Shown: in pieces, positions 1 to 64,000 of the stretch
How positions within the stretch are numbered: the first letter of the stretch is position 1
How the letters are laid out: each line of letters opens with the position of its first letter
Source: a virus
Length of the DNA: 64,000 bases
IMG/VR virus record: IMGVR_UViG_3300025732_000021
Coordinates: 57,868 to 121,867 of that record
Direction: 5' to 3' (one strand)
The notes under the pieces: model-generated
What the model was told of the DNA's origin: nothing
The model's database searches: none
The model's input: the letters and a program-made list of their open reading frames with translations, nothing else
Program-made: the position numbers and the translations under genes

Positions 1-812
1 TTTATAGCAGTACAATTTGTAAAAGTTTGTAATTCTTTCTCTTTATCAGTATATGGAATATGTGCAGTCCATGCTCTATTATTTGGAAGGTATTCAGCAG
101 TAGAAATAAATTTTTCTTTCATAAAATTACCCAAAAGGATACTTTTAAATCCAGAACAATCTATAAATAAGTCAGCATAAACTTTAGTGCCATTGTCTAA
201 AAGTATAGATGTTATACCATTTTCATTTCCATCAATATCAGTAACTGTACCAAATATTCTATTTACACCCCTGGGGATAGCATAATATTCTGCAAGCCAG
301 TTACCAAGTTTAGTAGCATCCATCTGCAATGCTAAATCCCTATGAGGCTGATATGGATTCATTGAGTCTATATGATCAATTACAAGTTTGTTTGTTTCCA
401 TGCTTTTAGCCTGCGGGAAAAAATATCTTACATAATCTTGATCTTCTGTTTTTGGATAAAATGCTTTTTTATAATGCCAATCATCAAGTCCATAATGTGT
501 TATTTCTGGGTCTAAATTGGGGTGTCCAAACGGATAATAAAATGTTGGCGAATCTTTAGTTTTAAAGTTAGTAAAACCTATTGCCACTTTATAGGCAGCA
601 TTTGTATATTTCATAATGCTTGAATAGTCTAAATCTAAAAAATTAAAAAATCCATTTATTTCAAATGTAGTACTTTCTCCTACACCAATAATTGGAATAT
701 CTGTGCTTTCAATTAAAGAAATATTTTTTTCTGGGTATGCTTTTATTAGTGCAGATGCAGTCATCCATCCAGCAGAACCCCCGCCAACTATTACTATTTT
801 ATTAATTTGCAT
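1..812 (-). CDS. Flavin-dependent tryptophan halogenase family protein, N-terminal part (runs off the window; absent from ORF track)
   Basis: Manual translation from ATG at 812: MQINKIVIVGGGSAGWMTASALIKAYPEKNISLIESTDIPIIGVGESTT..., with GxGxxG FAD motif, GVGES motif and AAYKVAIGF (catalytic Lys region). Confidence 0.9.
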   Translation of the reverse strand, partial: MQINKIVIVGGGSAGWMTASALIKAYPEKNISLIESTDIPIIGVGESTTFEINGFFNFLDLDYSSIMKYTNAAYKVAIGFTNFKTKDSPTFYYPFGHPNLDPEITHYGLDDWHYKKAFYPKTEDQDYVRYFFPQAKSMETNKLVIDHIDSMNPYQPHRDLALQMDATKLGNWLAEYYAIPRGVNRIFGTVTDIDGNENGITSILLDNGTKVYADLFIDCSGFKSILLGNFMKEKFISTAEYLPNNRAWTAHIPYTDKEKELQTFTNCTAI

Positions 813-1164
813 CTGGCTTCATACTTTCTAAGTTATCAAAAGCCTTTTTAATTCTAAGAACAGATAAATCATTTGGAGACGATGACTCTTGATCTAAAAT
901 TTTAGCAAATGTAATTAATTCTTTTTGTAAATCTTCAATATACTTATACGCCATATCTCTTGTTTCAGTTAAAAATGCTATTAGATGTTCTTGTTCAATA
1001 TTTTCTGAATTATTTTCTATTTTTTCTTTAATACTGTTTATATCTATGGCAGATTGTGTTAACAAAAACATTAACTCTATATTTTTATTTTTTAATCTTA
1101 TGTTTTCTATAACTGCGCCAACAATAACTATAACAACTAAAATAAAAACTAATAAATCAAGCAT
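802..1164 (-). CDS. Hypothetical protein, N-terminal TM anchor plus coiled coil
   Basis: Hydrophobic N-terminus LLVFILVVIVIVGAVI; overlaps both neighbours. Confidence 0.7.
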   Translation of the reverse strand: MLDLLVFILVVIVIVGAVIENIRLKNKNIELMFLLTQSAIDINSIKEKIENNSENIEQEHLIAFLTETRDMAYKYIEDLQKELITFAKILDQESSSPNDLSVLRIKKAFDNLESMKPDAN

Positions 1165-1654
1165 ATTTATCCTCGTGTGTTGGCCAATAATACTTACAAG
1201 GTTCTTTACGATTTGGACAGCAAGGTGAGTTATTTATGCTATAAATAGCGTGTTGAAATTTTGCATAATAAAGAGGATCTTTTTTAAATAAATTTGCTTT
1301 GTGTGTGGTAATAACAAGCATTAATTTATTTTTATCTATAAACCATTTAGGTTTATTTTTACCCCAAATTTTAGAAAATCTTGTTTTTAATAATTTCATA
1401 TTTTCTTGATTTTTATCAACTTTTATATTTCTAGACTTTGCTTCTTTAATCATTGCATAAACGTATTCATTAAGCATCCATTCGCTGCCTTTCCACATAA
1501 GTACGGCAGGATGATTGCGCCAACCACCAGTAGGTGAGTTTCCAGAGAGCACATTTAGTATTTGGTAGCCTTCTAATATTTGCTTATTTAATCTTTTAGA
1601 ATCAAGCATTTTTGCACAGATATTAAAATCTGATGATGGTAGAAATGTTTGCAT
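1157..1654 (-). CDS. Pyrimidine dimer DNA glycosylase (DenV / MSMEG_6728-like)
   Basis: MQTFLP...LDSKRLNKQILEGYQIL...GWRNHPAVLMWKG...THKANL..KDP family motifs. Confidence 0.85.
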   Translation of the reverse strand: MQTFLPSSDFNICAKMLDSKRLNKQILEGYQILNVLSGNSPTGGWRNHPAVLMWKGSEWMLNEYVYAMIKEAKSRNIKVDKNQENMKLLKTRFSKIWGKNKPKWFIDKNKLMLVITTHKANLFKKDPLYYAKFQHAIYSINNSPCCPNRKEPCKYYWPTHEDKYA

Positions 1655-1788
1655 TATAGATCTTCCTCGTCTTCTATATCTCCAAATATATCAAAGTCTT
1701 CAATTTTTGTCAACTGCCTAACCCAAAATGTTAATATTGTTGATAAGGTTATTATTCCAATAATGCCAAAAATAAATTTATTTTTCAT
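1654..1788 (-). CDS. Small membrane protein, 44 aa (not in ORF track)
   Basis: MKNKFIFGIIGIITLSTILTFWVRQLTKIEDFDIFGDIEDEEDL*; ATGA overlap upstream and TAATG overlap downstream fill the gap exactly. Confidence 0.7.
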   Translation of the reverse strand: MKNKFIFGIIGIITLSTILTFWVRQLTKIEDFDIFGDIEDEEDL

Positions 1789-2021
1789 TTTCCGCCTTCT
1801 CTTACTAATAAGACAATGGCACCATTATCTTCTAATGCTTTTTTTACTCTTACCATATATTCTACAGCACGACGCTTGTCTTCGTCAAGTAACGACATAA
1901 AAGATTTTTCTGATGCTTTAACAGTAATAAAATTATCATTATCTATAAGTTCTAAACTAAAACCTTTAGGACAAAAATGGTTTAATGACCTAAAAGCCCT
2001 ACGCATTCCATCTGTATACAT
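1785..2021 (-). CDS. Hypothetical protein
   Basis: 78 aa ORF tightly packed in the operon. Confidence 0.7.
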   Translation of the reverse strand: MYTDGMRRAFRSLNHFCPKGFSLELIDNDNFITVKASEKSFMSLLDEDKRRAVEYMVRVKKALEDNGAIVLLVREGGK

Positions 2022-2324
2022 TTATGACAAAAGGTCTTCTGATTGTTTTGGCGCTGTAATAATAATAGCCTTAGAACCTTCCCAACGAACTCTTCCCTTA
2101 CATCCAACATTCCATTTTGTCTCACCGTTATGCTGATTCACAATATCATAAACATATCCATGAATTTCAAATCCACTTGCTAAATTTTCAACTCCATTAA
2201 TAAAAATTCTCCATACCAAAGGATCTTCTGGTTGTGCCTTTGTATTAAACCTTACAGTAATTTCATCATATGGTCTAATCCAACGGTCTTTTACTATTTC
2301 CCAAATATATTTAATTTTATTCAT
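2022..2324 (-). CDS. Hypothetical protein
   Basis: 100 aa ORF with ATGA coupling to the upstream gene. Confidence 0.7.
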   Translation of the reverse strand: MNKIKYIWEIVKDRWIRPYDEITVRFNTKAQPEDPLVWRIFINGVENLASGFEIHGYVYDIVNQHNGETKWNVGCKGRVRWEGSKAIIITAPKQSEDLLS

Positions 2325-3082
2325 ATTCCCATTTCCTTACGTTTTTGTGTCGCAGAAATAGCCTGTATTTCTGGAGCAAGTTCAATCTGTTCAATTTTAT
2401 ATCCTACATCACGACCATAAACTATGTTAGTAATATTTGGCAAACGTAGCACCATTGCCCCATCCATAAACTCATCTTTTGAAATATATTCTTTAACTTG
2501 ATCAAATTTAAGCGGATCTTTTGGACTTGTGTTATATGTATTGCGTACCCCAAGAAGCACTTGTTTTGTTCTTTTCCCAGCCTCTTCATACAAAGCATGA
2601 TGGCCTTCATGCCAAGGCTGATATCTACCAAGCATTAATGTTGTAGGTGCTGACCAATCGTGTAAATTAAATTGATTAATGATTACCGATGCTTTTTCAT
2701 TGGCATCCCATTCATGACTAATAAATGCCATATCAAAGTTAGATGGCACTTCAAACATTTTATTAGTATCTTCAAATCTACCAGCCTCAATTGTTTCCAT
2801 ATAAACTAAAATATCTGGCTTACCAAATGCTGCACGAGTTAATTCTGTAGGACAAACAAAATCAACTACTACTGGTGCAACCCCTTGTTTTGCAATAAGA
2901 CGAGCCATCTCACCCATTCGTCTTGCCTGCTCAATCCTATCTTCATGGCTAAAGCCAAGGTCAGAATTTACGGTAGCACGAACCTCATCCGCATTAAGAT
3001 GAATAGCATTAATTCGTTCTTTTAATGCTTTTGCTAACTCTGTCTTACCAGAACCTGGTAATCCTATAATTTGTATAATCAT
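2321..3082 (-). CDS. Adenylylsulfate-kinase-like P-loop domain fused to an HxGH cytidylyltransferase-superfamily domain
   Basis: GLPGSGKT P-loop, LNADEVR, DLGFSHEDR (CysC-like); C-terminal GRYQPWHEGH and ISATQKR. Confidence 0.85.
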   Translation of the reverse strand: MIIQIIGLPGSGKTELAKALKERINAIHLNADEVRATVNSDLGFSHEDRIEQARRMGEMARLIAKQGVAPVVVDFVCPTELTRAAFGKPDILVYMETIEAGRFEDTNKMFEVPSNFDMAFISHEWDANEKASVIINQFNLHDWSAPTTLMLGRYQPWHEGHHALYEEAGKRTKQVLLGVRNTYNTSPKDPLKFDQVKEYISKDEFMDGAMVLRLPNITNIVYGRDVGYKIEQIELAPEIQAISATQKRKEMGI

Positions 3083-3285
3083 TCAAAATCCCTCTGACTT
3101 TCAAAAATTTTATTTATATCATCTTCAATTATATCAAATGATCTATTATCATGATTTTTACATACAGGATGTATTGAGTAACCATCTGCAATTATTGTTA
3201 TTGCAAAACCATCACAGTAATAACATTTAGACATAATTTTTTTATTTTTTTGTCTTAAAAATTCTAAATATTCTTTATTGTTCAT
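3079..3285 (-). CDS. Small Zn-finger-like protein
   Basis: CYYC...CKNH. Confidence 0.6.
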   Translation of the reverse strand: MNNKEYLEFLRQKNKKIMSKCYYCDGFAITIIADGYSIHPVCKNHDNRSFDIIEDDINKIFESQRDFE

Positions 3286-3287
3286 TT

Positions 3288-3728
3288 TTATACTCTTCCA
3301 ATATGATCACTACAGATTCCAGCCATCTGCATATTTAAAACATCTGCGGTTGGCATTTCTTGATGAACCAAAATACTTTTTGGTGTAACTGGCATACCAG
3401 GGTATGTCCATATATAATGATTAGTAGTTATTGTAAAATCATCTTCTTGGTGCCAAAACGCATTATAATATTTTGGCATTGATAAAACTAAATCTAAGGC
3501 TTCTAAATTTTTACAATGAATCCATAACTTTTTAATATAAGAATTTAAAAAATATATGTCGATCTCATATGTTGGTTTATCATGTCCTAAATACATTTTA
3601 TTATTTACAAACCAAAAATCTATTTCAACATTGTATCCAGCATTTATAGCCTCAGCAATATAATCTGGGGAGTTTTCTCTTGATTCATTTTTACCATATA
3701 GATTACCCCTATGTGATATTTTAATCAT
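3288..3728 (-). CDS. Minimal glycerophosphodiester phosphodiesterase (GDPD/PLC-like) protein
   Basis: ISHRGN, ENSP, VEID, LGHD, WIHCKN, GICSD motifs; this short form is typical of polysaccharide loci. Confidence 0.8.
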   Translation of the reverse strand: MIKISHRGNLYGKNESRENSPDYIAEAINAGYNVEIDFWFVNNKMYLGHDKPTYEIDIYFLNSYIKKLWIHCKNLEALDLVLSMPKYYNAFWHQEDDFTITTNHYIWTYPGMPVTPKSILVHQEMPTADVLNMQMAGICSDHIGRV

Positions 3729-4926
3729 TAACAATTCCCCACTTTTCTATAGCAGAAATATATTCTGGACCATAGGACTTATCTATAGCCTGCCTCATGG
3801 CCATAGTGCCCCCTAAAGTGCCACCAGAATGCCCGTGGATGGCTCCTCCTACGTTTGCCATATAGTTTATACCAAACCTTCTGCTTATAGCCTCTACAAG
3901 GCCAGGATGCATTCCGCAACTTAGCGCTGGCACAACATTATTATCATTTAATAAATCTATAGATCTTTTTAAATTATCTTCGTCATCACTTAAATACCCA
4001 CCCCACATACCAGTATGTATCGTATCTACTCCCATTAATGCTGCTAACTTACAAATAACATACCAATCAATTCTAAAATTATGACTAGGATTTGTTAATA
4101 TCTTATCCCCGCTTTTTTGAAAATGCATATATATTGGAAGATCCATTTTTCGTATAGAGTTATATGCTCCAAATCCGCTCCAGAAGTTTACATGTACACC
4201 ATTACCACCATTTTCATATACTGTTTTTACTCTATTTAAAATAGCATGTGGATCAGCATTAATACAATGAGCAAAAACTACCTTTCTTCCAGAATCTGCG
4301 ATAATGTTAGCAATGTGCTCAACTCTTTCTTCTAGCCTACAAAATGTTGGGTTAGATAATATTTCATCTTCTTTAATAAAATCAACGCCACCATCAATTA
4401 ACTCTTTAACTATATATCCTAGTTGTTTAACTGATATTCCAGTTTTAGGTTTTACAATACCGCCTAACAATGGCTTATTTTTTTGTCCAGTTAACTCTCT
4501 TATTCCAGACATACCAAACTTAGGGCCAAGAAAACTCTTTTTTACACTTTCTGGAAATTCAACATCTACCACTCTACATACTTTAAATACATCAATGTCT
4601 AATTGTCCACCCATAATCTGACATAAGAAATGCGAAATACCATCGTTATCCCAATCTGAATTTATTTTTGGAAAACCAATTTTAACAAAACCATTTAGTG
4701 CTAATTTTAATTTTTCTTCATCATCATAAATAACACATGATGACATTTCAAATATATCATCAGTTTCCCAACTATTTCTTTGTTTTGGATTACCAACACT
4801 TTGTCCAATAGCAAGCGCCCATGCAGCATCATTTAATCTACCATGTGAAGGATTGACTTCTATATAATATGTTACAACTATACATCTTTGTTTTTCAGAG
4901 TCGTCTAAGTCTCTATAAAACTTCAT
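3721..4926 (-). CDS. RuBisCO-like protein (form IV type, non-carboxylating)
   Basis: GPKFG, GGIVKPKTGIS, GGVDFIKEDE, GVDTIHTG, PALSCGMHPG, GGAIHGH; loop-6 Lys absent. Confidence 0.93.
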   Translation of the reverse strand: MKFYRDLDDSEKQRCIVVTYYIEVNPSHGRLNDAAWALAIGQSVGNPKQRNSWETDDIFEMSSCVIYDDEEKLKLALNGFVKIGFPKINSDWDNDGISHFLCQIMGGQLDIDVFKVCRVVDVEFPESVKKSFLGPKFGMSGIRELTGQKNKPLLGGIVKPKTGISVKQLGYIVKELIDGGVDFIKEDEILSNPTFCRLEERVEHIANIIADSGRKVVFAHCINADPHAILNRVKTVYENGGNGVHVNFWSGFGAYNSIRKMDLPIYMHFQKSGDKILTNPSHNFRIDWYVICKLAALMGVDTIHTGMWGGYLSDDEDNLKRSIDLLNDNNVVPALSCGMHPGLVEAISRRFGINYMANVGGAIHGHSGGTLGGTMAMRQAIDKSYGPEYISAIEKWGIVND

Positions 4927-5236
4927 ACTTATCTCCTATAATAGATGGAACTTTTACTACTAAAACTGAACAATCTTCTAAAAATATTGGATCTGCTATA
5001 TCTCCTGGATTAAAAACAAAAACGTCTCCAGATTTTAATTCTTTTCCTTGTATTATCATTCTACCAGATACAAGAACATTATATTCTGTTGCAACCTCAT
5101 GGTAATGTTTTGGCCACATTTCTCCAGCCTTATGAGTTAACAAACCAACCTCAAATTTATCTGTTTTTAATAAAGACGGATCAAAGTTTCCTATAATCCA
5201 TCCTCTGGTAAAGTCTTCTATTCTTCTAATTTCCAT
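4913..5236 (-). CDS. Cupin (RmlC-like) protein
   Basis: GWIIGNFDP, HYHEVATEYN cupin metal motif, VVKVPS. Confidence 0.8.
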   Translation of the reverse strand: MEIRRIEDFTRGWIIGNFDPSLLKTDKFEVGLLTHKAGEMWPKHYHEVATEYNVLVSGRMIIQGKELKSGDVFVFNPGDIADPIFLEDCSVLVVKVPSIIGDKYEVL

Positions 5237-5946
5237 AGTTTCTCCATATATAGTTCTAAATCAGAAGGTACTCCAACAGCATTATGTTGAAAAGAAGGTA
5301 TGTGATAAATTCCAATTTTTTTACCATCTTTAATCATTGAATTATAAGTAGGTCCTACATAAAATTCTCCATTATATCTTTCGTTATTTAATATCATTTT
5401 GCTTGCACTATCAACAAAATCTTTTCCATGTTTCCAATAATGTATTCCATTTAATGATATATCACTTATAATTTCTTTTTCTTTTATTTCTAAAACTAAT
5501 CCATTTTTATTTATTTTAGCATAACTATTTTTATCTGTATTTGCGGTATAAGTTACAATCATTCCATCATATTTTGAATTACGTGCTACCTGTAAAAATA
5601 AATCAGAATCCCACCACATTATTTGATCAGAGTTAGCAATTATGAGTTCTTCATCATTATTGATAAAATCTTTTGCCATCAAGCATGTTTCTGCTGGTCC
5701 ATTTGTTAATTTATCAATCTTAATAATATTACATGTTGGCTCAATGTTTTTTAATGTTGAATATAATTCATCAAAAAATATGTTATCTCTAACTACAAAA
5801 TTATACTTTCCTTTTATAGATAAAGAATTTATGGCATGCTGTATCATAGAAATTCCATTTATTTTTATTAATGGCTTAGTTGTTTTATATATGTCTACTG
5901 GAAACCTACTACCAAGTCCAGCAATTGGAATAAGTATATTAGTCAT
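5218..5946 (-). CDS. Sugar-phosphate nucleotidyltransferase, BcbE-like
   Basis: ILIPIAGLGSRF, KPLI, GPAETC, IANSDQ, EK, NGEFYVGP.YN, GVPSDL. Confidence 0.85.
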   Translation of the reverse strand: MTNILIPIAGLGSRFPVDIYKTTKPLIKINGISMIQHAINSLSIKGKYNFVVRDNIFFDELYSTLKNIEPTCNIIKIDKLTNGPAETCLMAKDFINNDEELIIANSDQIMWWDSDLFLQVARNSKYDGMIVTYTANTDKNSYAKINKNGLVLEIKEKEIISDISLNGIHYWKHGKDFVDSASKMILNNERYNGEFYVGPTYNSMIKDGKKIGIYHIPSFQHNAVGVPSDLELYMEKLWKLEE

Positions 5947-6901
5947 ATATTTTTATAAACCTTTCAAGTTCTTTTTCTATTTTATCATATTTTCTAGTGA
6001 CATTTGGTACTGATACATATATTTTTTCAGAAAATAAAGAAGATATTAGATAAAAATGAAAATGAAATTCTATATTCTGTTTAAGTAATTGTGTTGTACT
6101 TAACTCTATAATGGTTGTATTTTTTCTCATAAAAAGCAAATTAGTGAGTCCTGATCCAGATAATGAAACTATAATTTTTGCTTTATCAAAATATTTTATT
6201 TGATCTTCAATGCTATTAAACATTTCTGGGGTACATATTTCAAATCCATTGGCTCTTAATAAATTCTCTAAATATTCTTCATTATCAATTCTTAAATCAT
6301 CTTTAAATTCTAATTTATCTATTTCTTCTTGTGACATTTGGTGTAATTGTGTTGCCATCATGTTTTGTTTTTTTTGTCTAGAAACATATATTTTTTTGTC
6401 ATTAGATATAGAAAGATCTCGATATCCTTCAACCATCTCATCAAGACAGCGAATAAATTCTCCACATAACTCTGTCTCTTCGTAATAATAAAAATTTCTA
6501 ACTATTGGGGGATAAATAGAATGTGTTTGCACAACGCTATACGGAATACCATATTTTCTTAATACATTTATTACAAATAATCCACTATTATGAAAAATAT
6601 CTTTTTCTTTGCTTGGATGTAATAGTATTACCTCAATGTTTTTATCTTGTTTATATTCATATAAAATTGGACCAAGTACGTGAAAAAATATATGAAAAAA
6701 TGCTGACTCAAATCTAACGACTATCCTTTTTCTATTAGTATCATCTAAAAAGTGATCTCCGTTATTATGTTGATTAAATGTATAGCCCTTAAATTCTTCA
6801 TGAGTTATCTTAGTAATAATTGGCATAGAAGCATTAAATCCATCTTCAATTTTAAATAAGCCATCATAATATATTGGCTTTCTTGGTTCCATTCTTATCA
6901 T
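5939..6901 (-). CDS. Glycosyltransferase family 61 (DUF563-like)
   Basis: FFH, KIYVSR, RIDNEE, PE..SIEDQI.YF, SGSGLTNLLFM, IIEL. Confidence 0.8.
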   Translation of the reverse strand: MIRMEPRKPIYYDGLFKIEDGFNASMPIITKITHEEFKGYTFNQHNNGDHFLDDTNRKRIVVRFESAFFHIFFHVLGPILYEYKQDKNIEVILLHPSKEKDIFHNSGLFVINVLRKYGIPYSVVQTHSIYPPIVRNFYYYEETELCGEFIRCLDEMVEGYRDLSISNDKKIYVSRQKKQNMMATQLHQMSQEEIDKLEFKDDLRIDNEEYLENLLRANGFEICTPEMFNSIEDQIKYFDKAKIIVSLSGSGLTNLLFMRKNTTIIELSTTQLLKQNIEFHFHFYLISSLFSEKIYVSVPNVTRKYDKIEKELERFIKIYD

Positions 6902-7827
6902 AAATACTCCAAAAATTTTCTTTTTTCAAAATATTCTATTATATGCTCTGATTTTCTTTCATGTGGAATAGTAATAAGATTATGTTTTTTTGCCCAAGCA
7001 AAACCTTCATAAAATGGATGCACTTGTTGTGTTCCACCTATTAATACTGGGGTTTGCAATTCCACCACAATTTGTGATGGCTGCAAAAACATCATATTAG
7101 CCATGCCAGAACCAGATGGACATATCATTGCCTTTACACTGTCAAAATAAATAATTTGTTCTTCAAAACTTGCAAAATCTTCTGGATAAACTATGTCAAA
7201 ACCTTTTTGCTTAAAATATTCAATTAATACCTCTTCATCTTCTATCCTTAAATCATTTTTTATTCTAAAAGAATTTTGATCTTTTCCATTAAAAATACTA
7301 TTTTCTGCTTTTGGTGGAACTTTTGATCTTGCTAAATAGGCAACTTTATTAGGAGATTTAACTCTATTTATTTTAGTACTACAATAGTCATACACTTCTT
7401 TAAAAACAAAAGAAGAAAAAGGTATAACTGACATATATGTTGCATCTTTAACTACAATTGACTCTTCTTTTAAATAAACTAATTCATATTTAATTTTTTT
7501 ATCATCTAAAAGTTTTAAGATAAACTTAGCATGATTTATTTCTTTGTCTTCTTCACGATAATCTAATCCAAACATTATGACAAAATAAGCATCATTATTT
7601 ATTCTATGATAGTGTAAAATGTACTGAACCATATTAAAAAATGCATGTAAAAAATTTTTTTGCCATAAGACTAAATGAAGATCAGGTTTTTCAATTAGTC
7701 TTTCAGAAAATTCCTCATTATCTTCTAACTGTCCCATAATTGGCCATACATAACCTAATTTTGGAACACTTATTCTATGTAGTCCCTCTAGTTTATTTGG
7801 CTGCTTCCAATCTCCGTATACAAACAT
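6898..7827 (-). CDS. Glycosyltransferase family 61 (paralog of the adjacent gene)
   Basis: NFLH, AYLARS, LRIEDEE, PEDFASFEEQI.YF, SGSGMANMMFL, VVEL. Confidence 0.8.
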   Translation of the reverse strand: MFVYGDWKQPNKLEGLHRISVPKLGYVWPIMGQLEDNEEFSERLIEKPDLHLVLWQKNFLHAFFNMVQYILHYHRINNDAYFVIMFGLDYREEDKEINHAKFILKLLDDKKIKYELVYLKEESIVVKDATYMSVIPFSSFVFKEVYDYCSTKINRVKSPNKVAYLARSKVPPKAENSIFNGKDQNSFRIKNDLRIEDEEVLIEYFKQKGFDIVYPEDFASFEEQIIYFDSVKAMICPSGSGMANMMFLQPSQIVVELQTPVLIGGTQQVHPFYEGFAWAKKHNLITIPHERKSEHIIEYFEKRKFLEYL

Positions 7828-8112
7828 TTATTTTTCATTTGTCAGGATAGTCCAGACATTGCTCCAATCTTTTTCTGATCTATGGGAATTAAATTCTTTA
7901 GAAATATCACCATTTTCTAAATAAACTCCACCCCAAACTCCCCATTCTTTTTGAGAAACACCTACAGAAAAACAAGTTTTTAAGACTGGACAACTTAAAC
8001 ATAATTTGTCTATTGCTTCTCTAAAAGACTCAGATTCTTCATATTTATCAAAAAATATATTTGTGTCATATCCAAGGCAACTGGCATTATCTTTCCATTT
8101 TATTTTATGCAT
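7828..8112 (-). CDS. whiB: WhiB family Fe-S transcription factor
   Basis: W..NASC, CLSCPVLKTC, WGVWGG. Confidence 0.92.
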   Translation of the reverse strand: MHKIKWKDNASCLGYDTNIFFDKYEESESFREAIDKLCLSCPVLKTCFSVGVSQKEWGVWGGVYLENGDISKEFNSHRSEKDWSNVWTILTNEK

Positions 8113-8680
8113 TTTTTTCCACTACCTTTATCATTTTTTTACCCCATTTACTTTTTCGTGTGCTTTGCCATCGATCTAATTCTTTATCTTCAGGCCATTC
8201 ATGCACCCATTCTTCCATTCCAATGGAGTATGCTATATTTAGTGCCTCTTCTTTATTATTTGCAAGAACATCTAAATAATATTTATCTGAAAAAATTATT
8301 TCTGCCCTATATATTTTTTCTCCATTGCCGTAATTTTTTTTATTAACTATTCTAAATTTATATGTATCTATTTTGCCATGTGTTATTGTATAATTTGTTG
8401 AATTTAATAATAAAAATCCATCTCCAATATTTCCAACAACACCACTAACCACAAAAGAAAAAATATTATTATCCCAATAAGATATTCTTGTATTGTTTTC
8501 TTTTATTACTAAAACAAGTATATGTGGATCTAGAAAATTAAACGGCTCAGTATCTACATCAATTCCTTTTTCAATACATTTAGATTTAGCAGATGAAATT
8601 GCTGTATCAAAATCATCAGAATCTTCATTAAATATTTGAGGAAGAGTAATAACTGAACCTTTAAATATATTAAATTTCAT
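8105..8680 (-). CDS. Hypothetical protein
   Basis: 191 aa ORF in the operon. Confidence 0.65.
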   Translation of the reverse strand: MKFNIFKGSVITLPQIFNEDSDDFDTAISSAKSKCIEKGIDVDTEPFNFLDPHILVLVIKENNTRISYWDNNIFSFVVSGVVGNIGDGFLLLNSTNYTITHGKIDTYKFRIVNKKNYGNGEKIYRAEIIFSDKYYLDVLANNKEEALNIAYSIGMEEWVHEWPEDKELDRWQSTRKSKWGKKMIKVVEKNA

Positions 8681-8681
8681 A

Positions 8682-8888
8682 TTATGTCAGTTTTTCTGGT
8701 ATATACCAACCATCTCTGTTTAACTTAATTTTATTAACAATATACCATTTTCCATTAATAAACTTACCATTTTTAGAAGTTCTACCTTTGTCTGTTTTTG
8801 TTTTATGCATTACATCCCAGCCAGACCAAAACAGCGATCTATTATTTTTTACAATATTTTCCATTTGTTCTAATGACTTAATATACAT
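8682..8888 (-). CDS. Hypothetical protein
   Basis: 68 aa, Trp-rich; AAGGA SD upstream. Confidence 0.7.
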   Translation of the reverse strand: MYIKSLEQMENIVKNNRSLFWSGWDVMHKTKTDKGRTSKNGKFINGKWYIVNKIKLNRDGWYIPEKLT

Positions 8889-8898
8889 TTTTTATCCT

Positions 8899-9249
8899 TT
8901 AGTATTTAAAAATTCCAACTTCAATATTATTTAATTCTGCTTCTTTAACTAAATTACCTTTACCCTCATTTGGTGTTGCAAGGTAAGCAAAATAATCAAT
9001 AGAAGACATATTTTCAATAACCCATGAAGGTGGGGTATGTATTAACTTAATTTTAATTCCACGAGATTTCATACTTCTTTCTGAAATATTTACAAATTCC
9101 ATGGCCATAGAGTTTACCCTTGCAGGACCTACGCTATGTATATAAAAGTATTTGTCATCGTTTTTTAAACTAGTAAGAGCAACAGCAATAGCACGTAAAA
9201 AGACCTGGTAATCATTAAAACCATTAGTCCCTTGAACCACCACTATCAT
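8899..9249 (-). CDS. Hypothetical protein, possibly SLOG/YspA-like fold
   Basis: Start reassigned to MIVVVQGT after GAGG SD; V.G...F.DY pattern. Confidence 0.55.
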   Translation of the reverse strand: MIVVVQGTNGFNDYQVFLRAIAVALTSLKNDDKYFYIHSVGPARVNSMAMEFVNISERSMKSRGIKIKLIHTPPSWVIENMSSIDYFAYLATPNEGKGNLVKEAELNNIEVGIFKY

Positions 9250-9649
9250 ATGTATCCTCTCTAAGCCTATCAATGATGAACATCATTTTATCTAATTGTA
9301 CCTTATTCATAGCCATTGTGTCAACTATCCTAGTCGTATCTTTATCGACCATTCCATCTGAACTCATATCAGCCATATAAAATACATTATCTTTAATCCA
9401 ATAAGCATTGTTATCCATAAGGATTACTTTGATGCTATATTTTGATTCATGAATAGATGCCTGAGATTTTTTTCTATTATTTCTTTTTGTGTTTTTTGGT
9501 AATAAAGGAAGCACTATAGAATGTATATGGCTTTGACTGTATTTAATTTTTTTTATTTTTGGCTCTTTAAAAATATCATTTTTTATTTGAAGTTTAAACA
9601 AAACATAAATCAATAAAAAAGAACTAAAAAACCCCACTAAGTACTTCAT
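9224..9649 (-). CDS. Hypothetical protein with N-terminal TM segment
   Basis: MKYLVGFFSSFLLIYVLF; TATAAT 9 nt upstream of the ATG. Confidence 0.7.
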   Translation of the reverse strand: MKYLVGFFSSFLLIYVLFKLQIKNDIFKEPKIKKIKYSQSHIHSIVLPLLPKNTKRNNRKKSQASIHESKYSIKVILMDNNAYWIKDNVFYMADMSSDGMVDKDTTRIVDTMAMNKVQLDKMMFIIDRLREDTYDSGGSRD

Positions 9650-9664
9650 AATAGAACTATTATA

Positions 9665-9991
9665 CTACTTGTTATACAAGGTTCTTTTTATTTCTTTTAA
9701 AGTATGTGATGTTTCTTTGTCTAACTGCTTAATTAATTTTAAATTAAAGGCCTTTGGTGTTAATCTAATAAGTGGATTTACTTCAGTAGGATCCATATCT
9801 ACCATACCCTTTTCCCATAAATCCATAACTTGTTGAGAAAACATATTATTTACCTCTCTGTGTAGGGCGGGATGAACATGTTTTAATTTTTTAGTAAAAC
9901 TATAAAGCATTTCACCAGTCTCTGGATCAATGCCAGCAGGTTCTATTGCCCCAGATAAAATAAGTTTATCAAAATCATTACTTTGTTGCAT
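9665..9991 (-). CDS. Hypothetical protein
   Basis: Start reassigned to MQQSNDF to avoid a long overlap. Confidence 0.65.
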   Translation of the reverse strand: MQQSNDFDKLILSGAIEPAGIDPETGEMLYSFTKKLKHVHPALHREVNNMFSQQVMDLWEKGMVDMDPTEVNPLIRLTPKAFNLKLIKQLDKETSHTLKEIKRTLYNK

Positions 9992-10394
9992 TTTTTGACT
10001 TTTCTCTTTGTTTTGCAAGTACTGAAAAATCTTTAATTTTTGTTTCTCCCATGTAAGACCATGCATAACCATTTTCTATCATATAATCATTGACAGAAAT
10101 TGTATCACCATCTACATAAAGCCAGCCTAAAATACGACCATATTTTTCTGAAGAATCTGGTTTTTCTGTTTTAATTACTATTTCCTTGGCGTCTTTAAGT
10201 TTATTTTTTAGGTATTCTTTTGCCTCAAGTCCTAACGCTTTTTCAAATTTATCTGATGTTCTTGATTCTGGAGTATCTATTCCCGCAAGTCTAACCCTTT
10301 GAGAAAAAGATACATTAAATCCTAAATCAATATCAACATCAATAGTATCTCCATCCACAACACCAGTAATTTTTTTTACTCTATATATATACAT
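9978..10394 (-). CDS. Thermonuclease (SNase family)
   Basis: VVDGDTI, RVRLAGIDTPE, KYGRILG, MIENGYA. Confidence 0.92.
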   Translation of the reverse strand: MYIYRVKKITGVVDGDTIDVDIDLGFNVSFSQRVRLAGIDTPESRTSDKFEKALGLEAKEYLKNKLKDAKEIVIKTEKPDSSEKYGRILGWLYVDGDTISVNDYMIENGYAWSYMGETKIKDFSVLAKQREKSKNATK

Positions 10395-11089
10395 TAAACA
10401 ACCTCCACTATATTTGGCAATACAATTATATTAGCATCTGGAATATCTTTTAAAATTAATTCCTTTACCTGTCTTAAAGACAATTTATCTTCATCAGTCA
10501 TACCCATACAATGCTTAATTCCTATGACTACATTTCTTGTTTCAGATAATTCTTTATATTTTTGAAAATCTTCTTTTGTCCATGGTTGAAATTTTCCTAC
10601 CATTAATGTTTGCTCTGGTTTCCAGTCAAAAGTTTGATATTCTTTAATTACACTAAAAGCCCTAGTTGGCAATGCATCTAGATATTCATTTCCAGTGTTT
10701 GTAATTCTAAAGTCATACTCATTTTCGTTTGGTTCTTCCCATGCAATAGTTTTGCCAAATTTATCAGTAAATTCTTTTTTGTCTGTAGTATCAACCCATA
10801 CAGAAATATCTGGAAATTTATTTATTTCAGATAAATGCATGTAACCACTGATGTCTCTATATTGATCTCTTGCTTCTTTAGTTGGGAAATATCCACTAAC
10901 TACAATTGATGAATTATAGTCTTTTGTAAAAAATATAGATATTGTTCTAAGCCACCTAGCATACTGTGCTTGTAGTTCTGCCATAGGCAAATCTGTATCT
11001 AAAACATGCCAAGAATTTGTACGTTCAGCATATGCTATAGAAATCTCTGTTCTTGTTTTTTCATCCATTCCAAAAAATTGAACTATCAT
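10394..11089 (-). CDS. Degenerate paralog of the kinase-nucleotidyltransferase fusion at 2321-3082
   Basis: Collinear with it: MIVQFFG vs MIIQIIG; FDW..EQTLMVGKFQPW vs HDW..PTTLMLGRYQPW; QVKE; LPNI. P-loop and HxGH are lost. Confidence 0.75.
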   Translation of the reverse strand: MIVQFFGMDEKTRTEISIAYAERTNSWHVLDTDLPMAELQAQYARWLRTISIFFTKDYNSSIVVSGYFPTKEARDQYRDISGYMHLSEINKFPDISVWVDTTDKKEFTDKFGKTIAWEEPNENEYDFRITNTGNEYLDALPTRAFSVIKEYQTFDWKPEQTLMVGKFQPWTKEDFQKYKELSETRNVVIGIKHCMGMTDEDKLSLRQVKELILKDIPDANIIVLPNIVEVV

Positions 11090-11340
11090 GAATAAGATTC
11101 TCCCTTGGTTCTATTTTCATCCAGCCTGTTTCTTTCATCAACAACTTCTAAAGCAAATTTCATCATATTGTCATAACCTATTGCATTATCCATTGCTTTA
11201 TTATAATGGTGTGCACAAAATAATAAATCTGAATTATTTTTACCAATAACCTTTACATACGCTTGTGCCCCACATCTATCACATCTATCTGTTGCATCAA
11301 GAATCCAAAGTTCTTCTTTTGGTTTAAGCATACTAGACAT
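11086..11340 (-). CDS. Small Zn-binding protein
   Basis: DRCDRCGAQAY...LLFCAHH, a pattern seen in small actinobacterial proteins. Confidence 0.7.
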   Translation of the reverse strand: MSSMLKPKEELWILDATDRCDRCGAQAYVKVIGKNNSDLLFCAHHYNKAMDNAIGYDNMMKFALEVVDERNRLDENRTKGESYS

Positions 11341-11341
11341 A

Positions 11342-11527
11342 TTATACCTTTCTATTATCTGTTGTGTAAAAACCAGATCCGTTAAATGAAACTCCTACGT
11401 TAGAGTATACACGAACTAATGGCTTGTTGCAAGTTTCACAGGAATAGCCTGGATCTGACTCTGACATTCCACGAACTTTGGTATATCTTGTAGCACACCC
11501 CATACAATCATACTCGTAAGATGGCAT
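11342..11527 (-). CDS. FmdB-family zinc ribbon protein
   Basis: MPSYEYDCMGC...CETC...FNGSGFYTTD; start fixed by TAATG overlap. Confidence 0.88.
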   Translation of the reverse strand: MPSYEYDCMGCATRYTKVRGMSESDPGYSCETCNKPLVRVYSNVGVSFNGSGFYTTDNRKV

Positions 11528-11628
11528 TACTTTTTCTTTCGTAATTGCCAAACAGGGATTCCCCTTGGTGCGGCACTAAGTTCATAGCCCAAAACTTTAG
11601 CAATAAATCTAATTATTTTAATACGCAT
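11527..11628 (-). CDS. Small basic protein, 33 aa (not in ORF track)
   Basis: MRIKIIRFIAKVLGYELSAAPRGIPVWQLRKKK*; TAATG coupling at both ends. Confidence 0.65.
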   Translation of the reverse strand: MRIKIIRFIAKVLGYELSAAPRGIPVWQLRKKK

Positions 11629-11828
11629 TATCTAATCTTTCCCCCAAACTTAGCCCAAACTCTTTCGTGAATAAAGTATCCAAGTGCTTCCCAACCAATA
11701 TAGATGAGCGCACCAAGACTTGCATATTCCCATTCACCTGTAAATAGGTAAATAACTCCAGCAACACCAACAAGATGGAATGTTTCCCAACTTGCTGTCT
11801 TTAATAATGTACGTTTTGTAGATTCCAT
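11628..11828 (-). CDS. DUF2061-like small membrane protein
   Basis: MESTKRTLLKTASW...YFIHERVW; AGGAGG SD. Confidence 0.8.
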   Translation of the reverse strand: MESTKRTLLKTASWETFHLVGVAGVIYLFTGEWEYASLGALIYIGWEALGYFIHERVWAKFGGKIR

Positions 11829-11850
11829 AATTCCTCCTATATATATTGTA

Positions 11851-12570
11851 TCATTTGATTTGAGATATGACAAGTGTGTAATGTGAGTAAAAGGTATGTA
11901 TATTGTTTTTCCATCCATTTATTATGTCAAAATTAAATGGAAAAAGTCTATATGGCTTTATAAATTCTAGAGCATTAGTAGTCTTCCCCCTTATAATTTT
12001 CTGTGTTGGCTTACTAAGATCAATACATATGGCAATATCTCTATATGGAAAAACAGTTGCTATATCCTCTAAATGTTTATTTAAAAATGGAATACATATC
12101 AGCACTATAGGACAATTAATATTAGATAATGTTTCTAAAAATTTAACTGTATCAGTATTTGGTATTCTTCCTCCAAAATAGAATTGTCCACTATCTCCAT
12201 CAAATCCTGAAAAAAATAAAGATTGTAATATTGCATTTGGACCAGGAATTAATTCAATTTCTATGTTGTTCTCTATTAAAGATTGTATTAATGGTGAAGC
12301 AAAATCTTGTATATTTGGATATCCATCATTTGACACAACAAGTATATTTTTGTTATTTTTAATACCATTTAAAATTATTTCTAAAGAATTAGAGTTATTA
12401 TATTCATATATATTGTTAATATAAACACCATTAATATCGCAAAAATTTTTGAAAACTTTTTCTGTTTCAACAATTGCTATATCTGTTTGATTTAAATAAT
12501 TTTTAAATGCTATAGCAATATGATCATTATTGCCTATTGGCATAGCAGCAAATACAACTTTTTTGTTCAT
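11851..12570 (-). CDS. Divergent RsmI-like (tetrapyrrole methylase family) SAM-dependent methyltransferase
   Basis: MPIGN, VVSNDGYPNIQD, IPGPNA...SG, FYFGG, DLSK....IRG align by eye with RsmI motifs. Confidence 0.7.
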   Translation of the reverse strand: MNKKVVFAAMPIGNNDHIAIAFKNYLNQTDIAIVETEKVFKNFCDINGVYINNIYEYNNSNSLEIILNGIKNNKNILVVSNDGYPNIQDFASPLIQSLIENNIEIELIPGPNAILQSLFFSGFDGDSGQFYFGGRIPNTDTVKFLETLSNINCPIVLICIPFLNKHLEDIATVFPYRDIAICIDLSKPTQKIIRGKTTNALEFIKPYRLFPFNFDIINGWKNNIHTFYSHYTLVISQIK

Positions 12571-14003
12571 CGTACTATTTTAGTATTGTATGCTTTTTCC
12601 CATTCTAAAATATCATTTTCATCATTTAATAATGGCTGACCTTTAATATTTAAACTTGTATTAAGTAATATTGGGATTCCAGTGACAGCATACCATTCCG
12701 ATAATAGATTGTATAGTCCTGGATGTTGATTTTTATTTACAGTTTGAACTCTAGATGTACCGTCTTTATGTACTACAGACGGTATAAGTTCTGGCTTTAA
12801 ACATTTAGGAGTATACTGCATATAAGGAGAAGTATAATTCATATCAAACCATTTTGATGCATGCTCTTCTAAAATTACTGGAGCAAAAGGCCTGAATAAT
12901 TCTCTTTTTTTAATTAAATTAACCTTATCTTTAATGTCAGGATCCCTTGGATCTGCCAAAATACTTCTGTTTCCAAGTGCTCTTGGTCCGTATTCTGCAC
13001 GTCCAGTTGCAACTGCTGCAATTTTATTTCTTATTAATTCTGCCATAATTTTACTGACTGGATACTCTCCACCAAGATCGTAACCTAAATATGGATGCTC
13101 CCAATTTAAATGATTTCCATATGCTGCTGCTGCTGCGCCAAGAGAGGATCCAGCGTCGCCTGGATTTGGCATAATCCAAACATCATCAAACATCCTCCAT
13201 AACATTGTGTTTGCTGCACAATTAAGGGCGCATCCACCCATAAAAACAAGATTCTTTTTACCAGTTAATTTTTGAGCCATGGCCATGAAATTAACTAATC
13301 TATCCTCATATATTTTTTGAACTGCTGCTGCTATATCAAACTTGGCTTGTTCATCTATTATTTCATTCCAATCTAAAATACCATTATGGAATCCATATTT
13401 TTGGTCATCTATAGATGAAAAGTATTCTTTTACCTTGTTATAATATCTTGTCCAGTCACCATATGCAGCCATGCCCATCATAATATACTCTTCTTCATTT
13501 GGTTTTAATCCAACTAATTGAGTAAAGGCAGAATAGAATAGCCCAAAACTAAATGGATGATTTTTTTTATAGACCTGCTTAATATATGATCCCTGTCCAG
13601 TCCAGATTGTTGATGTATTATATTCCCCTATGGCATCTAAAACAACTATTACTGCATCATTAAATTTACTCGTGTAATAACCTGCTGCTGCATGAGAATG
13701 GTGATGGCTAAAAGATTCTCTTGGTATCCATCTTAAATCATTTCTTTCAAGATAATAAGGTTTTCCTCCTCCGAAGCCACCCCTAGTCATTATTCTTATT
13801 TTTTTTAACCAACGATTTTCATAATATGCTATTTGATCTGGCTTACCATACGAAAGTGCTTGATCTATTAGTTCGTCGTTTGTAAACCAATCATTTTTTT
13901 CTTTACTGTATCTTTCAGCATGGCCAGCAAACAAAATGCTACCATTATCTATTAATGATACAGAAGCATCATGTGTTGTTTCATTAATTCCTAAAATTTT
14001 CAT
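12567..14003 (-). CDS. O-carbamoyltransferase (NodU/CmcH family)
   Basis: ILGIN..HDAS, HHHSHAA, DAIGE, GGCALNC, PGDAG, EYGPRALGNRS, RELFRPFAP, VHKDGTSRVQTV, LNTSLN. Confidence 0.95.
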   Translation of the reverse strand: MKILGINETTHDASVSLIDNGSILFAGHAERYSKEKNDWFTNDELIDQALSYGKPDQIAYYENRWLKKIRIMTRGGFGGGKPYYLERNDLRWIPRESFSHHHSHAAAGYYTSKFNDAVIVVLDAIGEYNTSTIWTGQGSYIKQVYKKNHPFSFGLFYSAFTQLVGLKPNEEEYIMMGMAAYGDWTRYYNKVKEYFSSIDDQKYGFHNGILDWNEIIDEQAKFDIAAAVQKIYEDRLVNFMAMAQKLTGKKNLVFMGGCALNCAANTMLWRMFDDVWIMPNPGDAGSSLGAAAAAYGNHLNWEHPYLGYDLGGEYPVSKIMAELIRNKIAAVATGRAEYGPRALGNRSILADPRDPDIKDKVNLIKKRELFRPFAPVILEEHASKWFDMNYTSPYMQYTPKCLKPELIPSVVHKDGTSRVQTVNKNQHPGLYNLLSEWYAVTGIPILLNTSLNIKGQPLLNDENDILEWEKAYNTKIVR

Positions 14004-14673
14004 AATTAATCCTCTTCTTAAATTCATTATACCAAATTAAATGTGCTGCAGGTCCAGGATGATGTTTATCATCACCAAGAATTTCACCACCATAATAATC
14101 TATATCGCTTTTATTAATTTCAAAAAAAGTATCAAAATTATTTAAAAAATCAAATTCATTTTTAGATGACCAGGAAGATGATAGAAGTTTTATATTATTA
14201 AAATAACAAAAAATTTCTAAAGATTTGTAAAAATTATAAACAACTTTATCAATATGATCTTTAATTATATATCTTCCATCCCTATGTATTGGTGGCAATA
14301 ATATAAAAATATAATCTGGATTTCCATATAAATTTATATATTTATATATATTTGATATTATTTCTATTGGCGAACCGCCTGGAAGAGAAACATTAAAAAA
14401 TCCAGAAGAATTTTTGAAATCAGAATAAACTTTATATGCCCATGTATCTTCTATATTAACACCTATACCACAAGTTATAGAACAGCCAGCAAATAAAATA
14501 TGTTCGCCATTATGATTTTTTATAAATTCATCTGATCTTAATCCATGTGAGTTTAATTTATATATTACATTACTGTTTGAAATATTTTTTCTATAATCTG
14601 GCATACCATCTTTATGCCAAAAAACTGGAGAGATAGTGGTGTTTTTTGTTAAATAATTTTCATAAAATTCCAT
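13984..14673 (-). CDS. SGNH/GDSL-like protein
   Basis: NSHGLR, AGCSITCG, N...PG, DDKHHPG (DxxH). Confidence 0.7.
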   Translation of the reverse strand: MEFYENYLTKNTTISPVFWHKDGMPDYRKNISNSNVIYKLNSHGLRSDEFIKNHNGEHILFAGCSITCGIGVNIEDTWAYKVYSDFKNSSGFFNVSLPGGSPIEIISNIYKYINLYGNPDYIFILLPPIHRDGRYIIKDHIDKVVYNFYKSLEIFCYFNNIKLLSSSWSSKNEFDFLNNFDTFFEINKSDIDYYGGEILGDDKHHPGPAAHLIWYNEFKKRINYENFRN

Positions 14674-15344
14674 TATTCCTGGCCAGTCGACATTATTGGA
14701 GTCTTCATATTATGATACCAATGTGGCATGGAATATCTAGTTCCACTAATAATTGGAGCAACTTCATGTATATATAAATAATTTGAAGGAAAGAAAATAA
14801 TACTTCCTGGTTCTGGCTTTATTTTAACATTAGAATTTGGAAAAGATATTTCTCCACCTTCGTAATCATTATTTAAATACATAACAACAGAAATTACTCT
14901 GCTACTTACCCCATGATCTTGATGTGCTGGTAGGTACCCACCTTTTTCATACCTTAAAAGGTGCACACTATATTCTCTAGACTTAATATTTCTTGATGCA
15001 AATGGATATATAATATTTGTATAATGATTTGTTGCAGCATCTAATGCATCATAAAGTCTTTTAGAGACATACTGCTGATCCTTATAATAATAATCATCTG
15101 CTCTAATGTCCTCTGGTTTTGGGAAAAATTTTTGCCAACAAAAAGTTTCTAATGTTCCAGCACTTTCATTTTGCCAAGCATGCCAGGGTTGAACTGCAGT
15201 ATAATTATCTCCGTGTTCTTTTTGATTATATTTTTCATCAACAGATTTAACTATATCAATAATTTCTTGTGGATTATTTAAAGCATTTTTATAATAAACT
15301 AATCCTAAATCTAATATTTCATAATCATAAGTAGTTAAATTCAT
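14673..15344 (-). CDS. 2OG-Fe(II) oxygenase, prolyl-4-hydroxylase-like
   Basis: HQD, SVVMYLN.DYEGGE, FFPS, HEV, GTRY. Confidence 0.9.
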   Translation of the reverse strand: MNLTTYDYEILDLGLVYYKNALNNPQEIIDIVKSVDEKYNQKEHGDNYTAVQPWHAWQNESAGTLETFCWQKFFPKPEDIRADDYYYKDQQYVSKRLYDALDAATNHYTNIIYPFASRNIKSREYSVHLLRYEKGGYLPAHQDHGVSSRVISVVMYLNNDYEGGEISFPNSNVKIKPEPGSIIFFPSNYLYIHEVAPIISGTRYSMPHWYHNMKTPIMSTGQE

Positions 15345-15927
15345 GTTCTGGCGCCCTCCATTTTGGATTCTTATCTTCTCCAAGAAAATCTGGATCTGCA
15401 TGTTGAGGAAGAGATGTATGCATATATAAAGCGGTATATCTATTGCCAGAAGTTACTTCTGTTATACCATGAATATATTCACTTCCAGCACTTGGAAAAA
15501 AGACTGCAGAATATCTTTTTGGTTGATAAATAAAATCTTGATTTGGAAAAAATATTTTTCCTCCAGTATAGTCTGGCTCCTCATTTAGATATATTATAGT
15601 ACTCCACTCAATCCATGGCTCTGGATCTTGTGCGTCTAAATGTAACGGTCCTTTTGTGCCAGTAGTCCAGTGTGAACCAAATGCCTTAAACACATATATT
15701 GGACTATTAAATCCGTTTAATTCTTTGTGAACCTCATTAGATTTATCGCCATATTTCTTTAATATAGACATTACTGTTGGGTTATATGGTAAAGATGTAC
15801 CACCAAATCTTTCTTTATAATATTCTGGATATGGAAGCCTAATTGAGTTTGGATCATTTTGTTGCTGTATTAATGTTAAAGCATCTATTGGCTCTATAAA
15901 ATTATCTATAATTTTAATTCTATGCAT
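15325..15927 (-). CDS. 2OG-Fe(II) oxygenase, prolyl-4-hydroxylase-like
   Basis: HLD, IIYLN..YTGG, FFPS, HGI, GNRY; TATAAT and AGGAGG upstream of MHRIK. Confidence 0.9.
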   Translation of the reverse strand: MHRIKIIDNFIEPIDALTLIQQQNDPNSIRLPYPEYYKERFGGTSLPYNPTVMSILKKYGDKSNEVHKELNGFNSPIYVFKAFGSHWTTGTKGPLHLDAQDPEPWIEWSTIIYLNEEPDYTGGKIFFPNQDFIYQPKRYSAVFFPSAGSEYIHGITEVTSGNRYTALYMHTSLPQHADPDFLGEDKNPKWRAPEHEFNYL

Positions 15928-15954
15928 TTTTCCTCCTATTAACATTATACACTA

Positions 15955-16809
15955 TTAGTAAATATAGTGTAAATGGCCTATAAATTTTCTTCCATCAAGT
16001 TTGTCAAAATCATTATTATAACAATCATATTCAACATCGTTTGTTTGAAATGGTAACGGAAATATTTTTTCTAAATCTATATTATGATAAGACAAAAAAT
16101 CATTTACTGTTCTAGCAGTTCCAGGATCAAAAAATGAACTATGCTGATTTTTTATAATTTTAATTATTTCATTATAATTATGATCTTTAGAATAAGGTGT
16201 ATATAAAATATCTATAGAATTCTGATTATTTTTTGTATAAAAACTACTTGGACAAGAATATATATCTATTCCTCTTGTAAACCAATACATTGATAAATAC
16301 TCTGCCTCGCCATTATATTTTAAAAAAGTTGGGTAGTTAGTATTATGAAAAAGTTCTTTTGAAATAAAAATAAAATCTTTGTCTACAAAATTTGATAATA
16401 TAAAATCATCAGAATTTAGCGAATTATTATAAAAGTAAAAGTTATCATTTGTTATTGACGGAATTCCTTTTCCAGATATAACAGAATTTGTTTTATAATT
16501 TTTAATTAATTCTAAATCCCAGTTATTATTTACTAAAATATTATCAGACATTATTAAAATAAATTCTTCTTGTATATTTCTTGCAGTTTCAAATCTATAT
16601 AAGCACTGACCATATGGGTAGTCCCAAAATTTATGTTTATATGAAACATTGCTTATAGAATTATAATATTCATTTTTTATTAATGGTGATTGGTCTAATA
16701 TATAAATATTGATTGTATGTTCTTTGGATGAATTTTCATTAATTTTTTGCACAACATCTTTTAAAGATTTTCCTTTATAAGAATAAATAACTACCCCAAT
16801 GCTACTCAT
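15955..16809 (-). CDS. GT60-like (Skp1 hydroxyproline GlcNAc-transferase-like) GT-A protein
   Basis: SYK, GQCLYR, EEFILIMSDN....NWD, NGEAEYLS...FTRGIDIY resemble the Gnt1 motifs SYR, GPCWAR, QIDSH...WD, GEE...WT.G.D.Y. Confidence 0.6.
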   Translation of the reverse strand: MSSIGVVIYSYKGKSLKDVVQKINENSSKEHTINIYILDQSPLIKNEYYNSISNVSYKHKFWDYPYGQCLYRFETARNIQEEFILIMSDNILVNNNWDLELIKNYKTNSVISGKGIPSITNDNFYFYNNSLNSDDFILSNFVDKDFIFISKELFHNTNYPTFLKYNGEAEYLSMYWFTRGIDIYSCPSSFYTKNNQNSIDILYTPYSKDHNYNEIIKIIKNQHSSFFDPGTARTVNDFLSYHNIDLEKIFPLPFQTNDVEYDCYNNDFDKLDGRKFIGHLHYIY

Positions 16810-17584
16810 CGTCGTGATTCGCATCCTTTGAAAACATGTTTTTTATTCCGTATATTTTTTTTCTCCAAGTTGTTTTTTTATAATAACCATATAATAATGA
16901 TCGTCTATCTTCTGCCTTTAATAATTTTTTATCAACAGAATCATAATCTTCGTCTATAGACATTTCCCAATTTTCTCTTTTAAAAGGAATAATTTGCATA
17001 ATTGGTGTTCCTTTTGGAATTACGCCTTGAAAACCTCTTTTTAAAAAGAATGCTATGAAAACTGGTAAACCCCAAATATCTGATTCTACTATCCCAGACA
17101 TTGTATAAAATGGAAGATCATGCCTATTCATTGGATGTGTTATAAGAACAGAATATCCAGGCGGAGTATCATAAAACCAATTCATACGAAATCCATAATG
17201 CATAGGATGACAATTATCTGGAACGACTATATCATTTGTTGGTCTTTTATCTAATAACATTATATTGCCATTCCAAGATAGTTTTGGTCTTCCATCTGGA
17301 TCTAATTCAACATATAAATCATCTTCAAGCAAATATACATAACCAGCAGTCAATGCATCAAAGAACGGCAAGCACATTTTTGTAGCAACTTGTGCACCAT
17401 CAGATCCTAAATGATTAACTGGATTTAAATATCTATCATCGTTCCAATTATCATGCTTTGCTAAACTTTTATACCATTCTGGAACATGTTTAACTGCTGG
17501 CTCTGGTGCTGTTTGAACTACTGACCAATGTGGCTGTGCATTAAGCGCTGGAGTAAAGACAATTTCTAATGGATCTTCATTCAT
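16802..17584 (-). CDS. DUF6065-like / dUTPase-like beta-clip protein
   Basis: PEWYK, KMCLPFFDALTAGY, TPPGYS, HPMNR, GVIPKGTPIMQIIPFKRE. Confidence 0.65.
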   Translation of the reverse strand: MNEDPLEIVFTPALNAQPHWSVVQTAPEPAVKHVPEWYKSLAKHDNWNDDRYLNPVNHLGSDGAQVATKMCLPFFDALTAGYVYLLEDDLYVELDPDGRPKLSWNGNIMLLDKRPTNDIVVPDNCHPMHYGFRMNWFYDTPPGYSVLITHPMNRHDLPFYTMSGIVESDIWGLPVFIAFFLKRGFQGVIPKGTPIMQIIPFKRENWEMSIDEDYDSVDKKLLKAEDRRSLLYGYYKKTTWRKKIYGIKNMFSKDANHDDE

Positions 17585-18309
17585 GAAAATCTCTTCATGC
17601 TTCTATATTTACCCTTATATCCATTGCTAAATGTTGATCTTAAATGTATTCTTTGATGACCAATTTCTTTTTTTACTTGATCATGGGGAACCATTTCAGA
17701 CTCCCAATCTTCTCTCTTAACAGGAATTATTTGTACTAATGGAGTGCCTTGCTTAATTACACCAACAAAACCTTTTTTGATAAAGAAAGAAAAATGTCCA
17801 TCAACTATAAACTTATCTGTATCAACGAATCCTCCAAGTGCCCTAAATGGAAGTTCGTCTTGATGGTTTGGATGAAGAACTAATGTACTATAACCTTTTT
17901 CAGTTTTAAATGCCCAAAATGGCATTATTCTGAATAATGTTTTATGATACATGTCTGTATCTACAGGATAATGATTATATTGTTCTGGAGCATGCGTTGC
18001 AAACATATCTGTTCCAAATCTTTTCATTGGATTAGGACACTGAATGTTTAATTTATTTGGATCAGATGCATCTATATAAATATCCATAGGTAAAGATAAT
18101 ATATATCCAGCAGTCATTAAGTCAAATATTGGCATACATTTTTTTACTGTGCCATTAAAAGATCCCTGAGCAAGCCCTCTCTCATTATCTACTGTAGATG
18201 ATTGCTTCTTATACCATTCTGGAACAACTCTTGATGCTGGCACTGGTGGCGGAGCAAAAGATACTGTCTCTTCACTAAACGGATAAAATTTTATCTTTCG
18301 TAAACTCAT
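17581..18309 (-). CDS. DUF6065-like / dUTPase-like protein (paralog)
   Basis: PEWYK, KKCMPIFDLMTAGY, TEKGYS, GVIKQGTPLVQIIPVKRE. Confidence 0.65.
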   Translation of the reverse strand: MSLRKIKFYPFSEETVSFAPPPVPASRVVPEWYKKQSSTVDNERGLAQGSFNGTVKKCMPIFDLMTAGYILSLPMDIYIDASDPNKLNIQCPNPMKRFGTDMFATHAPEQYNHYPVDTDMYHKTLFRIMPFWAFKTEKGYSTLVLHPNHQDELPFRALGGFVDTDKFIVDGHFSFFIKKGFVGVIKQGTPLVQIIPVKREDWESEMVPHDQVKKEIGHQRIHLRSTFSNGYKGKYRSMKRFS

Positions 18310-18982
18310 AAAACTCCCTAACTCTCTCTATTAACATTATATCAGTTGTTTGAACCTCAATATCAAACATTGGTGATTGTTTTTTAATTTTACCAAATTC
18401 TGAATCTAACATATGTTTTCCTACATTTTTAAAATGAAAATGTATAAAGGGTGGTTCTATTTCTGATGTATTAAATGGTATTTTTGTAAAAGCAATAGAA
18501 TCCTCATATATATAAAACGGACTATCATCTGCTTGTTTAAAGTTAACTGTAACATTTTCATCAATAATCCAAGGAACATAGAATCGATATATACCATCAA
18601 AACAACCATCTGGAAGAGTATACTCTTTTGCTGAACTATAGTATTGTCTAACCCATGGCCTATCTATATTATAAAACTGACCATCTCTTCTATAATGATC
18701 TACTAATAAGAACATTTCTGCATGATTACCCTGCCTTAACCTAAATCCATTATCTGTTATAGATATTAATTTTGGTGGAGGATATAGAGTTGCAGCATAA
18801 TGATTTATTGGCTTTAATATAGAATTTTTAAAAATTTCATTTTCTTTAACAGGAACATAAGAAAGCCATTTTTTATAAGGAACTGCTATTTTATTTATAT
18901 AAAGGAAACTTTCTGTTTTAGAATTATCCCATAAGTTCCAATCTTTTTTAAAGCCAGAAAACATTTCATCTTGTTGGCTCAA
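18275..18982 (-). CDS. Hypothetical protein, possible divergent third paralog
   Basis: C-terminal HFHFK...GKIKKQSPMFDI resembles GVIKQGTPLVQI. Confidence 0.55.
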   Translation of the reverse strand: MSQQDEMFSGFKKDWNLWDNSKTESFLYINKIAVPYKKWLSYVPVKENEIFKNSILKPINHYAATLYPPPKLISITDNGFRLRQGNHAEMFLLVDHYRRDGQFYNIDRPWVRQYYSSAKEYTLPDGCFDGIYRFYVPWIIDENVTVNFKQADDSPFYIYEDSIAFTKIPFNTSEIEPPFIHFHFKNVGKHMLDSEFGKIKKQSPMFDIEVQTTDIMLIERVREFYEFTKDKILSV

Positions 18983-20489
18983 TTTTTATCACATCCCCAA
19001 ATGATCCAGATTCTATTACTTGTATTCTAATTCCATTATACTCTGCAATTTCACCTAATTTAAGTGAAGCGTTTGCATTATTTCCTTGTGATTTTGAATT
19101 CATATTATCTGCTCTAAGTATATTTTTATTTTTTGGCAATATTAATCTAATACCATCAGCATGATTTGTAAGAGACATATCAATAAAATAAACAAGAGCA
19201 CCCTCTGAAACTTGTGGAAGTTTATAATTTATTCCCTCTGCTCTTTGTGATTCAATAACAATAGCCTTTGAATTACTTAAAGGAATAACAATCATTTTAT
19301 CTCTTGTGCTTTTAACTGTAGATGGAGCAATATAGGCTATTGATGTCTTTTCTTTATCTAAACAAATAACCTGAGAATCAGAAATAAAGCCAGCAATCCA
19401 TTTATGCCAAGCAAGCAGATCAAATGTAGATGCCCAATTAATTAATCCCCACCATGATGGTGAATCATTTTGTGAATGATTATTATCATCAAAGCCAATT
19501 CCAACATGCATTAATTCATGCATCCACCATGTTGGCCATGAAAAATTTCTTTCTAAAGCAATGCTACCGCCACTTGGCATAATAGACCCAACAACATAAC
19601 CTTCATCTGTTAAAAATCTATTTAGACCTACTTGATCACCAATTATTTTATTTGTAGATGGTGGAAATAAAATTAATGCAATATTTGATCCAGAAAAATT
19701 AATCTTAGAATCTACAGCCTTGACTAAATCACTTGTAAACCTTTGTGCAGAAGATTCACTTCTTTCGTGTATTAAGTTATATGACGATATGTTTCCAGGC
19801 ATATAAATATAATTATTAGGCACTCTAAATTCTACATTAGATCCATTATCTGATGCCTGCTTAGTCCAAGCAGTAATGAAATCAAAATATTTTTTAAAAT
19901 CATCATTAGGATTTGTTTTAGAGTTTGGTATGTCATCAGAATATAAAGGAATAACCTGATAAATAGTATTTGGCGAAGGATGTTTTAGTGATGTTTGCCA
20001 GTATGAGTCCCAAGTTTTAAATCCTAAAACATTTCCTTTATTTCTAGATTGTTCAATTTTGCATTGAGAAAGATTTAAATTAGACTTATCTGTTTGTGTT
20101 GTTGGTAACTCTATTAAGGGTTGAGTATTTGGTATCCTGAGTGCACTTAAACAACCGCCACCGTTAATATGTTTTCTTTCAAAATCTTTCCATTCTGTTG
20201 GAGTATTTGGATCAAGATCGCATGGACTGTTAAAATATTTTTTAGTAACATTTGGTTTAGTATTAATAGTTGCAGATGGTGTTGGTGTTGGTTTTATGGT
20301 TGGCGCTATTGTAGGAACTACATCTAATTTTGCCCATCTATAAACATTATCAATCTTTTTACAAATAAAACCATCTTTAATTTTATTTAATTGATTTTTT
20401 GGACATGCCTTTAATGGTGTTGCTGCGTTAACGCAAGATGGTAATAATAAAGAAAATGATAAGACGAAAGTTATAAATATTTTTTTCAT
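18966..20489 (-). CDS. Secreted M6-like zinc metalloprotease
   Basis: Signal peptide, small Cys domain, PTPTP linker, HELMH..G..D, LLAWHKW..G.I. Confidence 0.75.
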   Translation of the reverse strand: MKKIFITFVLSFSLLLPSCVNAATPLKACPKNQLNKIKDGFICKKIDNVYRWAKLDVVPTIAPTIKPTPTPSATINTKPNVTKKYFNSPCDLDPNTPTEWKDFERKHINGGGCLSALRIPNTQPLIELPTTQTDKSNLNLSQCKIEQSRNKGNVLGFKTWDSYWQTSLKHPSPNTIYQVIPLYSDDIPNSKTNPNDDFKKYFDFITAWTKQASDNGSNVEFRVPNNYIYMPGNISSYNLIHERSESSAQRFTSDLVKAVDSKINFSGSNIALILFPPSTNKIIGDQVGLNRFLTDEGYVVGSIMPSGGSIALERNFSWPTWWMHELMHVGIGFDDNNHSQNDSPSWWGLINWASTFDLLAWHKWIAGFISDSQVICLDKEKTSIAYIAPSTVKSTRDKMIVIPLSNSKAIVIESQRAEGINYKLPQVSEGALVYFIDMSLTNHADGIRLILPKNKNILRADNMNSKSQGNNANASLKLGEIAEYNGIRIQVIESGSFGDVIKIEPTR

Positions 20490-20495
20490 ATCTTT

Positions 20496-20501
20496 AGTAT
20501 A
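20496..20501 (-). promoter_or_regulatory. -10 element, probable leaderless transcript
   Basis: TATACT 6 nt before ATG at 20489, no SD. Confidence 0.5.
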
Positions 20502-20504
20502 TAC

Positions 20505-21038
20505 TTAAATGCTCAGAATGTCAATAGGACCTTTACATGACATAGAATGATTAATTGCAGCATTTACTGCAAGTACCGCTCTTTTCCTTGCATCCTTTTG
20601 CTTTTGTGTTGAATATAAAGATCCCAATGCCAAGTCTCCACCAGATCCCATAGCAAGATAATCTTGTTCATACTGAGTTAATGACATATCTCCAGCATTG
20701 TGTTCATATATTTTTCCACGAATACAAATAATCATTCCAAAGTCTGATGATGGAGATGTATCAACCCACCAACCTTCATAAAAATTACGAAGTGCTTTTA
20801 GGAATTTACTATACATAAATTTATCAATACTGCCACGACCTTCAAATGCTGGGGGAACAAATAAGTGTTTTATTCTATCTCCATCCATAGAGCCAGCATA
20901 TCCAAATAAATATCCTTCTTTTTTCCATATTTTAGGACTTGAAGATACATTAATAACATTATCATCAGAAACTCCACGGTCTCCTGCCATCCAAAGTTTA
21001 TTGTTTATATTATCACGTACGACTGCTATGCAAGTCAT
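20505..21038 (-). CDS. HslV/proteasome-like Ntn-hydrolase
   Basis: N-terminal MTCIA, AGD, KI, GYAGS, AMGSGG. Confidence 0.8.
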   Translation of the reverse strand: MTCIAVVRDNINNKLWMAGDRGVSDDNVINVSSSPKIWKKEGYLFGYAGSMDGDRIKHLFVPPAFEGRGSIDKFMYSKFLKALRNFYEGWWVDTSPSSDFGMIICIRGKIYEHNAGDMSLTQYEQDYLAMGSGGDLALGSLYSTQKQKDARKRAVLAVNAAINHSMSCKGPIDILSI

Positions 21039-21093
21039 TGTAGCCTTTCTGATTGTTTAATATCAGTATATCAGGAAATATTTTTTATGTCAA

Positions 21094-21681
21094 CTACTTT
21101 TTTATTTCTTGTCCACATTCTGAACAAGTTTTTGGCTTAGAGGTTTTATTAGGTAATGTATTAGATTTATTTTCTTTTACAGCACCAAATTTTGGACGAC
21201 CAAAGCCTACGATAGAAATCATTTCTCCAGCCTTATTTTTCTTATATGCACGAAGTTTCTTTGAAACCTGTCCACCATTTCTTTGGCTACCCTTTTTATC
21301 TGGGCTTGTATTTCCTTCAATGCACCATACAGTTCCATCTTCATTGTCTGCAATAACAATACCAACATGTGAGATTCTATCAACACCATCTGATGGAAAG
21401 TCAAAGTAAGCAATATCGCCTGGTTCTGGATCTGCTACATCGCCATCAATCCAAGCACCAGCCTTCTTAAATGCTGCTGCGCCTCCTGGAGTATAAACAG
21501 TATTAGGAACCTTTACTCCTGCTTCATTTGCACACCACATAACAAATGAGCCACACCATGGCTGAAAGTTTGCTTTAGTAAAAGCACCATACTTTGTTTC
21601 GTTATCTTTTGGACCTTCAATAGTTCCCAATTCACCTTTAGCAACTTCAATAAGTCGTGCTGCTGTACCTTGTTCTGCCAT
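21094..21681 (-). CDS. CHAP-domain endolysin
   Basis: PWCGSFVMWC, PEPGDI, SHVGIV, IEGNT. Confidence 0.88.
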   Translation of the reverse strand: MAEQGTAARLIEVAKGELGTIEGPKDNETKYGAFTKANFQPWCGSFVMWCANEAGVKVPNTVYTPGGAAAFKKAGAWIDGDVADPEPGDIAYFDFPSDGVDRISHVGIVIADNEDGTVWCIEGNTSPDKKGSQRNGGQVSKKLRAYKKNKAGEMISIVGFGRPKFGAVKENKSNTLPNKTSKPKTCSECGQEIKK

Positions 21682-21683
21682 GA

Positions 21684-22127
21684 TTACTCCTTATGCCAAT
21701 CTAAATCAACTGGTTGCTCTTCTGGCATTTGACCATCTGGTTTAGCAGCAAGTCTTGCCATAGTAGCATCAATTTCTGCTTGAGCCTTATTCTCAGCAAT
21801 TTCCAGTTCTGATTCAAGTTTCTTATCAGCCTGTGTATTTTTTGCATCCATTTCTTTATTAGATAATTGTGCTGCCATAATATCTTTAGCACCAGACTGC
21901 CCAATTAATAGTCCTGCTAATGTTCCTGTAATGAATGTTGCAACTGATCCAAGCACATTGAAGAACATCTTATCATTTTCTGATTGTGCTCCAACTGGTT
22001 GTGTAACAAACAACAAACCATATAAAATTCCAAGTGCTGTAAATAAAAGAATTCCTCCAAGAATTAATCCTAGGGTAAACTTTAAACGAGCATCCAACTC
22101 TGCTGGTGTTAATCTTTCTTTAGCCAT
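21684..22127 (-). CDS. Holin-like membrane protein (2 TM, coiled-coil tail)
   Basis: Two hydrophobic segments; immediately upstream of the endolysin. Confidence 0.55.
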   Translation of the reverse strand: MAKERLTPAELDARLKFTLGLILGGILLFTALGILYGLLFVTQPVGAQSENDKMFFNVLGSVATFITGTLAGLLIGQSGAKDIMAAQLSNKEMDAKNTQADKKLESELEIAENKAQAEIDATMARLAAKPDGQMPEEQPVDLDWHKE

Positions 22128-22335
22128 TTTTCTTTCCGTTCTGGTATTCGTCCCATACTGTTTTTCCTACTAGATCCCGTGAACAAGTTCCAGAAGGTTC
22201 ACAAACTGGTGGATTGCATTCCTTTGCTTCCCAGTTTGCTGGGTCTTGGCAAGGGTAACGATAAAAACCGCTATACCCACAGCCACTAAGACTTAATATA
22301 AGTATACACGATAGTAAAATATGACGAATTCTCAT
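22120..22335 (-). CDS. Cys-rich small lipoprotein
   Basis: Lipobox LSGC followed by four further Cys. Confidence 0.7.
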   Translation of the reverse strand: MRIRHILLSCILILSLSGCGYSGFYRYPCQDPANWEAKECNPPVCEPSGTCSRDLVGKTVWDEYQNGKKNG

Positions 22336-22341
22336 GTCAAC

Positions 22342-22350
22342 ATTATACCA
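22342..22350 (-). promoter_or_regulatory. Extended -10 (TGG-TATAAT), probable leaderless start
   Basis: TGGTATAAT 6 nt before ATG at 22335. Confidence 0.55.
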
Positions 22351-22355
22351 ATTTA

Positions 22356-22565
22356 TTATTCTTTTTCTTCACGAAGCGGGATTGTAATAAGCCATATGGC
22401 TATTGATATTAATGTGGCTACCCCCACTACCTGCTGGGCGGTACCTGTAAGGGTAAGCCAAGCAATAAAGAAGCCAAGAATGGTAAATACCTGGGCTATG
22501 CTCTCAATAACAGCAGCCTTAAGCCACTTTAGTAAACCCTTAACTATCTTTTTAATCATGTTCAT
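22356..22565 (-). CDS. Small 2-TM membrane protein (holin-like)
   Basis: Basic N-terminus and two TM helices. Confidence 0.6.
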   Translation of the reverse strand: MNMIKKIVKGLLKWLKAAVIESIAQVFTILGFFIAWLTLTGTAQQVVGVATLISIAIWLITIPLREEKE

Positions 22566-22566
22566 A

Positions 22567-24201
22567 TTATAACCTCCTTAGTGACATAACTGAACTAACA
22601 ATATTCCCTACCAAAATAACAGGAATAACTACTTCCTGAACCTTTTCTCTTTGATCATCTGTCATATCCTTACCCCATTCTGTAGGACTTAATAACTTTT
22701 CAAAGTCTATATCTATTAGTACTCCAAGTGGATCAGCCAAAAATGCTTCTGTTTGTATTTCTGTAATTGCATCTGCTAATGTATAAGGCATTGGAGCATT
22801 TTGATTTTGTGCTGCTTTATCCGTAAATTGAACTACGGCTGCTGCAACTGCAGGGTTTTCTTTTGCTATCTCTGCTATCAGTGCTACTTCTTCTGTTTTA
22901 ATACCCAAATCTTTTGCCAATTCTTTTGACTGCCCTGGATTTAATTCAGTTAAAAATGTTGATACTGCTGACATTAATTTAGCATCATTAACACTAATTA
23001 GTTTGTTTAACTTTTTAAGTTCCTCGTCAGAAATAGGATCGCTATCTGTGTTATTATTATCTGGTGTTACTACAAGATCTTCGTCAACAGGTTGCTCAGG
23101 TTCAGGTTCTGGGCTTGGATCTGTATCCTCTGGCTGAGATGAAGGCTCTTGTGAAGGTTCTGGAGTTGGATCAGTCTCTTCGTTCTCCCCATTTGTGGTA
23201 TCAGGACTTGGAGTTGGATTGGGATCGTCTGGTTGAGTTTGCTCATCATCTGGCCAACGGGGATCGTCTGGTGTAATAACTTCTGGGTCAACTTCAATAT
23301 CAGGGTCAGGCAAATCAGGGTTTTCTGTAGAGTCAGGAGTAGGATCAACAGATGGTTCTGGATCAACAGATGGCTCTGGATCTGGTGTAGTTACAGTAGA
23401 ACCATCACTATTAATGGAAGCAATAAGGCTATTTAAATCAGCAATATCACTAGCAAGTTGTGCTGCCTCTGCTACTTGTGCTTGCTGTTCTTCAGCCGTT
23501 ATAGGCGTTTGTGAGGGCGTTGGAGTTGGAGTAGGGGTAGGGCTTAGGGTTGGATCTGGAATAGGCTCTGGAGCCAATGTAGGCGTTGGGCTTCCAGCCT
23601 GCACCTGTGTTGCCCCCCAAGCCTCAAGGGAAACTATAGATCCATCATGTAGACGAACACCTGTTCTAAGATTATTATATTCTGGCCCTTGATAACTATA
23701 GGATACTGCAAGACTGCCTGTATTAGTAATGGCAACTAATATATTTACAGTACTTGGCTGTGCTCCATAATTGCCATATGGAACCATATTAAGATTTAAC
23801 TGAAAACCACCTTCTGAATAATAAATATCCAAACCAGATGTCCCACTTGCTCCTGGAAACCAATCCATAGAATATAGGGAAATAGATGGTGTGGATGGGT
23901 AAGTCCAATATGTACCATCAGGTTGACCAAATGTAATTACTGAGTTAGTTGTTGCATAAATGTTTTCATACTGTACCCCGTCAAAAGTCACGGTAGTTGC
24001 AATTGGAATTTGATAAGAAACATCATCACCAGAACATGTATCCATTGTATGAACTGTTGGTTCTGCATCACCTTCGTATGCTGCTGCTATAGTTTGTGAT
24101 TGTATAAAATTAATGCATGTTGCGTTTGCATTTTCTGGAAGCCAAAGATTGAATCCAAATGCTAATAAACTTGCTGATAATATTCTGATTAATTTTTTAA
24201 T
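22567..24201 (-). CDS. Secreted, membrane-anchored Pro/Thr/Asp-rich protein; probable ATT start
   Basis: Frame is open for 52 codons above the first ATG and encodes signal peptide IKKLIRILSASLLAFGFNLWLPENANA; GGAGG upstream; C-terminal hydrophobic anchor plus RR. Confidence 0.7.
   Translation of the reverse strand: MKKLIRILSASLLAFGFNLWLPENANATCINFIQSQTIAAAYEGDAEPTVHTMDTCSGDDVSYQIPIATTVTFDGVQYENIYATTNSVITFGQPDGTYWTYPSTPSISLYSMDWFPGASGTSGLDIYYSEGGFQLNLNMVPYGNYGAQPSTVNILVAITNTGSLAVSYSYQGPEYNNLRTGVRLHDGSIVSLEAWGATQVQAGSPTPTLAPEPIPDPTLSPTPTPTPTPSQTPITAEEQQAQVAEAAQLASDIADLNSLIASINSDGSTVTTPDPEPSVDPEPSVDPTPDSTENPDLPDPDIEVDPEVITPDDPRWPDDEQTQPDDPNPTPSPDTTNGENEETDPTPEPSQEPSSQPEDTDPSPEPEPEQPVDEDLVVTPDNNNTDSDPISDEELKKLNKLISVNDAKLMSAVSTFLTELNPGQSKELAKDLGIKTEEVALIAEIAKENPAVAAAVVQFTDKAAQNQNAPMPYTLADAITEIQTEAFLADPLGVLIDIDFEKLLSPTEWGKDMTDDQREKVQEVVIPVILVGNIVSSVMSLRRL
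23342..23377. repeat. 18-bp tandem duplication encoding (EPSVDP)2
   Basis: ggatcaacagatggttct / ggatcaacagatggctct. Confidence 0.85.
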
Positions 24202-24253
24202 TTTCCTTTCTTCCTCCAGTTATAATAAGATTATTATAACATTATATTAAAAC

Positions 24254-24283
24254 AAAAAAAGGCGTAGAAATTAATCTACGCCC
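24254..24283 (-). terminator. Intrinsic terminator downstream of the S-layer-like gene
   Basis: GGCGTAGA-ttaatt-TCTACGCC followed by T7 on the minus strand. Confidence 0.85.
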
Positions 24284-24301
24284 TTAATGTTTAAGTTTTA
24301 A

Positions 24302-25450
24302 TTACTTAAGTGTGGCAACCTTAGCCTTTGGATTAGCCTTGTTCCACTTTGCAGCAAGAGAATTAAATGCCTTCTTGATTGCAGCGAGTGCAACATCATT
24401 GTCAGCCTTTACCTTTGCAAGTTCTACAGCGTGTGCAGCAGTTGCATCAGCAAGAGCCTTATCAGCAGCAGCCTTTGCAGTTACAGCATCAGCCTTTAAC
24501 TTAGCAACTTCAGCATTAGCCTTAACAAGTTCTGCAGCAGCAGTGATTGCAGCAGCAGCAGCCTTGTCTTGTTCTGCCTTTACAGCAGCAGCAAGAGCAG
24601 CAGCAGCAGTAGTTGCATCAGCAGCACGAGCAGCCTTTTCTGCAGCAAGCGCAGCATTAGCAACAGCAAGTGCAGATGAAAGATCAGACACTGTTACGAT
24701 TGCAGTCTGTGAAGTTGTAGCCAACTTAATTGTTGGAACTGATGTAGGTGCAGTAATAGATGCACCGACAGCAACGCTTCCAGCAGTTGCAGGAAGTGTA
24801 ATATCTGATGTGTAACGACCTGTTACAAGAGCATCAGCAGTTACTGTTCCAGCAGTTGCGCCACCAAGAGTAGTTACTGTCACTGTATCAGCAACAGCGT
24901 TTCCAAAGATATCTGCAACATCAAAAGTTGCTGTTACCTTACCAGAAATGTTTCCTGAAGCAGGAATTGACATCTTAAGATCGTATGCAGGACCTGCAAC
25001 ACCCTTAAGATAGATTGTTGTTGCTGCACCAGTTACAGAAACTGTAACAGCAGAAGCAGCAGTTGTAGTTGTATATGCATATACAGTCGCTGTTGTTGAA
25101 GCAGGTGTGACTGTGATTGATGAGGATCCAGCAGATGCATTAACTGTTGAACCAATTGCAGAGACGAGGCGTGTATTTGCACCTACTGCTGTAAATGTCA
25201 CTGGTGTTCCAGCAACTACAGTTGCAGTAAGAAGCAATGCTTCGTTGTTTGTTACAGTTGTGGTATCTGCAACGCTTACTACGTTATCAGAAGGAACCTT
25301 AACTGTGAATGGTGAGGCTGCAGTACCTGCGCCAGAAATTTCTGTTGTTACGTCTACAGAAACGGTATTGGCACTTGCAGGTGTCACTACTAATGTGCCC
25401 AGTGTCATGGCTGCAACCACGGCAAGAGCGATCTTCTTAAATGAATTCAT
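24302..25450 (-). CDS. Secreted Ala/Thr/Val-rich S-layer-like surface protein
   Basis: MNSFKKIALAVVAAMTLGTL signal peptide, beta-rich Thr/Val body, Ala-rich coiled-coil tail; AAGGAG SD; strong GCA/GCT, ACA/ACT codon bias. Confidence 0.7.
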   Translation of the reverse strand: MNSFKKIALAVVAAMTLGTLVVTPASANTVSVDVTTEISGAGTAASPFTVKVPSDNVVSVADTTTVTNNEALLLTATVVAGTPVTFTAVGANTRLVSAIGSTVNASAGSSSITVTPASTTATVYAYTTTTAASAVTVSVTGAATTIYLKGVAGPAYDLKMSIPASGNISGKVTATFDVADIFGNAVADTVTVTTLGGATAGTVTADALVTGRYTSDITLPATAGSVAVGASITAPTSVPTIKLATTSQTAIVTVSDLSSALAVANAALAAEKAARAADATTAAAALAAAVKAEQDKAAAAAITAAAELVKANAEVAKLKADAVTAKAAADKALADATAAHAVELAKVKADNDVALAAIKKAFNSLAAKWNKANPKAKVATLK

Positions 25451-25476
25451 TTTTCTCCTTTTATTATTCATTTGGC

Positions 25477-27252
25477 TTATATTGTTTTTAGTCTATCCAA
25501 ATAGTTATTTATTTGTTCTATTTGACTAGGTTTATATTGTATCACGTTCTCAGGGAGCGTGTCAACTCTACGTGGTTTATCTTTAAAGGTATGAACTTCA
25601 ACTTCAAGGTTTTGATCTCTTGGTGTATAAGAAATAGCACCAAAAATAGAACCACACACAGCATCTGCTAAGTCTTTTGACAGTTTCCTGGGGTGATCTA
25701 CCTTATCTGTTTTTGTAATTTTAAGTTCTGTTAACTCTTCAAACAAAAGTTCTACAGCAGGCATAGCCAATCTTTCTTCATATACAAGCATAGCCATATC
25801 TTCATAATGTTTTTTTGCTACAGATACAGTTTCTGTCCTCATCCCAACAGCCTGTAATTCGTTTTGAATATCGAATGATTGCCATCGGTCAAATGTCACT
25901 AATCCAATATTAAACCCTATTCTACGTAAATTTTGAATCCATTGTTTTACTTCGGATAAGTTTACTGGCCCTTCTATTCTTGGTTCCCACCAAGCAACGG
26001 CATCTACTACTACAACTGGAGATATTTGTTCATAATCTTTAATTACCTGAACGTTTACCCATTTCTCTACATGTGCAATTGCGACAGCACACTTGTCATG
26101 TTTTTGAGCAAGGTCAGCATGAACATAATAAACTTTTTCTGGATCTGGTTTAAACCCTGCATCAAATCTTCTAAAATTATCCAATGGGTTTCTAATAGTC
26201 ATACATGCTCTTACCTTATCAGCCTGTTTAAAAAATGCATCTGATGCATATGTAGGAACACATGCAAAACGCATCATTGCATCACCAAGATCTGTCATAA
26301 ATGCAATTTTAAAATCATCAACTTTTCTTGTAGGATTAACTTCCCACGTTGCTCTTTTTAATGCAAATACTCCAGGATATTTATATGATTTAATTTCATC
26401 ATAATCCCAAGTAATTTCAAACCAATTATCTTTATCATCTTCTGGAAGTAATGGATTAATAATAAATCTATGTGTTTTTGCTATAGTTTCTTTTTCTGCA
26501 ATCACAGCATCATATCTTTCAGAAATAAAGTCACCATTAAAACGTGGAAAAGATAGAAGAACTACTTTGCCAAGATCAGGGAAACGAGAATCCACAGATC
26601 CACGAAATGCCTTGTATATATTATCTGCTGTTTTACCTTGCTCATTACCGCTTTGTAATTCTGTTGCAAATCCAGAAATCTCATCAAGAACTGCCAGCAA
26701 AAGATTTAAACCCTCATGAGATTCTTTTTCTGAATGTCCAGAGTAAACTGTTATTGATTTATTAAAACTAATAGAAGAAACCTTTGCTTCATATTTTCCA
26801 GCAAACCACGGAGACTTTTCAATTTTAGTTGCAAATCCTTTAAAGAAAACGTTTTTAGCCTGTTGAGCATTAATAGCAACGTTAATAAGATCTATGGCAT
26901 CTCCACTGGGTTTACCGAAATATCTTGCTGGATCCTTAAGGCATAGTAACTTATACACAATGTAAGCACAAGCAACAGTAGAAGTAAAATCTTTTCCACT
27001 ACCCTTGCCAAGTTGAAGAATGATTTCATTTTTAGTATATTTATTATAATAGTCAGCACCTTCTTTATCACCCATTATTCTTTGTAAGTCTTCTTGTTTA
27101 TATATCTGACTCATTGCTTCAACAATATCGTATTGTGCATCTGACAATGGTGGTTGACCTAAATAGTCTGGAGACTCAACAAATGTTTTTACATCAACAG
27201 GAATCTCTTCAAAATGATTATCCTTTAATGCTTCTAAAAAATCATCAAACAT
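25477..27252 (-). CDS. terL: Terminase large subunit
   Basis: GKGSGKD Walker A, AVLDEISGF Walker B, C-terminal nuclease HADLA...FDRWQS...DHP...KDLADA. Confidence 0.92.
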   Translation of the reverse strand: MFDDFLEALKDNHFEEIPVDVKTFVESPDYLGQPPLSDAQYDIVEAMSQIYKQEDLQRIMGDKEGADYYNKYTKNEIILQLGKGSGKDFTSTVACAYIVYKLLCLKDPARYFGKPSGDAIDLINVAINAQQAKNVFFKGFATKIEKSPWFAGKYEAKVSSISFNKSITVYSGHSEKESHEGLNLLLAVLDEISGFATELQSGNEQGKTADNIYKAFRGSVDSRFPDLGKVVLLSFPRFNGDFISERYDAVIAEKETIAKTHRFIINPLLPEDDKDNWFEITWDYDEIKSYKYPGVFALKRATWEVNPTRKVDDFKIAFMTDLGDAMMRFACVPTYASDAFFKQADKVRACMTIRNPLDNFRRFDAGFKPDPEKVYYVHADLAQKHDKCAVAIAHVEKWVNVQVIKDYEQISPVVVVDAVAWWEPRIEGPVNLSEVKQWIQNLRRIGFNIGLVTFDRWQSFDIQNELQAVGMRTETVSVAKKHYEDMAMLVYEERLAMPAVELLFEELTELKITKTDKVDHPRKLSKDLADAVCGSIFGAISYTPRDQNLEVEVHTFKDKPRRVDTLPENVIQYKPSQIEQINNYLDRLKTI

Positions 27253-27778
27253 CGTGGACAATTGTAATTACCTCATCTTTTTTAGCAATGTCTGAAAGTC
27301 TACGCATGATCTCATCACGAATTTCTGGATACTCAGAAGCAATATCTCGTAATATACTCATCAAAACTTCTTGCTTTTTTTCTATTTCTAACATTTCTTC
27401 TGCTAATTCTTTATTTTCAAGTAGGCCTGCTTTTTGCAACATATCAATTCTTTTAGATTCAATATCCATAACTAACTTTATTGCTGCGGTCTTTGCGCTT
27501 AAATTATTAGTTAATGATGCTTCATCAATAACTTCATATGATTTACTAATAAGTTTATTATAGTGTGTATCAGCAGTAGCCAATGCTTCTTTTGCACGGG
27601 CACGAATGGCATCATTTGCAGACACCATAACTTTCCATTCATTGATATGCTGGACTACACGAGTACGTGGTATAGAAAGATCTTTAGAAATTTTAGTAGC
27701 ATCATTTCCCTTTAGATATTCTCCTACTACTATATTTATTTCATCTAAATGTTTAATTAAGTCTTCTTCAGTCGACAT
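27245..27778 (-). CDS. Probable terminase small subunit
   Basis: N-terminal HTH and helical C-terminus, directly upstream of terL. Confidence 0.6.
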   Translation of the reverse strand: MSTEEDLIKHLDEINIVVGEYLKGNDATKISKDLSIPRTRVVQHINEWKVMVSANDAIRARAKEALATADTHYNKLISKSYEVIDEASLTNNLSAKTAAIKLVMDIESKRIDMLQKAGLLENKELAEEMLEIEKKQEVLMSILRDIASEYPEIRDEIMRRLSDIAKKDEVITIVHDV

Positions 27779-28124
27779 GTCCGTATGCTTCCTGCATTTT
27801 TAACTCTTTTGCCTTTGCTATTTTTAATAAAACAAGGTATCCAATAAGATCGTCAATATCGTTATCACCAACATACTCTGTGCCACGCATTATCCTACTT
27901 AACTTATCGTCTATACGTACATGTAATTGTTCTCTTGCATCAGCCCTGCTAAAAACACGAACTGGCTCTAATGCGGAATTACCATATGCTATATTTTTTT
28001 TAATAAGCATATGTGCAATTTCATGACAAGACTCATATATTTCTTTACCTGCAGATGTACCTACTGTTAGTAAATATAAATCATCACATCTAAAATTATC
28101 AATATCTGGAAATACTGGATTCAT
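27768..28124 (-). CDS. DUF1599/Nmad1-like all-alpha nucleotide pyrophosphatase-type protein
   Basis: KKNIAYGNS, RIDDKLSRI, DDLIGYLVL. Confidence 0.75.
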   Translation of the reverse strand: MNPVFPDIDNFRCDDLYLLTVGTSAGKEIYESCHEIAHMLIKKNIAYGNSALEPVRVFSRADAREQLHVRIDDKLSRIMRGTEYVGDNDIDDLIGYLVLLKIAKAKELKMQEAYGHVD

Positions 28125-28276
28125 CGTTTTGATTTCCTCAATCCAAATTTAGCAAGATATACGTATACTGTTTCCACTGTAACACCACACTCCTTTGCTA
28201 TGGCTTCTGGAGATTTTTTATCAACATGATATCTCTTTTTTAGCCATAGTTCGTTTGTATATAGTTTAGCACCCAT
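28121..28276 (-). CDS. Small HTH protein
   Basis: WLKKRY...SPEAIAKECGVTVETVYVYL. Confidence 0.7.
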   Translation of the reverse strand: MGAKLYTNELWLKKRYHVDKKSPEAIAKECGVTVETVYVYLAKFGLRKSKR

Positions 28277-28287
28277 AATATATCCTG

Positions 28288-28887
28288 TCAAATTGCCTTT
28301 TCCCAATTATTTATAGCCCAGTGACCTATTCCTGCTGAGTCTGCAACATCATTGTCTGTTATTTTTTTATCATAAATAACATCTAATAATTTAATGGTTC
28401 TTTGTTTTCTAAAGTCTCTTTCATATGTTTTATACCATGATGATGATTTTCCTGGATTAGCGGATCTAATATTTAACTGTTCTTCTTTAGTTAATTTTTT
28501 ATTTCCTAAGTAAGACTGCCATGTTATTGGAGAAACCTTACCAATAATTTTAATACCAGCCAGCCCAGCACCGCCTATTATCGCACCTTGAACAAGAGCA
28601 AGGTCTGCTGCAGTTTTTGGAGAATTCATAAAAACAGTATGCTCAATAATTATTGCTTCAACTAAGTTATAATGGTCAAATAATGCTTTTGTTTTTTTAT
28701 TTGCATCTATAACTTTTTGATAGATATCTTTACCTTTAAATTCTATTTTTCCATGTTCTGATAAGTTTTTATATGAGTAAATTGTAAATGCTAAACTTGT
28801 AGTGCTTGCGTCTATTGCACAAATAACTCCTGGCTGACTAGATAAATCATCTCTAAAATATCTATCTGTCTCTAAAGCCTTAGCCAT
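28288..28887 (-). CDS. RuvC-like Holliday junction resolvase
   Basis: AIDAS, IIIE, LALVQGAI, P.TW, DVADSAGI. Confidence 0.8.
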   Translation of the reverse strand: MAKALETDRYFRDDLSSQPGVICAIDASTTSLAFTIYSYKNLSEHGKIEFKGKDIYQKVIDANKKTKALFDHYNLVEAIIIEHTVFMNSPKTAADLALVQGAIIGGAGLAGIKIIGKVSPITWQSYLGNKKLTKEEQLNIRSANPGKSSSWYKTYERDFRKQRTIKLLDVIYDKKITDNDVADSAGIGHWAINNWEKAI

Positions 28888-29158
28888 TTGATAATCCTTT
28901 AATTTGTTTTATTGCTTTTTTAACGTCATTTGGATTAACAGAACAATTATTACATAACAAATCATCATTATATATTGATAACTTTGATCCACATTTTTTG
29001 CATAATCTATTTCTGCCTTTTCTTTTTTGTCTTCTAGTCTGAATATATCTTTGACTTATTTTTTCTTTTGTAGCAGATTCCCTGCATTCTGGAGAACAAT
29101 AAATCTGATAAGAAACTGTTGGCTCAAAAGTATGATCGCACCAATTACAACTTTTCAT
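28880..29158 (-). CDS. Double Zn-finger protein
   Basis: CNWC, CSPEC, CKKC, CNNC. Confidence 0.7.
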   Translation of the reverse strand: MKSCNWCDHTFEPTVSYQIYCSPECRESATKEKISQRYIQTRRQKRKGRNRLCKKCGSKLSIYNDDLLCNNCSVNPNDVKKAIKQIKGLSNG

Positions 29159-30005
29159 CTTCTAGCAACTCCAGAGGTTTAATTTTAATTACCCCTGTCT
29201 CTGCTTCAGCACATGCTTTTTGAATAGGACAAACTTTGCATATTTTAGAATTAGATCTGTAGGGTTTTTGTGGTAACTCCTGCTTTTTCCAACTTGCATA
29301 TACATCTTTCATCCAATCAAATGCCTGGTCTACCCACCGACGGAAATGATCGTTCATTACAACTGGCAAGGTTAATAGTTCATGATTATTTTTGTTCTCA
29401 TAAATCATTACACCCTTATCCACTTTCCATACCCTCATATAAATTAATAGTTGCATAAGATGACCCATCTTAGGCTTCTTACTATTCTTTTTATATTCAA
29501 AACCTTCATTAGTGATAGTTTTAATTTCACCAATAACTCGCTCATTATTAATATTAAGCATAACATCGCCATAACCATCAAATGGTGGATTTTCTAAACT
29601 TACTCTAAACTCCATTGAAGGATGTGTTTGTTTATTATACTTTCTTGGAACTGGATCCATAACCATGTCTTTATCAAGCAACCCAGAAGCCTCTATTGCT
29701 TCTTGTATTCTTTCATGACCCAAAGTTCCATTTGTTCTGTTTGCAACACCATATGCATCTGAGTTATCATGAAATACTGCTCCATCAAATGCTAGATACC
29801 AATATCTTGGACATTCACCAGCACCATAAGTTAAGCCAGATGCAGAAAAATTAGTCTTTTTACTAAACTTAGGTTTAGTTTTAGTTAAATATCCAGACTG
29901 TATTTTTTCAATTAAACCATCAATAAAAGACATATCTTCTAGATCTTTTGCTGTTTTATTTATTTTTGAATCTTTAATCATTACTTCTTTTAATAAATTT
30001 TTCAT
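29145..30005 (-). CDS. Cas4-like PD-(D/E)XK exonuclease
   Basis: CPR, GT..HE, GYGD, EIKT, QLLIY, CKVCPIQKAC (Fe-S cysteines). Confidence 0.85.
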   Translation of the reverse strand: MKNLLKEVMIKDSKINKTAKDLEDMSFIDGLIEKIQSGYLTKTKPKFSKKTNFSASGLTYGAGECPRYWYLAFDGAVFHDNSDAYGVANRTNGTLGHERIQEAIEASGLLDKDMVMDPVPRKYNKQTHPSMEFRVSLENPPFDGYGDVMLNINNERVIGEIKTITNEGFEYKKNSKKPKMGHLMQLLIYMRVWKVDKGVMIYENKNNHELLTLPVVMNDHFRRWVDQAFDWMKDVYASWKKQELPQKPYRSNSKICKVCPIQKACAEAETGVIKIKPLELLEDEKL

Positions 30006-30038
30006 TGTTATCCTTTGTTTATACTATTATAGCAGGTA

Positions 30039-30344
30039 TCATCTAGTTATATATTTAAGTGCAGATACAAGATTATTTATAGATTCTGCAGCAGTATAAT
30101 AAAGGTTCTTTTTGCCTCTATTAGATTTATCTACATTTGCCATCCAAGTGGCTCTTAATGCCATCTTAGATGCTATTGCTTGTAATCTAACTATCTCTAA
30201 AGTTGCAACATTCATAGGAATATCTGGTTTTAGTATTAACTTTGCAATTGTAGTTAATGCAACAGTAAACTCTTCATCTTCCATATATTCTGCGATTTCT
30301 GAAAGACCATTAATCATTTCTAGTGTAGTTTGTTGTTGTTCCAT
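30039..30344 (-). CDS. Hypothetical helical protein
   Basis: 101 aa ORF with TAATG coupling. Confidence 0.7.
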   Translation of the reverse strand: MEQQQTTLEMINGLSEIAEYMEDEEFTVALTTIAKLILKPDIPMNVATLEIVRLQAIASKMALRATWMANVDKSNRGKKNLYYTAAESINNLVSALKYITR

Positions 30345-31132
30345 TACCCCATCGATTCTGGCGGAATGCCGTCTTTTATACCATCTTCAGCCCATAATTT
30401 AAATGCAGCCTGCATGTCTGGCCTTGCTTGTAATTTATCTAAATATTCACGTCTTTTATCAGGATATTTTTCTGGATCTATTGGATTTTCTTCTCCATTA
30501 AATCTATAACTTGTAATAGGGCAATAGTCCATACTAATAATTTCACAAAACTCTCCCTCTTTAAACTTACGTTTTGGTCTCCAGTGAATCTGATTTACAG
30601 CACTAAATACTATAGTTTGTCCTGGACCAAGTGTGTATCTTGTAAAGTTTCCAGTATCATCCCAGTTACCAACATATAGATCCCACTCAATATTAGTATC
30701 TGGACAATAATTAATAGTAACAAGATTTTCATCAGCATCTAAATGTGGAGGTAGTGCTGGACTATTATCACCATAACCATATTTTAAATTATAATCAATA
30801 TAATTCCAATGACATAGAGCGATTGGTTCTTTATATAAAGGTTTAGCAATTGAGTCTAATATTTCCTCACAATCTTTAGGCATATCAAATTCAATTAAAA
30901 CACGGGACATATTTTTTGCTATTTTTGGCTGAAACCTACTTTTAAATGTTCCAGTTCTAATATATCCATCTTCAATTCTATCGCCAATAACAAATGGTTC
31001 TAATTTTCTGTTTTCTTTAATGATTGACATAATTCTATTTTTTTGATCATCATTAAATAAGTTATCTATATAAAATGGTAATGGTTTATTGTACTTATCA
31101 AACCCAGTTAAATAATTATGAATCTGAGCCAT
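30344..31132 (-). CDS. 2OG-Fe(II) oxygenase superfamily protein
   Basis: LPPHLD...HWRP; AGGAGG SD before MAQIH. Confidence 0.75.
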   Translation of the reverse strand: MAQIHNYLTGFDKYNKPLPFYIDNLFNDDQKNRIMSIIKENRKLEPFVIGDRIEDGYIRTGTFKSRFQPKIAKNMSRVLIEFDMPKDCEEILDSIAKPLYKEPIALCHWNYIDYNLKYGYGDNSPALPPHLDADENLVTINYCPDTNIEWDLYVGNWDDTGNFTRYTLGPGQTIVFSAVNQIHWRPKRKFKEGEFCEIISMDYCPITSYRFNGEENPIDPEKYPDKRREYLDKLQARPDMQAAFKLWAEDGIKDGIPPESMG

Positions 31133-31733
31133 TTGTCCAACCTCCTGCATCAAAATATGCCTTTCTATATGCTGCAACCTTTTCGTCCATTCTTTGATTT
31201 AGGTCTGGTTCTTTTGGTCCAGATGTTGGATCTGAAAAATGACAGAATATCATTTCTACAAAATCACCTTCTTTAAATAAAGTTGGCTTTCTCCAATGAA
31301 CTTGATGAGTTCCACTAAAAGTTATAGCCTGATTATCTTTTAATACAAACTCTTTATCTGGCTCAACCACTATTGGCCAACTAATGTTTGAACTTAACTG
31401 ATAATCAAATGTAAACCTTGGCTCCTTAAAAGTTTCATCATAATGCGGAAATAAGGAAGGTTTAAAATGAAACTTGCCACAATTACTGGTTACGTTCTCA
31501 TATCTTGCAAAACAATGCTCTGTTAGTACTAAATTATTGTTTCCACTAACCTGTCTTGCTAATCTTGTAAATTTTTCTGCGACAGCATTTTCAAGTTGTA
31601 TAAATAGGTTTGCCTGACAATGCTCTTGTACAAAATTACCGCCAGTGTTTCTAGAAATAGATGCTCTTACAGAATTTATTCCATCCTGATTTAAGATATC
31701 ATCTAGTATTACATTATTTTCATTATGCTTCAT
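31116..31733 (-). CDS. 2OG-Fe(II) oxygenase superfamily protein
   Basis: LFPHYD, DYQL.SNI.WP, HWRK. Confidence 0.75.
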   Translation of the reverse strand: MKHNENNVILDDILNQDGINSVRASISRNTGGNFVQEHCQANLFIQLENAVAEKFTRLARQVSGNNNLVLTEHCFARYENVTSNCGKFHFKPSLFPHYDETFKEPRFTFDYQLSSNISWPIVVEPDKEFVLKDNQAITFSGTHQVHWRKPTLFKEGDFVEMIFCHFSDPTSGPKEPDLNQRMDEKVAAYRKAYFDAGGWTNGSDS

Positions 31734-32365
31734 TATTTTCCTCCGTTATATTTTTCTGCAAAATCCCAAATTTCTTCACTTGTATAAGTACAATCATTTA
31801 TATTTTTATCCTCTAATTCAATATGAAAAAATAACATTTTAACATACTCTCCACTATTCCAACTTCTTTTTGCTCTCCAGTGGTAATTTTTAGTTGTTAT
31901 AATGCCAAGAGCATCATTATTTGACAATGAGTAGACGTCTTTATTTATTCCTATTGGCCAATCTATGTTTGAATCTAACTGATAGTCTAAGACAAAATCA
32001 GATGCGTCAGGATGGTCTTTATGTGGATTTAAATATGGCTGTCCGTTATCTCCATATTTTGGATTATATTCAACATATGTAATTCCAGTAATACCTGTTA
32101 CTTTCATATTCATTTCTGAACAAATATCATCAGCACATTCTTTTGCTACAGTAATAATTTCATACGGCAAAACAAACTTATCTATATCTAACCTAGAAAG
32201 TAACTCTTTCTTAATTGCAATAAATTTTTTATCATTCGGATACTCATGCCCAGTCTTTGAATCATACCAGTCTATCTGTTCTCTACTGGATAACTCTTTA
32301 TCAACACATTCATATATTTTTGCTATGTGTTCATTTGAAAAAACATTTTTTCTAATTAGACCCAT
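31733..32365 (-). CDS. 2OG-Fe(II) oxygenase superfamily protein
   Basis: LNPHKD, DYQLDSNIDWP, HWRA. Confidence 0.75.
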   Translation of the reverse strand: MGLIRKNVFSNEHIAKIYECVDKELSSREQIDWYDSKTGHEYPNDKKFIAIKKELLSRLDIDKFVLPYEIITVAKECADDICSEMNMKVTGITGITYVEYNPKYGDNGQPYLNPHKDHPDASDFVLDYQLDSNIDWPIGINKDVYSLSNNDALGIITTKNYHWRAKRSWNSGEYVKMLFFHIELEDKNINDCTYTSEEIWDFAEKYNGGK

Positions 32366-32371
32366 ATCTCC

Positions 32372-32377
32372 ATTATA
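32372..32377 (-). promoter_or_regulatory. -10 element overlapping the upstream stop codon; probable leaderless start
   Basis: TATAAT 6 nt before ATG at 32365. Confidence 0.5.
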
Positions 32378-32657
32378 CCTTATCGATTAACTCTTCTAAT
32401 ATGCTTAGTTCTATAATAGCAAGTCTAACTTTTTTATTTCCCTCTCCAAGGATAACCATAATTGCTGGGTCATTTCCATTTCTTATGGCATCAGTAGTTG
32501 CTTTAGCCCAAACATCATGGTTAAGGGTAAAGGATTTTGAATTTTCCTTAAAGTCTATAGTAAAATTTTTCCAAGTAGCGTCGCCCTTTTTTATATTTCT
32601 ACCAGAATTTTTATGCTGTTTAGCACCTATTCTTTTACTTTCATTTTTTTCACTCAT
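32373..32657 (-). CDS. Hjc-like PD-(D/E)XK resolvase/endonuclease
   Basis: NSGR...KGD...IDFKE...W.K. Confidence 0.7.
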   Translation of the reverse strand: MSEKNESKRIGAKQHKNSGRNIKKGDATWKNFTIDFKENSKSFTLNHDVWAKATTDAIRNGNDPAIMVILGEGNKKVRLAIIELSILEELIDKV

Positions 32658-32826
32658 TTGTTTTTATTTTCTTATATCCTACTTTATAAAGTTGTACTTC
32701 AGAGAGATGTTTATCTTGACACATCCATGATGCCATGCCTGTTGCTGGATATAGTCTCATTGTTTTTACCTCTTTTTTACATACTTTACAAGAAAACTTT
32801 CCTTGATAAATAGAATATTTATCCAC
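32650..32826 (-). CDS. Small Zn-ribbon protein, 58 aa, GTG start (not in ORF track)
   Basis: MDKYSIYQGKFSCKVCKKEVKTMRLYPATGMASWMCQDKHLSEV...; overlaps both neighbours. Confidence 0.7.
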   Translation of the reverse strand: MDKYSIYQGKFSCKVCKKEVKTMRLYPATGMASWMCQDKHLSEVQLYKVGYKKIKTNE

Positions 32827-33832
32827 TAATCTTATTCTTAATCATATCTTGTAGATCAAGATCCTCTCTTACACGATTTACAAAGGCATCTCTTCCTTGA
32901 ACCTTAGATCCATCTGGAAGCAAGTACCATGCTCCAGTACGTTCTACTATGCCAACAAGTTCAGCAGTGTCAACAAGATCAGCGACAGAATCAATGCCCA
33001 AACTATCGCCTCTAAAATAGAAGTCATACTCACCAGACTGAAAAGCAGGAGAAGTTTTGGAAAACTGGAGTTCCCATCTAATCTTTCTACCAACTTTTTC
33101 TTCAATAGCCTTGTCACCAACATATATTTTTCCTTTCAGTGCTTGATTATCAGATTCAGATGAAAATAATTTAACTACAGTAGAAGAATAAAACTTAGTT
33201 GCCTGCCCTCCAGTTGGTTGCTGGCTTGTATACATAGCATTAATATTATTTCTAGATTGAGAAATAAGTATTAGCAATGTTGGCTTCGCTTTATTATTTG
33301 CATAGTTAAGCATTTTCCAGGCATTGCTAAAGTCACGAGACTCAGCACCAATTTGTTTTGTATTTTCTAACTGCTTCAATTCTGACGAATCTTTTTCAAA
33401 ATAAATTGCTGGCAGCAAAGACGTAATTGAATCAACAACAATAATATCCACTCCAGCCTCTATTAGATTTACTCCAACATCGACCATTTCATTTATTGTC
33501 CTTGCCTGAGAAACAATTAATTTAGATGTATCTACTCCTAATTTTTCTGCCCAATCTTTATCATAAGACATTTCTGCGTCTATCCATGCACATATTTTGC
33601 CTTCTTTTTGAGCCAGTGCAATTGTCTGAAGACATAGAGATGATTTGGCGGATGACTTTGATCCCCAAATAAGCACTTGGCGACCATAAGGCAAACCACC
33701 ATTCAGTGCACGATTTAATCCAAAACTTGGTGTTACGGCATATTCTGTCTTTGGAACTTCGTCACCAACAAGAATGCTTTTTCTTAATTTAGGGTTTAGT
33801 TGTGCTAATACATCTTCAAGGCTAACCGACAT
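32819..33832 (-). CDS. recA: RecA-like recombinase
   Basis: GGLPYGR, GSKSSAKS, WIDAE, IVVDS, GGQATKFYSS, GAWY. Confidence 0.92.
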   Translation of the reverse strand: MSVSLEDVLAQLNPKLRKSILVGDEVPKTEYAVTPSFGLNRALNGGLPYGRQVLIWGSKSSAKSSLCLQTIALAQKEGKICAWIDAEMSYDKDWAEKLGVDTSKLIVSQARTINEMVDVGVNLIEAGVDIIVVDSITSLLPAIYFEKDSSELKQLENTKQIGAESRDFSNAWKMLNYANNKAKPTLLILISQSRNNINAMYTSQQPTGGQATKFYSSTVVKLFSSESDNQALKGKIYVGDKAIEEKVGRKIRWELQFSKTSPAFQSGEYDFYFRGDSLGIDSVADLVDTAELVGIVERTGAWYLLPDGSKVQGRDAFVNRVREDLDLQDMIKNKISG

Positions 33833-36800
33833 TTATATCCTCCAATATTACTGTACCGTCTTTAGTTTTACCCAATTCAAATTTATATGCATGTCCTTCT
33901 TCAATCTTCATATATGCTTTAGCAAATGCAGTAGGAAATACTGTTACTGGATGAAGTTCTCTAGAAGTATCTGCCAAAGTTAAAGAAGCCATTTTTTTGC
34001 CTGCTTTTGTTATTCTAGGCTTGAATGATATTACAAATAGTTCATCATCTTTGTATGGTAGCATCCTGTAATTTAAAAACTTAATTAATGCAGCATCTGA
34101 ATTTTTTATTTCATCCACAGGAACAGCACTAACAATTCTATTATCAGAACAGAGTGCAATATAACTTCGTCCAGCCTCAATTGTTGTTTGCTCTTCATCA
34201 AATACTCCTATGCTTCCAGTCTTATCTAATATTTCTACACGAGACCAACCTTTGCCACGCTTAATTCCTTTAACCATTCCCATAAGAATAAAAGATCCTT
34301 TTTCTTCAAAATCTTCTACAGGATTTATAAAAGCATGATAGTGTGATGGAACTGTCTGCGTGAATTCTGGCAAACCTAAATATTCATAAAGATTTTCACG
34401 AATCTCATTATCATTTCTTGGATTATCTGGAAATGTTGCAGCACCAATAACTCTTAATGCTTCCAATGCTCTACTGTTTACTCCATTTCCTTTTGTAAAC
34501 GTGAAATCTCTAAGTGCTTCAAAAGATTTAAAAGGTCGTGCCGATATATAGCGTTCTGCAATTTTATCAGAGATGAACTTGATCCCCGAGAGTCCAAACC
34601 GAATACCCTTACCCTCAATTTTAAAATCAATATCCGAATCATTAATGTGAGGCAACTTAATGCTAATGCCCATTCTTTTCGCTTCAATAAGATATTCAGT
34701 TCGTGCATCCTTGTCCCTTTCATTTTTTAGCAATGAGTACATAAACTCAATTGGATAATAATACTTTAGCCATGCCGTCCAATACGAGAGCGTAGAGTAA
34801 GCAACCGCATGAGACTTGTTGAACGAATAACCCGCATGCGCCTCAAAGTCATGCCATAAATCACGAGCCTGATTAGGACTAATAAACTTAGAAGCACCAT
34901 CAACGAACTTATCACGAAACGCATCAAACTCTCTAGCATCTTTCTTTTTACCAATGATCTTACGAACTTTATCAGCCTCAGACCACGACATTCCTCCCAA
35001 CTGAACACAGGCTTGCATAACCTGCTCTTGGTATAGGATACACCCATATGTTTCTTCTGTAAAAGGTTTCATGGTTTGGTGCAAATAATTAACTGACTGC
35101 CTACCATGCTTTCTTTCAATATAATCTTTTCCAATAGTATTCATGGCTCCTGGGCGAACAAGAGCATTTGATGCAGCCAATTCAGCAAGATTTTTTACTC
35201 CCATTTTAACTAAAAGGTTTGTATATGGTGTTGCTTCACATTGAAATACACCTTTTGTATAGCCTTCAGAAAGCATTTGGTAAACCTTTTGGTCTTGCAT
35301 ATCTAGTCCTAAAAGATTTATTTCTGTTCCTTCTCTTTCCTTAATAATCTTTAAGGTATCATTAATAACACTTAAAGTTTTAAGACCAAGTGCGTCGATT
35401 TTGATGAGTCCGATTTTTTCAGCCTCTTCCATATCAACTGCCACAACTGGTATACGATCATCGCTGCCAGGAGAGTTGCGTGTCTCCATCGGTGCGTACC
35501 TAAAAATAGGATTTTTACTAGTGACAACACCAGCAGCATGTATGCCAGTACCTCTAATACGGCCACGAAGTTGTTCTCCATATTGTTCCACCTCTGGATA
35601 TTTTTCTCTAAACCATGCAGTTGTTTTTGAAGTACAATATTCATCCCATGTATCTACTAACTTCAATACTTTGTTTACATCTGCTAATGGAATATTTAAT
35701 GCACGAGCAACATCTCGCACAACACCTTTATCCTTAAATTCTAAAAATGTAGCAATAGAAGCAACATGCTTATATTGTCTAACAAGATAATCTTTTACTT
35801 CGTCACGACGAGAATCTTGAATATCTGTATCAATATCTGGAAAGTCATTACGCTCTGGATTAATAAATCGGAAGAATAGAAGTCCGTGTTTTAATGGGTC
35901 AATATCTGTAATACCTAATGCATAACACAAAAGAGATCCAGCAGAAGATCCACGACCTGGACCAACCATGATTCCTTCTTTTTTAGCCCATGAAATCATG
36001 CTTTGTACAACTAGAAAATAAGGTCCAAAATTTTTATCTTTAATAACCTTTAATTCTTCTTCAAGTCTATCAAGATATTCTTGATTAGTGTCAAGCCCTT
36101 TATCTTTCAAACCCTCAATAGCCAGTTCTTTTAATTGTTTATCTGGATTTTTATATTGAACTGGCAATAAATTTAATCCATCTTGTATGTCATAATCTTC
36201 AATCTTATTGGCAAGATCAATAGTATTTTCATAAATGTCAGTTCTCCATACCGCCTGCTTTTCCATTGCCTCTTTGATTTCTTCATAAGATAATAGGTGA
36301 ATATCAAACTTATTAAATGACATCTGTCTATCAGCACCATATAAATAATCAAGACGCTTCATTAAGTCACCTTGCTTTTTAGACTTTTCATATGTAGCAT
36401 CTTTTTGAATCTTATTAGAATATGTATTAAGAATTAATTTTAATTCTTGAATCTCTTTTTGTGATTGATCAACATGATGACAGTCTGGAGTTACAATTGG
36501 CTTAATATTAAATTCATCTGCTAACTGTAAAATTGTTCTATTAATTGATTCATTATTATGTGGCATTACCTCAAGATAATAATCACCACCAAATTCTTCT
36601 TTAAACCATTTAATATATTTCTTTGCCATACCAAGTTCACCAAGTTCAATTGATTTAGCAACGATTCCGCTTGGGCATGCAGAAGATACAATTATGCCCT
36701 CTTTGTATTTGGAAAGAACTTCAAAATCTATTCTGGGTTTTTTGTAATAACCTTCTGTCCAAGCAATTTCATTTAATTTATTCAGATTTTCTAAACCAAC

Positions 36801-37100
36801 CTTGTTCTTGGCTAGAAGGATTATATGGTTATAAACCATATCTAGTTGATCGGTTCTTTCGCCTTTATCTCTTTGATCAAAGCGATCCTCACACATATAA
36901 CCTTCTATGCCAAGAATAGGCTTTATACCACTTGCTTTAGCAACACGATACATCTCTCTATGGCCAGAAAGGGAGCCATGGTCTGTAATCGATATTGCAG
37001 GCATACCCAAGTTTTTAGCACGTTCAACATATTCAGACGGCAACCCAATTCCGTCAAATAGTGAAAAATGGGTATGTAAATGAAGTGGTACGTAGTTCAT
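33822..37100 (-). CDS. dnaE: DNA polymerase III alpha subunit
   Basis: PHP HLHTHFS...TDHG, GPGRGSSAGS, PDIDTD, HAAGVV, GVFQ, YSFNKSHA. Confidence 0.97.
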   Translation of the reverse strand: MNYVPLHLHTHFSLFDGIGLPSEYVERAKNLGMPAISITDHGSLSGHREMYRVAKASGIKPILGIEGYMCEDRFDQRDKGERTDQLDMVYNHIILLAKNKVGLENLNKLNEIAWTEGYYKKPRIDFEVLSKYKEGIIVSSACPSGIVAKSIELGELGMAKKYIKWFKEEFGGDYYLEVMPHNNESINRTILQLADEFNIKPIVTPDCHHVDQSQKEIQELKLILNTYSNKIQKDATYEKSKKQGDLMKRLDYLYGADRQMSFNKFDIHLLSYEEIKEAMEKQAVWRTDIYENTIDLANKIEDYDIQDGLNLLPVQYKNPDKQLKELAIEGLKDKGLDTNQEYLDRLEEELKVIKDKNFGPYFLVVQSMISWAKKEGIMVGPGRGSSAGSLLCYALGITDIDPLKHGLLFFRFINPERNDFPDIDTDIQDSRRDEVKDYLVRQYKHVASIATFLEFKDKGVVRDVARALNIPLADVNKVLKLVDTWDEYCTSKTTAWFREKYPEVEQYGEQLRGRIRGTGIHAAGVVTSKNPIFRYAPMETRNSPGSDDRIPVVAVDMEEAEKIGLIKIDALGLKTLSVINDTLKIIKEREGTEINLLGLDMQDQKVYQMLSEGYTKGVFQCEATPYTNLLVKMGVKNLAELAASNALVRPGAMNTIGKDYIERKHGRQSVNYLHQTMKPFTEETYGCILYQEQVMQACVQLGGMSWSEADKVRKIIGKKKDAREFDAFRDKFVDGASKFISPNQARDLWHDFEAHAGYSFNKSHAVAYSTLSYWTAWLKYYYPIEFMYSLLKNERDKDARTEYLIEAKRMGISIKLPHINDSDIDFKIEGKGIRFGLSGIKFISDKIAERYISARPFKSFEALRDFTFTKGNGVNSRALEALRVIGAATFPDNPRNDNEIRENLYEYLGLPEFTQTVPSHYHAFINPVEDFEEKGSFILMGMVKGIKRGKGWSRVEILDKTGSIGVFDEEQTTIEAGRSYIALCSDNRIVSAVPVDEIKNSDAALIKFLNYRMLPYKDDELFVISFKPRITKAGKKMASLTLADTSRELHPVTVFPTAFAKAYMKIEEGHAYKFELGKTKDGTVILEDINVG
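35372..35581 (-). CDS. Candidate overprinted 2-TM membrane protein in the +1 frame of dnaE
   Basis: GAGGTG SD 7 nt before ATG; local C/G-ending synonymous codons in dnaE; 69 aa. Confidence 0.45.
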   Translation of the reverse strand: MENNFVAVLEVLAYMLLVLSLVKILFLGTHRWRHATLLAAMIVYQLWQLIWKRLKKSDSSKSTHLVLKL

Positions 37101-37103
37101 CTA

Positions 37104-37766
37104 CTACCAGTCGATGTTTGTCGCTGATGTAGTAGATGGAGAGTCGAATCCAAGATAAAATGCTTCTTGTTCGGCATATGGCACACGACGAAGCGCCTTC
37201 TCCAATGGGTATGGCTCAATACCTTCCCACTTAAATGGCTCCTTATCTGGAGCAGATGGAATTAAAGTATAAGATGTTTCAGTTCCCTGACCATTACGCT
37301 TTAACTTCCATTGTAAATTTGAAATGCTACCAGTTTCTAGTGCATATTCACGAATTGTATTGAATGCGGATTGCTTGCTTACACCCATAGACCAAATTGC
37401 GACATAGGGCTTATCTTCAATCCCATCATCAACAAGAACATTACAATAAAAACGAAGACGACCACGCCATCCACTGTTTCCCTTTGGATCTTTGCGATAC
37501 ATCTCTTCAGCCCAGTCACGACCTTCTGTATCCATTGTGTCTACAGCCTTACGCTTATAGTCCTTTGGATTTGTATGTTCTTTTACAACAAGTGCAAGAC
37601 CACGGTCTTCTACATAATGTGCAGAATCTTCATCAAGTTCTTCGATGAATCTAATCTTTACAGATTGTCCATCTGCCAACTTGAGCCATCGCACCTTTGG
37701 TGCACCTTCATCATTTTTCTTATCGAGCAGGGCGTTGATATTTTTTAGTCCCTTAATAACGCTCAT
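37104..37766 (-). CDS. Single-stranded DNA-binding protein (gp32-like)
   Basis: WLKL.DG.SVKIRF, RLRFYCNVLV, KLKRNGQG..T.Y, C-terminal IDW; TATACT and AAGGAG upstream. Confidence 0.75.
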   Translation of the reverse strand: MSVIKGLKNINALLDKKNDEGAPKVRWLKLADGQSVKIRFIEELDEDSAHYVEDRGLALVVKEHTNPKDYKRKAVDTMDTEGRDWAEEMYRKDPKGNSGWRGRLRFYCNVLVDDGIEDKPYVAIWSMGVSKQSAFNTIREYALETGSISNLQWKLKRNGQGTETSYTLIPSAPDKEPFKWEGIEPYPLEKALRRVPYAEQEAFYLGFDSPSTTSATNIDW

Positions 37767-37796
37767 TTTTTCTCCTTTGTTTTATACTAGTATACA

Positions 37797-39254
37797 TTAA
37801 AAGGTAACATCTGTCAAGTGCTTAGATAAATACTCTTTAACATCTATTCCTTCAAAGTTTTTTGCTTCATTATACAGTTTATCATATGCTTGCTTAGTTT
37901 GCAAATCTGAATACAAATTAGATCTATTAAACTGTCCAGTATTTACATATGTAGTCATCCATGACTGATATCCAAATGTTTTATTAGTATTTGAAATAAC
38001 GTATTGTGATATATAATCTTTATCTAATTCTCTTAATACATTTTCTGCATATTCTGGCATTTTATTTTCTATTTTAAAGTTTTTCCAAAATTCAGAATTA
38101 TCTTTGTCAGTTAAATAATGTATATAAATAAATCCTAATAGTTCTTTATTTTTTTGTAATATCAAATCATTATATTTTTCAATAACTGTTTCATTATTAT
38201 TTAATGTATATTCAGTTAAAAATTCTGGAGACGTAAACAATCTTAACATGTATATAGTAAGCATAATAGACGTAGCATGTAATGGTTCAAAGAATCCCGC
38301 AGCAAGCCCAACAGATAAACAATTTTTAACCCATGGTGTTTTATAATATCCTGGTTTAAAATCAAAATGATTAACTACTTTGACATCTTCTTTTTTAAAA
38401 AGAGTATAAATTTCTTCTAATGCATTTTCCTTAGATGTATATTTTGGATCGTATACATATCCGCATCCATATCTATGTTTTAACGGTGTCTTCCATACCC
38501 AACCATATTTCATTGCTATAATTTCTGTACACATAGAATAATTTTCATCTTGTGGTAAAAAGAATGCTAATGCTTTAGTACAAGGTAAACTTTCTGATGT
38601 ATCAACCCATTCAGATTGTAAGTGATGCCCAACAAATAAATTTTTAAATCCAGTAGCATCTATTAAAAAATCACATTGATAAGAACCAGACTCACAGTGT
38701 ATAACAGTAATATTTCCATTAAACTCTCCAACATGTTTAATTTTATCATCTATTATTTTTATTCCTCTTTTTGTTGACTCTTCTTTAAAAAATTCTGCTA
38801 ATTTAATAGCATCTAAATGCCATCCAATATATGGCCAAGATAGTTTATTTTTATTTGTAGCACTAAGTCCTTTATTAATATCATCTAAATTATTATTATT
38901 TGACATAACTTCTATAGATGCTAACTTAAATAATTCTAATTGTTCTTCTTTTGTAAGATCATTATCAGATACATAATTTATTAATGGATGAAAGTATGAA
39001 TCTTGTCTTTTAGACCATCCTATAAATTTTATACCGTTCTTTAATGTTGACCCAGTATGCTCTATAAATTTATCTATTGGTAATTCTAATTCATCAAAAA
39101 TATAAGCAAAGTTAGTTGTGGTTCCTTCTCCAGCACCCAGCACCCCAACTCTAGAACTATCTATTACCGTTATGTCTGCATGTGGCAATCTTTTATTAAT
39201 TGTTAAAGCAGCAAGATATCCAGCAGTACCGCCTCCAGCAACAACTACTTTCAA
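37797..39254 (-). CDS. Flavin-dependent tryptophan halogenase family protein (TTG start)
   Basis: VAGGGTAG, GAGEGT, TLKNGIKF, IDATGF, GWVWKTPL, GFFEPLHATS. Confidence 0.9.
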   Translation of the reverse strand: MKVVVAGGGTAGYLAALTINKRLPHADITVIDSSRVGVLGAGEGTTTNFAYIFDELELPIDKFIEHTGSTLKNGIKFIGWSKRQDSYFHPLINYVSDNDLTKEEQLELFKLASIEVMSNNNNLDDINKGLSATNKNKLSWPYIGWHLDAIKLAEFFKEESTKRGIKIIDDKIKHVGEFNGNITVIHCESGSYQCDFLIDATGFKNLFVGHHLQSEWVDTSESLPCTKALAFFLPQDENYSMCTEIIAMKYGWVWKTPLKHRYGCGYVYDPKYTSKENALEEIYTLFKKEDVKVVNHFDFKPGYYKTPWVKNCLSVGLAAGFFEPLHATSIMLTIYMLRLFTSPEFLTEYTLNNNETVIEKYNDLILQKNKELLGFIYIHYLTDKDNSEFWKNFKIENKMPEYAENVLRELDKDYISQYVISNTNKTFGYQSWMTTYVNTGQFNRSNLYSDLQTKQAYDKLYNEAKNFEGIDVKEYLSKHLTDVTF

Positions 39255-39550
39255 AGAATAACTCCAAAATATTTTGCAATATAAAGTATTGCAAGGATTG
39301 ACCATAAAATATTAAACCAAATTAGGGTAGGTATTGTTTTAACAGTAGATGACCAAATAAGTCCAATACTTGATACTAATGCAAATATATAAAACCACCA
39401 TACACTCACATCAAACAGTAATCCTGGTAAAATAATTATTGCTTTGGCAACAAAAGCAAAAAATTCTACAATGTTTGCCTTTGTCCAATATTCTTTATGA
39501 CCCATGGTTTTTAAAGCCTGTAACCATTCCATATGATTTTTATTTTTCAT
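39251..39550 (-). CDS. Small multi-TM membrane protein
   Basis: Three hydrophobic segments; coupled to primase and halogenase. Confidence 0.7.
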   Translation of the reverse strand: MKNKNHMEWLQALKTMGHKEYWTKANIVEFFAFVAKAIIILPGLLFDVSVWWFYIFALVSSIGLIWSSTVKTIPTLIWFNILWSILAILYIAKYFGVIL

Positions 39551-40491
39551 ACTAACATCCTTTGTATTTGATCGGTAAAACTTTTATCTATCTTAATTAT
39601 ATCAGAATCATCCATATCCCCGATATCTTTATATTTACTTTCTAGGTTTATTATAGAAACAGAGTTATTTAATCTTTCTAATATTTTTTGTTTCATATTG
39701 TTTCCTGCATCATCATTATCAGCAATAATAACTATATCGTTAAAATATTTTTGAAGCAATGATATTTGTTTTGATGATACATTTGCTCCTAAGGTAGCAA
39801 CTGCTGGTAGACCAACCTGATCTAGTCTTATTGCATCAAATGATGACTCTACAACATATACACGACTTGCATTTTTAATGCGATTTAAATTAAATAGTAA
39901 TTTTGATTTTGGAAGTCCTGGAGTATTTTTAAATTCCTTTCCACTTATAGACCTAGCGACAAATCCAACACATAGTCCATCATGGTTATGAACAGGTATA
40001 GTTACCATATCTTGATTTTCAGAATATCCAAGTTTAAATTTTTTAATAGAATTCTCTGTTATTTTCCTGCCATCAAAATATTGTTTGGCTCTATCGTTTG
40101 ATAATGCCTGATCGGAAAGTCTATCTATTACATTAATATCAAACTCAGACCATTCTTCTTTTTCTACTAACTTAGAAGATATATCAGAAAGAATATCAAC
40201 CTCAACCTCTTTGCTTTTAATAAATCTAATAGCCTCAAAATATGTCCTATTTGAACAATGCATAACTAATTCTATTAAATCTGCAGTATGACTACAAGAA
40301 AAACAAAAAAACAATCCACTAAACTTATTTATTTCTGCAGCAGGGGTCCTATGGTTTGAGTGAAATGGACAAAAAACAACATACTCAGACTCTGCCTCTT
40401 TTTCTATATTTATGCCAGATCCTGAGAGAACTCTTTTAATCTGGTTGGCTGTGTATGAACTGCTTTCGTACCGTCTATTCCTAGTATCCAT
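39547..40491 (-). CDS. dnaG: DNA primase
   Basis: CPFH...CFSC Zn finger, VVESSFD, DNDDAG TOPRIM, KDIGD. Confidence 0.92.
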   Translation of the reverse strand: MDTRNRRYESSSYTANQIKRVLSGSGINIEKEAESEYVVFCPFHSNHRTPAAEINKFSGLFFCFSCSHTADLIELVMHCSNRTYFEAIRFIKSKEVEVDILSDISSKLVEKEEWSEFDINVIDRLSDQALSNDRAKQYFDGRKITENSIKKFKLGYSENQDMVTIPVHNHDGLCVGFVARSISGKEFKNTPGLPKSKLLFNLNRIKNASRVYVVESSFDAIRLDQVGLPAVATLGANVSSKQISLLQKYFNDIVIIADNDDAGNNMKQKILERLNNSVSIINLESKYKDIGDMDDSDIIKIDKSFTDQIQRMLV

Positions 40492-40736
40492 TCGCTCTTT
40501 TTTCTCCCTATATATATTCCATATATACTTAATATAAAATTATATGTATTATTTTTTTCATTGTATTCTATTGTAAACTGAGGGTCAATATCAAATCTTG
40601 GAACATATCCAGACAAGCGCATTTCAGATACCAATAATCTGATATATTCTTGCTGTAATCTATATATAGAGGAGTCATCATAAATAACTCCGTCCATCCC
40701 AAACCTTTTTATAGGTTTGTGCTGATATGTCTCCAT
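40410..40736 (-). CDS. Hypothetical protein
   Basis: 108 aa; TATAAT 7 nt before ATG. Confidence 0.7.
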   Translation of the reverse strand: METYQHKPIKRFGMDGVIYDDSSIYRLQQEYIRLLVSEMRLSGYVPRFDIDPQFTIEYNEKNNTYNFILSIYGIYIGRKKSEWILGIDGTKAVHTQPTRLKEFSQDLA

Positions 40737-40744
40737 GGCACATA

Positions 40745-41971
40745 TTATACTGACTTATCTTCATAATCTTTATACCTATAATATCCCTTGTCAAAGTCAG
40801 CCTGAACCAAAAATTCACCCATAAAACCATTGCGATTCTTGCGAAATACGCATTCTATAATATCGCTATTTGTAGCCCTACCTAAAGCAAGAACCCAGTC
40901 AGCATCATAGGCAATTTGACGTGACCATGCTGTTTGACCAAGTGTTGGAACTGTTTCAAGTTTAGTGACATCATCGGGGGTAGCAGATGATATGGCAATA
41001 ATTGGGACTTCTTCAGCGATTGCCATTAACTTTAATTCACGTGAAAGATTTTTCATACGAATAGTTTCATTGTCAGACTTAGTATTAGGACTCATTAATT
41101 GTAAATAATCTACAATAACAAAGTCTGGTTTATATTGATCTATTTTGCCACGTAAAACTAATGGAGTTATATCTCCGCCTGTATCGTTTGATATGATATG
41201 AAATTCTGGTCTACCCTGAACATTTTTAGTATGCCAAGATTTCAACATGTCCATTTCAATTTGACCAGCACTTAATTTACGATGTGACCATAATCCTTCG
41301 CCCATAATTGCAAATACACGATTACGCACTTCTGTCTCAGACATTTCAAGACTTATAATCATTGGACTACGACCCTGTTTCCAAGCCTGTACAGCAAAAT
41401 AGAGGGACAACCATGACTTTCCTATGCCTGGATATGCAAGAAAGACTCCTAATTGTCCTGGCATAATTCCAGAAGGCAAATAATTATCAAATCCTGGAAG
41501 TCCAGTTTTAATTCCAAGGGCACCAGCCTCTTGTTGCTTTTTAAGATTTTCAAAATATGCAATAGCAGAATCTAAATCTGTTACATCTATATCACGAATT
41601 GCTGCTGTGTTTTTTCTAAGTTCTGCTGTTTTTGATATTAAAGATTCTAATGCCTCGACACCAAGACCACCCTGAACTTCTGTCGCAGCAGATCTTAATA
41701 TATCTTTAAGACTATTAACTAGATATTCAGATTGTAACTCTTCAAGATGATGCTTTGTAGAACCAATTCCATCTACTGGTTCAAAATCTCTAAATTTTTC
41801 TACAACTAATTCTGTTGGAGGAACTGTTCCATTATGCTCATAATATTTTCTTATAAATTGCCAAACATCTAAGTGTGTTTTTAGTATGCCCTCAACATTG
41901 GCCTGAAGCATAACATGCGCTTGCTTATCTTTAAGAACGGCAGATATAAGTTTTGATTCTGAATTATTCAC
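40745..41971 (-). CDS. dnaB: DnaB-like replicative helicase
   Basis: AYPGIGKS, ISLEMS, IVDYLQLM, LSRELK, KNRNG. Confidence 0.93.
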   Translation of the reverse strand: MNNSESKLISAVLKDKQAHVMLQANVEGILKTHLDVWQFIRKYYEHNGTVPPTELVVEKFRDFEPVDGIGSTKHHLEELQSEYLVNSLKDILRSAATEVQGGLGVEALESLISKTAELRKNTAAIRDIDVTDLDSAIAYFENLKKQQEAGALGIKTGLPGFDNYLPSGIMPGQLGVFLAYPGIGKSWLSLYFAVQAWKQGRSPMIISLEMSETEVRNRVFAIMGEGLWSHRKLSAGQIEMDMLKSWHTKNVQGRPEFHIISNDTGGDITPLVLRGKIDQYKPDFVIVDYLQLMSPNTKSDNETIRMKNLSRELKLMAIAEEVPIIAISSATPDDVTKLETVPTLGQTAWSRQIAYDADWVLALGRATNSDIIECVFRKNRNGFMGEFLVQADFDKGYYRYKDYEDKSV

Positions 41972-42272
41972 TTAGCCATTCCTTTGCTTTTTCCCTACGC
42001 TGCTGTCTTTCTTCTAAATCTTTTTGTTGTTGATGTATTGCTTCCAGTATATCATGTGCAATATAAGCAAAATGATTCCATGTTGGATTATCCGTAACTT
42101 CAAAATAATATTCTAATAATTGATAACATTTATCAAGTCCATAAGACTCTACTAATGCATCAGCAGACCATTGTTCAATCCACTTATTATACTGTGGCCC
42201 TTGTCCTAGTTTAAACTTATAGTGTTTATCAAACCTACTCAACAGAGCCATGCGCTTCTGTTTGTCTGTCAC
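41964..42272 (-). CDS. Hypothetical protein upstream of the helicase
   Basis: 102 aa, GTG start, overlaps the helicase start. Confidence 0.65.
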   Translation of the reverse strand: MTDKQKRMALLSRFDKHYKFKLGQGPQYNKWIEQWSADALVESYGLDKCYQLLEYYFEVTDNPTWNHFAYIAHDILEAIHQQQKDLEERQQRREKAKEWLSE

Positions 42273-42273
42273 A

Positions 42274-42480
42274 CTACTCGCTTTCGGCTAGTTCTGCTTT
42301 TGCTTCTGTAATTTTTGTTGTTAACTTATCTTCAACAAATTTATATACACGTTCAAATGCTTGATCTGTATTTTCACCATCACGCTTTGAATCTACTACA
42401 CCTAAGTCTAATCTTAAAGATTGAAAGTTTCCAAGATTGAGTGTGTAGCCAAGTGTTACTGATACTTTTGTATCTTCCAT
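42274..42480 (-). CDS. Hypothetical protein
   Basis: V.VTLGYTLNLGNFQSLRLD motif. Confidence 0.7.
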   Translation of the reverse strand: MEDTKVSVTLGYTLNLGNFQSLRLDLGVVDSKRDGENTDQAFERVYKFVEDKLTTKITEAKAELAESE

Positions 42481-42494
42481 TTCATACCCTTCTG

Positions 42495-43037
42495 CTATAT
42501 TGATTCTGACCAAACTGGTATATATCTACCATCTTCAGTCTTTGTATATGTTAGTATACCATCTCCCATTCTGCGTGTCAATTCAGCCTTAGTGGGAGTG
42601 ATATCGTTTGTTATTAAATTATCTTTTCTTGGTCTACCAATATGGTATGTAGCCAGTATATCACGAATCTCTTTAACTTGCGATTCTGAATAATAAGATC
42701 TTACTTGCCATCCTCTTTTACCATCTTTTTGTGCTCCAATCGGAGTAGGTATTATTCCACGTTTCATTAATGTTGGCATATATTTTCTATGTCTATTGAC
42801 AAGATCTGCTGCTTCTGATACAGTATATGCTCTTTCTTTTTTATTTTTAAATTCGCTTATTAAACAACTTTCAATTTTATCTTTTGTAATATTATAAATA
42901 GACATAATGCCATTTGATCTATTAGAATGAATCACCCTTACAAGATCTTTATTTAAAAACCAAATTTTTTTACTACCCTGAATTACAGGGGAGAGATTGT
43001 ATTCTTCGCTCGTTCTAATTCCTTTTTTAGCAACCAT
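42495..43037 (-). CDS. MerR-like HTH DNA-binding protein
   Basis: YTVSEAADLVNRH...GIIP.P...R.YYSESQV. Confidence 0.7.
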   Translation of the reverse strand: MVAKKGIRTSEEYNLSPVIQGSKKIWFLNKDLVRVIHSNRSNGIMSIYNITKDKIESCLISEFKNKKERAYTVSEAADLVNRHRKYMPTLMKRGIIPTPIGAQKDGKRGWQVRSYYSESQVKEIRDILATYHIGRPRKDNLITNDITPTKAELTRRMGDGILTYTKTEDGRYIPVWSESI

Positions 43038-43174
43038 CTACCTTCCTCCGAATCAGACGGTGGATGAAAAAATTTTCTTGATCCACAAATAAAACAATAT
43101 ATTTCTATATGAGAGAATGAGTTGTATACTCTGTCTACCATCATATTTTTTAAACATTTTTTACATTTAATCAT
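42983..43174 (-). CDS. Zn-ribbon protein
   Basis: CKKC...CFICG. Confidence 0.7.
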   Translation of the reverse strand: MIKCKKCLKNMMVDRVYNSFSHIEIYCFICGSRKFFHPPSDSEEGRWLLKKELERAKNTISPL

Positions 43175-43617
43175 TAATTGGGTATGCCGACAATAATTAA
43201 ATTAATACCAATGGATACATCTCCACTAGAATTAAAATTAACAACGCCATCTACCTTTGATGTAGTAATACTTTTTATTACTACCGAAACATTTTTTCCT
43301 GCTTCTGTTCCGCCAATATTAATTGGACTTGCTGTAACAATTGGGGCAAATTTAAAATCTGCGGGAAAGTTATACGAAAAAGGTTGCTGGCTTCCGATAC
43401 TCTGATTAGAACTTTTTACAACATCTGTATAGCCTGCAATTATTCTTGTTTCAGATGCCTTTGCATTTTGTGATACTCCATTAGGGACATCCACTGTAAC
43501 ATATTTATATATTGCTGGAGAAATCTGTAATGATAACTCGTTAATTGCATTTGCAATTTGATATATATATGAAACGTCAAGCGGTTGACCTAGTTCTGGT
43601 AAAGGTATTTTTGCCAT
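43174..43617 (-). CDS. Probable virion structural protein
   Basis: Beta-rich; at the end of the tail module; AGGAGG SD. Confidence 0.55.
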   Translation of the reverse strand: MAKIPLPELGQPLDVSYIYQIANAINELSLQISPAIYKYVTVDVPNGVSQNAKASETRIIAGYTDVVKSSNQSIGSQQPFSYNFPADFKFAPIVTASPINIGGTEAGKNVSVVIKSITTSKVDGVVNFNSSGDVSIGINLIIVGIPN

Positions 43618-43633
43618 ATTTCCTCCTGTCTAA

Positions 43634-44074
43634 TTATATCAGACTTCCTTCATTTTCAAATAATGTTGCATTTTGAAATCTTTCAAGTGGAATTGTGTTT
43701 GTCTGAACAGCAACATTAATATACTCTTTATCTGAAGAATAAACAATTGAATAATTTGTCTGAGATGTTTTGCCATAATATTGCCAATCTAGATTATTCC
43801 ATTTAACATATAAGTGATATTCTCCTATATTTAACTGAGGTTCCCATGTTAAATTAATAACACGGTTATTAGTATCTATTACCATACTATTTAAAATTTC
43901 TACTGGTGTATCTTCAGCAATTATTTTATAAACTGGAGACCAGTGAGATGTTCTATTTTTATCTTCTGAAATAAATCTATATCGTAAAACGTATGTTTTA
44001 TTGTTGCCAAAAAAACCTGGAAGTTTAGATTTTGGAATAATAACTTTTTTTATTCCTTGATCTGGACTAGACAT
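43634..44074 (-). CDS. Probable minor tail protein (Ig/Fn3-like)
   Basis: Beta-rich; position in the tail module. Confidence 0.55.
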   Translation of the reverse strand: MSSPDQGIKKVIIPKSKLPGFFGNNKTYVLRYRFISEDKNRTSHWSPVYKIIAEDTPVEILNSMVIDTNNRVINLTWEPQLNIGEYHLYVKWNNLDWQYYGKTSQTNYSIVYSSDKEYINVAVQTNTIPLERFQNATLFENEGSLI

Positions 44075-45186
44075 TATTGCACATCCATTGCAAATCTAAA
44101 TTCTATATAATTTGTTGTATTGGCTTCTTTAATAACGGTTTCAGCATTGGTATTTTTTAATACTGTATATCCCGTTAAACCATATATTGGATTAGTAGTT
44201 GATATATTTTCAAACCTAATTGCATCTAATCCTATATAAAAGTTTTCAGAAGGTTCATTATCTTTTATAACAGTTGTATAAATCTTAACTATTGAAACGT
44301 TATTCCAAGTAAAACCAGAACTTTTATATAGTTCTTGTAGTTGTTTCGTTATTACATAATACCTATTATTTTCAAAATCATAGTCGTTTGCATCCATAAC
44401 GACTTCAAACCTTGCCCATTCATTAACTCCTGGAGCATCTGATTCTGCAAACTCTAATAATATTCTAACCTTGTCTGGAACAATTGCTCCATCTGGATCT
44501 TTATTGATAACACTAAAGGCTAATTTAATTTGATCTGTAGGTGAATTTTTATTAAAGTCTAATGCGGTTCCAGCAAGGTGTATATGTGCAGAGCCTTCTC
44601 CTATTGATAAGTGATTTGAAGAAATTCCTAAATCTGCAGAATCACCCCTCATCATAACAATGTTATTGAAAAATCTTGCCCTTTCATATCTCAAAACTCT
44701 TGCAGAATCTGTAAAAACTAAATTATCGGAGTTTGTTTGAAAGGCTTTTTGTGTTTGATCTATAGTATTATTTTCTCCTAGTGGTTCATAAATAATATCT
44801 AATGCTCCAGCGTTTCCTAGTTGATCATGATATTCCCAGTTTTCATTTACAGTAAAAGCAAATAAAGATCTTGAGTCATATGCTCCAGCAGACGGGTTTG
44901 CTCCAGCAGAATATATTCCAACTTCTGATATTTCATATCTTTCATCTGTTGGCAATTCTGCAGTTAAAACTATTTTTTCAACTCCATTATCATTTACATA
45001 TCCTCTAGAAATGATAGGTACACGGAACATCTCAAAATCTAAAACCTCTTTATCCGTATAGTCTCCAAATGCTTGTGCTGTATTTAATGGCTTTGCACCG
45101 CAACCAATTGCTATATAGGACGCATAAGCAGGAGCCTGTCCTATCAGATATTTTGCAATAATGCCTTTTCCAATATTAGTTATCAT
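44074..45186 (-). CDS. Probable minor tail / baseplate protein
   Basis: MITNIGK...YIAIGCG...ISEVGIY collar-like N-terminus. Confidence 0.6.
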   Translation of the reverse strand: MITNIGKGIIAKYLIGQAPAYASYIAIGCGAKPLNTAQAFGDYTDKEVLDFEMFRVPIISRGYVNDNGVEKIVLTAELPTDERYEISEVGIYSAGANPSAGAYDSRSLFAFTVNENWEYHDQLGNAGALDIIYEPLGENNTIDQTQKAFQTNSDNLVFTDSARVLRYERARFFNNIVMMRGDSADLGISSNHLSIGEGSAHIHLAGTALDFNKNSPTDQIKLAFSVINKDPDGAIVPDKVRILLEFAESDAPGVNEWARFEVVMDANDYDFENNRYYVITKQLQELYKSSGFTWNNVSIVKIYTTVIKDNEPSENFYIGLDAIRFENISTTNPIYGLTGYTVLKNTNAETVIKEANTTNYIEFRFAMDVQ

Positions 45187-45188
45187 AA

Positions 45189-45827
45189 TTACACCTCATA
45201 TATTGTATCATCTAATACCTCCCCATTAGAAATTATGGATATTTCTACTTGTTCATCTTTTGCTAAATTTATAACATTAATAATTAAATCCCCTGTAGAT
45301 TCGTCTATATATACAATAGAACAGTTAGGCCCAGTACCACATAAAGGAACTTTACTTGAAAAATTAATAGGAAACTGCTTAAAATAATTAGCATCTATAT
45401 CTTGTAAACCAAGTATATTTTGTGGATTATATTGAAAATATATGCTGCTAAGATTTTTAATTGGTTGATATAAAATATTTTGACCGTTTACTAAATCAGA
45501 TCTTACAATATTAATTAATTCTTGACCACCTATATTTTCAAATATAAGGTCAGTCATTATTTCTATTGGAAGAGTATCATCTTTAAATAATATAATATCT
45601 GTAGTCGCTGGCTTAACATCTTTATTTACCAAACCATTTGGATATAAAACTGTTGGATCATCTGGTATTGCATTAAGACCACTTATATAATCTCCATATT
45701 CATCTAATTGCTCTTGACTAGTAACTCTTTTATCACTACCAAACTTCCAAGACATTTTTTGTTCATGTGTAGGCGCTATTGGATAATCATCATATACAAT
45801 TTTTCCATCTCCAGTAAAATATACCAT
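45189..45827 (-). CDS. Probable minor tail protein
   Basis: Position; GAGGTG SD. Confidence 0.55.
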   Translation of the reverse strand: MVYFTGDGKIVYDDYPIAPTHEQKMSWKFGSDKRVTSQEQLDEYGDYISGLNAIPDDPTVLYPNGLVNKDVKPATTDIILFKDDTLPIEIMTDLIFENIGGQELINIVRSDLVNGQNILYQPIKNLSSIYFQYNPQNILGLQDIDANYFKQFPINFSSKVPLCGTGPNCSIVYIDESTGDLIINVINLAKDEQVEISIISNGEVLDDTIYEV

Positions 45828-45828
45828 T

Positions 45829-48800
45829 TTACACCTCACTCAAATATAATGTCATACTAGGACCATTTATATCCTTTTGATAATCTATATTATATACAAC
45901 AAAATTTGATGAAGATGGAGAGACAACATCTATGTTGTTTTCATTTTTATATTCTATATTAACTATATCGCCTAGTTGTACTATTGGCATACTAAAAACT
46001 TTTACCCCTACACTCTTTCTAGGCTTCATAATTTTTTCAATAATCCAGGACATCAAATCTCTTGCATCATCTTCTGACTGAATGTATGGAGAATCAATTG
46101 CAAATTCTTTTCTTCCATATGTCAATCTACTTGTTTTTATTTTATCATAATCTTGTTCTGCTCTTATTGGCGAAATTATTAATCCATCTTTACCTATTTG
46201 CGGGTCAGAAAAATTGCTGTTTTTAGTAAAATAATTATCAACAGTAAGTTCATTTTCTGATTGTTGTGTAAATGTAATTCCTTGAATTCTTAAATAATTT
46301 CCGCTTGTTTCGTCCAAATTAATTGTTGTATCTGTTGAATTAAATATTAAAAATTCAGCACCGTAGGATCCAGCCCTAAAACCAGAAACGGTATATCCCT
46401 TAATTCTGTTAAACGTTGGAGATAGTTGTGCATATAATGCTGGATATGCTTTATCATATCTAACTTTAAGATATGCTGCCTCTCTCATTATGCTTCCAAA
46501 TTCTTCAAAATACATATTAAATTTAGGTGGTTGACTTGAACTAATTCCAGATAAATATGTTGACTGTATAACTCCAGACATAGCATACTTTCTAAATGAT
46601 TCATTAGCATTAATTTCATTATCTGTAAATGCAGCAGACACTGGAGTATCCAAAGCAAATACTGTATTCTGACTATAATTATTTGTTAATGCATATATAT
46701 TTTCAAACATACACTTAGACCCACCACGAACAAATAAAGCCATATTATTATATGCTGGCGTTGGATTGTTATCATCTACAATTCCAACTATCTGATTATT
46801 TATATATAAATAAAATTGTCTTACGGAACCTAGATCTTGATATTCAACTGCTAAATCATATACAGTTGGATTTTCTTCTCCCATTAATCTTGATTGTCCA
46901 GTAAAGTTTCCATCATCAACTAGTATGTTTGTAAACCCGCCCCAAAGTTTAATTGGTATAGCGTTACCACTTTCATCAGCCAATATTTTATAAAACACAA
47001 CATTATGCAAATTTTCTGCAGCAGAAGAATATTCACTAACATTATTTTCTGTTAATGAAATAATTTCAAAATAATATCCGACATTAGTATTTGGATTTAA
47101 TAGTACAGATATACCTCCAGAACCACCAGATATATTTAAACTTTGATTTGGCTGAGATCCTGGTAATACATAATATGGAGTTGAGTTTAATGGTGTTTGT
47201 CCACGTGTTTCACTTGCTTCTATTTTCCCAACTATTCTCATTCTGGTGCCGAAGTGCTTGTATCTATTGTCTAATGCTTTATATTGATATGACAAAAAGT
47301 TAATAGGAGTTTCGGTTGTTGAAAAAGATGGTCCATTCATAACTAGAGCAGATGATTGTATTGATCCTGTTTGGGTAGATTTTATAGTATTATTTTGAGT
47401 TTCTTTTGTAAAAGATGTAGACAAAAAGTTTTTTATAATACCAGTTCTCTTGTTTTCTTTTGATTTTGTATTATTAACTCCTGCTGGTGATTCTGAAAGT
47501 TGTTCGCCAACACCTTCTACTATTTGATCTTGAGTTTGTCCAATGTACTCTAAACCAAACAAAAATTCACTTTTCATATCCATTCCACGTACATATGTAT
47601 TATCTGTCCAATATGTGTCTAGTCCAGCCTTGTGAGATAATACTGGGGTACCGAATTGACCTCTACCGTGTCTAGATACCTCGCCATTCTTCATAACAGT
47701 TATTCCATTAATTTCTTCGTATTTTGGTTCTGAGTAAATTCTAACAAGTCCTGTAGGATATATTTTTCCATTAAATGTAAGTTTTGATAAATAATCTTGA
47801 TATTCTTGATTGCTACTTATCCAAACATTTCCTATAGCACCAGTAGTCGTAGTTGTAAAAGTAACCTTGCCATTACTTTCCTCTCTTGCAATTATTTTTT
47901 CTGCTCCAGGTATACTATATTGAACTGCATCAAATCTTATTATTTCTCCATTTGTATAAAAATATCCAGAATGTCTGCTTAACCAATAAACTGCTTCTCC
48001 TAAATCAATAGTATTATTTGTTAATTGATTACCTACGACTATTGGTAAAGAGGATGACAGGTCAGAGTTTAACGGAATAGCAGATAAACTATACGCTGAC
48101 TGACTCTGCGCTTCTCCGTTAATTGATCGTAAAGAATTTTCTCCAGTTACTTCCCATAAAAGAACTGGCTTATATATCCAATTTTTTGCAGATGCTTCAT
48201 TGTCTACCATACTTGCTTGTTTAATTGTTCCATATGATCTTTGTATATATCTGGATTTATAATTAATTTTCCCATCATTAAATACACTTTTATCAGTAGA
48301 TGCAATATCTATTATGTTTGTAAGTTTTGTATTAATACTTTTATTTTCTATTGCAGCATCTTTAGTAAAATCTTTAGAGCCATAAAAGGTAAAAGACTTT
48401 TGTCTTTGTGAAGATGATGGGATCATATAATTTTTACTCATCATTACAAAATTATTATACTCGTCAAAAAACATTGCTGTTTGTGTTGAGATAGCAAGAT
48501 CATTTAATACAGATGCAACTGTTTTATCTGGTCCAATATAAAAAAATGGAATTACTAGTTCTTTTTCTCCATCTACTCTTTTAAAAGTATAGTTTGAAAA
48601 ACCTATAGAGTCTAATAATAAAGATACTGCGTAACTTAAAGAAACATTTGTAACCAGCATTTGTGGTGCAAGTATTGATTCAAAATAAAAATATAAATCT
48701 CTTAATTCAAGATTTACCTTTTTATCATTAGGGTTGTACTTTGGAAAAGCATCACAATATAATGTTTTTATTGGAACTAAATAGTCATAGCCATCAACAT

Positions 48801-50229
48801 CGATTATTATGTCATAAAATTTAATTTGTATGTTATTAGATAAATATTTATGAATAATACTTCCAGTATTATTTTCATTAAATGCATCATCATAATCAAA
48901 TATATTAAGATTGCCGACGGATGCTAAGAGTTGTCCGACTGGTAATCCGCTTGTACCTAAATCTGAAGCAGACTTTTTTACAGAAAATCCAGTAACCTTT
49001 TCAGAAATATCTGCAACTAATCTAGGTGACATTTCAATCAAGTCAAAAGTAGAGTTAACTTTATTCATTGTGTCTACCACAATTCTTATTCCTTTAATAT
49101 TTTCAAACTCTCTATATACAGTTTTATTTTCATTATTTGAAATAAAGGTAATTGGGTCAGTTAAATCAGTAACAAAGTTTGTTAATCTTGTGACAGTTTC
49201 CTCTTCTAAATACCAGCCATAGGACGGGGTGAATGTTTCCCAACCACCGTTAAACCATATATGATAAATACCTATGTCATTTTTATCTTGTTTTATTAAA
49301 TAAGCATATCCATTTATAGATTCTTTTGGTAAAAATGATTCATTATAATATTCTTCAGCACGAATAAAAACATCCCTATACTTATCTGGTACCTTTAAAC
49401 CATAGGCAAGTTCAACATAGCCATCTGATTTTATAATTGCTGTTCCATCTTTTCTTCTGGAATTTGATTCAAATGATACAGCGTCAATCCAGTCATTTTG
49501 TTTTAAATATTGTATTTTCCATTTAACTGGTGTTGACTTATTTGCATCACCGTATAATGGATCTGTAAAAGATCCTCCAGGTCCAGAAAAAGGACCAAGG
49601 TCAATAGATCCAACATTAGTTTGCATTTTAACAACTATCCTATTTGTTGGTACTGGACTATTATATACAACAAAAGGACATGCATCATCTATAAAATATT
49701 GACCATTTAATTGTTTATTTGCTATACCAAATACTGATCCAGATTCTGTTCTATAGGATGTCCAATATTTAAAATTATCATTTTTGTCTGCCATGTAATA
49801 TCTAGGTCTATTAGACATATTCATATTTGAGTGATGAACTTTTTTCCCTGGAATATATGTTGCCTTATTTATACCTGACCTTGGCCTAAATTTTTTAAAA
49901 CAATCTTCTAATGAATAAATCATTTTATTTTTTATATTTTGAGATAATAAAAACCATGGCTGTTCATTATCAGATGGATCAATACCACCATCTATTTTAA
50001 TATCAGCATCAGTAGCATTAGTATAAAAATTACCTATATCGTTTTGATCAAAACTATTTGGTATTAATTTATATTTTTCAGAAACAGATAACGTTGGTCT
50101 GTATCTATAATTTCCAATTCTAAAAATGTTATCTGCTATATTCATATTCCATTCTGCAATTACTGCAGATTGAGTCTTTATTGTATTTGATGACTCAAGA
50201 TGTAACTTTAAATCTTCATTTTGAAACAT
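45829..50229 (-). CDS. Large minor tail / tail-tip protein
   Basis: About 1466 aa, two genes after the tape measure; TAATG-coupled start MFQNED. Confidence 0.7.
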   Translation of the reverse strand: MFQNEDLKLHLESSNTIKTQSAVIAEWNMNIADNIFRIGNYRYRPTLSVSEKYKLIPNSFDQNDIGNFYTNATDADIKIDGGIDPSDNEQPWFLLSQNIKNKMIYSLEDCFKKFRPRSGINKATYIPGKKVHHSNMNMSNRPRYYMADKNDNFKYWTSYRTESGSVFGIANKQLNGQYFIDDACPFVVYNSPVPTNRIVVKMQTNVGSIDLGPFSGPGGSFTDPLYGDANKSTPVKWKIQYLKQNDWIDAVSFESNSRRKDGTAIIKSDGYVELAYGLKVPDKYRDVFIRAEEYYNESFLPKESINGYAYLIKQDKNDIGIYHIWFNGGWETFTPSYGWYLEEETVTRLTNFVTDLTDPITFISNNENKTVYREFENIKGIRIVVDTMNKVNSTFDLIEMSPRLVADISEKVTGFSVKKSASDLGTSGLPVGQLLASVGNLNIFDYDDAFNENNTGSIIHKYLSNNIQIKFYDIIIDVDGYDYLVPIKTLYCDAFPKYNPNDKKVNLELRDLYFYFESILAPQMLVTNVSLSYAVSLLLDSIGFSNYTFKRVDGEKELVIPFFYIGPDKTVASVLNDLAISTQTAMFFDEYNNFVMMSKNYMIPSSSQRQKSFTFYGSKDFTKDAAIENKSINTKLTNIIDIASTDKSVFNDGKINYKSRYIQRSYGTIKQASMVDNEASAKNWIYKPVLLWEVTGENSLRSINGEAQSQSAYSLSAIPLNSDLSSSLPIVVGNQLTNNTIDLGEAVYWLSRHSGYFYTNGEIIRFDAVQYSIPGAEKIIAREESNGKVTFTTTTTGAIGNVWISSNQEYQDYLSKLTFNGKIYPTGLVRIYSEPKYEEINGITVMKNGEVSRHGRGQFGTPVLSHKAGLDTYWTDNTYVRGMDMKSEFLFGLEYIGQTQDQIVEGVGEQLSESPAGVNNTKSKENKRTGIIKNFLSTSFTKETQNNTIKSTQTGSIQSSALVMNGPSFSTTETPINFLSYQYKALDNRYKHFGTRMRIVGKIEASETRGQTPLNSTPYYVLPGSQPNQSLNISGGSGGISVLLNPNTNVGYYFEIISLTENNVSEYSSAAENLHNVVFYKILADESGNAIPIKLWGGFTNILVDDGNFTGQSRLMGEENPTVYDLAVEYQDLGSVRQFYLYINNQIVGIVDDNNPTPAYNNMALFVRGGSKCMFENIYALTNNYSQNTVFALDTPVSAAFTDNEINANESFRKYAMSGVIQSTYLSGISSSQPPKFNMYFEEFGSIMREAAYLKVRYDKAYPALYAQLSPTFNRIKGYTVSGFRAGSYGAEFLIFNSTDTTINLDETSGNYLRIQGITFTQQSENELTVDNYFTKNSNFSDPQIGKDGLIISPIRAEQDYDKIKTSRLTYGRKEFAIDSPYIQSEDDARDLMSWIIEKIMKPRKSVGVKVFSMPIVQLGDIVNIEYKNENNIDVVSPSSSNFVVYNIDYQKDINGPSMTLYLSEV

Positions 50230-50903
50230 TATACCTCTTCCAGCGTTACGCTTATGTTCCAAAAGTCAAAATTACTACCGCCTCTTTTTACGATGCTATA
50301 GTTAAAATCTGTAAAATACATTTCTATTAATTGATTATATTGTGGAAGATGTGCATAAGAATTATTGTCAATATCACCATTGTCATTTTTAAAATTTTTA
50401 TATTTATCATATGCTAAATAAACCCAGAATGGTCCCTTATGATTTTCATACCAATCTAAAATTTCTACTCCTCCAGCACCACCATCTGTTGTAAACTCTA
50501 AATTATTGTCATTAATATGAGGAGATTTTCCAGTAGTAGCATTAAATTCTGCTACCTGAAAATATGATCTGGATGGAAGCATTTGCCATGATGTACTTAT
50601 TTGTAATTTATCTGCTATATGATAAGATCTCATTCTTCCATTAATCATTCTTTCACGTTTTTCAATTCTTACAGGTCTAAAATCTATTTCTTGTCTATTG
50701 TCATCAGATAAAATAATAAATTGATTATAAAGAGATTCATCAGTTTCGCTTCCAGGATCTTGTCCTATTTCCAAACCATTTGGAACATATATTTTTGAGC
50801 CACCAGGACTTGTTTCTGCTAAAGTTCCAGAATTGTTTGCCCAGAGCATTGCTTGAGGTCTTTGGTACCTTCTTCTACCAGTTATGTAATTTACTGTAGC
50901 CAT
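50229..50903 (-). CDS. Distal-tail-like minor tail protein
   Basis: Directly after the tape measure; ends WNISVTLEEV. Confidence 0.65.
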   Translation of the reverse strand: MATVNYITGRRRYQRPQAMLWANNSGTLAETSPGGSKIYVPNGLEIGQDPGSETDESLYNQFIILSDDNRQEIDFRPVRIEKRERMINGRMRSYHIADKLQISTSWQMLPSRSYFQVAEFNATTGKSPHINDNNLEFTTDGGAGGVEILDWYENHKGPFWVYLAYDKYKNFKNDNGDIDNNSYAHLPQYNQLIEMYFTDFNYSIVKRGGSNFDFWNISVTLEEV

Positions 50904-53900
50904 TATACTGCTCTGCTCCTTAATCTCTTTGAATCTACTTGACGAATTTGACCCATTACCGCCCTTGCAATTTCATCAGGATTTGCATCTGATTTTACAT
51001 TAACAGCAATACTATAATTATACACCGAAGCATCTGATACATCGCCATTGTTAATTGCTCTCATTTTATCTACGCCATACGTATTTACTGCATATTTGCT
51101 CATGATAAATTCTCCAGGTGTTAACATTGAAGGAACAACATCAGTTCCTATAACTGGTCCACCAACAGCAAATCTTTTAATAAGCCCTCCAGAAGATTTA
51201 CCGCTAGGCCAGTTAGCAAATTGAGATGCTGCAATTGCATTTCCACCAAACTTTTTAATATCTGCAGCAGCCTTAGCCTTTGCAGCAGCATCAGCAGCAG
51301 CCTTAGCAGCATTTGCTGAAGTAGATGATGCTATAACTTTATTCGCAGCATTAATAACCTTCATATCTGATGCTGCTAGTCCTGCACCAAAATCGCTTGG
51401 TGTAGCACCCTTAGTTAAACTTTGAGTTACTTTTTTATTATACTCATTTTTTGCGTCAACTAAGTTTAAAGCATTTATAACTTTTTGATCAGCAGACGCT
51501 AGATCGTGACCGAAATCACTTGGCGTTGCTCCAGGTGCTAATGACTTTGCAACAATTTTGTCATATTCTTCTTTTGCTTCAATTAAATATGGAGTAAAAC
51601 CATTAATTAACCTTCCGCTATAATCTGTATTTGAATCACCAGTAGAATCATTGTTATTTCCAGATCCATCAGTTTTGCTTGTACCATCACTATTATCTGT
51701 ATTAAATGATCCAGCAGGAACACATCTGCCGTCATCTGCCTTAACCATTCCTGGGCCACATTCGCTTACACCGCCAACTGGAACACAGTTTCCAGCATCA
51801 TTCATGATATGTCCAGGAGGGCATGGCTCTGGTCCTGGTCCTGGTCCTGGTCCTGGTCCTGGTCCTGGTGTTCCTCCGTTTTCATATATAGTTATAATTT
51901 TATGTGTAGTTGTAATTATTTTTCCATCAAGCGAATTCCAATAATTAACAATATCTTCAACAACTGTAAGTGCTGCAGCAATTGCTTGCATATATTCTGC
52001 ACTAGATGTTCTTGCAATATCTATTCTATTTTTTATTGCTTCCCATTCTAATTTACTTTTTCCAAGAACTGTAAGTGATTGAATTAGTTCTCTCTTTTTT
52101 GCTTCTTCGATACGCACTCTTTCTTGTGCTGGTTCAAGTTCCTGTTCCTCTATCTTAAATATTTGATCACGTAAATTTTTAATCTGATCTTCTATTTGTG
52201 CACGAGTATAACCTTTTTCATTTCTTATATTTGCTAATTCATTTTCTTTAGCAGCATCTAATAATTTTTGCTGATTATCTATTGCATCTGTTGCTTGTTG
52301 AGATCTTATGTCTTGGGCTGCTCTTGCAGCAGCAGCAATATCTCCTTGTGACAATGCATCAGCAAGTGTAAGTTGTCCCTTTTGTTGTTTAGATATTTTA
52401 TCATTTAAACTTCTTATTTCATCTAATGCTTTATATTTAAGGTCATACTTATCATTAATTTTTTGCTCTTGTTCTTCTATACCCTTGAGACTTGCTTCCC
52501 AATCATCTATTTGATAATTAATTCCAGCAATTTTATCTTGAGCCTTTTCAATAATATCTTGATCTTTTAATGTGGTAAATTGAAAATCAAGTTCAATCTT
52601 AGTTTCCATAACAGAAAACTTTTCCATAGCCTTTTCAAAACCCTTATTAAATATTGACTCTTTAAATTCTATAGAATTAAGTACTTGTTGCAATCGTTCT
52701 TTAAATACTGCTGCTTGTTCTTTTGTAAGTTTATCCCAATTTGCCATTGCCTCTCTTAATGTATCGTCACTAAGGATTGCATCTGCTTCAAGCCAACTCC
52801 AATTGTTTGCTTTTGCTGCTTTTGCTAGATTTGCTCTTGCTGCAGCAGTCTGCTTATCTGCATCAATATCACCTTGTAAATCAGTTTTAATTTGATTTCC
52901 TTTAGATAAAGTTTTTGCTTCTTTTAATAATTTAATTAATTTTTGTGCAGCCTTTGTATTACCTTCTGATGCTATCATTGCAGCAAATGCTTTATCGGCA
53001 ATTAATTCTTGTGTATCTGCATAACTCAATCCAGCCTTTGTTAATATATCATATGCTGCTGATTGATCTGCTATTTCTTGTTTTAATTGAATCATTTGAG
53101 AAGCATAGTCTCCAGCAACTACAGCATTTAATGCTTCTTGTATTGTTTTTGCATCTTTTTTTAATCCAATAATATTATTATTATTATCAAATTTAAATAA
53201 TTGATTTTTTCTTTTTTCATATTCTTTTGGATCCATGCCAACAATGAGTTCAATAAAGTTACCTTTAGCACCAAGTTTAGCCAGGTCTTGCTCTATACCG
53301 CTAAACATTTCAAGTCTTTTTTTGCCACCAAATAACTGATCTAAAGTTTTCATTGATGCAGACCAACCTTCAGTTACCTTTATTTGATTTTTACGAACAT
53401 CCCTTAACTTTTTAACAATGTCATCTAATGGAGATGAATCAACCTTTCCTCCACCACTAGTGGTTTTTGCTGGAGTAGCAGAAGCCTGAGCAATAGATTC
53501 TTGTGTTACTTTCCATGGTTGGAATTGTCTATAAGCAGCAATCTGCTCTCCAATACTTTTTCCAGAATATGAAACTCCATTATATAAAGCACCTTCTTTT
53601 TGCCATTTAATAAATTCAGGATCTGCTTGTATTACTGGATCTGGAACATTTACAATAGTAGCAATTTCTTTTAGATATGTTATTCTTTCATCTTGAGATA
53701 ATTTTTCAAAATATGCTTTATCAATTGACCCCATAACATTTTCAGGTAAAAAGTTAGTCATTACATCAAGAGTTAACTTACCTTTATTTTTATCAATATT
53801 ATCAATTATTTCTTGTGTTTTTGCTTGCATTTCTGGATTCTTCATATAGAAATTTAATATTGCTGTCATGTCAAATACACCATTTGTGTTTGCTACTTCA

Positions 53901-56900
53901 GCAAAAAAGTCTATATACTTTGATGCTTCTTTATCATCTTTTTTAGTTGCAACGCTTGCTAAAAATTTTGTTTGTAACTCTTTATTAGGGGTTCCGTCAG
54001 GGTTTGAAAACATTCCCATTACTCTAGTAGCATCATCCGCAGTGGTAGCACTAAATCTAGTAATAATATCCATATACTGTTGCTGTACGTTTTTATCATT
54101 TCCAAAGTTGCTGAATAAGAACATCTGTTGGCTAGGTGTTAATTCTCCAGTAGACATTTTTACTTTTATTAAATACTGTTGTTCCTTAGTTAATTGTGAT
54201 TCTGACAATAATGTTTTTGCTGCATCCAAATATTGTATTTCATCACTATTCTTATATCTTTGTGTTAATAATTTATCAATACCAGTATCCATGGCGCTTC
54301 TAACATTTCCTTTTGTTGCACCATAATTTGTCATTATATCTTTATTTAACTGAGCACCCTTTTCTACAAGTTTATTTCTATCTTCATCATACTTTTTCTG
54401 TAGTGCTTTTGCTTCAGTAATTTTTCCTTCTATTTCTAATTCTTTTATTTTCTTTTGATAATACAAATCTAAAGAATCTAGCATTTCTTTTTGTTGTTCC
54501 ATCTGTGCTCTTTGTGATGCAACGACTGCTCCAGATAACTTACCATTTCTTTCATTAGCCCCTCTTTGAGAGAAATAGCCTCCTACTGCACCAGCAATAG
54601 CGCCTAGACCAGTACCAACTATTGTTCCAATACCTGGCAATATAGCAGTTCCAATTGCTGCACCTAATCCAGCACCTGCTGCAGTCATTCCACCCATAGC
54701 AACATTTGGATTTAAAGCACCCATATTAAGGAAGCCCCCACGACCACCCTTTTCTTGCATTTGCTGAAATAGTTGTTTGTTTTGTCCCTCTGTTTGCTCA
54801 ATAAGTTTCATTCTAATCTCTAAAGGATCTTTTTCTAAATTTTCTCCATTTGGTCCAATTAGTTGATTTATTTGAGCAGTTACCGAAAATCCTAATCCAT
54901 AATTTCCTGTTTTCTGACCAATATTTAATGCTATTGATTTTGCTTGTTCTGCACTTAATGCTCCAGCCAATACGCTACTTACTAATTGATTAGTTAAATC
55001 TCCTCCAGTAGCCTTAACTCCCCGAGTTTTAAGAGATTCAACTGTTGCGTCCATAACAGTTTTACCTTCTTTACTAGACACATATGCTTCTCCAAATGTA
55101 GTCTTTCCTGGTTTTGCGCCAACTAATCCAAATTTCTGATCTCTTCTTCTATCCATAATTTCACCAGCAGTAACGTTGCCAGAGAATTTAGCAAGGTTTC
55201 TCATTGAATCTTTGCTTGCTGACAAAGACTCTCTTAGTTTAATTGATGAATCTTGTGCCTTATCAAATTCCATTCTAAGTTTAATAATTCCTGCAGCCAT
55301 TGCACCTATAGAAACCATAAGTGCTCCTATAGGGGTTTGTAACATAGGCCCAATCATTGTTAGCATCATTAAAGGCATCATTAATTTTTGAGATACGTCA
55401 CCAACTTTGCCTGGGACCATTGATCCAGCCATAGCAGCCATTGAGAGGCCCATACCAACTCCACCCATGCTAACACCAGGTCTTGAACCTCTTTCAGCCT
55501 TTGCAAGTCTTTGTTGTTCAATTTTATTTTGTCTCCAATTACTAAACTTTCCAGCAACTGTTGGCTTTGCAGTTCCTGCTCCAGCAACCATTGGCATTAT
55601 TGTTGATTGTGATAAAGGTTTCTTTTGTGCTAGTTCTGCGATACGTGCTTGTTTTTGTAATTGTCTACGTAAAGACTTTTGTGAAGCATCTATTGGGCCT
55701 CCGCCATATAAAGATGCACGTGATGCTGCTGCCATTTGTGCTTGTGACATTACACCTTGTGTGGCTGCTACACCTATTTGCTGACCCGCTACTCGTGCAT
55801 CATCTACATATTCTTGTGCACCTATTATTAGTCCACGCCCAGCATCTTGACCAATCTTTTGCATTCTTTTTGATGGAGATGCAGATTGTAATTCAGCCCT
55901 TAAACCTTGCTCTAAACCATTTACAAGATGTTGTGCTGTTTGTTTTCCAAGATTTGTTCCTACACGAAGTTTAATTCTTTGTTCTCTATTAGCAGCCCTA
56001 GCAGCCTGCTCTTGTTTTGTTTGACCAAAATGTTCTTGAGAAGTTCCTGCTAAATATGCTGGCGATGCTGGTGCAATACCTGGAGTAAGCATAAATCTAG
56101 GAATTCCATATTGTGGTAATCCAGCAGCACCTCCAAACATTGAGATTCCTGCACCTCTGGCCTTAGATAAACCTTGAAAGTTTCCAGGCTTTGTAATTGA
56201 TTGTGCAACTATATTATTTGGTAACTTACCAGCAAGTGCAGTTGCATCAGCAGCATTTTTTACATTAAGTCCAAGTCTTCTTGCCTCATTTTGTGCTTGA
56301 ATTAAATCTTGTTGTAACATTGGAGCCATTTTCCTAGCAGCGTCTGCAAACTTGCTAACTGGGCCTCCAGCCCTCTTCATATCTGCATTAAACTTTTCCA
56401 TCAAATTGCCAAAGGCTTTTTCTGCTGGAATTCCCTTTTGAACTGCTTCTGTTGCTACATCTATTGCTTTTTTATTTGCTATTTGCCATTCTTTTATTTC
56501 TTTGTTAATTGATGTAACTGAAATCTTTGCAGCCTTAGCAATATCCTTTGCATAAATGCTAGTTAGATTTACCATACTTGCTGGATTAATACTTGTAAAT
56601 GGAACAGCACCTCCAGAATTTGAAACATTTAATTTATATGGAATTGGAACTGTTGTGCCAGACTTTCCAACCCTACCCTCAGATCCGCTACCAATTCTTC
56701 TTAATTTCTTTTCTACTACACTACCAACACCTTCTGAAAGGTATTCCATAGTACCACCAGCAATCATATGTTTTATTGCTGGTTTATTTCTTGGATCTTG
56801 TGCTGGACCTGCTGGGATTACTGCTTCTCCTGGAGTAAGCATTGCAGGGACAGTATCTGTACCTCTAGCAAAATAAAATGGTCTTACCTTTGTTGTACCA

Positions 56901-58891
56901 CTTGCAAACTTTGCCCTCTTACCCCCACCTATAATTGGACCACTAAATCCACGTTGGGCAGCAATTGCTCTTTGATAGGCGCTTATTAATGCATTTAAAG
57001 CAGATGTTTCAGATGTAAATGTTTGCTGTAATCTTGTGTGTATTTGATTTAAAGATGCTGCGACAGATGCTGCTTCTGCCTGCTCTGATGTTAAATATTG
57101 TGTTTGTTCTCCTAAAGTATTTGAAGATTGTCCTGCACGATTAAATATTGATTTCATGCTAACAAATAGTTTAATAATATTTGCAAGTCCGTTAGCCAAT
57201 AAACCAAAGGTCATAAGTAATATTGGACCTATTCCGCCAAGAAGTGTTGTTAGAATTACAACAAACTTTTTAGTTCCATCACCAAGATTATTAAACTTTT
57301 CTAATACCTTACCAATAAACTCTGCTATAGGTGTTATTGCTTTTAAAAATTGCTCACCGACTGGTGCTAAACTAACCTTTAAATCCTCTATTGTTTTCTT
57401 AAATTTATATGTAGTTGACTCTTCAACTTTAGATAATTCTCGTTCAGATAAAATAGCAAGTTCTTCTGTTGTGGCTTGAGTTAATTTTAATACACGACTT
57501 GCTTGATTTCCTTGCTGAATAACATTTTGGAATAGTGTTGATAAACGTGCAAACTGAAATTTACCAAATAATTGTTCAATTGCCTTTGCTCTATTTAATG
57601 GATCTAATGTATTAAGTGCTGCAGCAAAATCTAATACAACCTGTTTTACATTGCCCTTGTTTGTTTCAACAATTCCCTTTAAATTAATTCCCATATCAGC
57701 AAGCATTTGAGATGCTTTATCTGTTGGATTAATTAACGATGCAAGTCCAGACTTAAGTGCGTTTGCACCTTCTGATGCATTAATTCCACCTTCTTTCATT
57801 GCTGTTAAGAAGAATGCAAGATCTTCAACATCTCCACCAAGTTGTTTTACAACTGGACCAGCCTTTGGTATAGCAACTGTTAAATCTTCAATAGATACAA
57901 CTGTTTGGTTTTCTACTGCGTTTAAAAAGTTAATTTTTTGTGCTAATTTTTCTGCAGACAATCCAAAAGCATTTGTTAAGGATATTGTAGTTTCTAAAGA
58001 TTGCTCTTGTTCTACGCCACCTAAAACAGATAATCTTGTTGCTTCATTAACCTGTGCAAGCAGTTCAGCACCCATCTTGCCTTGTGCTGCTGCAGTGGCT
58101 GCCATCTCCATTGTCTTTTCAACAGCAACACCATACTTTGTAAATTGTTTAGCAAGTATTTGAATGTCTGAAAGCATTTTTTCAGTTTCTGCACCAGTAG
58201 TAAACATTTCTCCATAAACACGTTTAAATCTAATAGCCTGTTCTTCTAATTGCATAAAAGTTTTAGCAGCAGCAGTTCCAAGGTATGTTAGTGGTATTGT
58301 AAAGCCTACCATTAACTGACGACCAGCCCATTGTGTATTTTTACCAAAGTTAAGCATATTTGTTGCGCCTTGCTTCATTAACTGATTAAGCAATGCTTGT
58401 CTTTGTGATGCTATTGCAGTTTGAGTTCCATAGTTTTGCATATCAAGAGCCAATGGTCTAATAGCAATTGCTCTCATTGCCCCATTAGCATCTCTACCTA
58501 ATTTAATATACTGAGTTTGTAAATCTTTGACACGTTCACGTGCGACCTTACTTATGGTATCAAATTCTGATGAAAATAATCTTCCGAAAGTTTTTGTAGC
58601 ACCCATTGAATAGCGATAGTAATCTCGCATTGAAAGTTTGTTTTTTTCAAGAGCATTTGTAAAAGATTCTGTTGTAGTTTTAACAGTCCGCATAGAAGCA
58701 GACCATTTACCAGAAGCATTAAGTGAGTTGATTAAATTTTGTTGCATATTGGCGGAGACTGCTGACGCTGCTGCGCCACTCTTCGCCATAGATGTATGGA
58801 AGGCTGATATCTGCTTCTGTAAAAGTTTTATGCTGGCTAATGCTTCAGACGTATCGATATTTACATGAATATTCGATTGAACATCAGCCAT
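50903..58891 (-). CDS. Tape measure protein
   Basis: 2662 aa, Ala/Gly/Lys helical, TP901-like core (EGGINASEGANALK, LFGK); follows the tail chaperones. Confidence 0.93.
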   Translation of the reverse strand: MADVQSNIHVNIDTSEALASIKLLQKQISAFHTSMAKSGAAASAVSANMQQNLINSLNASGKWSASMRTVKTTTESFTNALEKNKLSMRDYYRYSMGATKTFGRLFSSEFDTISKVARERVKDLQTQYIKLGRDANGAMRAIAIRPLALDMQNYGTQTAIASQRQALLNQLMKQGATNMLNFGKNTQWAGRQLMVGFTIPLTYLGTAAAKTFMQLEEQAIRFKRVYGEMFTTGAETEKMLSDIQILAKQFTKYGVAVEKTMEMAATAAAQGKMGAELLAQVNEATRLSVLGGVEQEQSLETTISLTNAFGLSAEKLAQKINFLNAVENQTVVSIEDLTVAIPKAGPVVKQLGGDVEDLAFFLTAMKEGGINASEGANALKSGLASLINPTDKASQMLADMGINLKGIVETNKGNVKQVVLDFAAALNTLDPLNRAKAIEQLFGKFQFARLSTLFQNVIQQGNQASRVLKLTQATTEELAILSERELSKVEESTTYKFKKTIEDLKVSLAPVGEQFLKAITPIAEFIGKVLEKFNNLGDGTKKFVVILTTLLGGIGPILLMTFGLLANGLANIIKLFVSMKSIFNRAGQSSNTLGEQTQYLTSEQAEAASVAASLNQIHTRLQQTFTSETSALNALISAYQRAIAAQRGFSGPIIGGGKRAKFASGTTKVRPFYFARGTDTVPAMLTPGEAVIPAGPAQDPRNKPAIKHMIAGGTMEYLSEGVGSVVEKKLRRIGSGSEGRVGKSGTTVPIPYKLNVSNSGGAVPFTSINPASMVNLTSIYAKDIAKAAKISVTSINKEIKEWQIANKKAIDVATEAVQKGIPAEKAFGNLMEKFNADMKRAGGPVSKFADAARKMAPMLQQDLIQAQNEARRLGLNVKNAADATALAGKLPNNIVAQSITKPGNFQGLSKARGAGISMFGGAAGLPQYGIPRFMLTPGIAPASPAYLAGTSQEHFGQTKQEQAARAANREQRIKLRVGTNLGKQTAQHLVNGLEQGLRAELQSASPSKRMQKIGQDAGRGLIIGAQEYVDDARVAGQQIGVAATQGVMSQAQMAAASRASLYGGGPIDASQKSLRRQLQKQARIAELAQKKPLSQSTIMPMVAGAGTAKPTVAGKFSNWRQNKIEQQRLAKAERGSRPGVSMGGVGMGLSMAAMAGSMVPGKVGDVSQKLMMPLMMLTMIGPMLQTPIGALMVSIGAMAAGIIKLRMEFDKAQDSSIKLRESLSASKDSMRNLAKFSGNVTAGEIMDRRRDQKFGLVGAKPGKTTFGEAYVSSKEGKTVMDATVESLKTRGVKATGGDLTNQLVSSVLAGALSAEQAKSIALNIGQKTGNYGLGFSVTAQINQLIGPNGENLEKDPLEIRMKLIEQTEGQNKQLFQQMQEKGGRGGFLNMGALNPNVAMGGMTAAGAGLGAAIGTAILPGIGTIVGTGLGAIAGAVGGYFSQRGANERNGKLSGAVVASQRAQMEQQKEMLDSLDLYYQKKIKELEIEGKITEAKALQKKYDEDRNKLVEKGAQLNKDIMTNYGATKGNVRSAMDTGIDKLLTQRYKNSDEIQYLDAAKTLLSESQLTKEQQYLIKVKMSTGELTPSQQMFLFSNFGNDKNVQQQYMDIITRFSATTADDATRVMGMFSNPDGTPNKELQTKFLASVATKKDDKEASKYIDFFAEVANTNGVFDMTAILNFYMKNPEMQAKTQEIIDNIDKNKGKLTLDVMTNFLPENVMGSIDKAYFEKLSQDERITYLKEIATIVNVPDPVIQADPEFIKWQKEGALYNGVSYSGKSIGEQIAAYRQFQPWKVTQESIAQASATPAKTTSGGGKVDSSPLDDIVKKLRDVRKNQIKVTEGWSASMKTLDQLFGGKKRLEMFSGIEQDLAKLGAKGNFIELIVGMDPKEYEKRKNQLFKFDNNNNIIGLKKDAKTIQEALNAVVAGDYASQMIQLKQEIADQSAAYDILTKAGLSYADTQELIADKAFAAMIASEGNTKAAQKLIKLLKEAKTLSKGNQIKTDLQGDIDADKQTAAARANLAKAAKANNWSWLEADAILSDDTLREAMANWDKLTKEQAAVFKERLQQVLNSIEFKESIFNKGFEKAMEKFSVMETKIELDFQFTTLKDQDIIEKAQDKIAGINYQIDDWEASLKGIEEQEQKINDKYDLKYKALDEIRSLNDKISKQQKGQLTLADALSQGDIAAAARAAQDIRSQQATDAIDNQQKLLDAAKENELANIRNEKGYTRAQIEDQIKNLRDQIFKIEEQELEPAQERVRIEEAKKRELIQSLTVLGKSKLEWEAIKNRIDIARTSSAEYMQAIAAALTVVEDIVNYWNSLDGKIITTTHKIITIYENGGTPGPGPGPGPGPGPEPCPPGHIMNDAGNCVPVGGVSECGPGMVKADDGRCVPAGSFNTDNSDGTSKTDGSGNNNDSTGDSNTDYSGRLINGFTPYLIEAKEEYDKIVAKSLAPGATPSDFGHDLASADQKVINALNLVDAKNEYNKKVTQSLTKGATPSDFGAGLAASDMKVINAANKVIASSTSANAAKAAADAAAKAKAAADIKKFGGNAIAASQFANWPSGKSSGGLIKRFAVGGPVIGTDVVPSMLTPGEFIMSKYAVNTYGVDKMRAINNGDVSDASVYNYSIAVNVKSDANPDEIARAVMGQIRQVDSKRLRSRAV
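51829..51869. repeat. (ggtcct)n hexamer repeat encoding poly-Pro-Gly in the tape measure
   Basis: Six perfect ggtcct units. Confidence 0.9.
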
Positions 58892-58920
58892 TCCATTACA
58901 CCTCTATTTATATTTATTTT

Positions 58921-59247
58921 TTATACGTTTGCAAGTCCGCCGATAAGACTGGCTTCTGTTAACTTAATTCCTGAAGCCTCTTCAACGATTTTGTAAACTG
59001 TAGGAAGATCCAAATTCTCTTCAAGAGCAGCAAGATCTTCTGACAACTCTGGCTTATATTGCTGCATAGCAATTGCTACACATTCCATAAGAAGAGTCAT
59101 TGATTTTTCATTATCTTCTGCCACTGCTGCAATACCTTCGAACTTCTTCATAAATGGACGAAGAAGAGATATCTTCAGTGGTCTTACTTTTATCTTTGTG
59201 CCGTCAATAAGAACGATTTCTTTTGCTTCATGCACAGTTGTAGCCAT
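58921..59247 (-). CDS. Tail assembly chaperone, gpG-like
   Basis: Directly upstream of the tape measure; AAGGAGGA SD; own TGTGGTATAAT. Confidence 0.75.
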   Translation of the reverse strand: MATTVHEAKEIVLIDGTKIKVRPLKISLLRPFMKKFEGIAAVAEDNEKSMTLLMECVAIAMQQYKPELSEDLAALEENLDLPTVYKIVEEASGIKLTEASLIGGLANV

Positions 59248-59272
59248 TATTCCTCCTTATAAGGTTGAATTA

Positions 59273-59283
59273 ATTATACCACA
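59273..59283 (-). promoter_or_regulatory. Extended -10 promoter for the short chaperone and tape measure
   Basis: TGTGGTATAAT upstream of a strong SD. Confidence 0.55.
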
Positions 59284-59296
59284 ATGGCTTTTATTT

Positions 59297-59983
59297 TTAA
59301 TCTTTTATTTCTTCATACTCTAGCCCCATGCCAATACCAAATCCAGCCTGACTAGCATTTATTCCTTGAAGTGAAAGAACATCTCTTGAGTCTGATGCCT
59401 TACCTTTACTAAATACTCTTGCTTTCATATCTTCCCAAGCATTTGACTTTTTAGTATTTTTATCTAAATCTACACCTTGAATTGCAGCATAAAACTTTTT
59501 ATCTGAATAATCTAACTCTCTTTTTATATTTAAGGTTTCTGTTAATTCTGGCATAGACATTGATGTTTCTAGTTCTTCATAGTCTTTCCAAATACCGAGC
59601 AAAAATACCTCTGCCTCAAGTTTGACCAAATCGAGTTTATCCCATGAAGCGCCTGGACTTTCTGTTGCTTGATCTTTTATTTTTTCTTGGGATTCTTTAT
59701 CTATTTTAATTCCCGCAGCAATATCTAATACTTTATAAATTGTTTTAATATCTATATTATCTTCAAGTTCTTCTATTGTTTTAATATTTGGATAATATTG
59801 TTTCATGCAGATTAATGCACATTTTGCTAATTCTGAAATAGCCTCTTCATCACTTTTTGACTTTTTAACATTTTCAAACTGTTCCATAAATAAACGAAGA
59901 TATTTTATTTTTAGTGGGGTAACATATATTTCTGTTCCATCAATTAATTCAACATATCCACTATTATATATTTCGGTAGCCAT
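59297..59983 (-). CDS. Tail assembly chaperone, gpGT-like (G-paralog domain plus C-terminal extension)
   Basis: N-terminal about 95 aa paralogous to 58921-59247; start MATEIY. Confidence 0.75.
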   Translation of the reverse strand: MATEIYNSGYVELIDGTEIYVTPLKIKYLRLFMEQFENVKKSKSDEEAISELAKCALICMKQYYPNIKTIEELEDNIDIKTIYKVLDIAAGIKIDKESQEKIKDQATESPGASWDKLDLVKLEAEVFLLGIWKDYEELETSMSMPELTETLNIKRELDYSDKKFYAAIQGVDLDKNTKKSNAWEDMKARVFSKGKASDSRDVLSLQGINASQAGFGIGMGLEYEEIKD

Positions 59984-59989
59984 GTATTT

Positions 59990-59998
59990 ATTATAGCA
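59990..59998 (-). promoter_or_regulatory. Extended -10, probable leaderless start
   Basis: TGCTATAAT 6 nt before ATG at 59983, no SD. Confidence 0.6.
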
Positions 59999-60003
59999 AA
60001 CAG

Positions 60004-60036
60004 AAAAGCCCAGCCTTTTCAAATATGACTGGGCTA
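60004..60036 (-). terminator. Probable intrinsic terminator after the major tail gene
   Basis: AGCCCAGTC...GGCTGGGCT followed by TTTCTGTTT. Confidence 0.7.
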
Positions 60037-60055
60037 TCCGTTTTATTAAGTTGTA

Positions 60056-60679
60056 TTATGGAGTTACAGTGCGATCAATGATCTTACCGTATGAACCTGT
60101 TGAATCTTCTGGTAGCAAACGGAATGAAACTTCAAACATTGTAGCCTCATCACGCTTTGCAGACACAGTTACATTCTCAATTGAGAGTGCACGATATGCA
60201 ACATAGATTCTTTCCTTGTTGGAACCTTCTTCGCAATCACCTGTTCCAGGACCTACTGCTACTAAACCACGTTCTACTGGGCATTCGCCAAGATTACCTG
60301 ATTTAATATTAAAGACCTGGCCATTTGATGTACCCTTGTCACCAGTAAGGTCTCCAGGACCACCAGCAACAGCAATAAGAAGATTTTCCAATGTGGCTTC
60401 AGCAAATGTTGTGTTTAGATTTACTTGCATGCCTTGCTTAAAAAGTTTAGCAACGTCAAGGATCTGATCAACAGCAACCTCACCAAAGTCTGGCTGGAAC
60501 TGTAGTTCCAAACCATTCATTGTATATCCAACCGATTCAAAGCCTGCTGTGTCATCAAGTGTCGCAACATATGCTTCGCCAGATACTGGGGTTGGATTTC
60601 CACCCAAGGCTAATGGTCCGTCATGAACAAAAACCTGGGCTGCACCAACGATAATATTAGTACTATTACCTAGAGCCAT
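60056..60679 (-). CDS. Major tail (tube) protein
   Basis: NIIVGAA, VGYT.NG, TFAEATLENL, F.VSFRLLP; position; GAGGTG SD. Confidence 0.85.
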   Translation of the reverse strand: MALGNSTNIIVGAAQVFVHDGPLALGGNPTPVSGEAYVATLDDTAGFESVGYTMNGLELQFQPDFGEVAVDQILDVAKLFKQGMQVNLNTTFAEATLENLLIAVAGGPGDLTGDKGTSNGQVFNIKSGNLGECPVERGLVAVGPGTGDCEEGSNKERIYVAYRALSIENVTVSAKRDEATMFEVSFRLLPEDSTGSYGKIIDRTVTP

Positions 60680-60751
60680 TTATATTTCACCTCTTTATTT
60701 TTCTAGAAATTAAAAGGCGTGTTTCCTCATTGATAAGTATACAGCCTTATT

Positions 60752-61258
60752 TTAAGATTTATGCCAGTCATAGTCTATTATTAGTTTATTGCCAGCAAAT
60801 GTTCTGGCTGTTCCAAAATCTATGATATCCCTGGTTTCTTCGAGTTGATATACCTTAATATTGTGAAAATATACTGGTAAAAATTCTTTATCTGCCACGA
60901 CAAACTTACCTTCATTTGTTAGTCTTTGGTCTATCCATCTATTTAACTCTTGTGCTGATTCGTCTGCATTATCTAACAAATCCTGCACTCTTTGAGTATG
61001 CTCTATTAGTAATTCTGGATCTCCATCTATTTTATAAAAATAATATAACAATTGCTCACATTTAATATGTGGAAATGGTCCACGACGCATTTTAAACATT
61101 CTATCAAAAACAGCAAACATACCATCTGGAAATGACTCCGTTAATGAGTGTAAGTCTGTTGGCATTGATGGAAAAAATGGTATTGTTTCTTTTCCAGACA
61201 TAGGAAGTTTATCCTTTAGATATTCATTAATAAATATTGGTGGGTAATATATTGCCAT
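60752..61258 (-). CDS. Probable tail terminator / completion protein
   Basis: Position upstream of the major tail gene. Confidence 0.55.
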   Translation of the reverse strand: MAIYYPPIFINEYLKDKLPMSGKETIPFFPSMPTDLHSLTESFPDGMFAVFDRMFKMRRGPFPHIKCEQLLYYFYKIDGDPELLIEHTQRVQDLLDNADESAQELNRWIDQRLTNEGKFVVADKEFLPVYFHNIKVYQLEETRDIIDFGTARTFAGNKLIIDYDWHKS

Positions 61259-61932
61259 TATTTAATCACTCCCGCATTTGCAATCCAACGATATCCTGTT
61301 TCATATCCTTTTGCTTTTCCACCTTTTTTACCAGCATTTAAATTTTTCTTATATGATGTAGGATTTTCTAAATAGTTTGCAATACCACTAATTCTTAAGA
61401 ATGCTTGTGTAAAAAACCTATTAAAAAATGAATCAAATATTTTTTCAAAACCACCCTGAACTGCAGTTCCTCCAGGATTTAAAACCTCTACAGGCTGTCT
61501 TGTAAAAATTTCTTCTCCATCAACTTCAAATGCTAAAGCCTGTGCTCTTACTGGACGAATCGTTACTGGTATTCCTTGTTCCATAATTCTTGCTTTATCA
61601 TAAAAAGGAACACGTGATCCATTTTTAATTGATGTAGATTGTTTAAAAGTTGACCTAAAAGAAAGTCCTACATTACTTGCTGTATATTGAATATCATATA
61701 ATCTTGCATTAGGACTTCCTGTTTGATACCATTCATAAACATGATGTAACATTTCTGGATTAACCCTAGCATTAGAATCTATATACTCTTTCATTAATTC
61801 TACTGTTTCTATACCAAGTGTACTCAAAAATGCTTTTTTGCCACCTTGTATTCCATCAACATATCCTATAGAATAATCTATAATATTTTTCATATCTTTA
61901 CGAAATGCAGTAGTGTTGAATGCAACTATCAT
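61258..61932 (-). CDS. Probable neck / tail completion protein
   Basis: Position in the head-tail module. Confidence 0.55.
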   Translation of the reverse strand: MIVAFNTTAFRKDMKNIIDYSIGYVDGIQGGKKAFLSTLGIETVELMKEYIDSNARVNPEMLHHVYEWYQTGSPNARLYDIQYTASNVGLSFRSTFKQSTSIKNGSRVPFYDKARIMEQGIPVTIRPVRAQALAFEVDGEEIFTRQPVEVLNPGGTAVQGGFEKIFDSFFNRFFTQAFLRISGIANYLENPTSYKKNLNAGKKGGKAKGYETGYRWIANAGVIK

Positions 61933-62375
61933 ACATCTACCGCCTGGTTTTCTGATCTACGCAATATAAGTTTGTAATACTCTACATTACCAAATGGGCC
62001 AGCAAATGGTTCTTGTGTTGCTATTTCAAATATTGTAGACTTGCCTGCACGTGGACCAGATGTTTCAGTATATATTTCATTACAGTTTTTATCTTTAATA
62101 TTTGTAATAATAACATTTGTAATTGTATTTTTTGCATTAATACTAGATATGCGGACATCTGTTTTACATCTTCCCAAAAGTAATTTTTCTTGTGTTATAT
62201 TTATATTTGGTGTTATTTCTTCTTTAAATGCAGTTCCTGCTGCTGCAAAAGAACATGCAATTGTTCTATCTAAGATCCAAGTTTTCTTAACATTTCCATA
62301 TGCACCTTGTTCAACTATTGGATGGTATATGTCTGCCTGCATGGGAAAAGCGAAGTCTGGTTCCTCGCAAATCAT
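61929..62375 (-). CDS. Probable head-tail stopper
   Basis: Size, position and beta-rich pattern. Confidence 0.55.
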   Translation of the reverse strand: MICEEPDFAFPMQADIYHPIVEQGAYGNVKKTWILDRTIACSFAAAGTAFKEEITPNINITQEKLLLGRCKTDVRISSINAKNTITNVIITNIKDKNCNEIYTETSGPRAGKSTIFEIATQEPFAGPFGNVEYYKLILRRSENQAVDV

Positions 62376-63295
62376 TATAAAACTCCTGGCTTAGTTATTG
62401 TCTTGACATATTTATCTAAAATTTTATCTACTACCATATTTCCAGTACCAGACATCATACCTTTATCAAATTGAATTCTAAATTGATCTGTATTGTAAGC
62501 AGATATATATCTTGTATAATAGTCTAATTTGCCACACTTTATATCTTCAATAAGCATTTTTGTTGCAACTTCTACATCTGCTGGTACTGCACGATATCCA
62601 ACATCTAAAATAAAAGTGTAATCAAACCCTCTTGGAAAGTCTGTTGGAGAATAAGCAACATATCCTAAATCTCCATGTGCTGTAGAAATTTTTGTTAAAT
62701 CATTTTCTCTTCTATTTTTTTCTTGTCCAACAGTTGCTGTTTCAACTTTATATATTGCAGAATTATCTAATAAAACTTTATACTCAAATTCATAATTTTC
62801 TGGGTTATCAATATCATATACTAAAATATCATTTTCATAAACTTTTAAAACTCTGTTAAAGTCATGCCATATTGGAAAATAATCTGCACCATTTCCAGAA
62901 GTATTCATTACTAGTTTATGATTATAAAAACCATCACCCACATAAGTATCAATTATAGATCTTGCTATAAGTTCGTACATCTGATATTCTTTAATTTCAG
63001 TTGCTGTTTGTGCCATATCTGATGGATTTACATATGGTCTTATTATTGATAAATTACTTTCGTAAAGAATATGTTCGTGTTCTGTATCATAAAATCTAAT
63101 TAAAAAGTCACGATCAAATTGTACTTTTTCAAGTGGTAATTGATAAACTAATTTTTTATTTGCATCAGAAAAAATATTTGACTCTTCTACTGAGTGATCC
63201 ACCAAATCCTCAACATAAACAATGTATTCATAATTTGCTATAGGCAAATCCCACGTTGTTACTAGAGGATAGGGTGGAACTCTCAATACTTCCAT
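62375..63295 (-). CDS. Probable head-tail adaptor
   Basis: GY..VP.DV..A, TGN..VD.IL.KY adaptor-like motifs. Confidence 0.65.
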   Translation of the reverse strand: MEVLRVPPYPLVTTWDLPIANYEYIVYVEDLVDHSVEESNIFSDANKKLVYQLPLEKVQFDRDFLIRFYDTEHEHILYESNLSIIRPYVNPSDMAQTATEIKEYQMYELIARSIIDTYVGDGFYNHKLVMNTSGNGADYFPIWHDFNRVLKVYENDILVYDIDNPENYEFEYKVLLDNSAIYKVETATVGQEKNRRENDLTKISTAHGDLGYVAYSPTDFPRGFDYTFILDVGYRAVPADVEVATKMLIEDIKCGKLDYYTRYISAYNTDQFRIQFDKGMMSGTGNMVVDKILDKYVKTITKPGVL

Positions 63296-63297
63296 GC

Positions 63298-63774
63298 TTA
63301 TCGACCAAATTCCCTTGCCACTTCTTCTGGTGTAGCAATTCTTATATGATCACGTGTAAGCCACTTATCAGCAGCAGACTTTGAAACAATGTTATATCCA
63401 CGATATACCTTGCCAACTTCTGGCCAAGATACATTTCGTGTTGAAAAGATAGCGACTGTTTCTTCTTTTACTTTCTTCTTGTTAGACTTTTCTTCTTGCT
63501 TCTTAGGAGTAACAGATGTAGATCCGATGACTCCCTCTGCAACCAATCCCATTCCTGGGACATCAGAATTACCTCCGAAAGATGGTGCTGTAATTATGTT
63601 TTCTGCTGGCTTTGGTTCTTCTGGAGCAGAAATAGTTGCAGTAACATTAAGTTCTTCAGCAACTTGCTCCACCGCAGTTTGTTCTACTACAGGCTCCTCA
63701 TTTTGAATTACTGGTTCTGTTGGTTGTGTATTTTCATTAAAAGAAAAATCTTGTTCATTATTTTCTTCAGACAT
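63298..63774 (-). CDS. Hypothetical protein, acidic disordered N-terminus
   Basis: TGTTATAAT and AGGAGGT upstream; follows the capsid gene. Confidence 0.7.
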   Translation of the reverse strand: MSEENNEQDFSFNENTQPTEPVIQNEEPVVEQTAVEQVAEELNVTATISAPEEPKPAENIITAPSFGGNSDVPGMGLVAEGVIGSTSVTPKKQEEKSNKKKVKEETVAIFSTRNVSWPEVGKVYRGYNIVSKSAADKWLTRDHIRIATPEEVAREFGR

Positions 63775-63807
63775 ATATACCTCCTATGTAGATATTATAA
63801 CAGAATA

Positions 63808-63847
63808 TAAAAATAAGAGGGGGAGGAGATTGTCCCCTACCCCCTCT
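63808..63847 (-). terminator. Probable intrinsic terminator after the capsid gene
   Basis: AGAGGGGG...CCCCCTCT hairpin then TATTTTT. Confidence 0.7.
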
Positions 63848-63868
63848 CAAAAGGGATGTACTTACAGA

Positions 63869-64000
63869 TTATGCATCTGCAGCAGCATCGGCCCAGACGA
63901 TTGCATCTTCTTCTTCCCATTGAATACCAAAACGAACGAAGACGGTATACTCAATTGTATCCTTCTTTGCCTTGTATTCACGGTTTACAACGATGTCTCT
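63869..64000 (-). CDS. Major capsid protein, C-terminal 43 aa (partial)
   Basis: RDIVVNREYKAKKDTIEYTVFVRFGIQWEEEDAIVWADAAADA*; HK97-like C-terminus followed by a terminator. Confidence 0.8.
   Translation of the reverse strand, partial: RDIVVNREYKAKKDTIEYTVFVRFGIQWEEEDAIVWADAAADA

What the first reader, a model, noticed from the sequence alone, without database searches (positions are those of the whole stretch)
3288..7827. Phage operon linking a RuBisCO-like protein to sugar-nucleotide synthesis and two GT61 glycosyltransferases
Seen: six overlapping, co-oriented genes in the order GT61, GT61, BcbE-like nucleotidyltransferase, cupin, RuBisCO-like protein (RLP), minimal GDPD, placed right after whiB. 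Established: characterised RLPs act in methionine salvage, sulfur metabolism, or catabolism of branched and acid sugars (apionate, hamamelose, threonate/erythronate); BcbE-like proteins occur in capsule loci. Inference: this RLP works biosynthetically, using enediolate chemistry on a ketose phosphate to make an unusual, possibly branched sugar. The cupin, phosphoesterase and nucleotidyltransferase would tailor and activate it, and the GT61s would transfer it to virion proteins, the host surface or DNA. I know of no description of such a phage system.
Basis: partly seen in the sequence, partly recalled or inferred. Interest (0 to 1): 0.92.

Follow-up and report, generated by a model that had tools for sequence, protein, structure and literature searches.

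The report
Phage RuBisCO-like sugar-activation operon
A freshwater phage of the actinobacterial-phage type carries a tight six-gene operon in which a RuBisCO relative that cannot fix CO2 is tied to a sugar-activating enzyme, so it probably helps build an unusual activated sugar that two glycosyltransferases then attach, a job never shown for this enzyme family.

Summary
Window 3288-7827 (minus strand) holds six co-oriented genes that overlap by 4-19 nt, directly after whiB. In order: GT61, GT61, NTP_transferase-type nucleotidyltransferase (NTase), small cupin, RuBisCO-like protein (RLP), 148-aa mini-GDPD.

The RLP keeps the Mg/carbamate core but has Q and Y where my recalled numbering puts H294 and K334. 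It reaches no NCBIfam cut-off for RuBisCO, MtnW or OiaX.

NTase-cupin-RLP-GDPD is a conserved, mobile cassette. Among loci with at least 2.5 kb on both sides, an NTase lies within 5 kb of the RLP in 63 of 64 viral and 31 of 32 cellular loci (SAR11, Legionella, Azospirillum, CPR, DPANN). Two proteins are RLP-NTase-cupin fusions. In RLP-less relatives the same NTase is fused to a HAD phosphatase or a beta-phosphoglucomutase-like domain.

I read the RLP as the enzyme that delivers the sugar phosphate which the NTase activates. The substrate, product and acceptor are unknown, and "branched sugar" has no support. The GT61 pair is lineage-specific (4 of 80 loci).

Phage "form IV-like" RLPs were reported by Jaffe et al., with function unclear. 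My six paper searches found no description of this cassette. This scan has already noted the same cassette on other DNA (cyanophages, giant viruses). What is new here is a minimal, self-contained version in an actinophage-type genome.

The parts
7828..8112 (-). whiB-like transcription factor gene, directly upstream (0-nt gap); it marks the upstream border of the operon
   Evidence: Pfam Whib 1e-11, 45.6 bits against a cut-off of 23.6. Conserved at 79-81% amino-acid identity in the four close relatives L001, L002, L047, L072.
6898..7827 (-). GT61a, family-61 glycosyltransferase (309 aa)
   Evidence: Pfam Glyco_transf_61 4.3e-15, 56.6 bits against 27. 25% identical to GT61b, E 2e-20. Found in only 4 of 80 RLP-bearing viral loci. 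dN/dS 0.17-0.31. RNA-library contigs identical to 7191-7629.
5939..6901 (-). GT61b, family-61 glycosyltransferase (320 aa), a diverged paralogue of GT61a
   Evidence: Pfam Glyco_transf_61 1e-17, 65.1 bits. These are the only two GT61 matches in the 121,867-bp phage record, which has no GT1 or GT2 match.
5218..5946 (-). Nucleotidyltransferase of the sugar-1-phosphate NTase (NTP_transferase) family, 242 aa; the obligate partner of the RLP
   Evidence: Pfam NTP_transferase 23.7 bits against 21.2. Weak NCBIfam hits to rmlA_long, archaeal GlmU, GlmU, IPCT and MurU, all far under their cut-offs. PDB 4evw 8e-14. Within 5 kb of the RLP in 63 of 64 viral and 31 of 32 cellular well-flanked loci. Fused to RLP in P0126 and P0127. 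dN/dS 0.07-0.10.
4913..5236 (-). Small metal-type cupin, 107 aa; probable sugar-phosphate isomerase
   Evidence: Family alignment A3: H44 and E51 invariant, H46 and H35 nearly invariant, which is cupin motif 1. AF2 pLDDT 97.2. Best Foldseek match is the minimal cupin phosphomannose isomerase of Thermococcus, 7zvm (E 3.4e-6, 24% identity); 7zvm is also the second-best phmmer hit at E 0.06. Present in 57 of 64 viral and 11 of 32 cellular loci. The C-terminal domain of fusion P0126 is 61% identical, E 2e-40.
3721..4926 (-). RuBisCO-like protein (form IV-like RLP), 401 aa, non-carboxylating
   Evidence: Pfam RuBisCO_large 2.9e-38 plus the N-terminal domain. Best PDB match 8dht, 1.4e-42. NCBIfam rubisco_III 198 against 497, MtnW 153 against 409 and 129 against 514, OiaX 147 against 700. 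KPK and K-E-D-E motifs kept; HxHR is HFQK and GKLE is GYLS (alignment). These residues are invariant in the 26-sequence family alignment A1. dN/dS 0.07-0.09.
3288..3734 (-). Mini-GDPD: truncated glycerophosphodiester-phosphodiesterase-fold protein, 146-148 aa, catalytic motif kept
   Evidence: No Pfam, NCBIfam or PDB sequence hit. AF2 pLDDT 96.7. VIA-align top 22 all GDPD superfamily, Z 8.8-11.5. Foldseek best 1v8e, E 1.3e-3. Jackhmmer from a full-length GDPD gives E 1.2e-21. Invariant H8, R9, E37, D39, H51, K75 in 62 sequences.
3079..3285 (-). orf68, unknown; downstream border of the variable island
   Evidence: No family. Found in 1 of 80 loci by tblastn. Related contigs diverge from the window at about 3271-3287.
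2321..3082 (-). P-loop kinase (APS-kinase-like) fused to a cytidylyltransferase-like/NMNAT-like domain, 253 aa; co-transcribed position, link to the cassette not shown
   Evidence: Pfam APS_kinase 1e-15 over residues 2-85; CTP_transf_like 2e-3. NCBIfam apsK 9e-17; NadM-type NMNAT 4e-5. PDB APS kinases about 4e-9; NMNAT 2qjt 2.8e-4. Conserved after the cassette only in L001 and L047.

Best explanation
The operon is a self-contained glycan-decoration module with two parts.

Part 1 is a mobile four-gene cassette (NTase, cupin, RLP, mini-GDPD) that makes a nucleotide-activated sugar or sugar phosphate.
- The RLP cannot carboxylate. I infer that it uses its retained Mg/carbamate enolisation machinery on a ketose phosphate or bisphosphate drawn from central metabolism.
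- By doing so it delivers the phosphorylated sugar that the NTase couples to a nucleotide. In RLP-less relatives that place is taken by a HAD phosphatase, a kinase plus phosphatase, or a beta-phosphoglucomutase-like domain.
- The cupin is most likely a metal-dependent aldose/ketose sugar-phosphate isomerase.
- The mini-GDPD is an active phosphoesterase that removes or moves a phosphoester.

Part 2 is the two lineage-specific GT61 enzymes, which then transfer the product. In this actinophage-type phage the acceptor is most plausibly virion proteins or the host envelope.

Shown: gene content, non-carboxylase active site, conserved linkage, fusions, purifying selection.
Inferred: every chemical step, the donor and the acceptor.
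For: 1. Anatomy. Six overlapping co-oriented genes, with no minus-strand terminator-like site inside.

2. The RLP is a superfamily member but not a carboxylase. The K-P-K and K-E-D-E motifs are kept; Q and Y replace the H294 and K334 equivalents; the N-terminal E60/T65/W66/N123 equivalents are lost. It lies under every NCBIfam cut-off.

3. Linkage. By tblastn, NTase is in 76 of 80, cupin in 69 of 80 and GDPD-like in 68 of 80 viral loci. By six-frame HMM census of loci with at least 2.5 kb on both sides, viral n=64 gives NTase 63, cupin 57, GDPD 55, all three 47. Cellular n=32 gives NTase 31, cupin 11, GDPD 22, none 1. Cellular holders include Pelagibacter, three Legionella species, Azospirillum oleiclasticum, Beckwithbacteria, Saccharibacteria and DPANN archaea.

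4. Fusions. P0126 (813 aa) and P0127 (817 aa) are RLP-NTase-cupin fusions. A Micrarchaeota NTase is fused to a GDPD-like domain.

5. Replacement logic. RLP-less loci L208 and L203/L204 keep the same cupin (56-57% identity) and the same NTase, now fused to a HAD phosphatase. L208 also has a PfkB kinase and a cytidylyltransferase-like gene upstream. Of the 36 longer relatives of the NTase, 30 are fusions of beta-phosphoglucomutase-family HAD with NTase, 38-49% identical to the window NTase.

6. Context. Flanking families in other loci are an SDR epimerase/dehydratase, CmcI-like and FkbM methyltransferases, WavE, GT11, GT2, GT17 and LicD.

7. Constraint. dN/dS is 0.07-0.13 for RLP, NTase and cupin, 0.12-0.26 for GDPD and 0.17-0.34 for the GT61s (dS is near saturation).

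8. Self-contained. In the phage record, which CheckV rates 100% complete, the two GT61s are the only matches among the GT61, GT1 and GT2 families. There is no SDR epimerase.

9. Weak expression hint. Metatranscriptome libraries of three studies hold contigs of the operon. Contigs from two of them are identical to the window. DNA carry-over is not excluded.
Against: - No biochemical datum exists for any of the six proteins.
- The operon encodes no kinase or mutase, so the entry substrate is a guess.
- The cupin is missing from most cellular cassettes (21 of 32). The GDPD is missing from about a quarter of loci. So neither can be essential to the core reaction.
- The GT61s are not co-conserved with the cassette (4 of 80). 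That they use its product rests only on adjacency and translational coupling.
- In Legionellaceae the neighbour is LicD (4 of 4 loci), and a GDPD recurs widely. This fits a phosphodiester-linked substituent at least as well as a glycosyl donor.
- The cupin's similarity to phosphomannose isomerase is not discriminating. Many unrelated cupins score within one order of magnitude.
- The NTase family also contains non-sugar members such as IPCT and IspD-like enzymes; weak hits appear.
- The RNA evidence is contigs only and cannot show a transcript.
Confidence: 0.68

Rival explanations
1. Phosphodiester-substituent pathway. The NTase makes an NDP-activated (probably CDP-type) sugar phosphate or polyol phosphate, such as a ketopentose or pentitol phosphate shaped by the RLP. 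This is installed as a phosphodiester-linked side group, as in teichoic acids. The GDPD-fold protein would edit or transfer that phosphodiester. This is a variant of the main reading that differs in the donor type.
For: A LicD-family gene (1e-42) sits divergently next to RLP-NTase in 4 of 4 Legionellaceae loci. That LicD proteins transfer phospho-alcohols from CDP-donors is recalled knowledge. A GDPD, mini or full-length, accompanies the RLP in 68 of 80 viral and 33 of 48 cellular loci. It is full-length Pfam GDPD in DPANN and is fused to an NTase in L103. Weak NTase hits to IPCT and IspD models.
Against: LicD was found in none of the 160 viral loci nor in the window. The window's transferases are GT61, a glycosyl-transfer family. 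The NTase scores better against sugar-1-phosphate NTases (RmlA, GlmU, AglF) than against alcohol-phosphate ones. RLP-less relatives carry heptose-pathway-like partners, namely PfkB, a HAD phosphatase and beta-PGM-like domains.
Confidence: 0.2
2. Salvage of S-adenosylmethionine by-products. The RLP and cupin work as in methionine salvage or the Rhodospirillum MTA-isoprenoid shunt (RLP plus a cupin acting on methylthio-pentulose phosphates; recalled knowledge), and the NTase is incidental.
For: An RLP plus small cupin pair and a phosphoesterase resemble the MtnW / MtnD (cupin) / MtnX (phosphatase) trio. MtnW models give the third and fifth best NCBIfam scores. MtnW structures score 1e-34 to 1e-28 in the PDB search.
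Against: Scores are far below the MtnW cut-offs: 153 against 409 and 129 against 513.6. The position where MtnW carries its catalytic Lys (the N123 equivalent, recalled) is an invariant Gly in this family. The cupin is absent from 21 of 32 cellular cassettes, whereas the NTase is nearly always present and is sometimes fused. The neighbours I scanned are glycan genes; no salvage family appeared among them.
Confidence: 0.04
3. Auxiliary carbon-fixation or catabolic gene. The protein is a working RuBisCO, or a catabolic RLP of the apiose/acid-sugar type that boosts host carbon metabolism during infection.
For: The best-scoring models are form III RuBisCO (198 bits) and the generic large subunit (183 bits), and OiaX scores 147 bits. 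The best structure match is a RuBisCO.
Against: All scores are under half of the cut-offs. The H294 and K334 equivalents are Q and Y, the R295 and H298 equivalents are K and D, and the N-terminal active-site residues are lost. These replacements are invariant or nearly so (90% or more) across the family. No catabolic family (transporter, kinase, dehydrogenase) appeared among the flanking ORFs I scanned in the operon or in the conserved cassette.
Confidence: 0.03

Closest known systems
'Form IV-like' RuBisCO-related proteins of phages and Beckwithbacteria (Jaffe, Castelle, Dupont & Banfield, Mol Biol Evol 2019; PMC6389311; passages read)
   Same: They are phage-borne, highly divergent RLPs that keep only some key residues and were recovered from many environments. 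The cellular relatives I recovered include a Beckwithbacteria genome (L090, 50% identity), matching their grouping.
   Different: That paper left the function 'unclear', discussed lateral transfer and carbon metabolism, and assigned some of the phages to Myoviridae. In the passages I saw it does not describe the NTase-cupin-GDPD cassette, the fusions, or holders such as SAR11, Legionella and Azospirillum. I could not see its supplementary figures, which may show gene contexts. The present phage is an actinophage-type genome: whiB, and a DnaE polymerase 55% identical to those of Streptomyces phages.
NDP-heptose pathway logic: isomerase GmhA, kinase HldE/HddA, HAD phosphatase GmhB, NTase HddC/HldE (recalled knowledge; weak HddC model hits)
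   Same: RLP-less relatives of the cassette have the same parts list. These are an isomerase-like cupin, a PfkB kinase, a HAD phosphatase fused to the NTase, and a cytidylyltransferase-like gene. The shared logic is ketose-P to aldose-P to sugar-1-P to NDP-sugar.
   Different: In the window neither kinase nor HAD phosphatase is present; an RLP and a mini-GDPD stand there instead. The isomerase is a cupin, not a SIS-domain GmhA. No model reaches an equivalog cut-off.
Type II phosphomannose isomerase / GDP-mannose pyrophosphorylase (AlgA/XanB type: NTase plus C-terminal cupin; recalled) and the minimal cupin PMI of Thermococcus (7zvm)
   Same: NTase and cupin are adjacent, and in P0126/P0127 they lie in one chain. 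The cupin's best structural and near-best sequence match is the 104-113-aa archaeal PMI.
   Different: Identity is only 24% and other cupins score almost as well. An RLP is inserted in the system. No phosphomannomutase is present. The sugar is unknown.
Characterised RLPs: MtnW enolase, Rhodospirillum rubrum RLP with its cupin partner, OiaX/OiaT of apiose catabolism (recalled; models)
   Same: Same fold and the same retained Mg/carbamate enolisation core. The substrates of all known members are keto-sugar phosphates, and one known member works next to a small cupin.
   Different: All known roles are salvage or catabolism, and none is linked to a nucleotidyltransferase or to glycosyltransferases. 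Model scores are 129-153 against cut-offs of 409-700.
Virion glycosylation by actinobacteriophage-encoded glycosyltransferases (Freeman et al., Cell Host Microbe 2023; seen only as a reference-list entry, content recalled)
   Same: An actinophage-type genome with its own glycosyltransferase genes. This offers a precedent for virion proteins as the acceptor.
   Different: As far as I recall, those phages use host nucleotide sugars and other GT families. Here the phage brings its own donor-synthesis cassette and GT61 enzymes. The acceptor was not tested.

Membership tests
RuBisCO large-chain superfamily (Pfam PF00016 / PF02788) | Significant match to the catalytic and N-terminal domain models above the gathering scores | tested here: met
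   PF00016 scores 132.2 bits against 30.1. PF02788 scores 23.4 bits against 20.7.
Bona fide RuBisCO (forms I-III) | Complete catalytic set including the H294 and K334 equivalents and the N-terminal E60/T65/W66/N123 equivalents (numbering recalled) | tested here: not met
   The alignment to 8dht shows HGHR replaced by HFQK and GKLE replaced by GYLS. It also shows AESSTGTW replaced by IGQSVGNP and GN replaced by GG. Q270 and Y311 are invariant in A1.
Bona fide RuBisCO (forms I-III) | Score over the NCBIfam equivalog cut-off | tested here: not met
   rubisco_III 198.4 against 497.45. PRK04208 183.2 against 438. Form II PRK13475 107 against 489.
MtnW (2,3-diketo-5-methylthiopentyl-1-phosphate enolase) | Score over the equivalog cut-off; catalytic Lys at the N123-equivalent position (recalled) | tested here: not met
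   NF007095 scores 153 against 409. TIGR03332 scores 129.3 against 513.6. The N123-equivalent position is an invariant Gly.
OiaX (3-oxo-isoapionate-4-phosphate decarboxylase RLP) | Score over the equivalog cut-off | tested here: not met
   147 against 700.
'Form IV-like' phage/Beckwithbacteria RLP clade (Jaffe et al.) | Groups with phage and Beckwithbacteria sequences, outside the classical form IV clades | tested here: inconclusive
   234 viral stretches and a Beckwithbacteria genome (L090, 50% identity) are close relatives. No tree with that paper's own sequences or with labelled reference forms could be built here.
Glycerophosphodiester phosphodiesterase (GDPD) superfamily | GDPD TIM-barrel fold with the H-R ... 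E-x-D ... H catalytic/metal motif | tested here: met
   VIA-align Z 11.5 to 1o1z, with the top 22 all GDPD-type. H8, R9, E37, D39 and H51 are invariant. Jackhmmer from a Pfam-verified GDPD gives E 1.2e-21.
Glycerophosphodiester phosphodiesterase (GDPD) superfamily | Direct match to Pfam PF03009 | tested here: not met
   No Pfam family at E <= 0.01. The protein is about 100 residues shorter than typical GDPDs (target lengths 217-330).
Glycosyltransferase family 61 (Pfam PF04577) | Match over the gathering score | tested here: met
   56.6 and 65.1 bits against 27. Confirmed in the whole phage record.
Sugar-1-phosphate nucleotidyltransferases (Pfam PF00483) | Match over the gathering score; N-terminal G-x-G-x-R loop | tested here: met
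   23.7 bits against 21.2. The motif AGLGSRF is at residues 9-15, and G10, G12 and R14 are conserved in A5. No NCBIfam equivalog is reached, so nucleotide and sugar specificity are open.
Cupin superfamily | Double-stranded beta-helix fold with the H-x-H-x(3,4)-E metal motif | tested here: met
   Foldseek finds 199 chains at E <= 1e-3. H44, H46 and E51 are conserved. Pfam Cupin_2 itself is under its cut-off, 21.4 against 27.2.
   No library or search output here carries that name.

The most novel reading that the evidence does not exclude
This RLP clade catalyses a reaction new to the RuBisCO superfamily and new to nucleotide-sugar biosynthesis. It would take a ketose 1-phosphate or 1,n-bisphosphate from central metabolism (fructose-, sedoheptulose- or ribulose-bisphosphate type). 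Through a phospho-enediolate it would convert this directly into the aldose 1-phosphate, or a rare epimer of it, that the fused or adjacent NTase activates. It would thereby replace the kinase plus phosphatase, or the phosphomutase, used by RLP-less cassettes. Hundreds of aquatic phages, SAR11, Legionella and ultra-small archaea would use the resulting rare sugar on their surfaces. In this phage two GT61 enzymes would put it on virions.
Probability: 0.2. Interest if true: 0.9.

Novelty: new variant of a known kind. Interest (0 to 1): 0.74.

Why it matters
The function of the large phage-borne branch of the RuBisCO superfamily has been open since it was reported; Jaffe et al. called the functionality unclear.

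Four lines of evidence give that branch a concrete, testable job, namely feeding a nucleotidyltransferase in glycan biosynthesis:
- near-obligate pairing with one NTase family;
- RLP-NTase-cupin fusions;
- replacement of the RLP by HAD phosphatase or phosphomutase-like domains in sister cassettes;
- embedding in glycan-gene islands.

Every characterised RLP I know of works in salvage or catabolism (recalled knowledge).

The window offers the smallest natural version: four cassette genes plus two GT61 genes, with no other recognisable GT or SDR gene in a complete 122-kb phage genome. That makes it convenient for cloning as one 4.5-kb piece. Cultured holders exist for genetics: Azospirillum oleiclasticum, Legionella nautarum, L. 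maceachernii, L. drozanskii and a Pelagibacter strain.

If the product decorates virions or host envelopes of abundant freshwater and marine microbes, it also bears on phage-host recognition.

Tried and rejected
- Labelled RLP phylogeny. I could not obtain sequences of reference forms. Clade placement therefore rests on model scores and on the paper's description.
- RLP against the GenBank phage collection (tblastn): no match. The collection may leave out near relatives of the window.
- Complex prediction on RLP plus NTase: no verdict, and not used as evidence either way.
- The 504-aa class of longer NTase relatives (6 of 36). I suspected NTase::GDPD fusions. hhalign against A2 gave nothing, and NCBIfam shows two tandem NTase domains.
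- The 706-aa ORF in the Azospirillum locus looked like an RLP-NTase fusion. It is a wrong-frame artefact of high G+C. The locus has separate GDPD-like, RLP, cupin and NTase genes.
- The most frequent extra neighbour in other loci (about 250 aa, 46 loci) is DUF7796 (13 of 23 members). It has no PDB relative and no homologue in the window.
- Promoter-like sites: 47 found against 49.8 expected. Terminator-like sites: 2 against 2.3, both on the plus strand. No transcription signals can be claimed.
- DNA as acceptor. There is no thymidylate-synthase-like or C5-methylase match in the phage. The 2OG-Fe oxygenase at 14673-15401 matches Tet_JBP only weakly (4e-4, under the cut-off). DNA is not excluded, just unsupported.
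- LicD in viral loci or the window: none.
- The NTase tree is the quick version. The careful search did not finish, and the nesting of the HAD-fused NTases has support 83 only.
- Parts of the operon without RNA-library contigs say nothing.
- Paper searches with no relevant hit: 0 papers each; one review; none of the eight papers listed, of 162 matched, concerns RLPs.
- PMC12801897 and PMC12619734 contain no 'RuBisCO', 'ribulose' or 'cupin'.
- PMC10527164 is not held.
- I did not open supplementary files. Jaffe et al.'s supplementary figure S1 may show phage gene contexts.

Full report
**What is there.**
On the minus strand of window 3288-7827 lie six ORFs of 309, 320, 242, 107, 401 and 148 codons.
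- They follow a 94-codon whiB gene (7828-8112) without a gap and overlap one another by 4, 8, 19, 14 and 14 nt.
- Pfam names them Glyco_transf_61 (4.3e-15), Glyco_transf_61 (1e-17), NTP_transferase (4.2e-5, over the cut-off), Cupin_2 (2e-4, under the cut-off) and RuBisCO_large plus RuBisCO_large_N (2.9e-38 and 7.6e-5). The last gene gets no family.
- The two GT61 proteins are diverged paralogues (25% identity, E 2e-20).
- Downstream follow a 68-codon ORF and a 253-codon fusion of an APS-kinase-like P-loop domain with a cytidylyltransferase-like/NMNAT-like domain.
- No terminator-like site lies on the coding strand inside the array. Promoter-like matches are at chance level.

**The phage.**
- The record is 121,867 bp and CheckV rates it 100% complete; the window is its second half.
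- It encodes a DnaE-type polymerase 55% identical to those of ~127-kb Streptomyces phages.
- It also encodes DnaB, a terminase, tail proteins and whiB, so it is an actinophage-type genome.
- G+C is about 30%.
- The public runs that hold the stretch are mostly freshwater metagenomes (rows from 18 studies, some of them possible sources of this DNA).
- The host is not shown.

**The RuBisCO-like protein.**
- The best solved relatives are archaeal-type RuBisCOs (8dht 1.4e-42, 2cwx 1.7e-39), followed by MtnW enolases.
- NCBIfam scores all fall far below cut-offs: form III 198 against 497, generic large subunit 183 against 438, MtnW 153 against 409 and 129 against 514, OiaX 147 against 700.
- The printed alignment to 8dht keeps K-P-K and the K-x-D-E carbamate/Mg motif (here K-E-D-E), the H327-equivalent His, and the S-x-G and G-G phosphate loops.
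- It replaces H-G-H-R by H-F-Q-K and G-K-L-E by G-Y-L-S, and it loses the N-terminal E60/T65/W66/N123 equivalents. The spinach numbering is recalled, not computed here.
- Q270, Y311 and the N-terminal loop G41-P47 are invariant in a 26-member family alignment.
- So this is a non-carboxylating RLP with an intact enolisation core. It is not an MtnW, whose catalytic Lys position (recalled) is an invariant Gly here.

**The other three cassette proteins.**
- The 148-aa protein has no sequence hit in Pfam, NCBIfam or the PDB. Its AF2 model (pLDDT 96.7) matches GDPD-superfamily chains in all of the top 22 VIA-align rows (Z 8.8-11.5, ~140 residues aligned). The best Foldseek rows are also GDPDs (1v8e, E 1.3e-3).
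- Sixty-two family members keep H8, R9, E37, D39, H51 and K75. A jackhmmer search seeded with a Pfam-verified full-length GDPD from a DPANN RLP locus retrieves the window protein at E 1.2e-21. 'Minimal GDPD' is therefore right, and the catalytic motif argues for an active enzyme.
- The cupin (pLDDT 97.2) keeps the H-x-H-x4-E metal motif. Its best structural match is the 104-113-aa cupin phosphomannose isomerase of Thermococcus (7zvm: E 3.4e-6, 24% identity; E 0.06 by sequence). Other cupins score nearly as well, so this is only a lead.
- The NTase resembles sugar-1-phosphate nucleotidyltransferases (4evw 8e-14, then GlmU and RmlA). It reaches no equivalog model.

**Conservation of the cassette.**
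- The RLP has thousands of relatives. The best 120 listed are 58-96% identical, and one is from a complete Pelagibacter genome. In addition, 234 viral-contig stretches encode a relative.
- In the 80 best viral loci, tblastn with the window's proteins finds the NTase in 76, the cupin in 69 and the GDPD-like gene in 68. It finds the GT61 pair and whiB in only 4, which are the close relatives L001, L002, L047 and L072.
- A scan of species-representative genomes gave 48 cellular loci. They include Pelagibacterales, Legionella nautarum, L. maceachernii and L. drozanskii, Tatlockia and Azospirillum oleiclasticum. They also include Francisellaceae, Turneriella, Verrucomicrobiota, Planctomycetota, Beckwithbacteria, Saccharibacteria and Woese-, Pace-, Nano- and Micrarchaeota.
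- I ran a six-frame HMM census within 5 kb of the RLP, restricted to loci with at least 2.5 kb on both sides. This dropped 16 viral and 16 cellular loci. Viral n=64 gives NTase 63, cupin 57, GDPD-like 55 and all three 47. Cellular n=32 gives NTase 31, cupin 11, GDPD-like 22, all three 8 and none 1.
- With the broader GDPD profile, a GDPD of either size is present in 68 of 80 viral and 33 of 48 cellular loci.
- RLP plus NTase is thus the obligate pair. The cupin and the GDPD are frequent companions.
- Other recurrent neighbours are an SDR epimerase/dehydratase, CmcI-like and FkbM methyltransferases, WavE, GT11, GT2, GT17 and a multi-copy DUF7796 family. These are glycan-biosynthesis islands.

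**Fusions and replacements.**
- Two long relatives, P0126 (813 aa) and P0127 (817 aa), are RLP-NTase-cupin in one chain. The NTase domain is 33% identical to the window's (E 2e-29) and the cupin domain 61% (E 2e-40).
- A Micrarchaeota locus has an NTase fused to a GDPD-like domain.
- Seeding with the cupin instead of the RLP gave at least 582 viral stretches. Of the best 80 loci, 76 hold the RLP, though many are the same contigs as before.
- Of the four that lack it, L207 is cut off right after the cupin. L203 and L204 have only 142 nt upstream of the cupin. L208 has 5 kb on both sides.
- In L208 and L203/L204 the same-family cupin (56-57% identity) is followed by the same-family NTase fused to a HAD phosphatase domain. 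L208 also has a PfkB sugar kinase and a cytidylyltransferase-like gene just upstream, with WavE, FkbM and GT genes and a GDPD-like gene downstream.
- Among 36 longer relatives of the window's NTase, 30 are fusions of a beta-phosphoglucomutase-family HAD domain with the NTase (38-49% identical). The other six are tandem NTases.
- In a quick tree the HAD-fused NTases nest among RLP-linked ones, with support 83.
- The parts list of the RLP-less version is isomerase-like cupin, kinase, phosphatase and NTase. That is the logic of NDP-heptose synthesis (recalled). The RLP stands where the enzymes that produce the sugar 1-phosphate stand.
- This independently confirms a lead from earlier notes of this scan (e1-5536532, e1-5602592).

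**Selection and expression.**
- Against the four close relatives, dN/dS is 0.07-0.09 for the RLP, 0.07-0.10 for the NTase, 0.08-0.13 for the cupin, 0.12-0.26 for the mini-GDPD and 0.17-0.34 for the GT61s. dS is about 1 and near saturation.
- The core trio is 83-88% identical in amino acids where the GT61s are 52-63%.
- Contigs from metatranscriptome libraries of two studies are identical to parts of GT61a, the NTase, the NTase/GT61b junction and the downstream kinase-fusion gene. A third study holds 93-97%-identical contigs over RLP, cupin and NTase. This is presence in RNA libraries, not proof of transcription.
- In one DNA run a contig joins 3287 to 8035, skipping the whole operon (30-nt anchor, so weak). 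Several contigs diverge from the window at 8035/8036 and 3271-3287. This suggests that the operon occupies a variable slot between whiB and orf68.

**How it most likely works.**
- Shown: a non-carboxylating RLP; an intact NTase, cupin, GDPD-fold phosphoesterase and two GT61s in one translationally coupled array; near-obligate RLP-NTase linkage across viruses, bacteria and archaea; fusions; purifying selection.
- Inferred: the RLP enolises a ketose phosphate or bisphosphate and hands the NTase its substrate. The cupin interconverts aldose and ketose phosphates. It is dispensable where the cell has its own isomerase, which would explain its absence from SAR11, DPANN and Legionella cassettes. The mini-GDPD removes or moves a phosphoester. 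The GT61 pair transfers the activated product.
- This phage has no other GT1, GT2 or GT61 match and no SDR epimerase. The operon is therefore the phage's whole recognisable glycosylation kit. It does not depend on a phage-encoded 4,6-dehydratase route.
- The acceptor is open. Virion proteins have a precedent in actinophages (Freeman et al. 2023; seen only in reference lists, content recalled). DNA has no support.
- A serious variant is a phosphodiester-linked substituent, given LicD next to RLP-NTase in all four Legionellaceae loci and the recurrent GDPD.
- Nothing supports a branched sugar.

**Novelty.**
- Phage RLPs were published by Jaffe et al. (PMC6389311). In the passages I read they report about 80 phage sequences grouping with Beckwithbacteria, call the functionality unclear, and do not mention the neighbouring genes. 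I could not see their supplementary figures.
- Six full-text searches found no paper that links an RLP to a nucleotidyltransferase, a cupin, SAR11 glycan islands or phage glycosyltransferases.
- The RLP has no tblastn match in the GenBank phage collection searched.
- This scan has already flagged and followed up the same cassette in T4-like cyanophages and giant viruses. The cassette is therefore not new to the scan.
- This window adds an actinophage-type host lineage and a minimal cassette-plus-two-GT61 layout. It also adds the RLP-NTase-cupin triple fusion, the beta-PGM-like and HAD replacements, and the LicD and full-length GDPD neighbours.
- I rate it a new variant of a known kind. It is a known but unassigned RLP clade in a new, well-supported functional context, with the chemistry still to be shown.

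Noticed in passing
window 2321-3082 (-): A 253-aa fusion of an APS-kinase-like P-loop domain (residues 2-85) with a cytidylyltransferase-like domain carrying a GRYQPWHEGH motif of the NMNAT type. It may be an NAD-salvage enzyme or a kinase-plus-nucleotidyltransferase analogue of HldE. It is conserved directly after the cassette only in L001 and L047.
   Followed up: partly
window 3271-3287 and 8035-8036: In one DNA run a contig joins 3287 to 8035 and skips the whole operon (30-nt anchor). RNA- and DNA-library contigs of relatives diverge from the window at the same two borders. The operon looks like a replaceable island between whiB and orf68.
   Followed up: partly
window 11851-15401 (-): Upstream are further possible tailoring genes. 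These are a TP_methylase-like protein (11851-12570), a NodU/CmcH-type carbamoyltransferase (12567-14027, 1e-52) and a 2OG-Fe(II) oxygenase (14673-15401, 2e-17; Tet_JBP only 4e-4).
   Followed up: no
window 3-812 (-) and 37797-39305 (-): Two tryptophan-halogenase-family flavoprotein genes in one phage genome (Pfam 3.2e-51; PHROG 5.8e-90).
   Followed up: no
L121, L122, L124, L125 (Legionella nautarum, L. maceachernii, L. drozanskii, Tatlockia): The RLP-NTase pair has no cupin or GDPD here. It lies divergently next to a LicD-family gene (1e-42), a CMD-family gene and a Wzy-like gene. These are cultured organisms in which the RLP's role could be tested.
   Followed up: partly
L117 3891-6750 (Azospirillum oleiclasticum RWY-5-1-1): A cultured bacterium with the full GDPD-like, RLP, cupin, NTase cassette (RLP 39% identical). 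An APS-kinase-like region lies a few kb away.
   Followed up: partly
L003-L080 and others, e.g. L080 9176-9928: A multi-copy ~250-aa family (DUF7796; 13 of 23 members match) is the commonest extra neighbour of the cassette (46 of 128 loci). It often has several copies per locus, no solved relative, and is absent from this window.
   Followed up: partly
P0134-P0163 (proteins): Thirty clusters of ~455-aa proteins fuse a beta-phosphoglucomutase-family HAD domain to an NTase 38-49% identical to the window's. Their gene neighbourhoods could not be fetched.
   Followed up: partly
L208 3131-6441; L021, L163, L187: A PfkB kinase plus cytidylyltransferase-like pair (a split HldE-like arrangement) occurs next to the cupin in the RLP-less locus. 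It also occurs in three RLP-bearing loci, so it is probably a second, separate sugar-activation module in these islands.
   Followed up: partly
window 45829-58891 (-): Two very long ORFs (1477 and 2662 codons) in the structural region; not examined.
   Followed up: no

Follow-up and report, generated by a model that had tools for sequence, protein, structure and literature searches.

A probable overprinted gene for a small membrane protein inside the dnaE-like polymerase gene of a metagenomic phage

A small membrane protein is probably encoded by a genuine but unannotated gene overprinted on the dnaE-like gene of a dsDNA phage (record of 121,867 bp, 33% G+C). This conclusion rests on comparative sequence analysis, from which we infer that the product is translated and inserted into the membrane, when it is expressed and what it may do. 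The window, that is the whole stretch of DNA that was analysed, comprises 64,000 nucleotides (positions 57,868 to 121,867 of IMG/VR record IMGVR_UViG_3300025732_000021). Within it dnaE lies between the SSB and recombinase genes of a replication module (helicase, primase, SSB, dnaE, recombinase), with a halogenase-like gene also near. Its product is 55% identical (tblastn) to the 'DnaE-like DNA polymerase III alpha' of Streptomyces phages. The features of the locus are as follows.

33822..37100, minus strand: dnaE-like DNA polymerase III alpha gene, host of the overlap (1092 aa; from the ORF list and translation)
35372..35581, minus strand: whole +1 ORF, 69 codons plus TAA (protein P0003), in frame +1 relative to dnaE
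35590..35594, minus strand: putative Shine-Dalgarno core GAGGT, in dnaE codons Glu503 (GAG) and Val504 (GTR), 8 nt before the ATG
35579..35581, minus strand: candidate start codon ATG of the +1 ORF, formed by Tyr507 TAT and the G of Gly508
35469..35612, minus strand: segment of strong synonymous constraint, dnaE codons 497-544, spanning the start region and +1 residues 1-38
35501..35569, minus strand: predicted membrane helix, residues 5-27, FVAVLEVLAYMLLVLSLVKILFL (hydropathy, AlphaFold2, swaps among relatives)
35480..35500, minus strand: conserved basic turn GTHRWRH, residues 28-34, which relies on the rare dnaE codons AGG534, TAC535 and CCG537
35375..35467, minus strand: variable second helix and basic tail, residues 39-69, free in sequence, with the frame open for 58-69 codons

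On the minus strand GAGGTG (35594-35589) is followed by the 7 nt GAACAAT and then by ATG (35581-35579); the stop codon TAA occupies 35374-35372. A sequence-only reading had pointed to GAGGTG 7 nt before a +1-frame ATG at 35581 inside dnaE, and both coordinates and spacing are correct. The peptide that it quoted is the exact translation of the 69-codon +1 frame, and the dnaE codons that it called atypical across the ORF are all minor by usage in the 48 window ORFs of at least 150 aa (GAG 0.20, GTG 0.07, AGG 0.13, TAC 0.11, CCG 0.03, CGC 0.03, AAC 0.18, GGC 0.12, AGC 0.07, ATC 0.05, CTC 0.02 and GAC 0.17). G+C rises to 0.455 at 35400-35599 vs ∼0.33 nearby, and third positions in the segment are enriched in C (0.17-0.18 vs 0.09 for the gene) and depleted in A. 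When the dnaE protein was kept and synonymous codons were redrawn from genome usage, the 69-codon frame was open in none of 5000 draws; when dnaE's own codons were permuted, 0.12% of draws left it open. A different ORF accounts for the longest +1 run in dnaE, whose 100 codons are unexceptional among the genes of this genome (p = 0.083). Taken alone, the single-genome observation is therefore no more than suggestive; the weight of the case comes from relatives.

GenBank phages yielded no close relative: at the DNA level the top match reached 66% across 47% of the gene, and at the protein level 55%. We therefore built the comparison on IMG/VR contigs. The alignment holds 138 distinct dnaE genes from metagenomic relatives (160 loci out of ∼600 homologues). 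Of the 138 genes, 56 retain GAGGT together with the ATG and 57 or more open codons. They fall into four groups, namely clade A (33 of its 36 rows), clades B and C, and a variant group D. The combination is missing from all 48 rows on the other half of the dnaE tree. In a first set of 79 relatives, 35 have the ORF open as far as the same stop, and the first +1 stops among relatives fall at codons 58, 59, 61, 64, 66 or 69. Its presence is patchy on the dnaE tree and requires at least seven state changes; judged from that tree, the nested ORF is dispensable.

Wherever the ORF is kept, synonymous sites of dnaE codons 497-544 are constrained. The relative synonymous rate in clade A is 0.26-0.41 of the gene mean (Fitch changes, 20-codon windows), and in the full monophyletic clade A it is 0.39 over the segment, which ranks 11th among 1056 windows. 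Groups B, C and D, whose definition by ORF status makes their values partly circular, give 0.41 (28 changes vs 69.1 expected), 0.37 (15 vs 41.0) and 0.22 (8 vs 36.3) respectively; ORF status did not enter the definition of clade A or of either half of the tree. The rate is 1.06 in the 48 ORF-less rows and 1.38 (129 changes vs 93.2 expected) in a 17-row clade, nested in B, that has lost the ORF. An all-pairs scan also put the deepest synonymous dip of the gene at codons 500-535 (0.64), blurred by saturated distant pairs, and per-clade Fitch counts were adopted for that reason. The constraint covers only the first 38 of the 69 codons; over the second half of the ORF (residues 39-69) the synonymous rate is at or above the gene mean.

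Amino-acid conservation of dnaE accounts poorly for this constraint, since codons of invariant residues in clade A change 5.32 times per codon elsewhere in dnaE vs 1.24 times inside 497-544. Codon optimality or translational accuracy was rejected as well: the segment fixes rare codons (GTC526, AGG534, TAC535 and CCG537), and codons of invariant residues elsewhere are unconstrained.

The start region was resolved codon by codon. Synonymous changes in clade A (gene mean 4.59 per codon) number 0 at GAG503, 8 at GTR504, 7 at GAR505, 0 at CAA506, 0 at TAT507 and 6 at GGN508. GAG503 has no synonymous change in clades A, B and C vs five in the ORF-less group, and TAT507 is likewise unchanged in clades A, B and C. 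The third positions of 504 and 505, on the spacer side, and codon 2 of the ORF vary freely in clade A. This single-base pattern fits a translation start. An ATG further upstream, at 35644 (90-aa form), was rejected as the start: relatives with GTA504 carry a +1 TAG two codons upstream of ATG 35581, and this TAG, which blocks the upstream ATG, is present in about half of clade A. Among public RNA data, 14 runs matched, none with more than 13% of the sampled words. Four of them were examined and contain short contigs, 85-99% alike, that belong to relatives and come from metatranscriptomes of aquatic, riverine and freshwater origin; such contigs carry neither starts nor strand information and do not bear on translation.

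Every third position of dnaE is a second position of the +1 frame, so that synonymous constraint and constraint on the +1 amino acids are separable only by the kind of change, and the counts that separate them are small (15 variants; 25 T/C sites). Over residues 3-38 in clade A, 10 variants that are conservative in the +1 frame were observed against 14.1 expected, and 5 radical ones against 35.3 expected (binomial P = 0.0024 for at least 10 conservative variants among the 15 observed). The radical observed/expected ratio of this stretch, 0.13, is the lowest in the whole gene. Third-position T/C swaps that exchange Val and Ala in the +1 protein occur at 6 of 8 codons (6.3 expected), whereas those giving Leu/Pro, Phe or Leu/Ser, and Ile or Met/Thr occur at only 4 of 17 (11.6 expected). 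Variants ending in A or G are found at 1 of 19 codons in the segment vs 181 of 224 in the background.

Stops are avoided in the +1 frame specifically. At +1 stop-capable sites in the first 57 codons the stop state was seen in 0 of 241 cases in clade A, 0 of 63 in B and 0 of 36 in C, compared with 29 of 134 in the ORF-less rows and a frequency of 0.33-0.39 in the rest of dnaE. The avoidance extends into the variable tail, where clade A shows 3 stop-creating variants vs 13.1 expected (Poisson P = 0.001); conservative (10 vs 11.2 expected) and radical (28 vs 29.1 expected) variants occur there about as often as expected. Leu565 is written only as CTC or CTT in all 33 of 33 clade A rows; these account for 26% of Leu codons. 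The second half of the product appears to evolve as if neutral, with stops avoided.

Taken together, the stop avoidance and the restriction to conservative changes, both specific to the +1 frame, support the proposal of the sequence-only reading that dnaE carries an overprinted gene with its own Shine-Dalgarno sequence and ATG. Both signals are conserved in clades A, B and C at GAG503 and TAT507. The synonymous-site scan that it had proposed found the constraint over 497-544 wherever the ORF is kept and none in the groups without it. Stops in close relatives combined with free synonymous sites had been named as evidence against a gene; we found stops only in lineages that also lack the constraint.

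The predicted product starts with a hydrophobic helix, continues through a basic turn and ends in a basic tail; none of its 69 residues is a cysteine. The sequence-only reading had described two TM-like helices, of which only the first is strongly hydrophobic and conserved: its Kyte-Doolittle 19-residue mean peaks at 2.31, and only V/A, F/Y and M/T swaps occur among relatives. The second segment reaches at most 0.94 and is not conserved. AlphaFold2 predicts helices at 2-28 and 32-66. In the GTHRWRH turn G28 is nearly invariant and W32 invariant among relatives.

Homology searches with the peptide returned little. A word search of 5.8 billion proteins gave no match, and a profile search of 1.84 billion protein representatives gave two. 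The first of these is a tandem-repeat protein and spurious; the second is a gene call of 81 aa in which 24 residues of the clade C peptide are followed by the dnaE frame, on an apparently frameshifted contig. The best ESM Atlas score (0.83) was under the lead level. Pfam gave only DUF6170 (E = 0.065, below its cut-off) and no holin or lysis family, and PHROGs nothing for the 69-aa form and a noise-level match (E = 0.051) for the 90-aa form. Word and profile searches thus found no independent homologue of the peptide elsewhere, and a literature search of limited coverage turned up no earlier account of a gene nested in the dnaE of a phage.

We considered whether the 140-nt segment is instead a nucleotide-level element, such as an RNA structure or protein-binding site controlling dnaE expression, or an origin, with the ORF, Shine-Dalgarno sequence and ATG as by-products. 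Synonymous constraint alone does not tell an RNA or DNA element apart from coding in the +1 frame. It covers only the short stretch of codons 497-544, starts ∼20 nt upstream of the ATG and ends well before the stop codon of the ORF, and origins do lie inside replication genes in other phages, all of which would suit such an element. However, the minimum-free-energy fold of 35460-35615 is no better than that of shuffled sequences (z = -0.48; 54 of 200 shuffles at least as good), a search of 35200-35800 against Rfam at E up to 1 came back empty, a scan for sites resembling promoters or terminators found none, and iteron-like repeats were absent, with only one 13-nt two-copy repeat. Nor does a nucleotide element predict that T/C swaps are tolerated only at Val/Ala sites (6 of 8 vs 4 of 17), that a drifting tail avoids stops (3 vs 13.1), or that the constraint is lost exactly in lineages that lack the ATG or carry stops. 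We regard this explanation as distinctly unlikely.

The variant group D raises a different question. Near-identical copies of its patch occur in lineages from scattered parts of the dnaE tree (L045, L059 and L134/138/158), and L059 carries it inside clade B; the segment therefore does recombine. It could then be a recombined or repeatedly converted foreign patch, rich in codons ending in C or T, that spread recently between co-infecting phages at a conserved polymerase motif, in which case the +1 frame would be open only since NNC and NNT codons cannot make +1 stops. The C-enriched and A-depleted third positions, the raised local G+C and the patchy presence of the ORF on the tree would be in keeping with this. 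Several observations make it very unlikely nonetheless. The clade A segment shows 0.39 of the synonymous changes of the gene, while other codons of dnaE changed ∼5 times each, which argues for persistent constraint and not for one import. Clade B has its own residues at codons 506, 530, 542 and 544, in common with its ORF-less neighbours, yet shares the silent-site choices of clade A; by its sequence, the clade B segment is not a recent copy of that of clade A. The boundaries match the Shine-Dalgarno sequence and the ATG at single-base resolution. Finally, neutral drift after an import would give A-ending and stop-creating variants at the background rate, and this is not seen.

A special case of the overprinted gene, and not an exclusive alternative to it, is a product that serves as a phage holin or single-gene lysis protein. 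The small size of the product, the predicted membrane helix at its N-terminus and the basic turn and tail that follow would suit this role. The layout is common with that of phiX174 E, a nested gene whose Leu-rich membrane domain derives from T-rich third positions (review PMC8227390). No endolysin was found in the phage's own genome by Amidase_2, Peptidase_M23 or Glyco_hydro_25, a weak point in its favour given that only these three common Pfam families are covered. On the other hand, the gene is embedded in dnaE of a replication module, not in a lysis cassette, and would probably be made with the replication proteins, a poor fit to a lysis trigger. The second hydrophobic segment is weak and not conserved, and several losses in otherwise similar phages are unexpected of a sole holin. 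With no holin or lysis family matched in Pfam or PHROGs, the earlier label 'holin-like' is unsupported, and the chance that the product is a holin or lysis protein seems to us slim indeed.

A 129-codon antisense ORF on the plus strand (35401-35790), although long for a 33% G+C genome and overlapping the same segment, has a negligible chance of being what is conserved and was rejected: its third positions coincide with those of dnaE, so that selection on it would leave dnaE silent sites free, variants silent in its frame are depleted (11 observed vs 41.2 expected), and 8 of 9 clade B sequences, which keep the constraint all the same, break it somewhere in codons 507-544.

Returning to the overprinted gene, we suggest that the GAGGT within the dnaE message recruits ribosomes, which then initiate at ATG 35581 in frame +1. 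The product would have 58-69 residues, depending on the lineage. Its functional part would be the N-terminal 38 residues, comprising the membrane-spanning helix and the basic turn GTHRWRH, and the remainder would be a helical, basic tail that is free in sequence but must not be shortened. A de novo origin is probable. In the +1 frame the T-rich third positions of dnaE serve as second positions, where they give Leu, Val, Ile and Phe. It would be an accessory gene, under purifying selection in several lineages and lost or replaced in others. Because the gene would be read from the message of the replication module, its product is likely made together with the replication proteins, and may act in the host membrane.

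Clade A shows two other synonymous dips in dnaE, at about codons 738 and 821 (0.34 and 0.42), which also lie in open +1 frames. These could be further nested genes or could reflect another process on conserved polymerase motifs. Two more +1 ORFs carry weaker versions of the same signals.

34766-35047, minus strand: a further, second +1 ORF in dnaE
34478-34723, minus strand: third +1 ORF in dnaE

One may thus envisage three +1 genes nested in dnaE, all for small hydrophobic basic proteins, selected in some lineages and shuffled by recombination, the first of which would act like phiX174 E, as a membrane-helix peptide read from the replication message and aimed at a host envelope protein. We put this forward tentatively and think it unlikely in this full form.

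Gene finders forbid long overlaps on the same strand, and such genes are therefore invisible in phage and metagenome annotation. Indeed, the 69-aa frame is absent from 1.8 billion protein representatives except for the one gene call on the apparently frameshifted contig. Comparative data alone nevertheless yield a detailed picture within an essential replication gene of a large dsDNA phage: a probable site of initiation, a core of 38 residues under constraint, and a tail that varies freely. They lend support to the view that AT-rich genes, through their T-rich third positions, readily supply new membrane peptides, and the gains, losses and variant allele of the ORF provide a natural series for the birth and loss of such genes. 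If the two further nested frames are genes as well, hidden coding in phage core genes may be commoner than assumed.

Among known systems, gene E of phiX174 (Microviridae) is close in layout. According to the review PMC8227390, E is nested in gene D and has a Leu-rich membrane domain because T-rich third positions of its host gene become second positions; the same review describes a restricted phylogenetic distribution as typical of de novo accessory genes. Like E, the +1 ORF would encode a small protein wholly inside another gene, in a shifted frame and with restricted distribution. In both, the conserved and presumably functional part would be the N-terminal membrane helix, with a basic and here variable C-terminal part. 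The host gene differs, being that of a 1092-aa replicative polymerase in a 122-kb dsDNA phage and not a scaffold gene of a 5-kb ssDNA phage. The two proteins share no sequence similarity. A proline in the helix of phiX174 E is essential, and the +1 product has no invariant counterpart of it.

The o-spanin gene Rz1 of lambda is embedded wholly in the +1 frame of the i-spanin gene Rz and has its own start signals, and in this respect, as in belonging to a large dsDNA phage, it resembles the nested ORF. Rz1 is a lipoprotein with a lipobox cysteine, however, whereas the +1 product has no cysteine, and the host gene here is replicative and lies outside a lysis cassette. Class II holins such as S21 would be similar in size, in having two predicted helices and in their charged C-terminal tail; the second helix of the +1 product is weakly hydrophobic and not conserved, and it has neither a family match nor an adjoining endolysin. 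The superinfection-exclusion proteins Imm and Sp of T4 are small membrane proteins made before lysis. Although they are encoded by free-standing genes and show no homology to the +1 product, they are like it in being short and dispensable, in carrying an N-terminal membrane helix (predicted in the +1 product) and in having a non-late gene neighbourhood.

The virus record that contains the window is rated 100% complete (121,867 bp, 33.4% G+C). In it dnaE has as neighbours genes for a DnaB-like helicase, a primase, a halogenase-like protein, SSB and a UvsX/RecA-like recombinase. The halogenase-like gene (37797-39305, minus strand, 502 aa; PHROG 2928 'tryptophan halogenase', E = 5.8e-90) lies between the primase and SSB genes and is an unusual neighbour in a replication module. 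The sequence-only reading had proposed a gene overprinted in dnaE, where GAGGTG stands 7 nt before an ATG that opens a +1 frame; we confirmed the coordinates and the peptide it had quoted:

37100 to 33822, minus strand: dnaE, 1092 aa
35594-35589, minus strand: SD-like GAGGTG inside dnaE, seven bases before ATG 35581
35581 (ATG) to 35374-35372 (TAA), minus strand: nested ORF, 69 codons, +1 relative to dnaE

The +1 frame runs for 93 codons from stop to stop and holds an earlier ATG at 35644. A- and T-ending codons predominate in this genome, and every codon that had been called atypical is a minor one, with fractions of 0.02-0.20 (GAG 0.20, GTG 0.07, AGG 0.13, TAC 0.11, CCG 0.03, CGC 0.03, GGC 0.12, AGC 0.07, ATC 0.05 and CTC 0.02). 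When synonymous codons were redrawn with the DnaE protein held constant, the 69-codon frame was open in 0 of 5000 draws under genome codon usage and in 0.12% of draws when dnaE's own codons were permuted; three +1 runs of at least 80 codons, the state of dnaE, arose in 0% and 0.26% of draws respectively. The longest +1 run per gene did not single out dnaE among 108 putative genes (p = 0.083). Across both genome strands together, an SD-like motif with an ATG and a 58-99-codon ORF downstream was matched 35 times; the match of the nested ORF sits within a longer gene, and only a few of the 35 were compared with ORF lists. Evidence from this genome by itself is suggestive, not decisive. Another +1 ORF (32947-33123, minus strand, 58 codons), with AAGGA 7 nt before its ATG, is embedded in the UvsX/RecA-like recombinase gene (32819-33832).

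Nothing close was found among GenBank phages, where the top matches were Streptomyces phages at 55% protein identity. From two scans of IMG/VR we took the best 80 confirmed matches each (of 598 and of 507), which made 160 loci and 138 distinct dnaE sequences, with 72-91% nucleotide identity to the window. These were aligned by codon, gap-free in the nested-ORF region, with locus L037 excluded for an in-frame 47-codon deletion. The nested ORF loses its SD, its ATG and codons 1-13 to this deletion (alignment codons 473-519), and DnaE loses the stretch immediately before the IHAAGVV motif; the deletion could be genuine variation or an error of assembly. The full 69-codon frame is open to the same stop in 35 of 79 sequences of the first relative set, and 56 of the 138 distinct sequences retain GAGGT and ATG with no fewer than 57 codons open. 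On a dnaE tree built without the nested-ORF region, one half has the ORF in none of its 48 rows. The other half carries the ORF in clade A, to which the window belongs (33 of 36 rows, the three nested exceptions having ACG, GAGTTA and stops), in clade B, in clade C plus locus L132, and as variant D, which has 58 codons. Nested inside B, 17 rows form a clade that has lost it, and the distribution requires at least seven state changes. Most ORF-less sequences have TAA at +1 codon 19, from GTA at Val526.

A synonymous-site scan of dnaE, the check suggested by the sequence-only reading, revealed constraint at codons 497-544 in the ORF-bearing groups. Counting synonymous changes per codon by Fitch, 20-codon windows over codons 496-545 reach 0.26-0.41 of the gene mean in clade A, and 1.1-1.3 beyond codon 546. 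Recounted against circularity on the entire monophyletic clade, the three ORF-loss rows included, the relative rate is 0.39 (rank 11 of 1056 windows); in the ORF-less tree half it is 1.06. At codons 497-544 the groups defined by ORF status gave 28 changes versus 69.1 expected (B), 15 versus 41.0 (C) and 8 versus 36.3 (D), and the loss clade inside B gave 129 versus 93.2. Silent sites are thus constrained where the frame is intact and released where it is broken. Conservation of the DnaE protein does not account for this, since clade A codons for invariant residues average 5.32 changes at 318 positions outside +1 ORFs and 1.24 inside 497-544. Near the start of the gene, codons 19-100 (about 36800-37045) have very low rates in clade B including the loss clade (0.19 at codon 19, 0.38 at codon 65); the ORF-less group dips to 0.56 at codon 45 of this stretch, where local G+C is 0.40-0.43.

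The SD and ATG were borne out at the level of single codons. Against a clade A gene mean of 4.59 changes per codon, GAG503, CAA506 and TAT507, which supplies the AT of the ATG, show none, whereas the base following GAGGT shows 8, spacer codon 505 shows 7 and Gly508 (residue 2) shows 6, counts of the kind that a translation start should leave. GTA at codon 504, present in most of B and roughly half of clade A, creates a +1 TAG two codons upstream of ATG 35581. This excludes the earlier ATG and leaves 35581 as the conserved start. In P0005, a public 81-aa gene call, the first 24 residues are those of the clade C nested peptide and the remainder follows the dnaE frame. The contig behind it is apparently frameshifted, in which case a gene finder, faced with a disrupted polymerase frame, settled on the same start.

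Selection also appears to act on the +1 residues. With expectations taken from the rest of dnaE and conservative defined as a BLOSUM62 score of at least 0, synonymous variants at clade A residues 3-38 were conservative in +1 in 10 cases (14.1 expected) and radical in 5 (35.3 expected); on these small counts, at least 10 conservative among 15 has a binomial P of 0.0024. Flanking control regions were at expectation, and the radical ratio of 0.13 is lower than that of every other 36-codon window scanned along the gene. Of the 8 codons at which a third-position T/C swap exchanges Val and Ala, 6 show one (6.3 expected); of the 17 at which it would yield Leu/Pro, Leu or Phe/Ser, or Ile or Met/Thr, 4 do (11.6 expected; one-sided Fisher p about 0.02, small counts). 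A- or G-ending variants are found at 1 of 19 codons, versus 181 of 224 in the background. Stops in close relatives together with no synonymous constraint, the outcome named as counting against an overprinted gene, were not what we found; stops do exist, but they are confined to lineages whose constraint has disappeared as well. At stop-capable sites up to codon 57 the stop state is 0/241 in A, 0/63 in B and 0/36 in C, compared with 29/134 in ORF-less sequences and 0.33-0.39 elsewhere in dnaE. In the tail (residues 39-69) conservative (10 versus 11.2) and radical (28 versus 29.1) variants are near expectation, and stop-creating variants number 3 versus 13.1 (Poisson P = 0.001). The rare codons GTC526, AGG534, TAC535 and CCG537 are fixed; in +1 they give the turn G-T-H-R and Ser20, and codon optimisation would be expected to work in the other direction.

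A nucleotide-level function of another sort could still mimic these patterns. The segment folds no better than shuffles (z = -0.48), which speaks against RNA structure, it has no Rfam match, and no promoter, terminator or iterons were found in the region. The other two of clade A's three strongest synonymous dips in dnaE also lie over +1 ORFs:

34766-35047, minus strand: +1 ORF, 93 codons, over a clade A dip of 0.34 at about codon 738
34478-34723, minus strand: +1 ORF, 81 codons, over a clade A dip of 0.42 at about codon 821

In both, radical +1 changes are depleted (0.35 and 0.31, respectively) and conservative ones stay close to expectation (0.74 and 0.94). A clear SD precedes neither. In many clade A members a break upstream of the conserved part interrupts the first, and the constrained stretch of the second (codons 793-866) starts at its own ATG. 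They are either more nested genes or the sign of a common cause of another sort, and are the main reason why our confidence in the nested ORF at 35372-35581 is not higher. Spread of a recombined patch between lineages might likewise account for low divergence. Variant D (MESNYVVALGVLVFTLQELLLVKIQSLGLRRWRL..., homologous to window positions 35408-35581) is near-identical in loci L045, L059, L134, L138 and L158, which are dispersed over the dnaE tree, L059 within clade B, so a short segment does move by recombination. However, clade B combines its own residues at codons 506, 530, 542 and 544 with clade A's silent choices, and constraint persists within clade A; spread by itself is therefore insufficient. 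An antisense ORF (35401-35790, plus strand, 129 codons) shares its wobble positions with dnaE and so cannot constrain silent sites. Variants that are silent in this ORF are themselves depleted (11 versus 41.2 expected), and 8 of the 9 clade B sequences carry it in broken form.

The predicted product of the nested ORF has a 19-residue hydropathy peak of 2.31 at residues 7-25, and its second hydrophobic stretch reaches only 0.94. AlphaFold2 on the 49 distinct peptides predicts helices at 2-28 and 32-66 (mean pLDDT 72.8); M1, N4, V6, L12, L16, L21, K23, I24, L27, W32, L38 and W51 are invariant among them. Pfam and PHROGs yielded no family above noise, 5.8 billion proteins no homologue and an Atlas search nothing usable, while a profile search of 1.84 billion representatives returned two matches, a repeat artefact and P0005. 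These results fit a de novo origin at the dnaE locus. Neither family membership nor location nor second-helix conservation supports the earlier description as a holin-like 2-TM protein, and repeated loss of the ORF speaks against a sole lysis function. We infer instead a putative small membrane protein with an accessory role, in which the N-terminal helix and basic turn would be the active part. No promoter-like site lies just upstream, so the peptide would be read from the replication-module message; public RNA runs contained only contigs of relatives.

A nested gene in phage dnaE was not reported in the literature covered by our search. Restricted distribution is a feature of de novo accessory genes according to the review PMC8227390. 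In layout the nested ORF comes nearest to phiX174 E within D, for which the review describes the same origin of a Leu-rich membrane domain in T-rich third positions.
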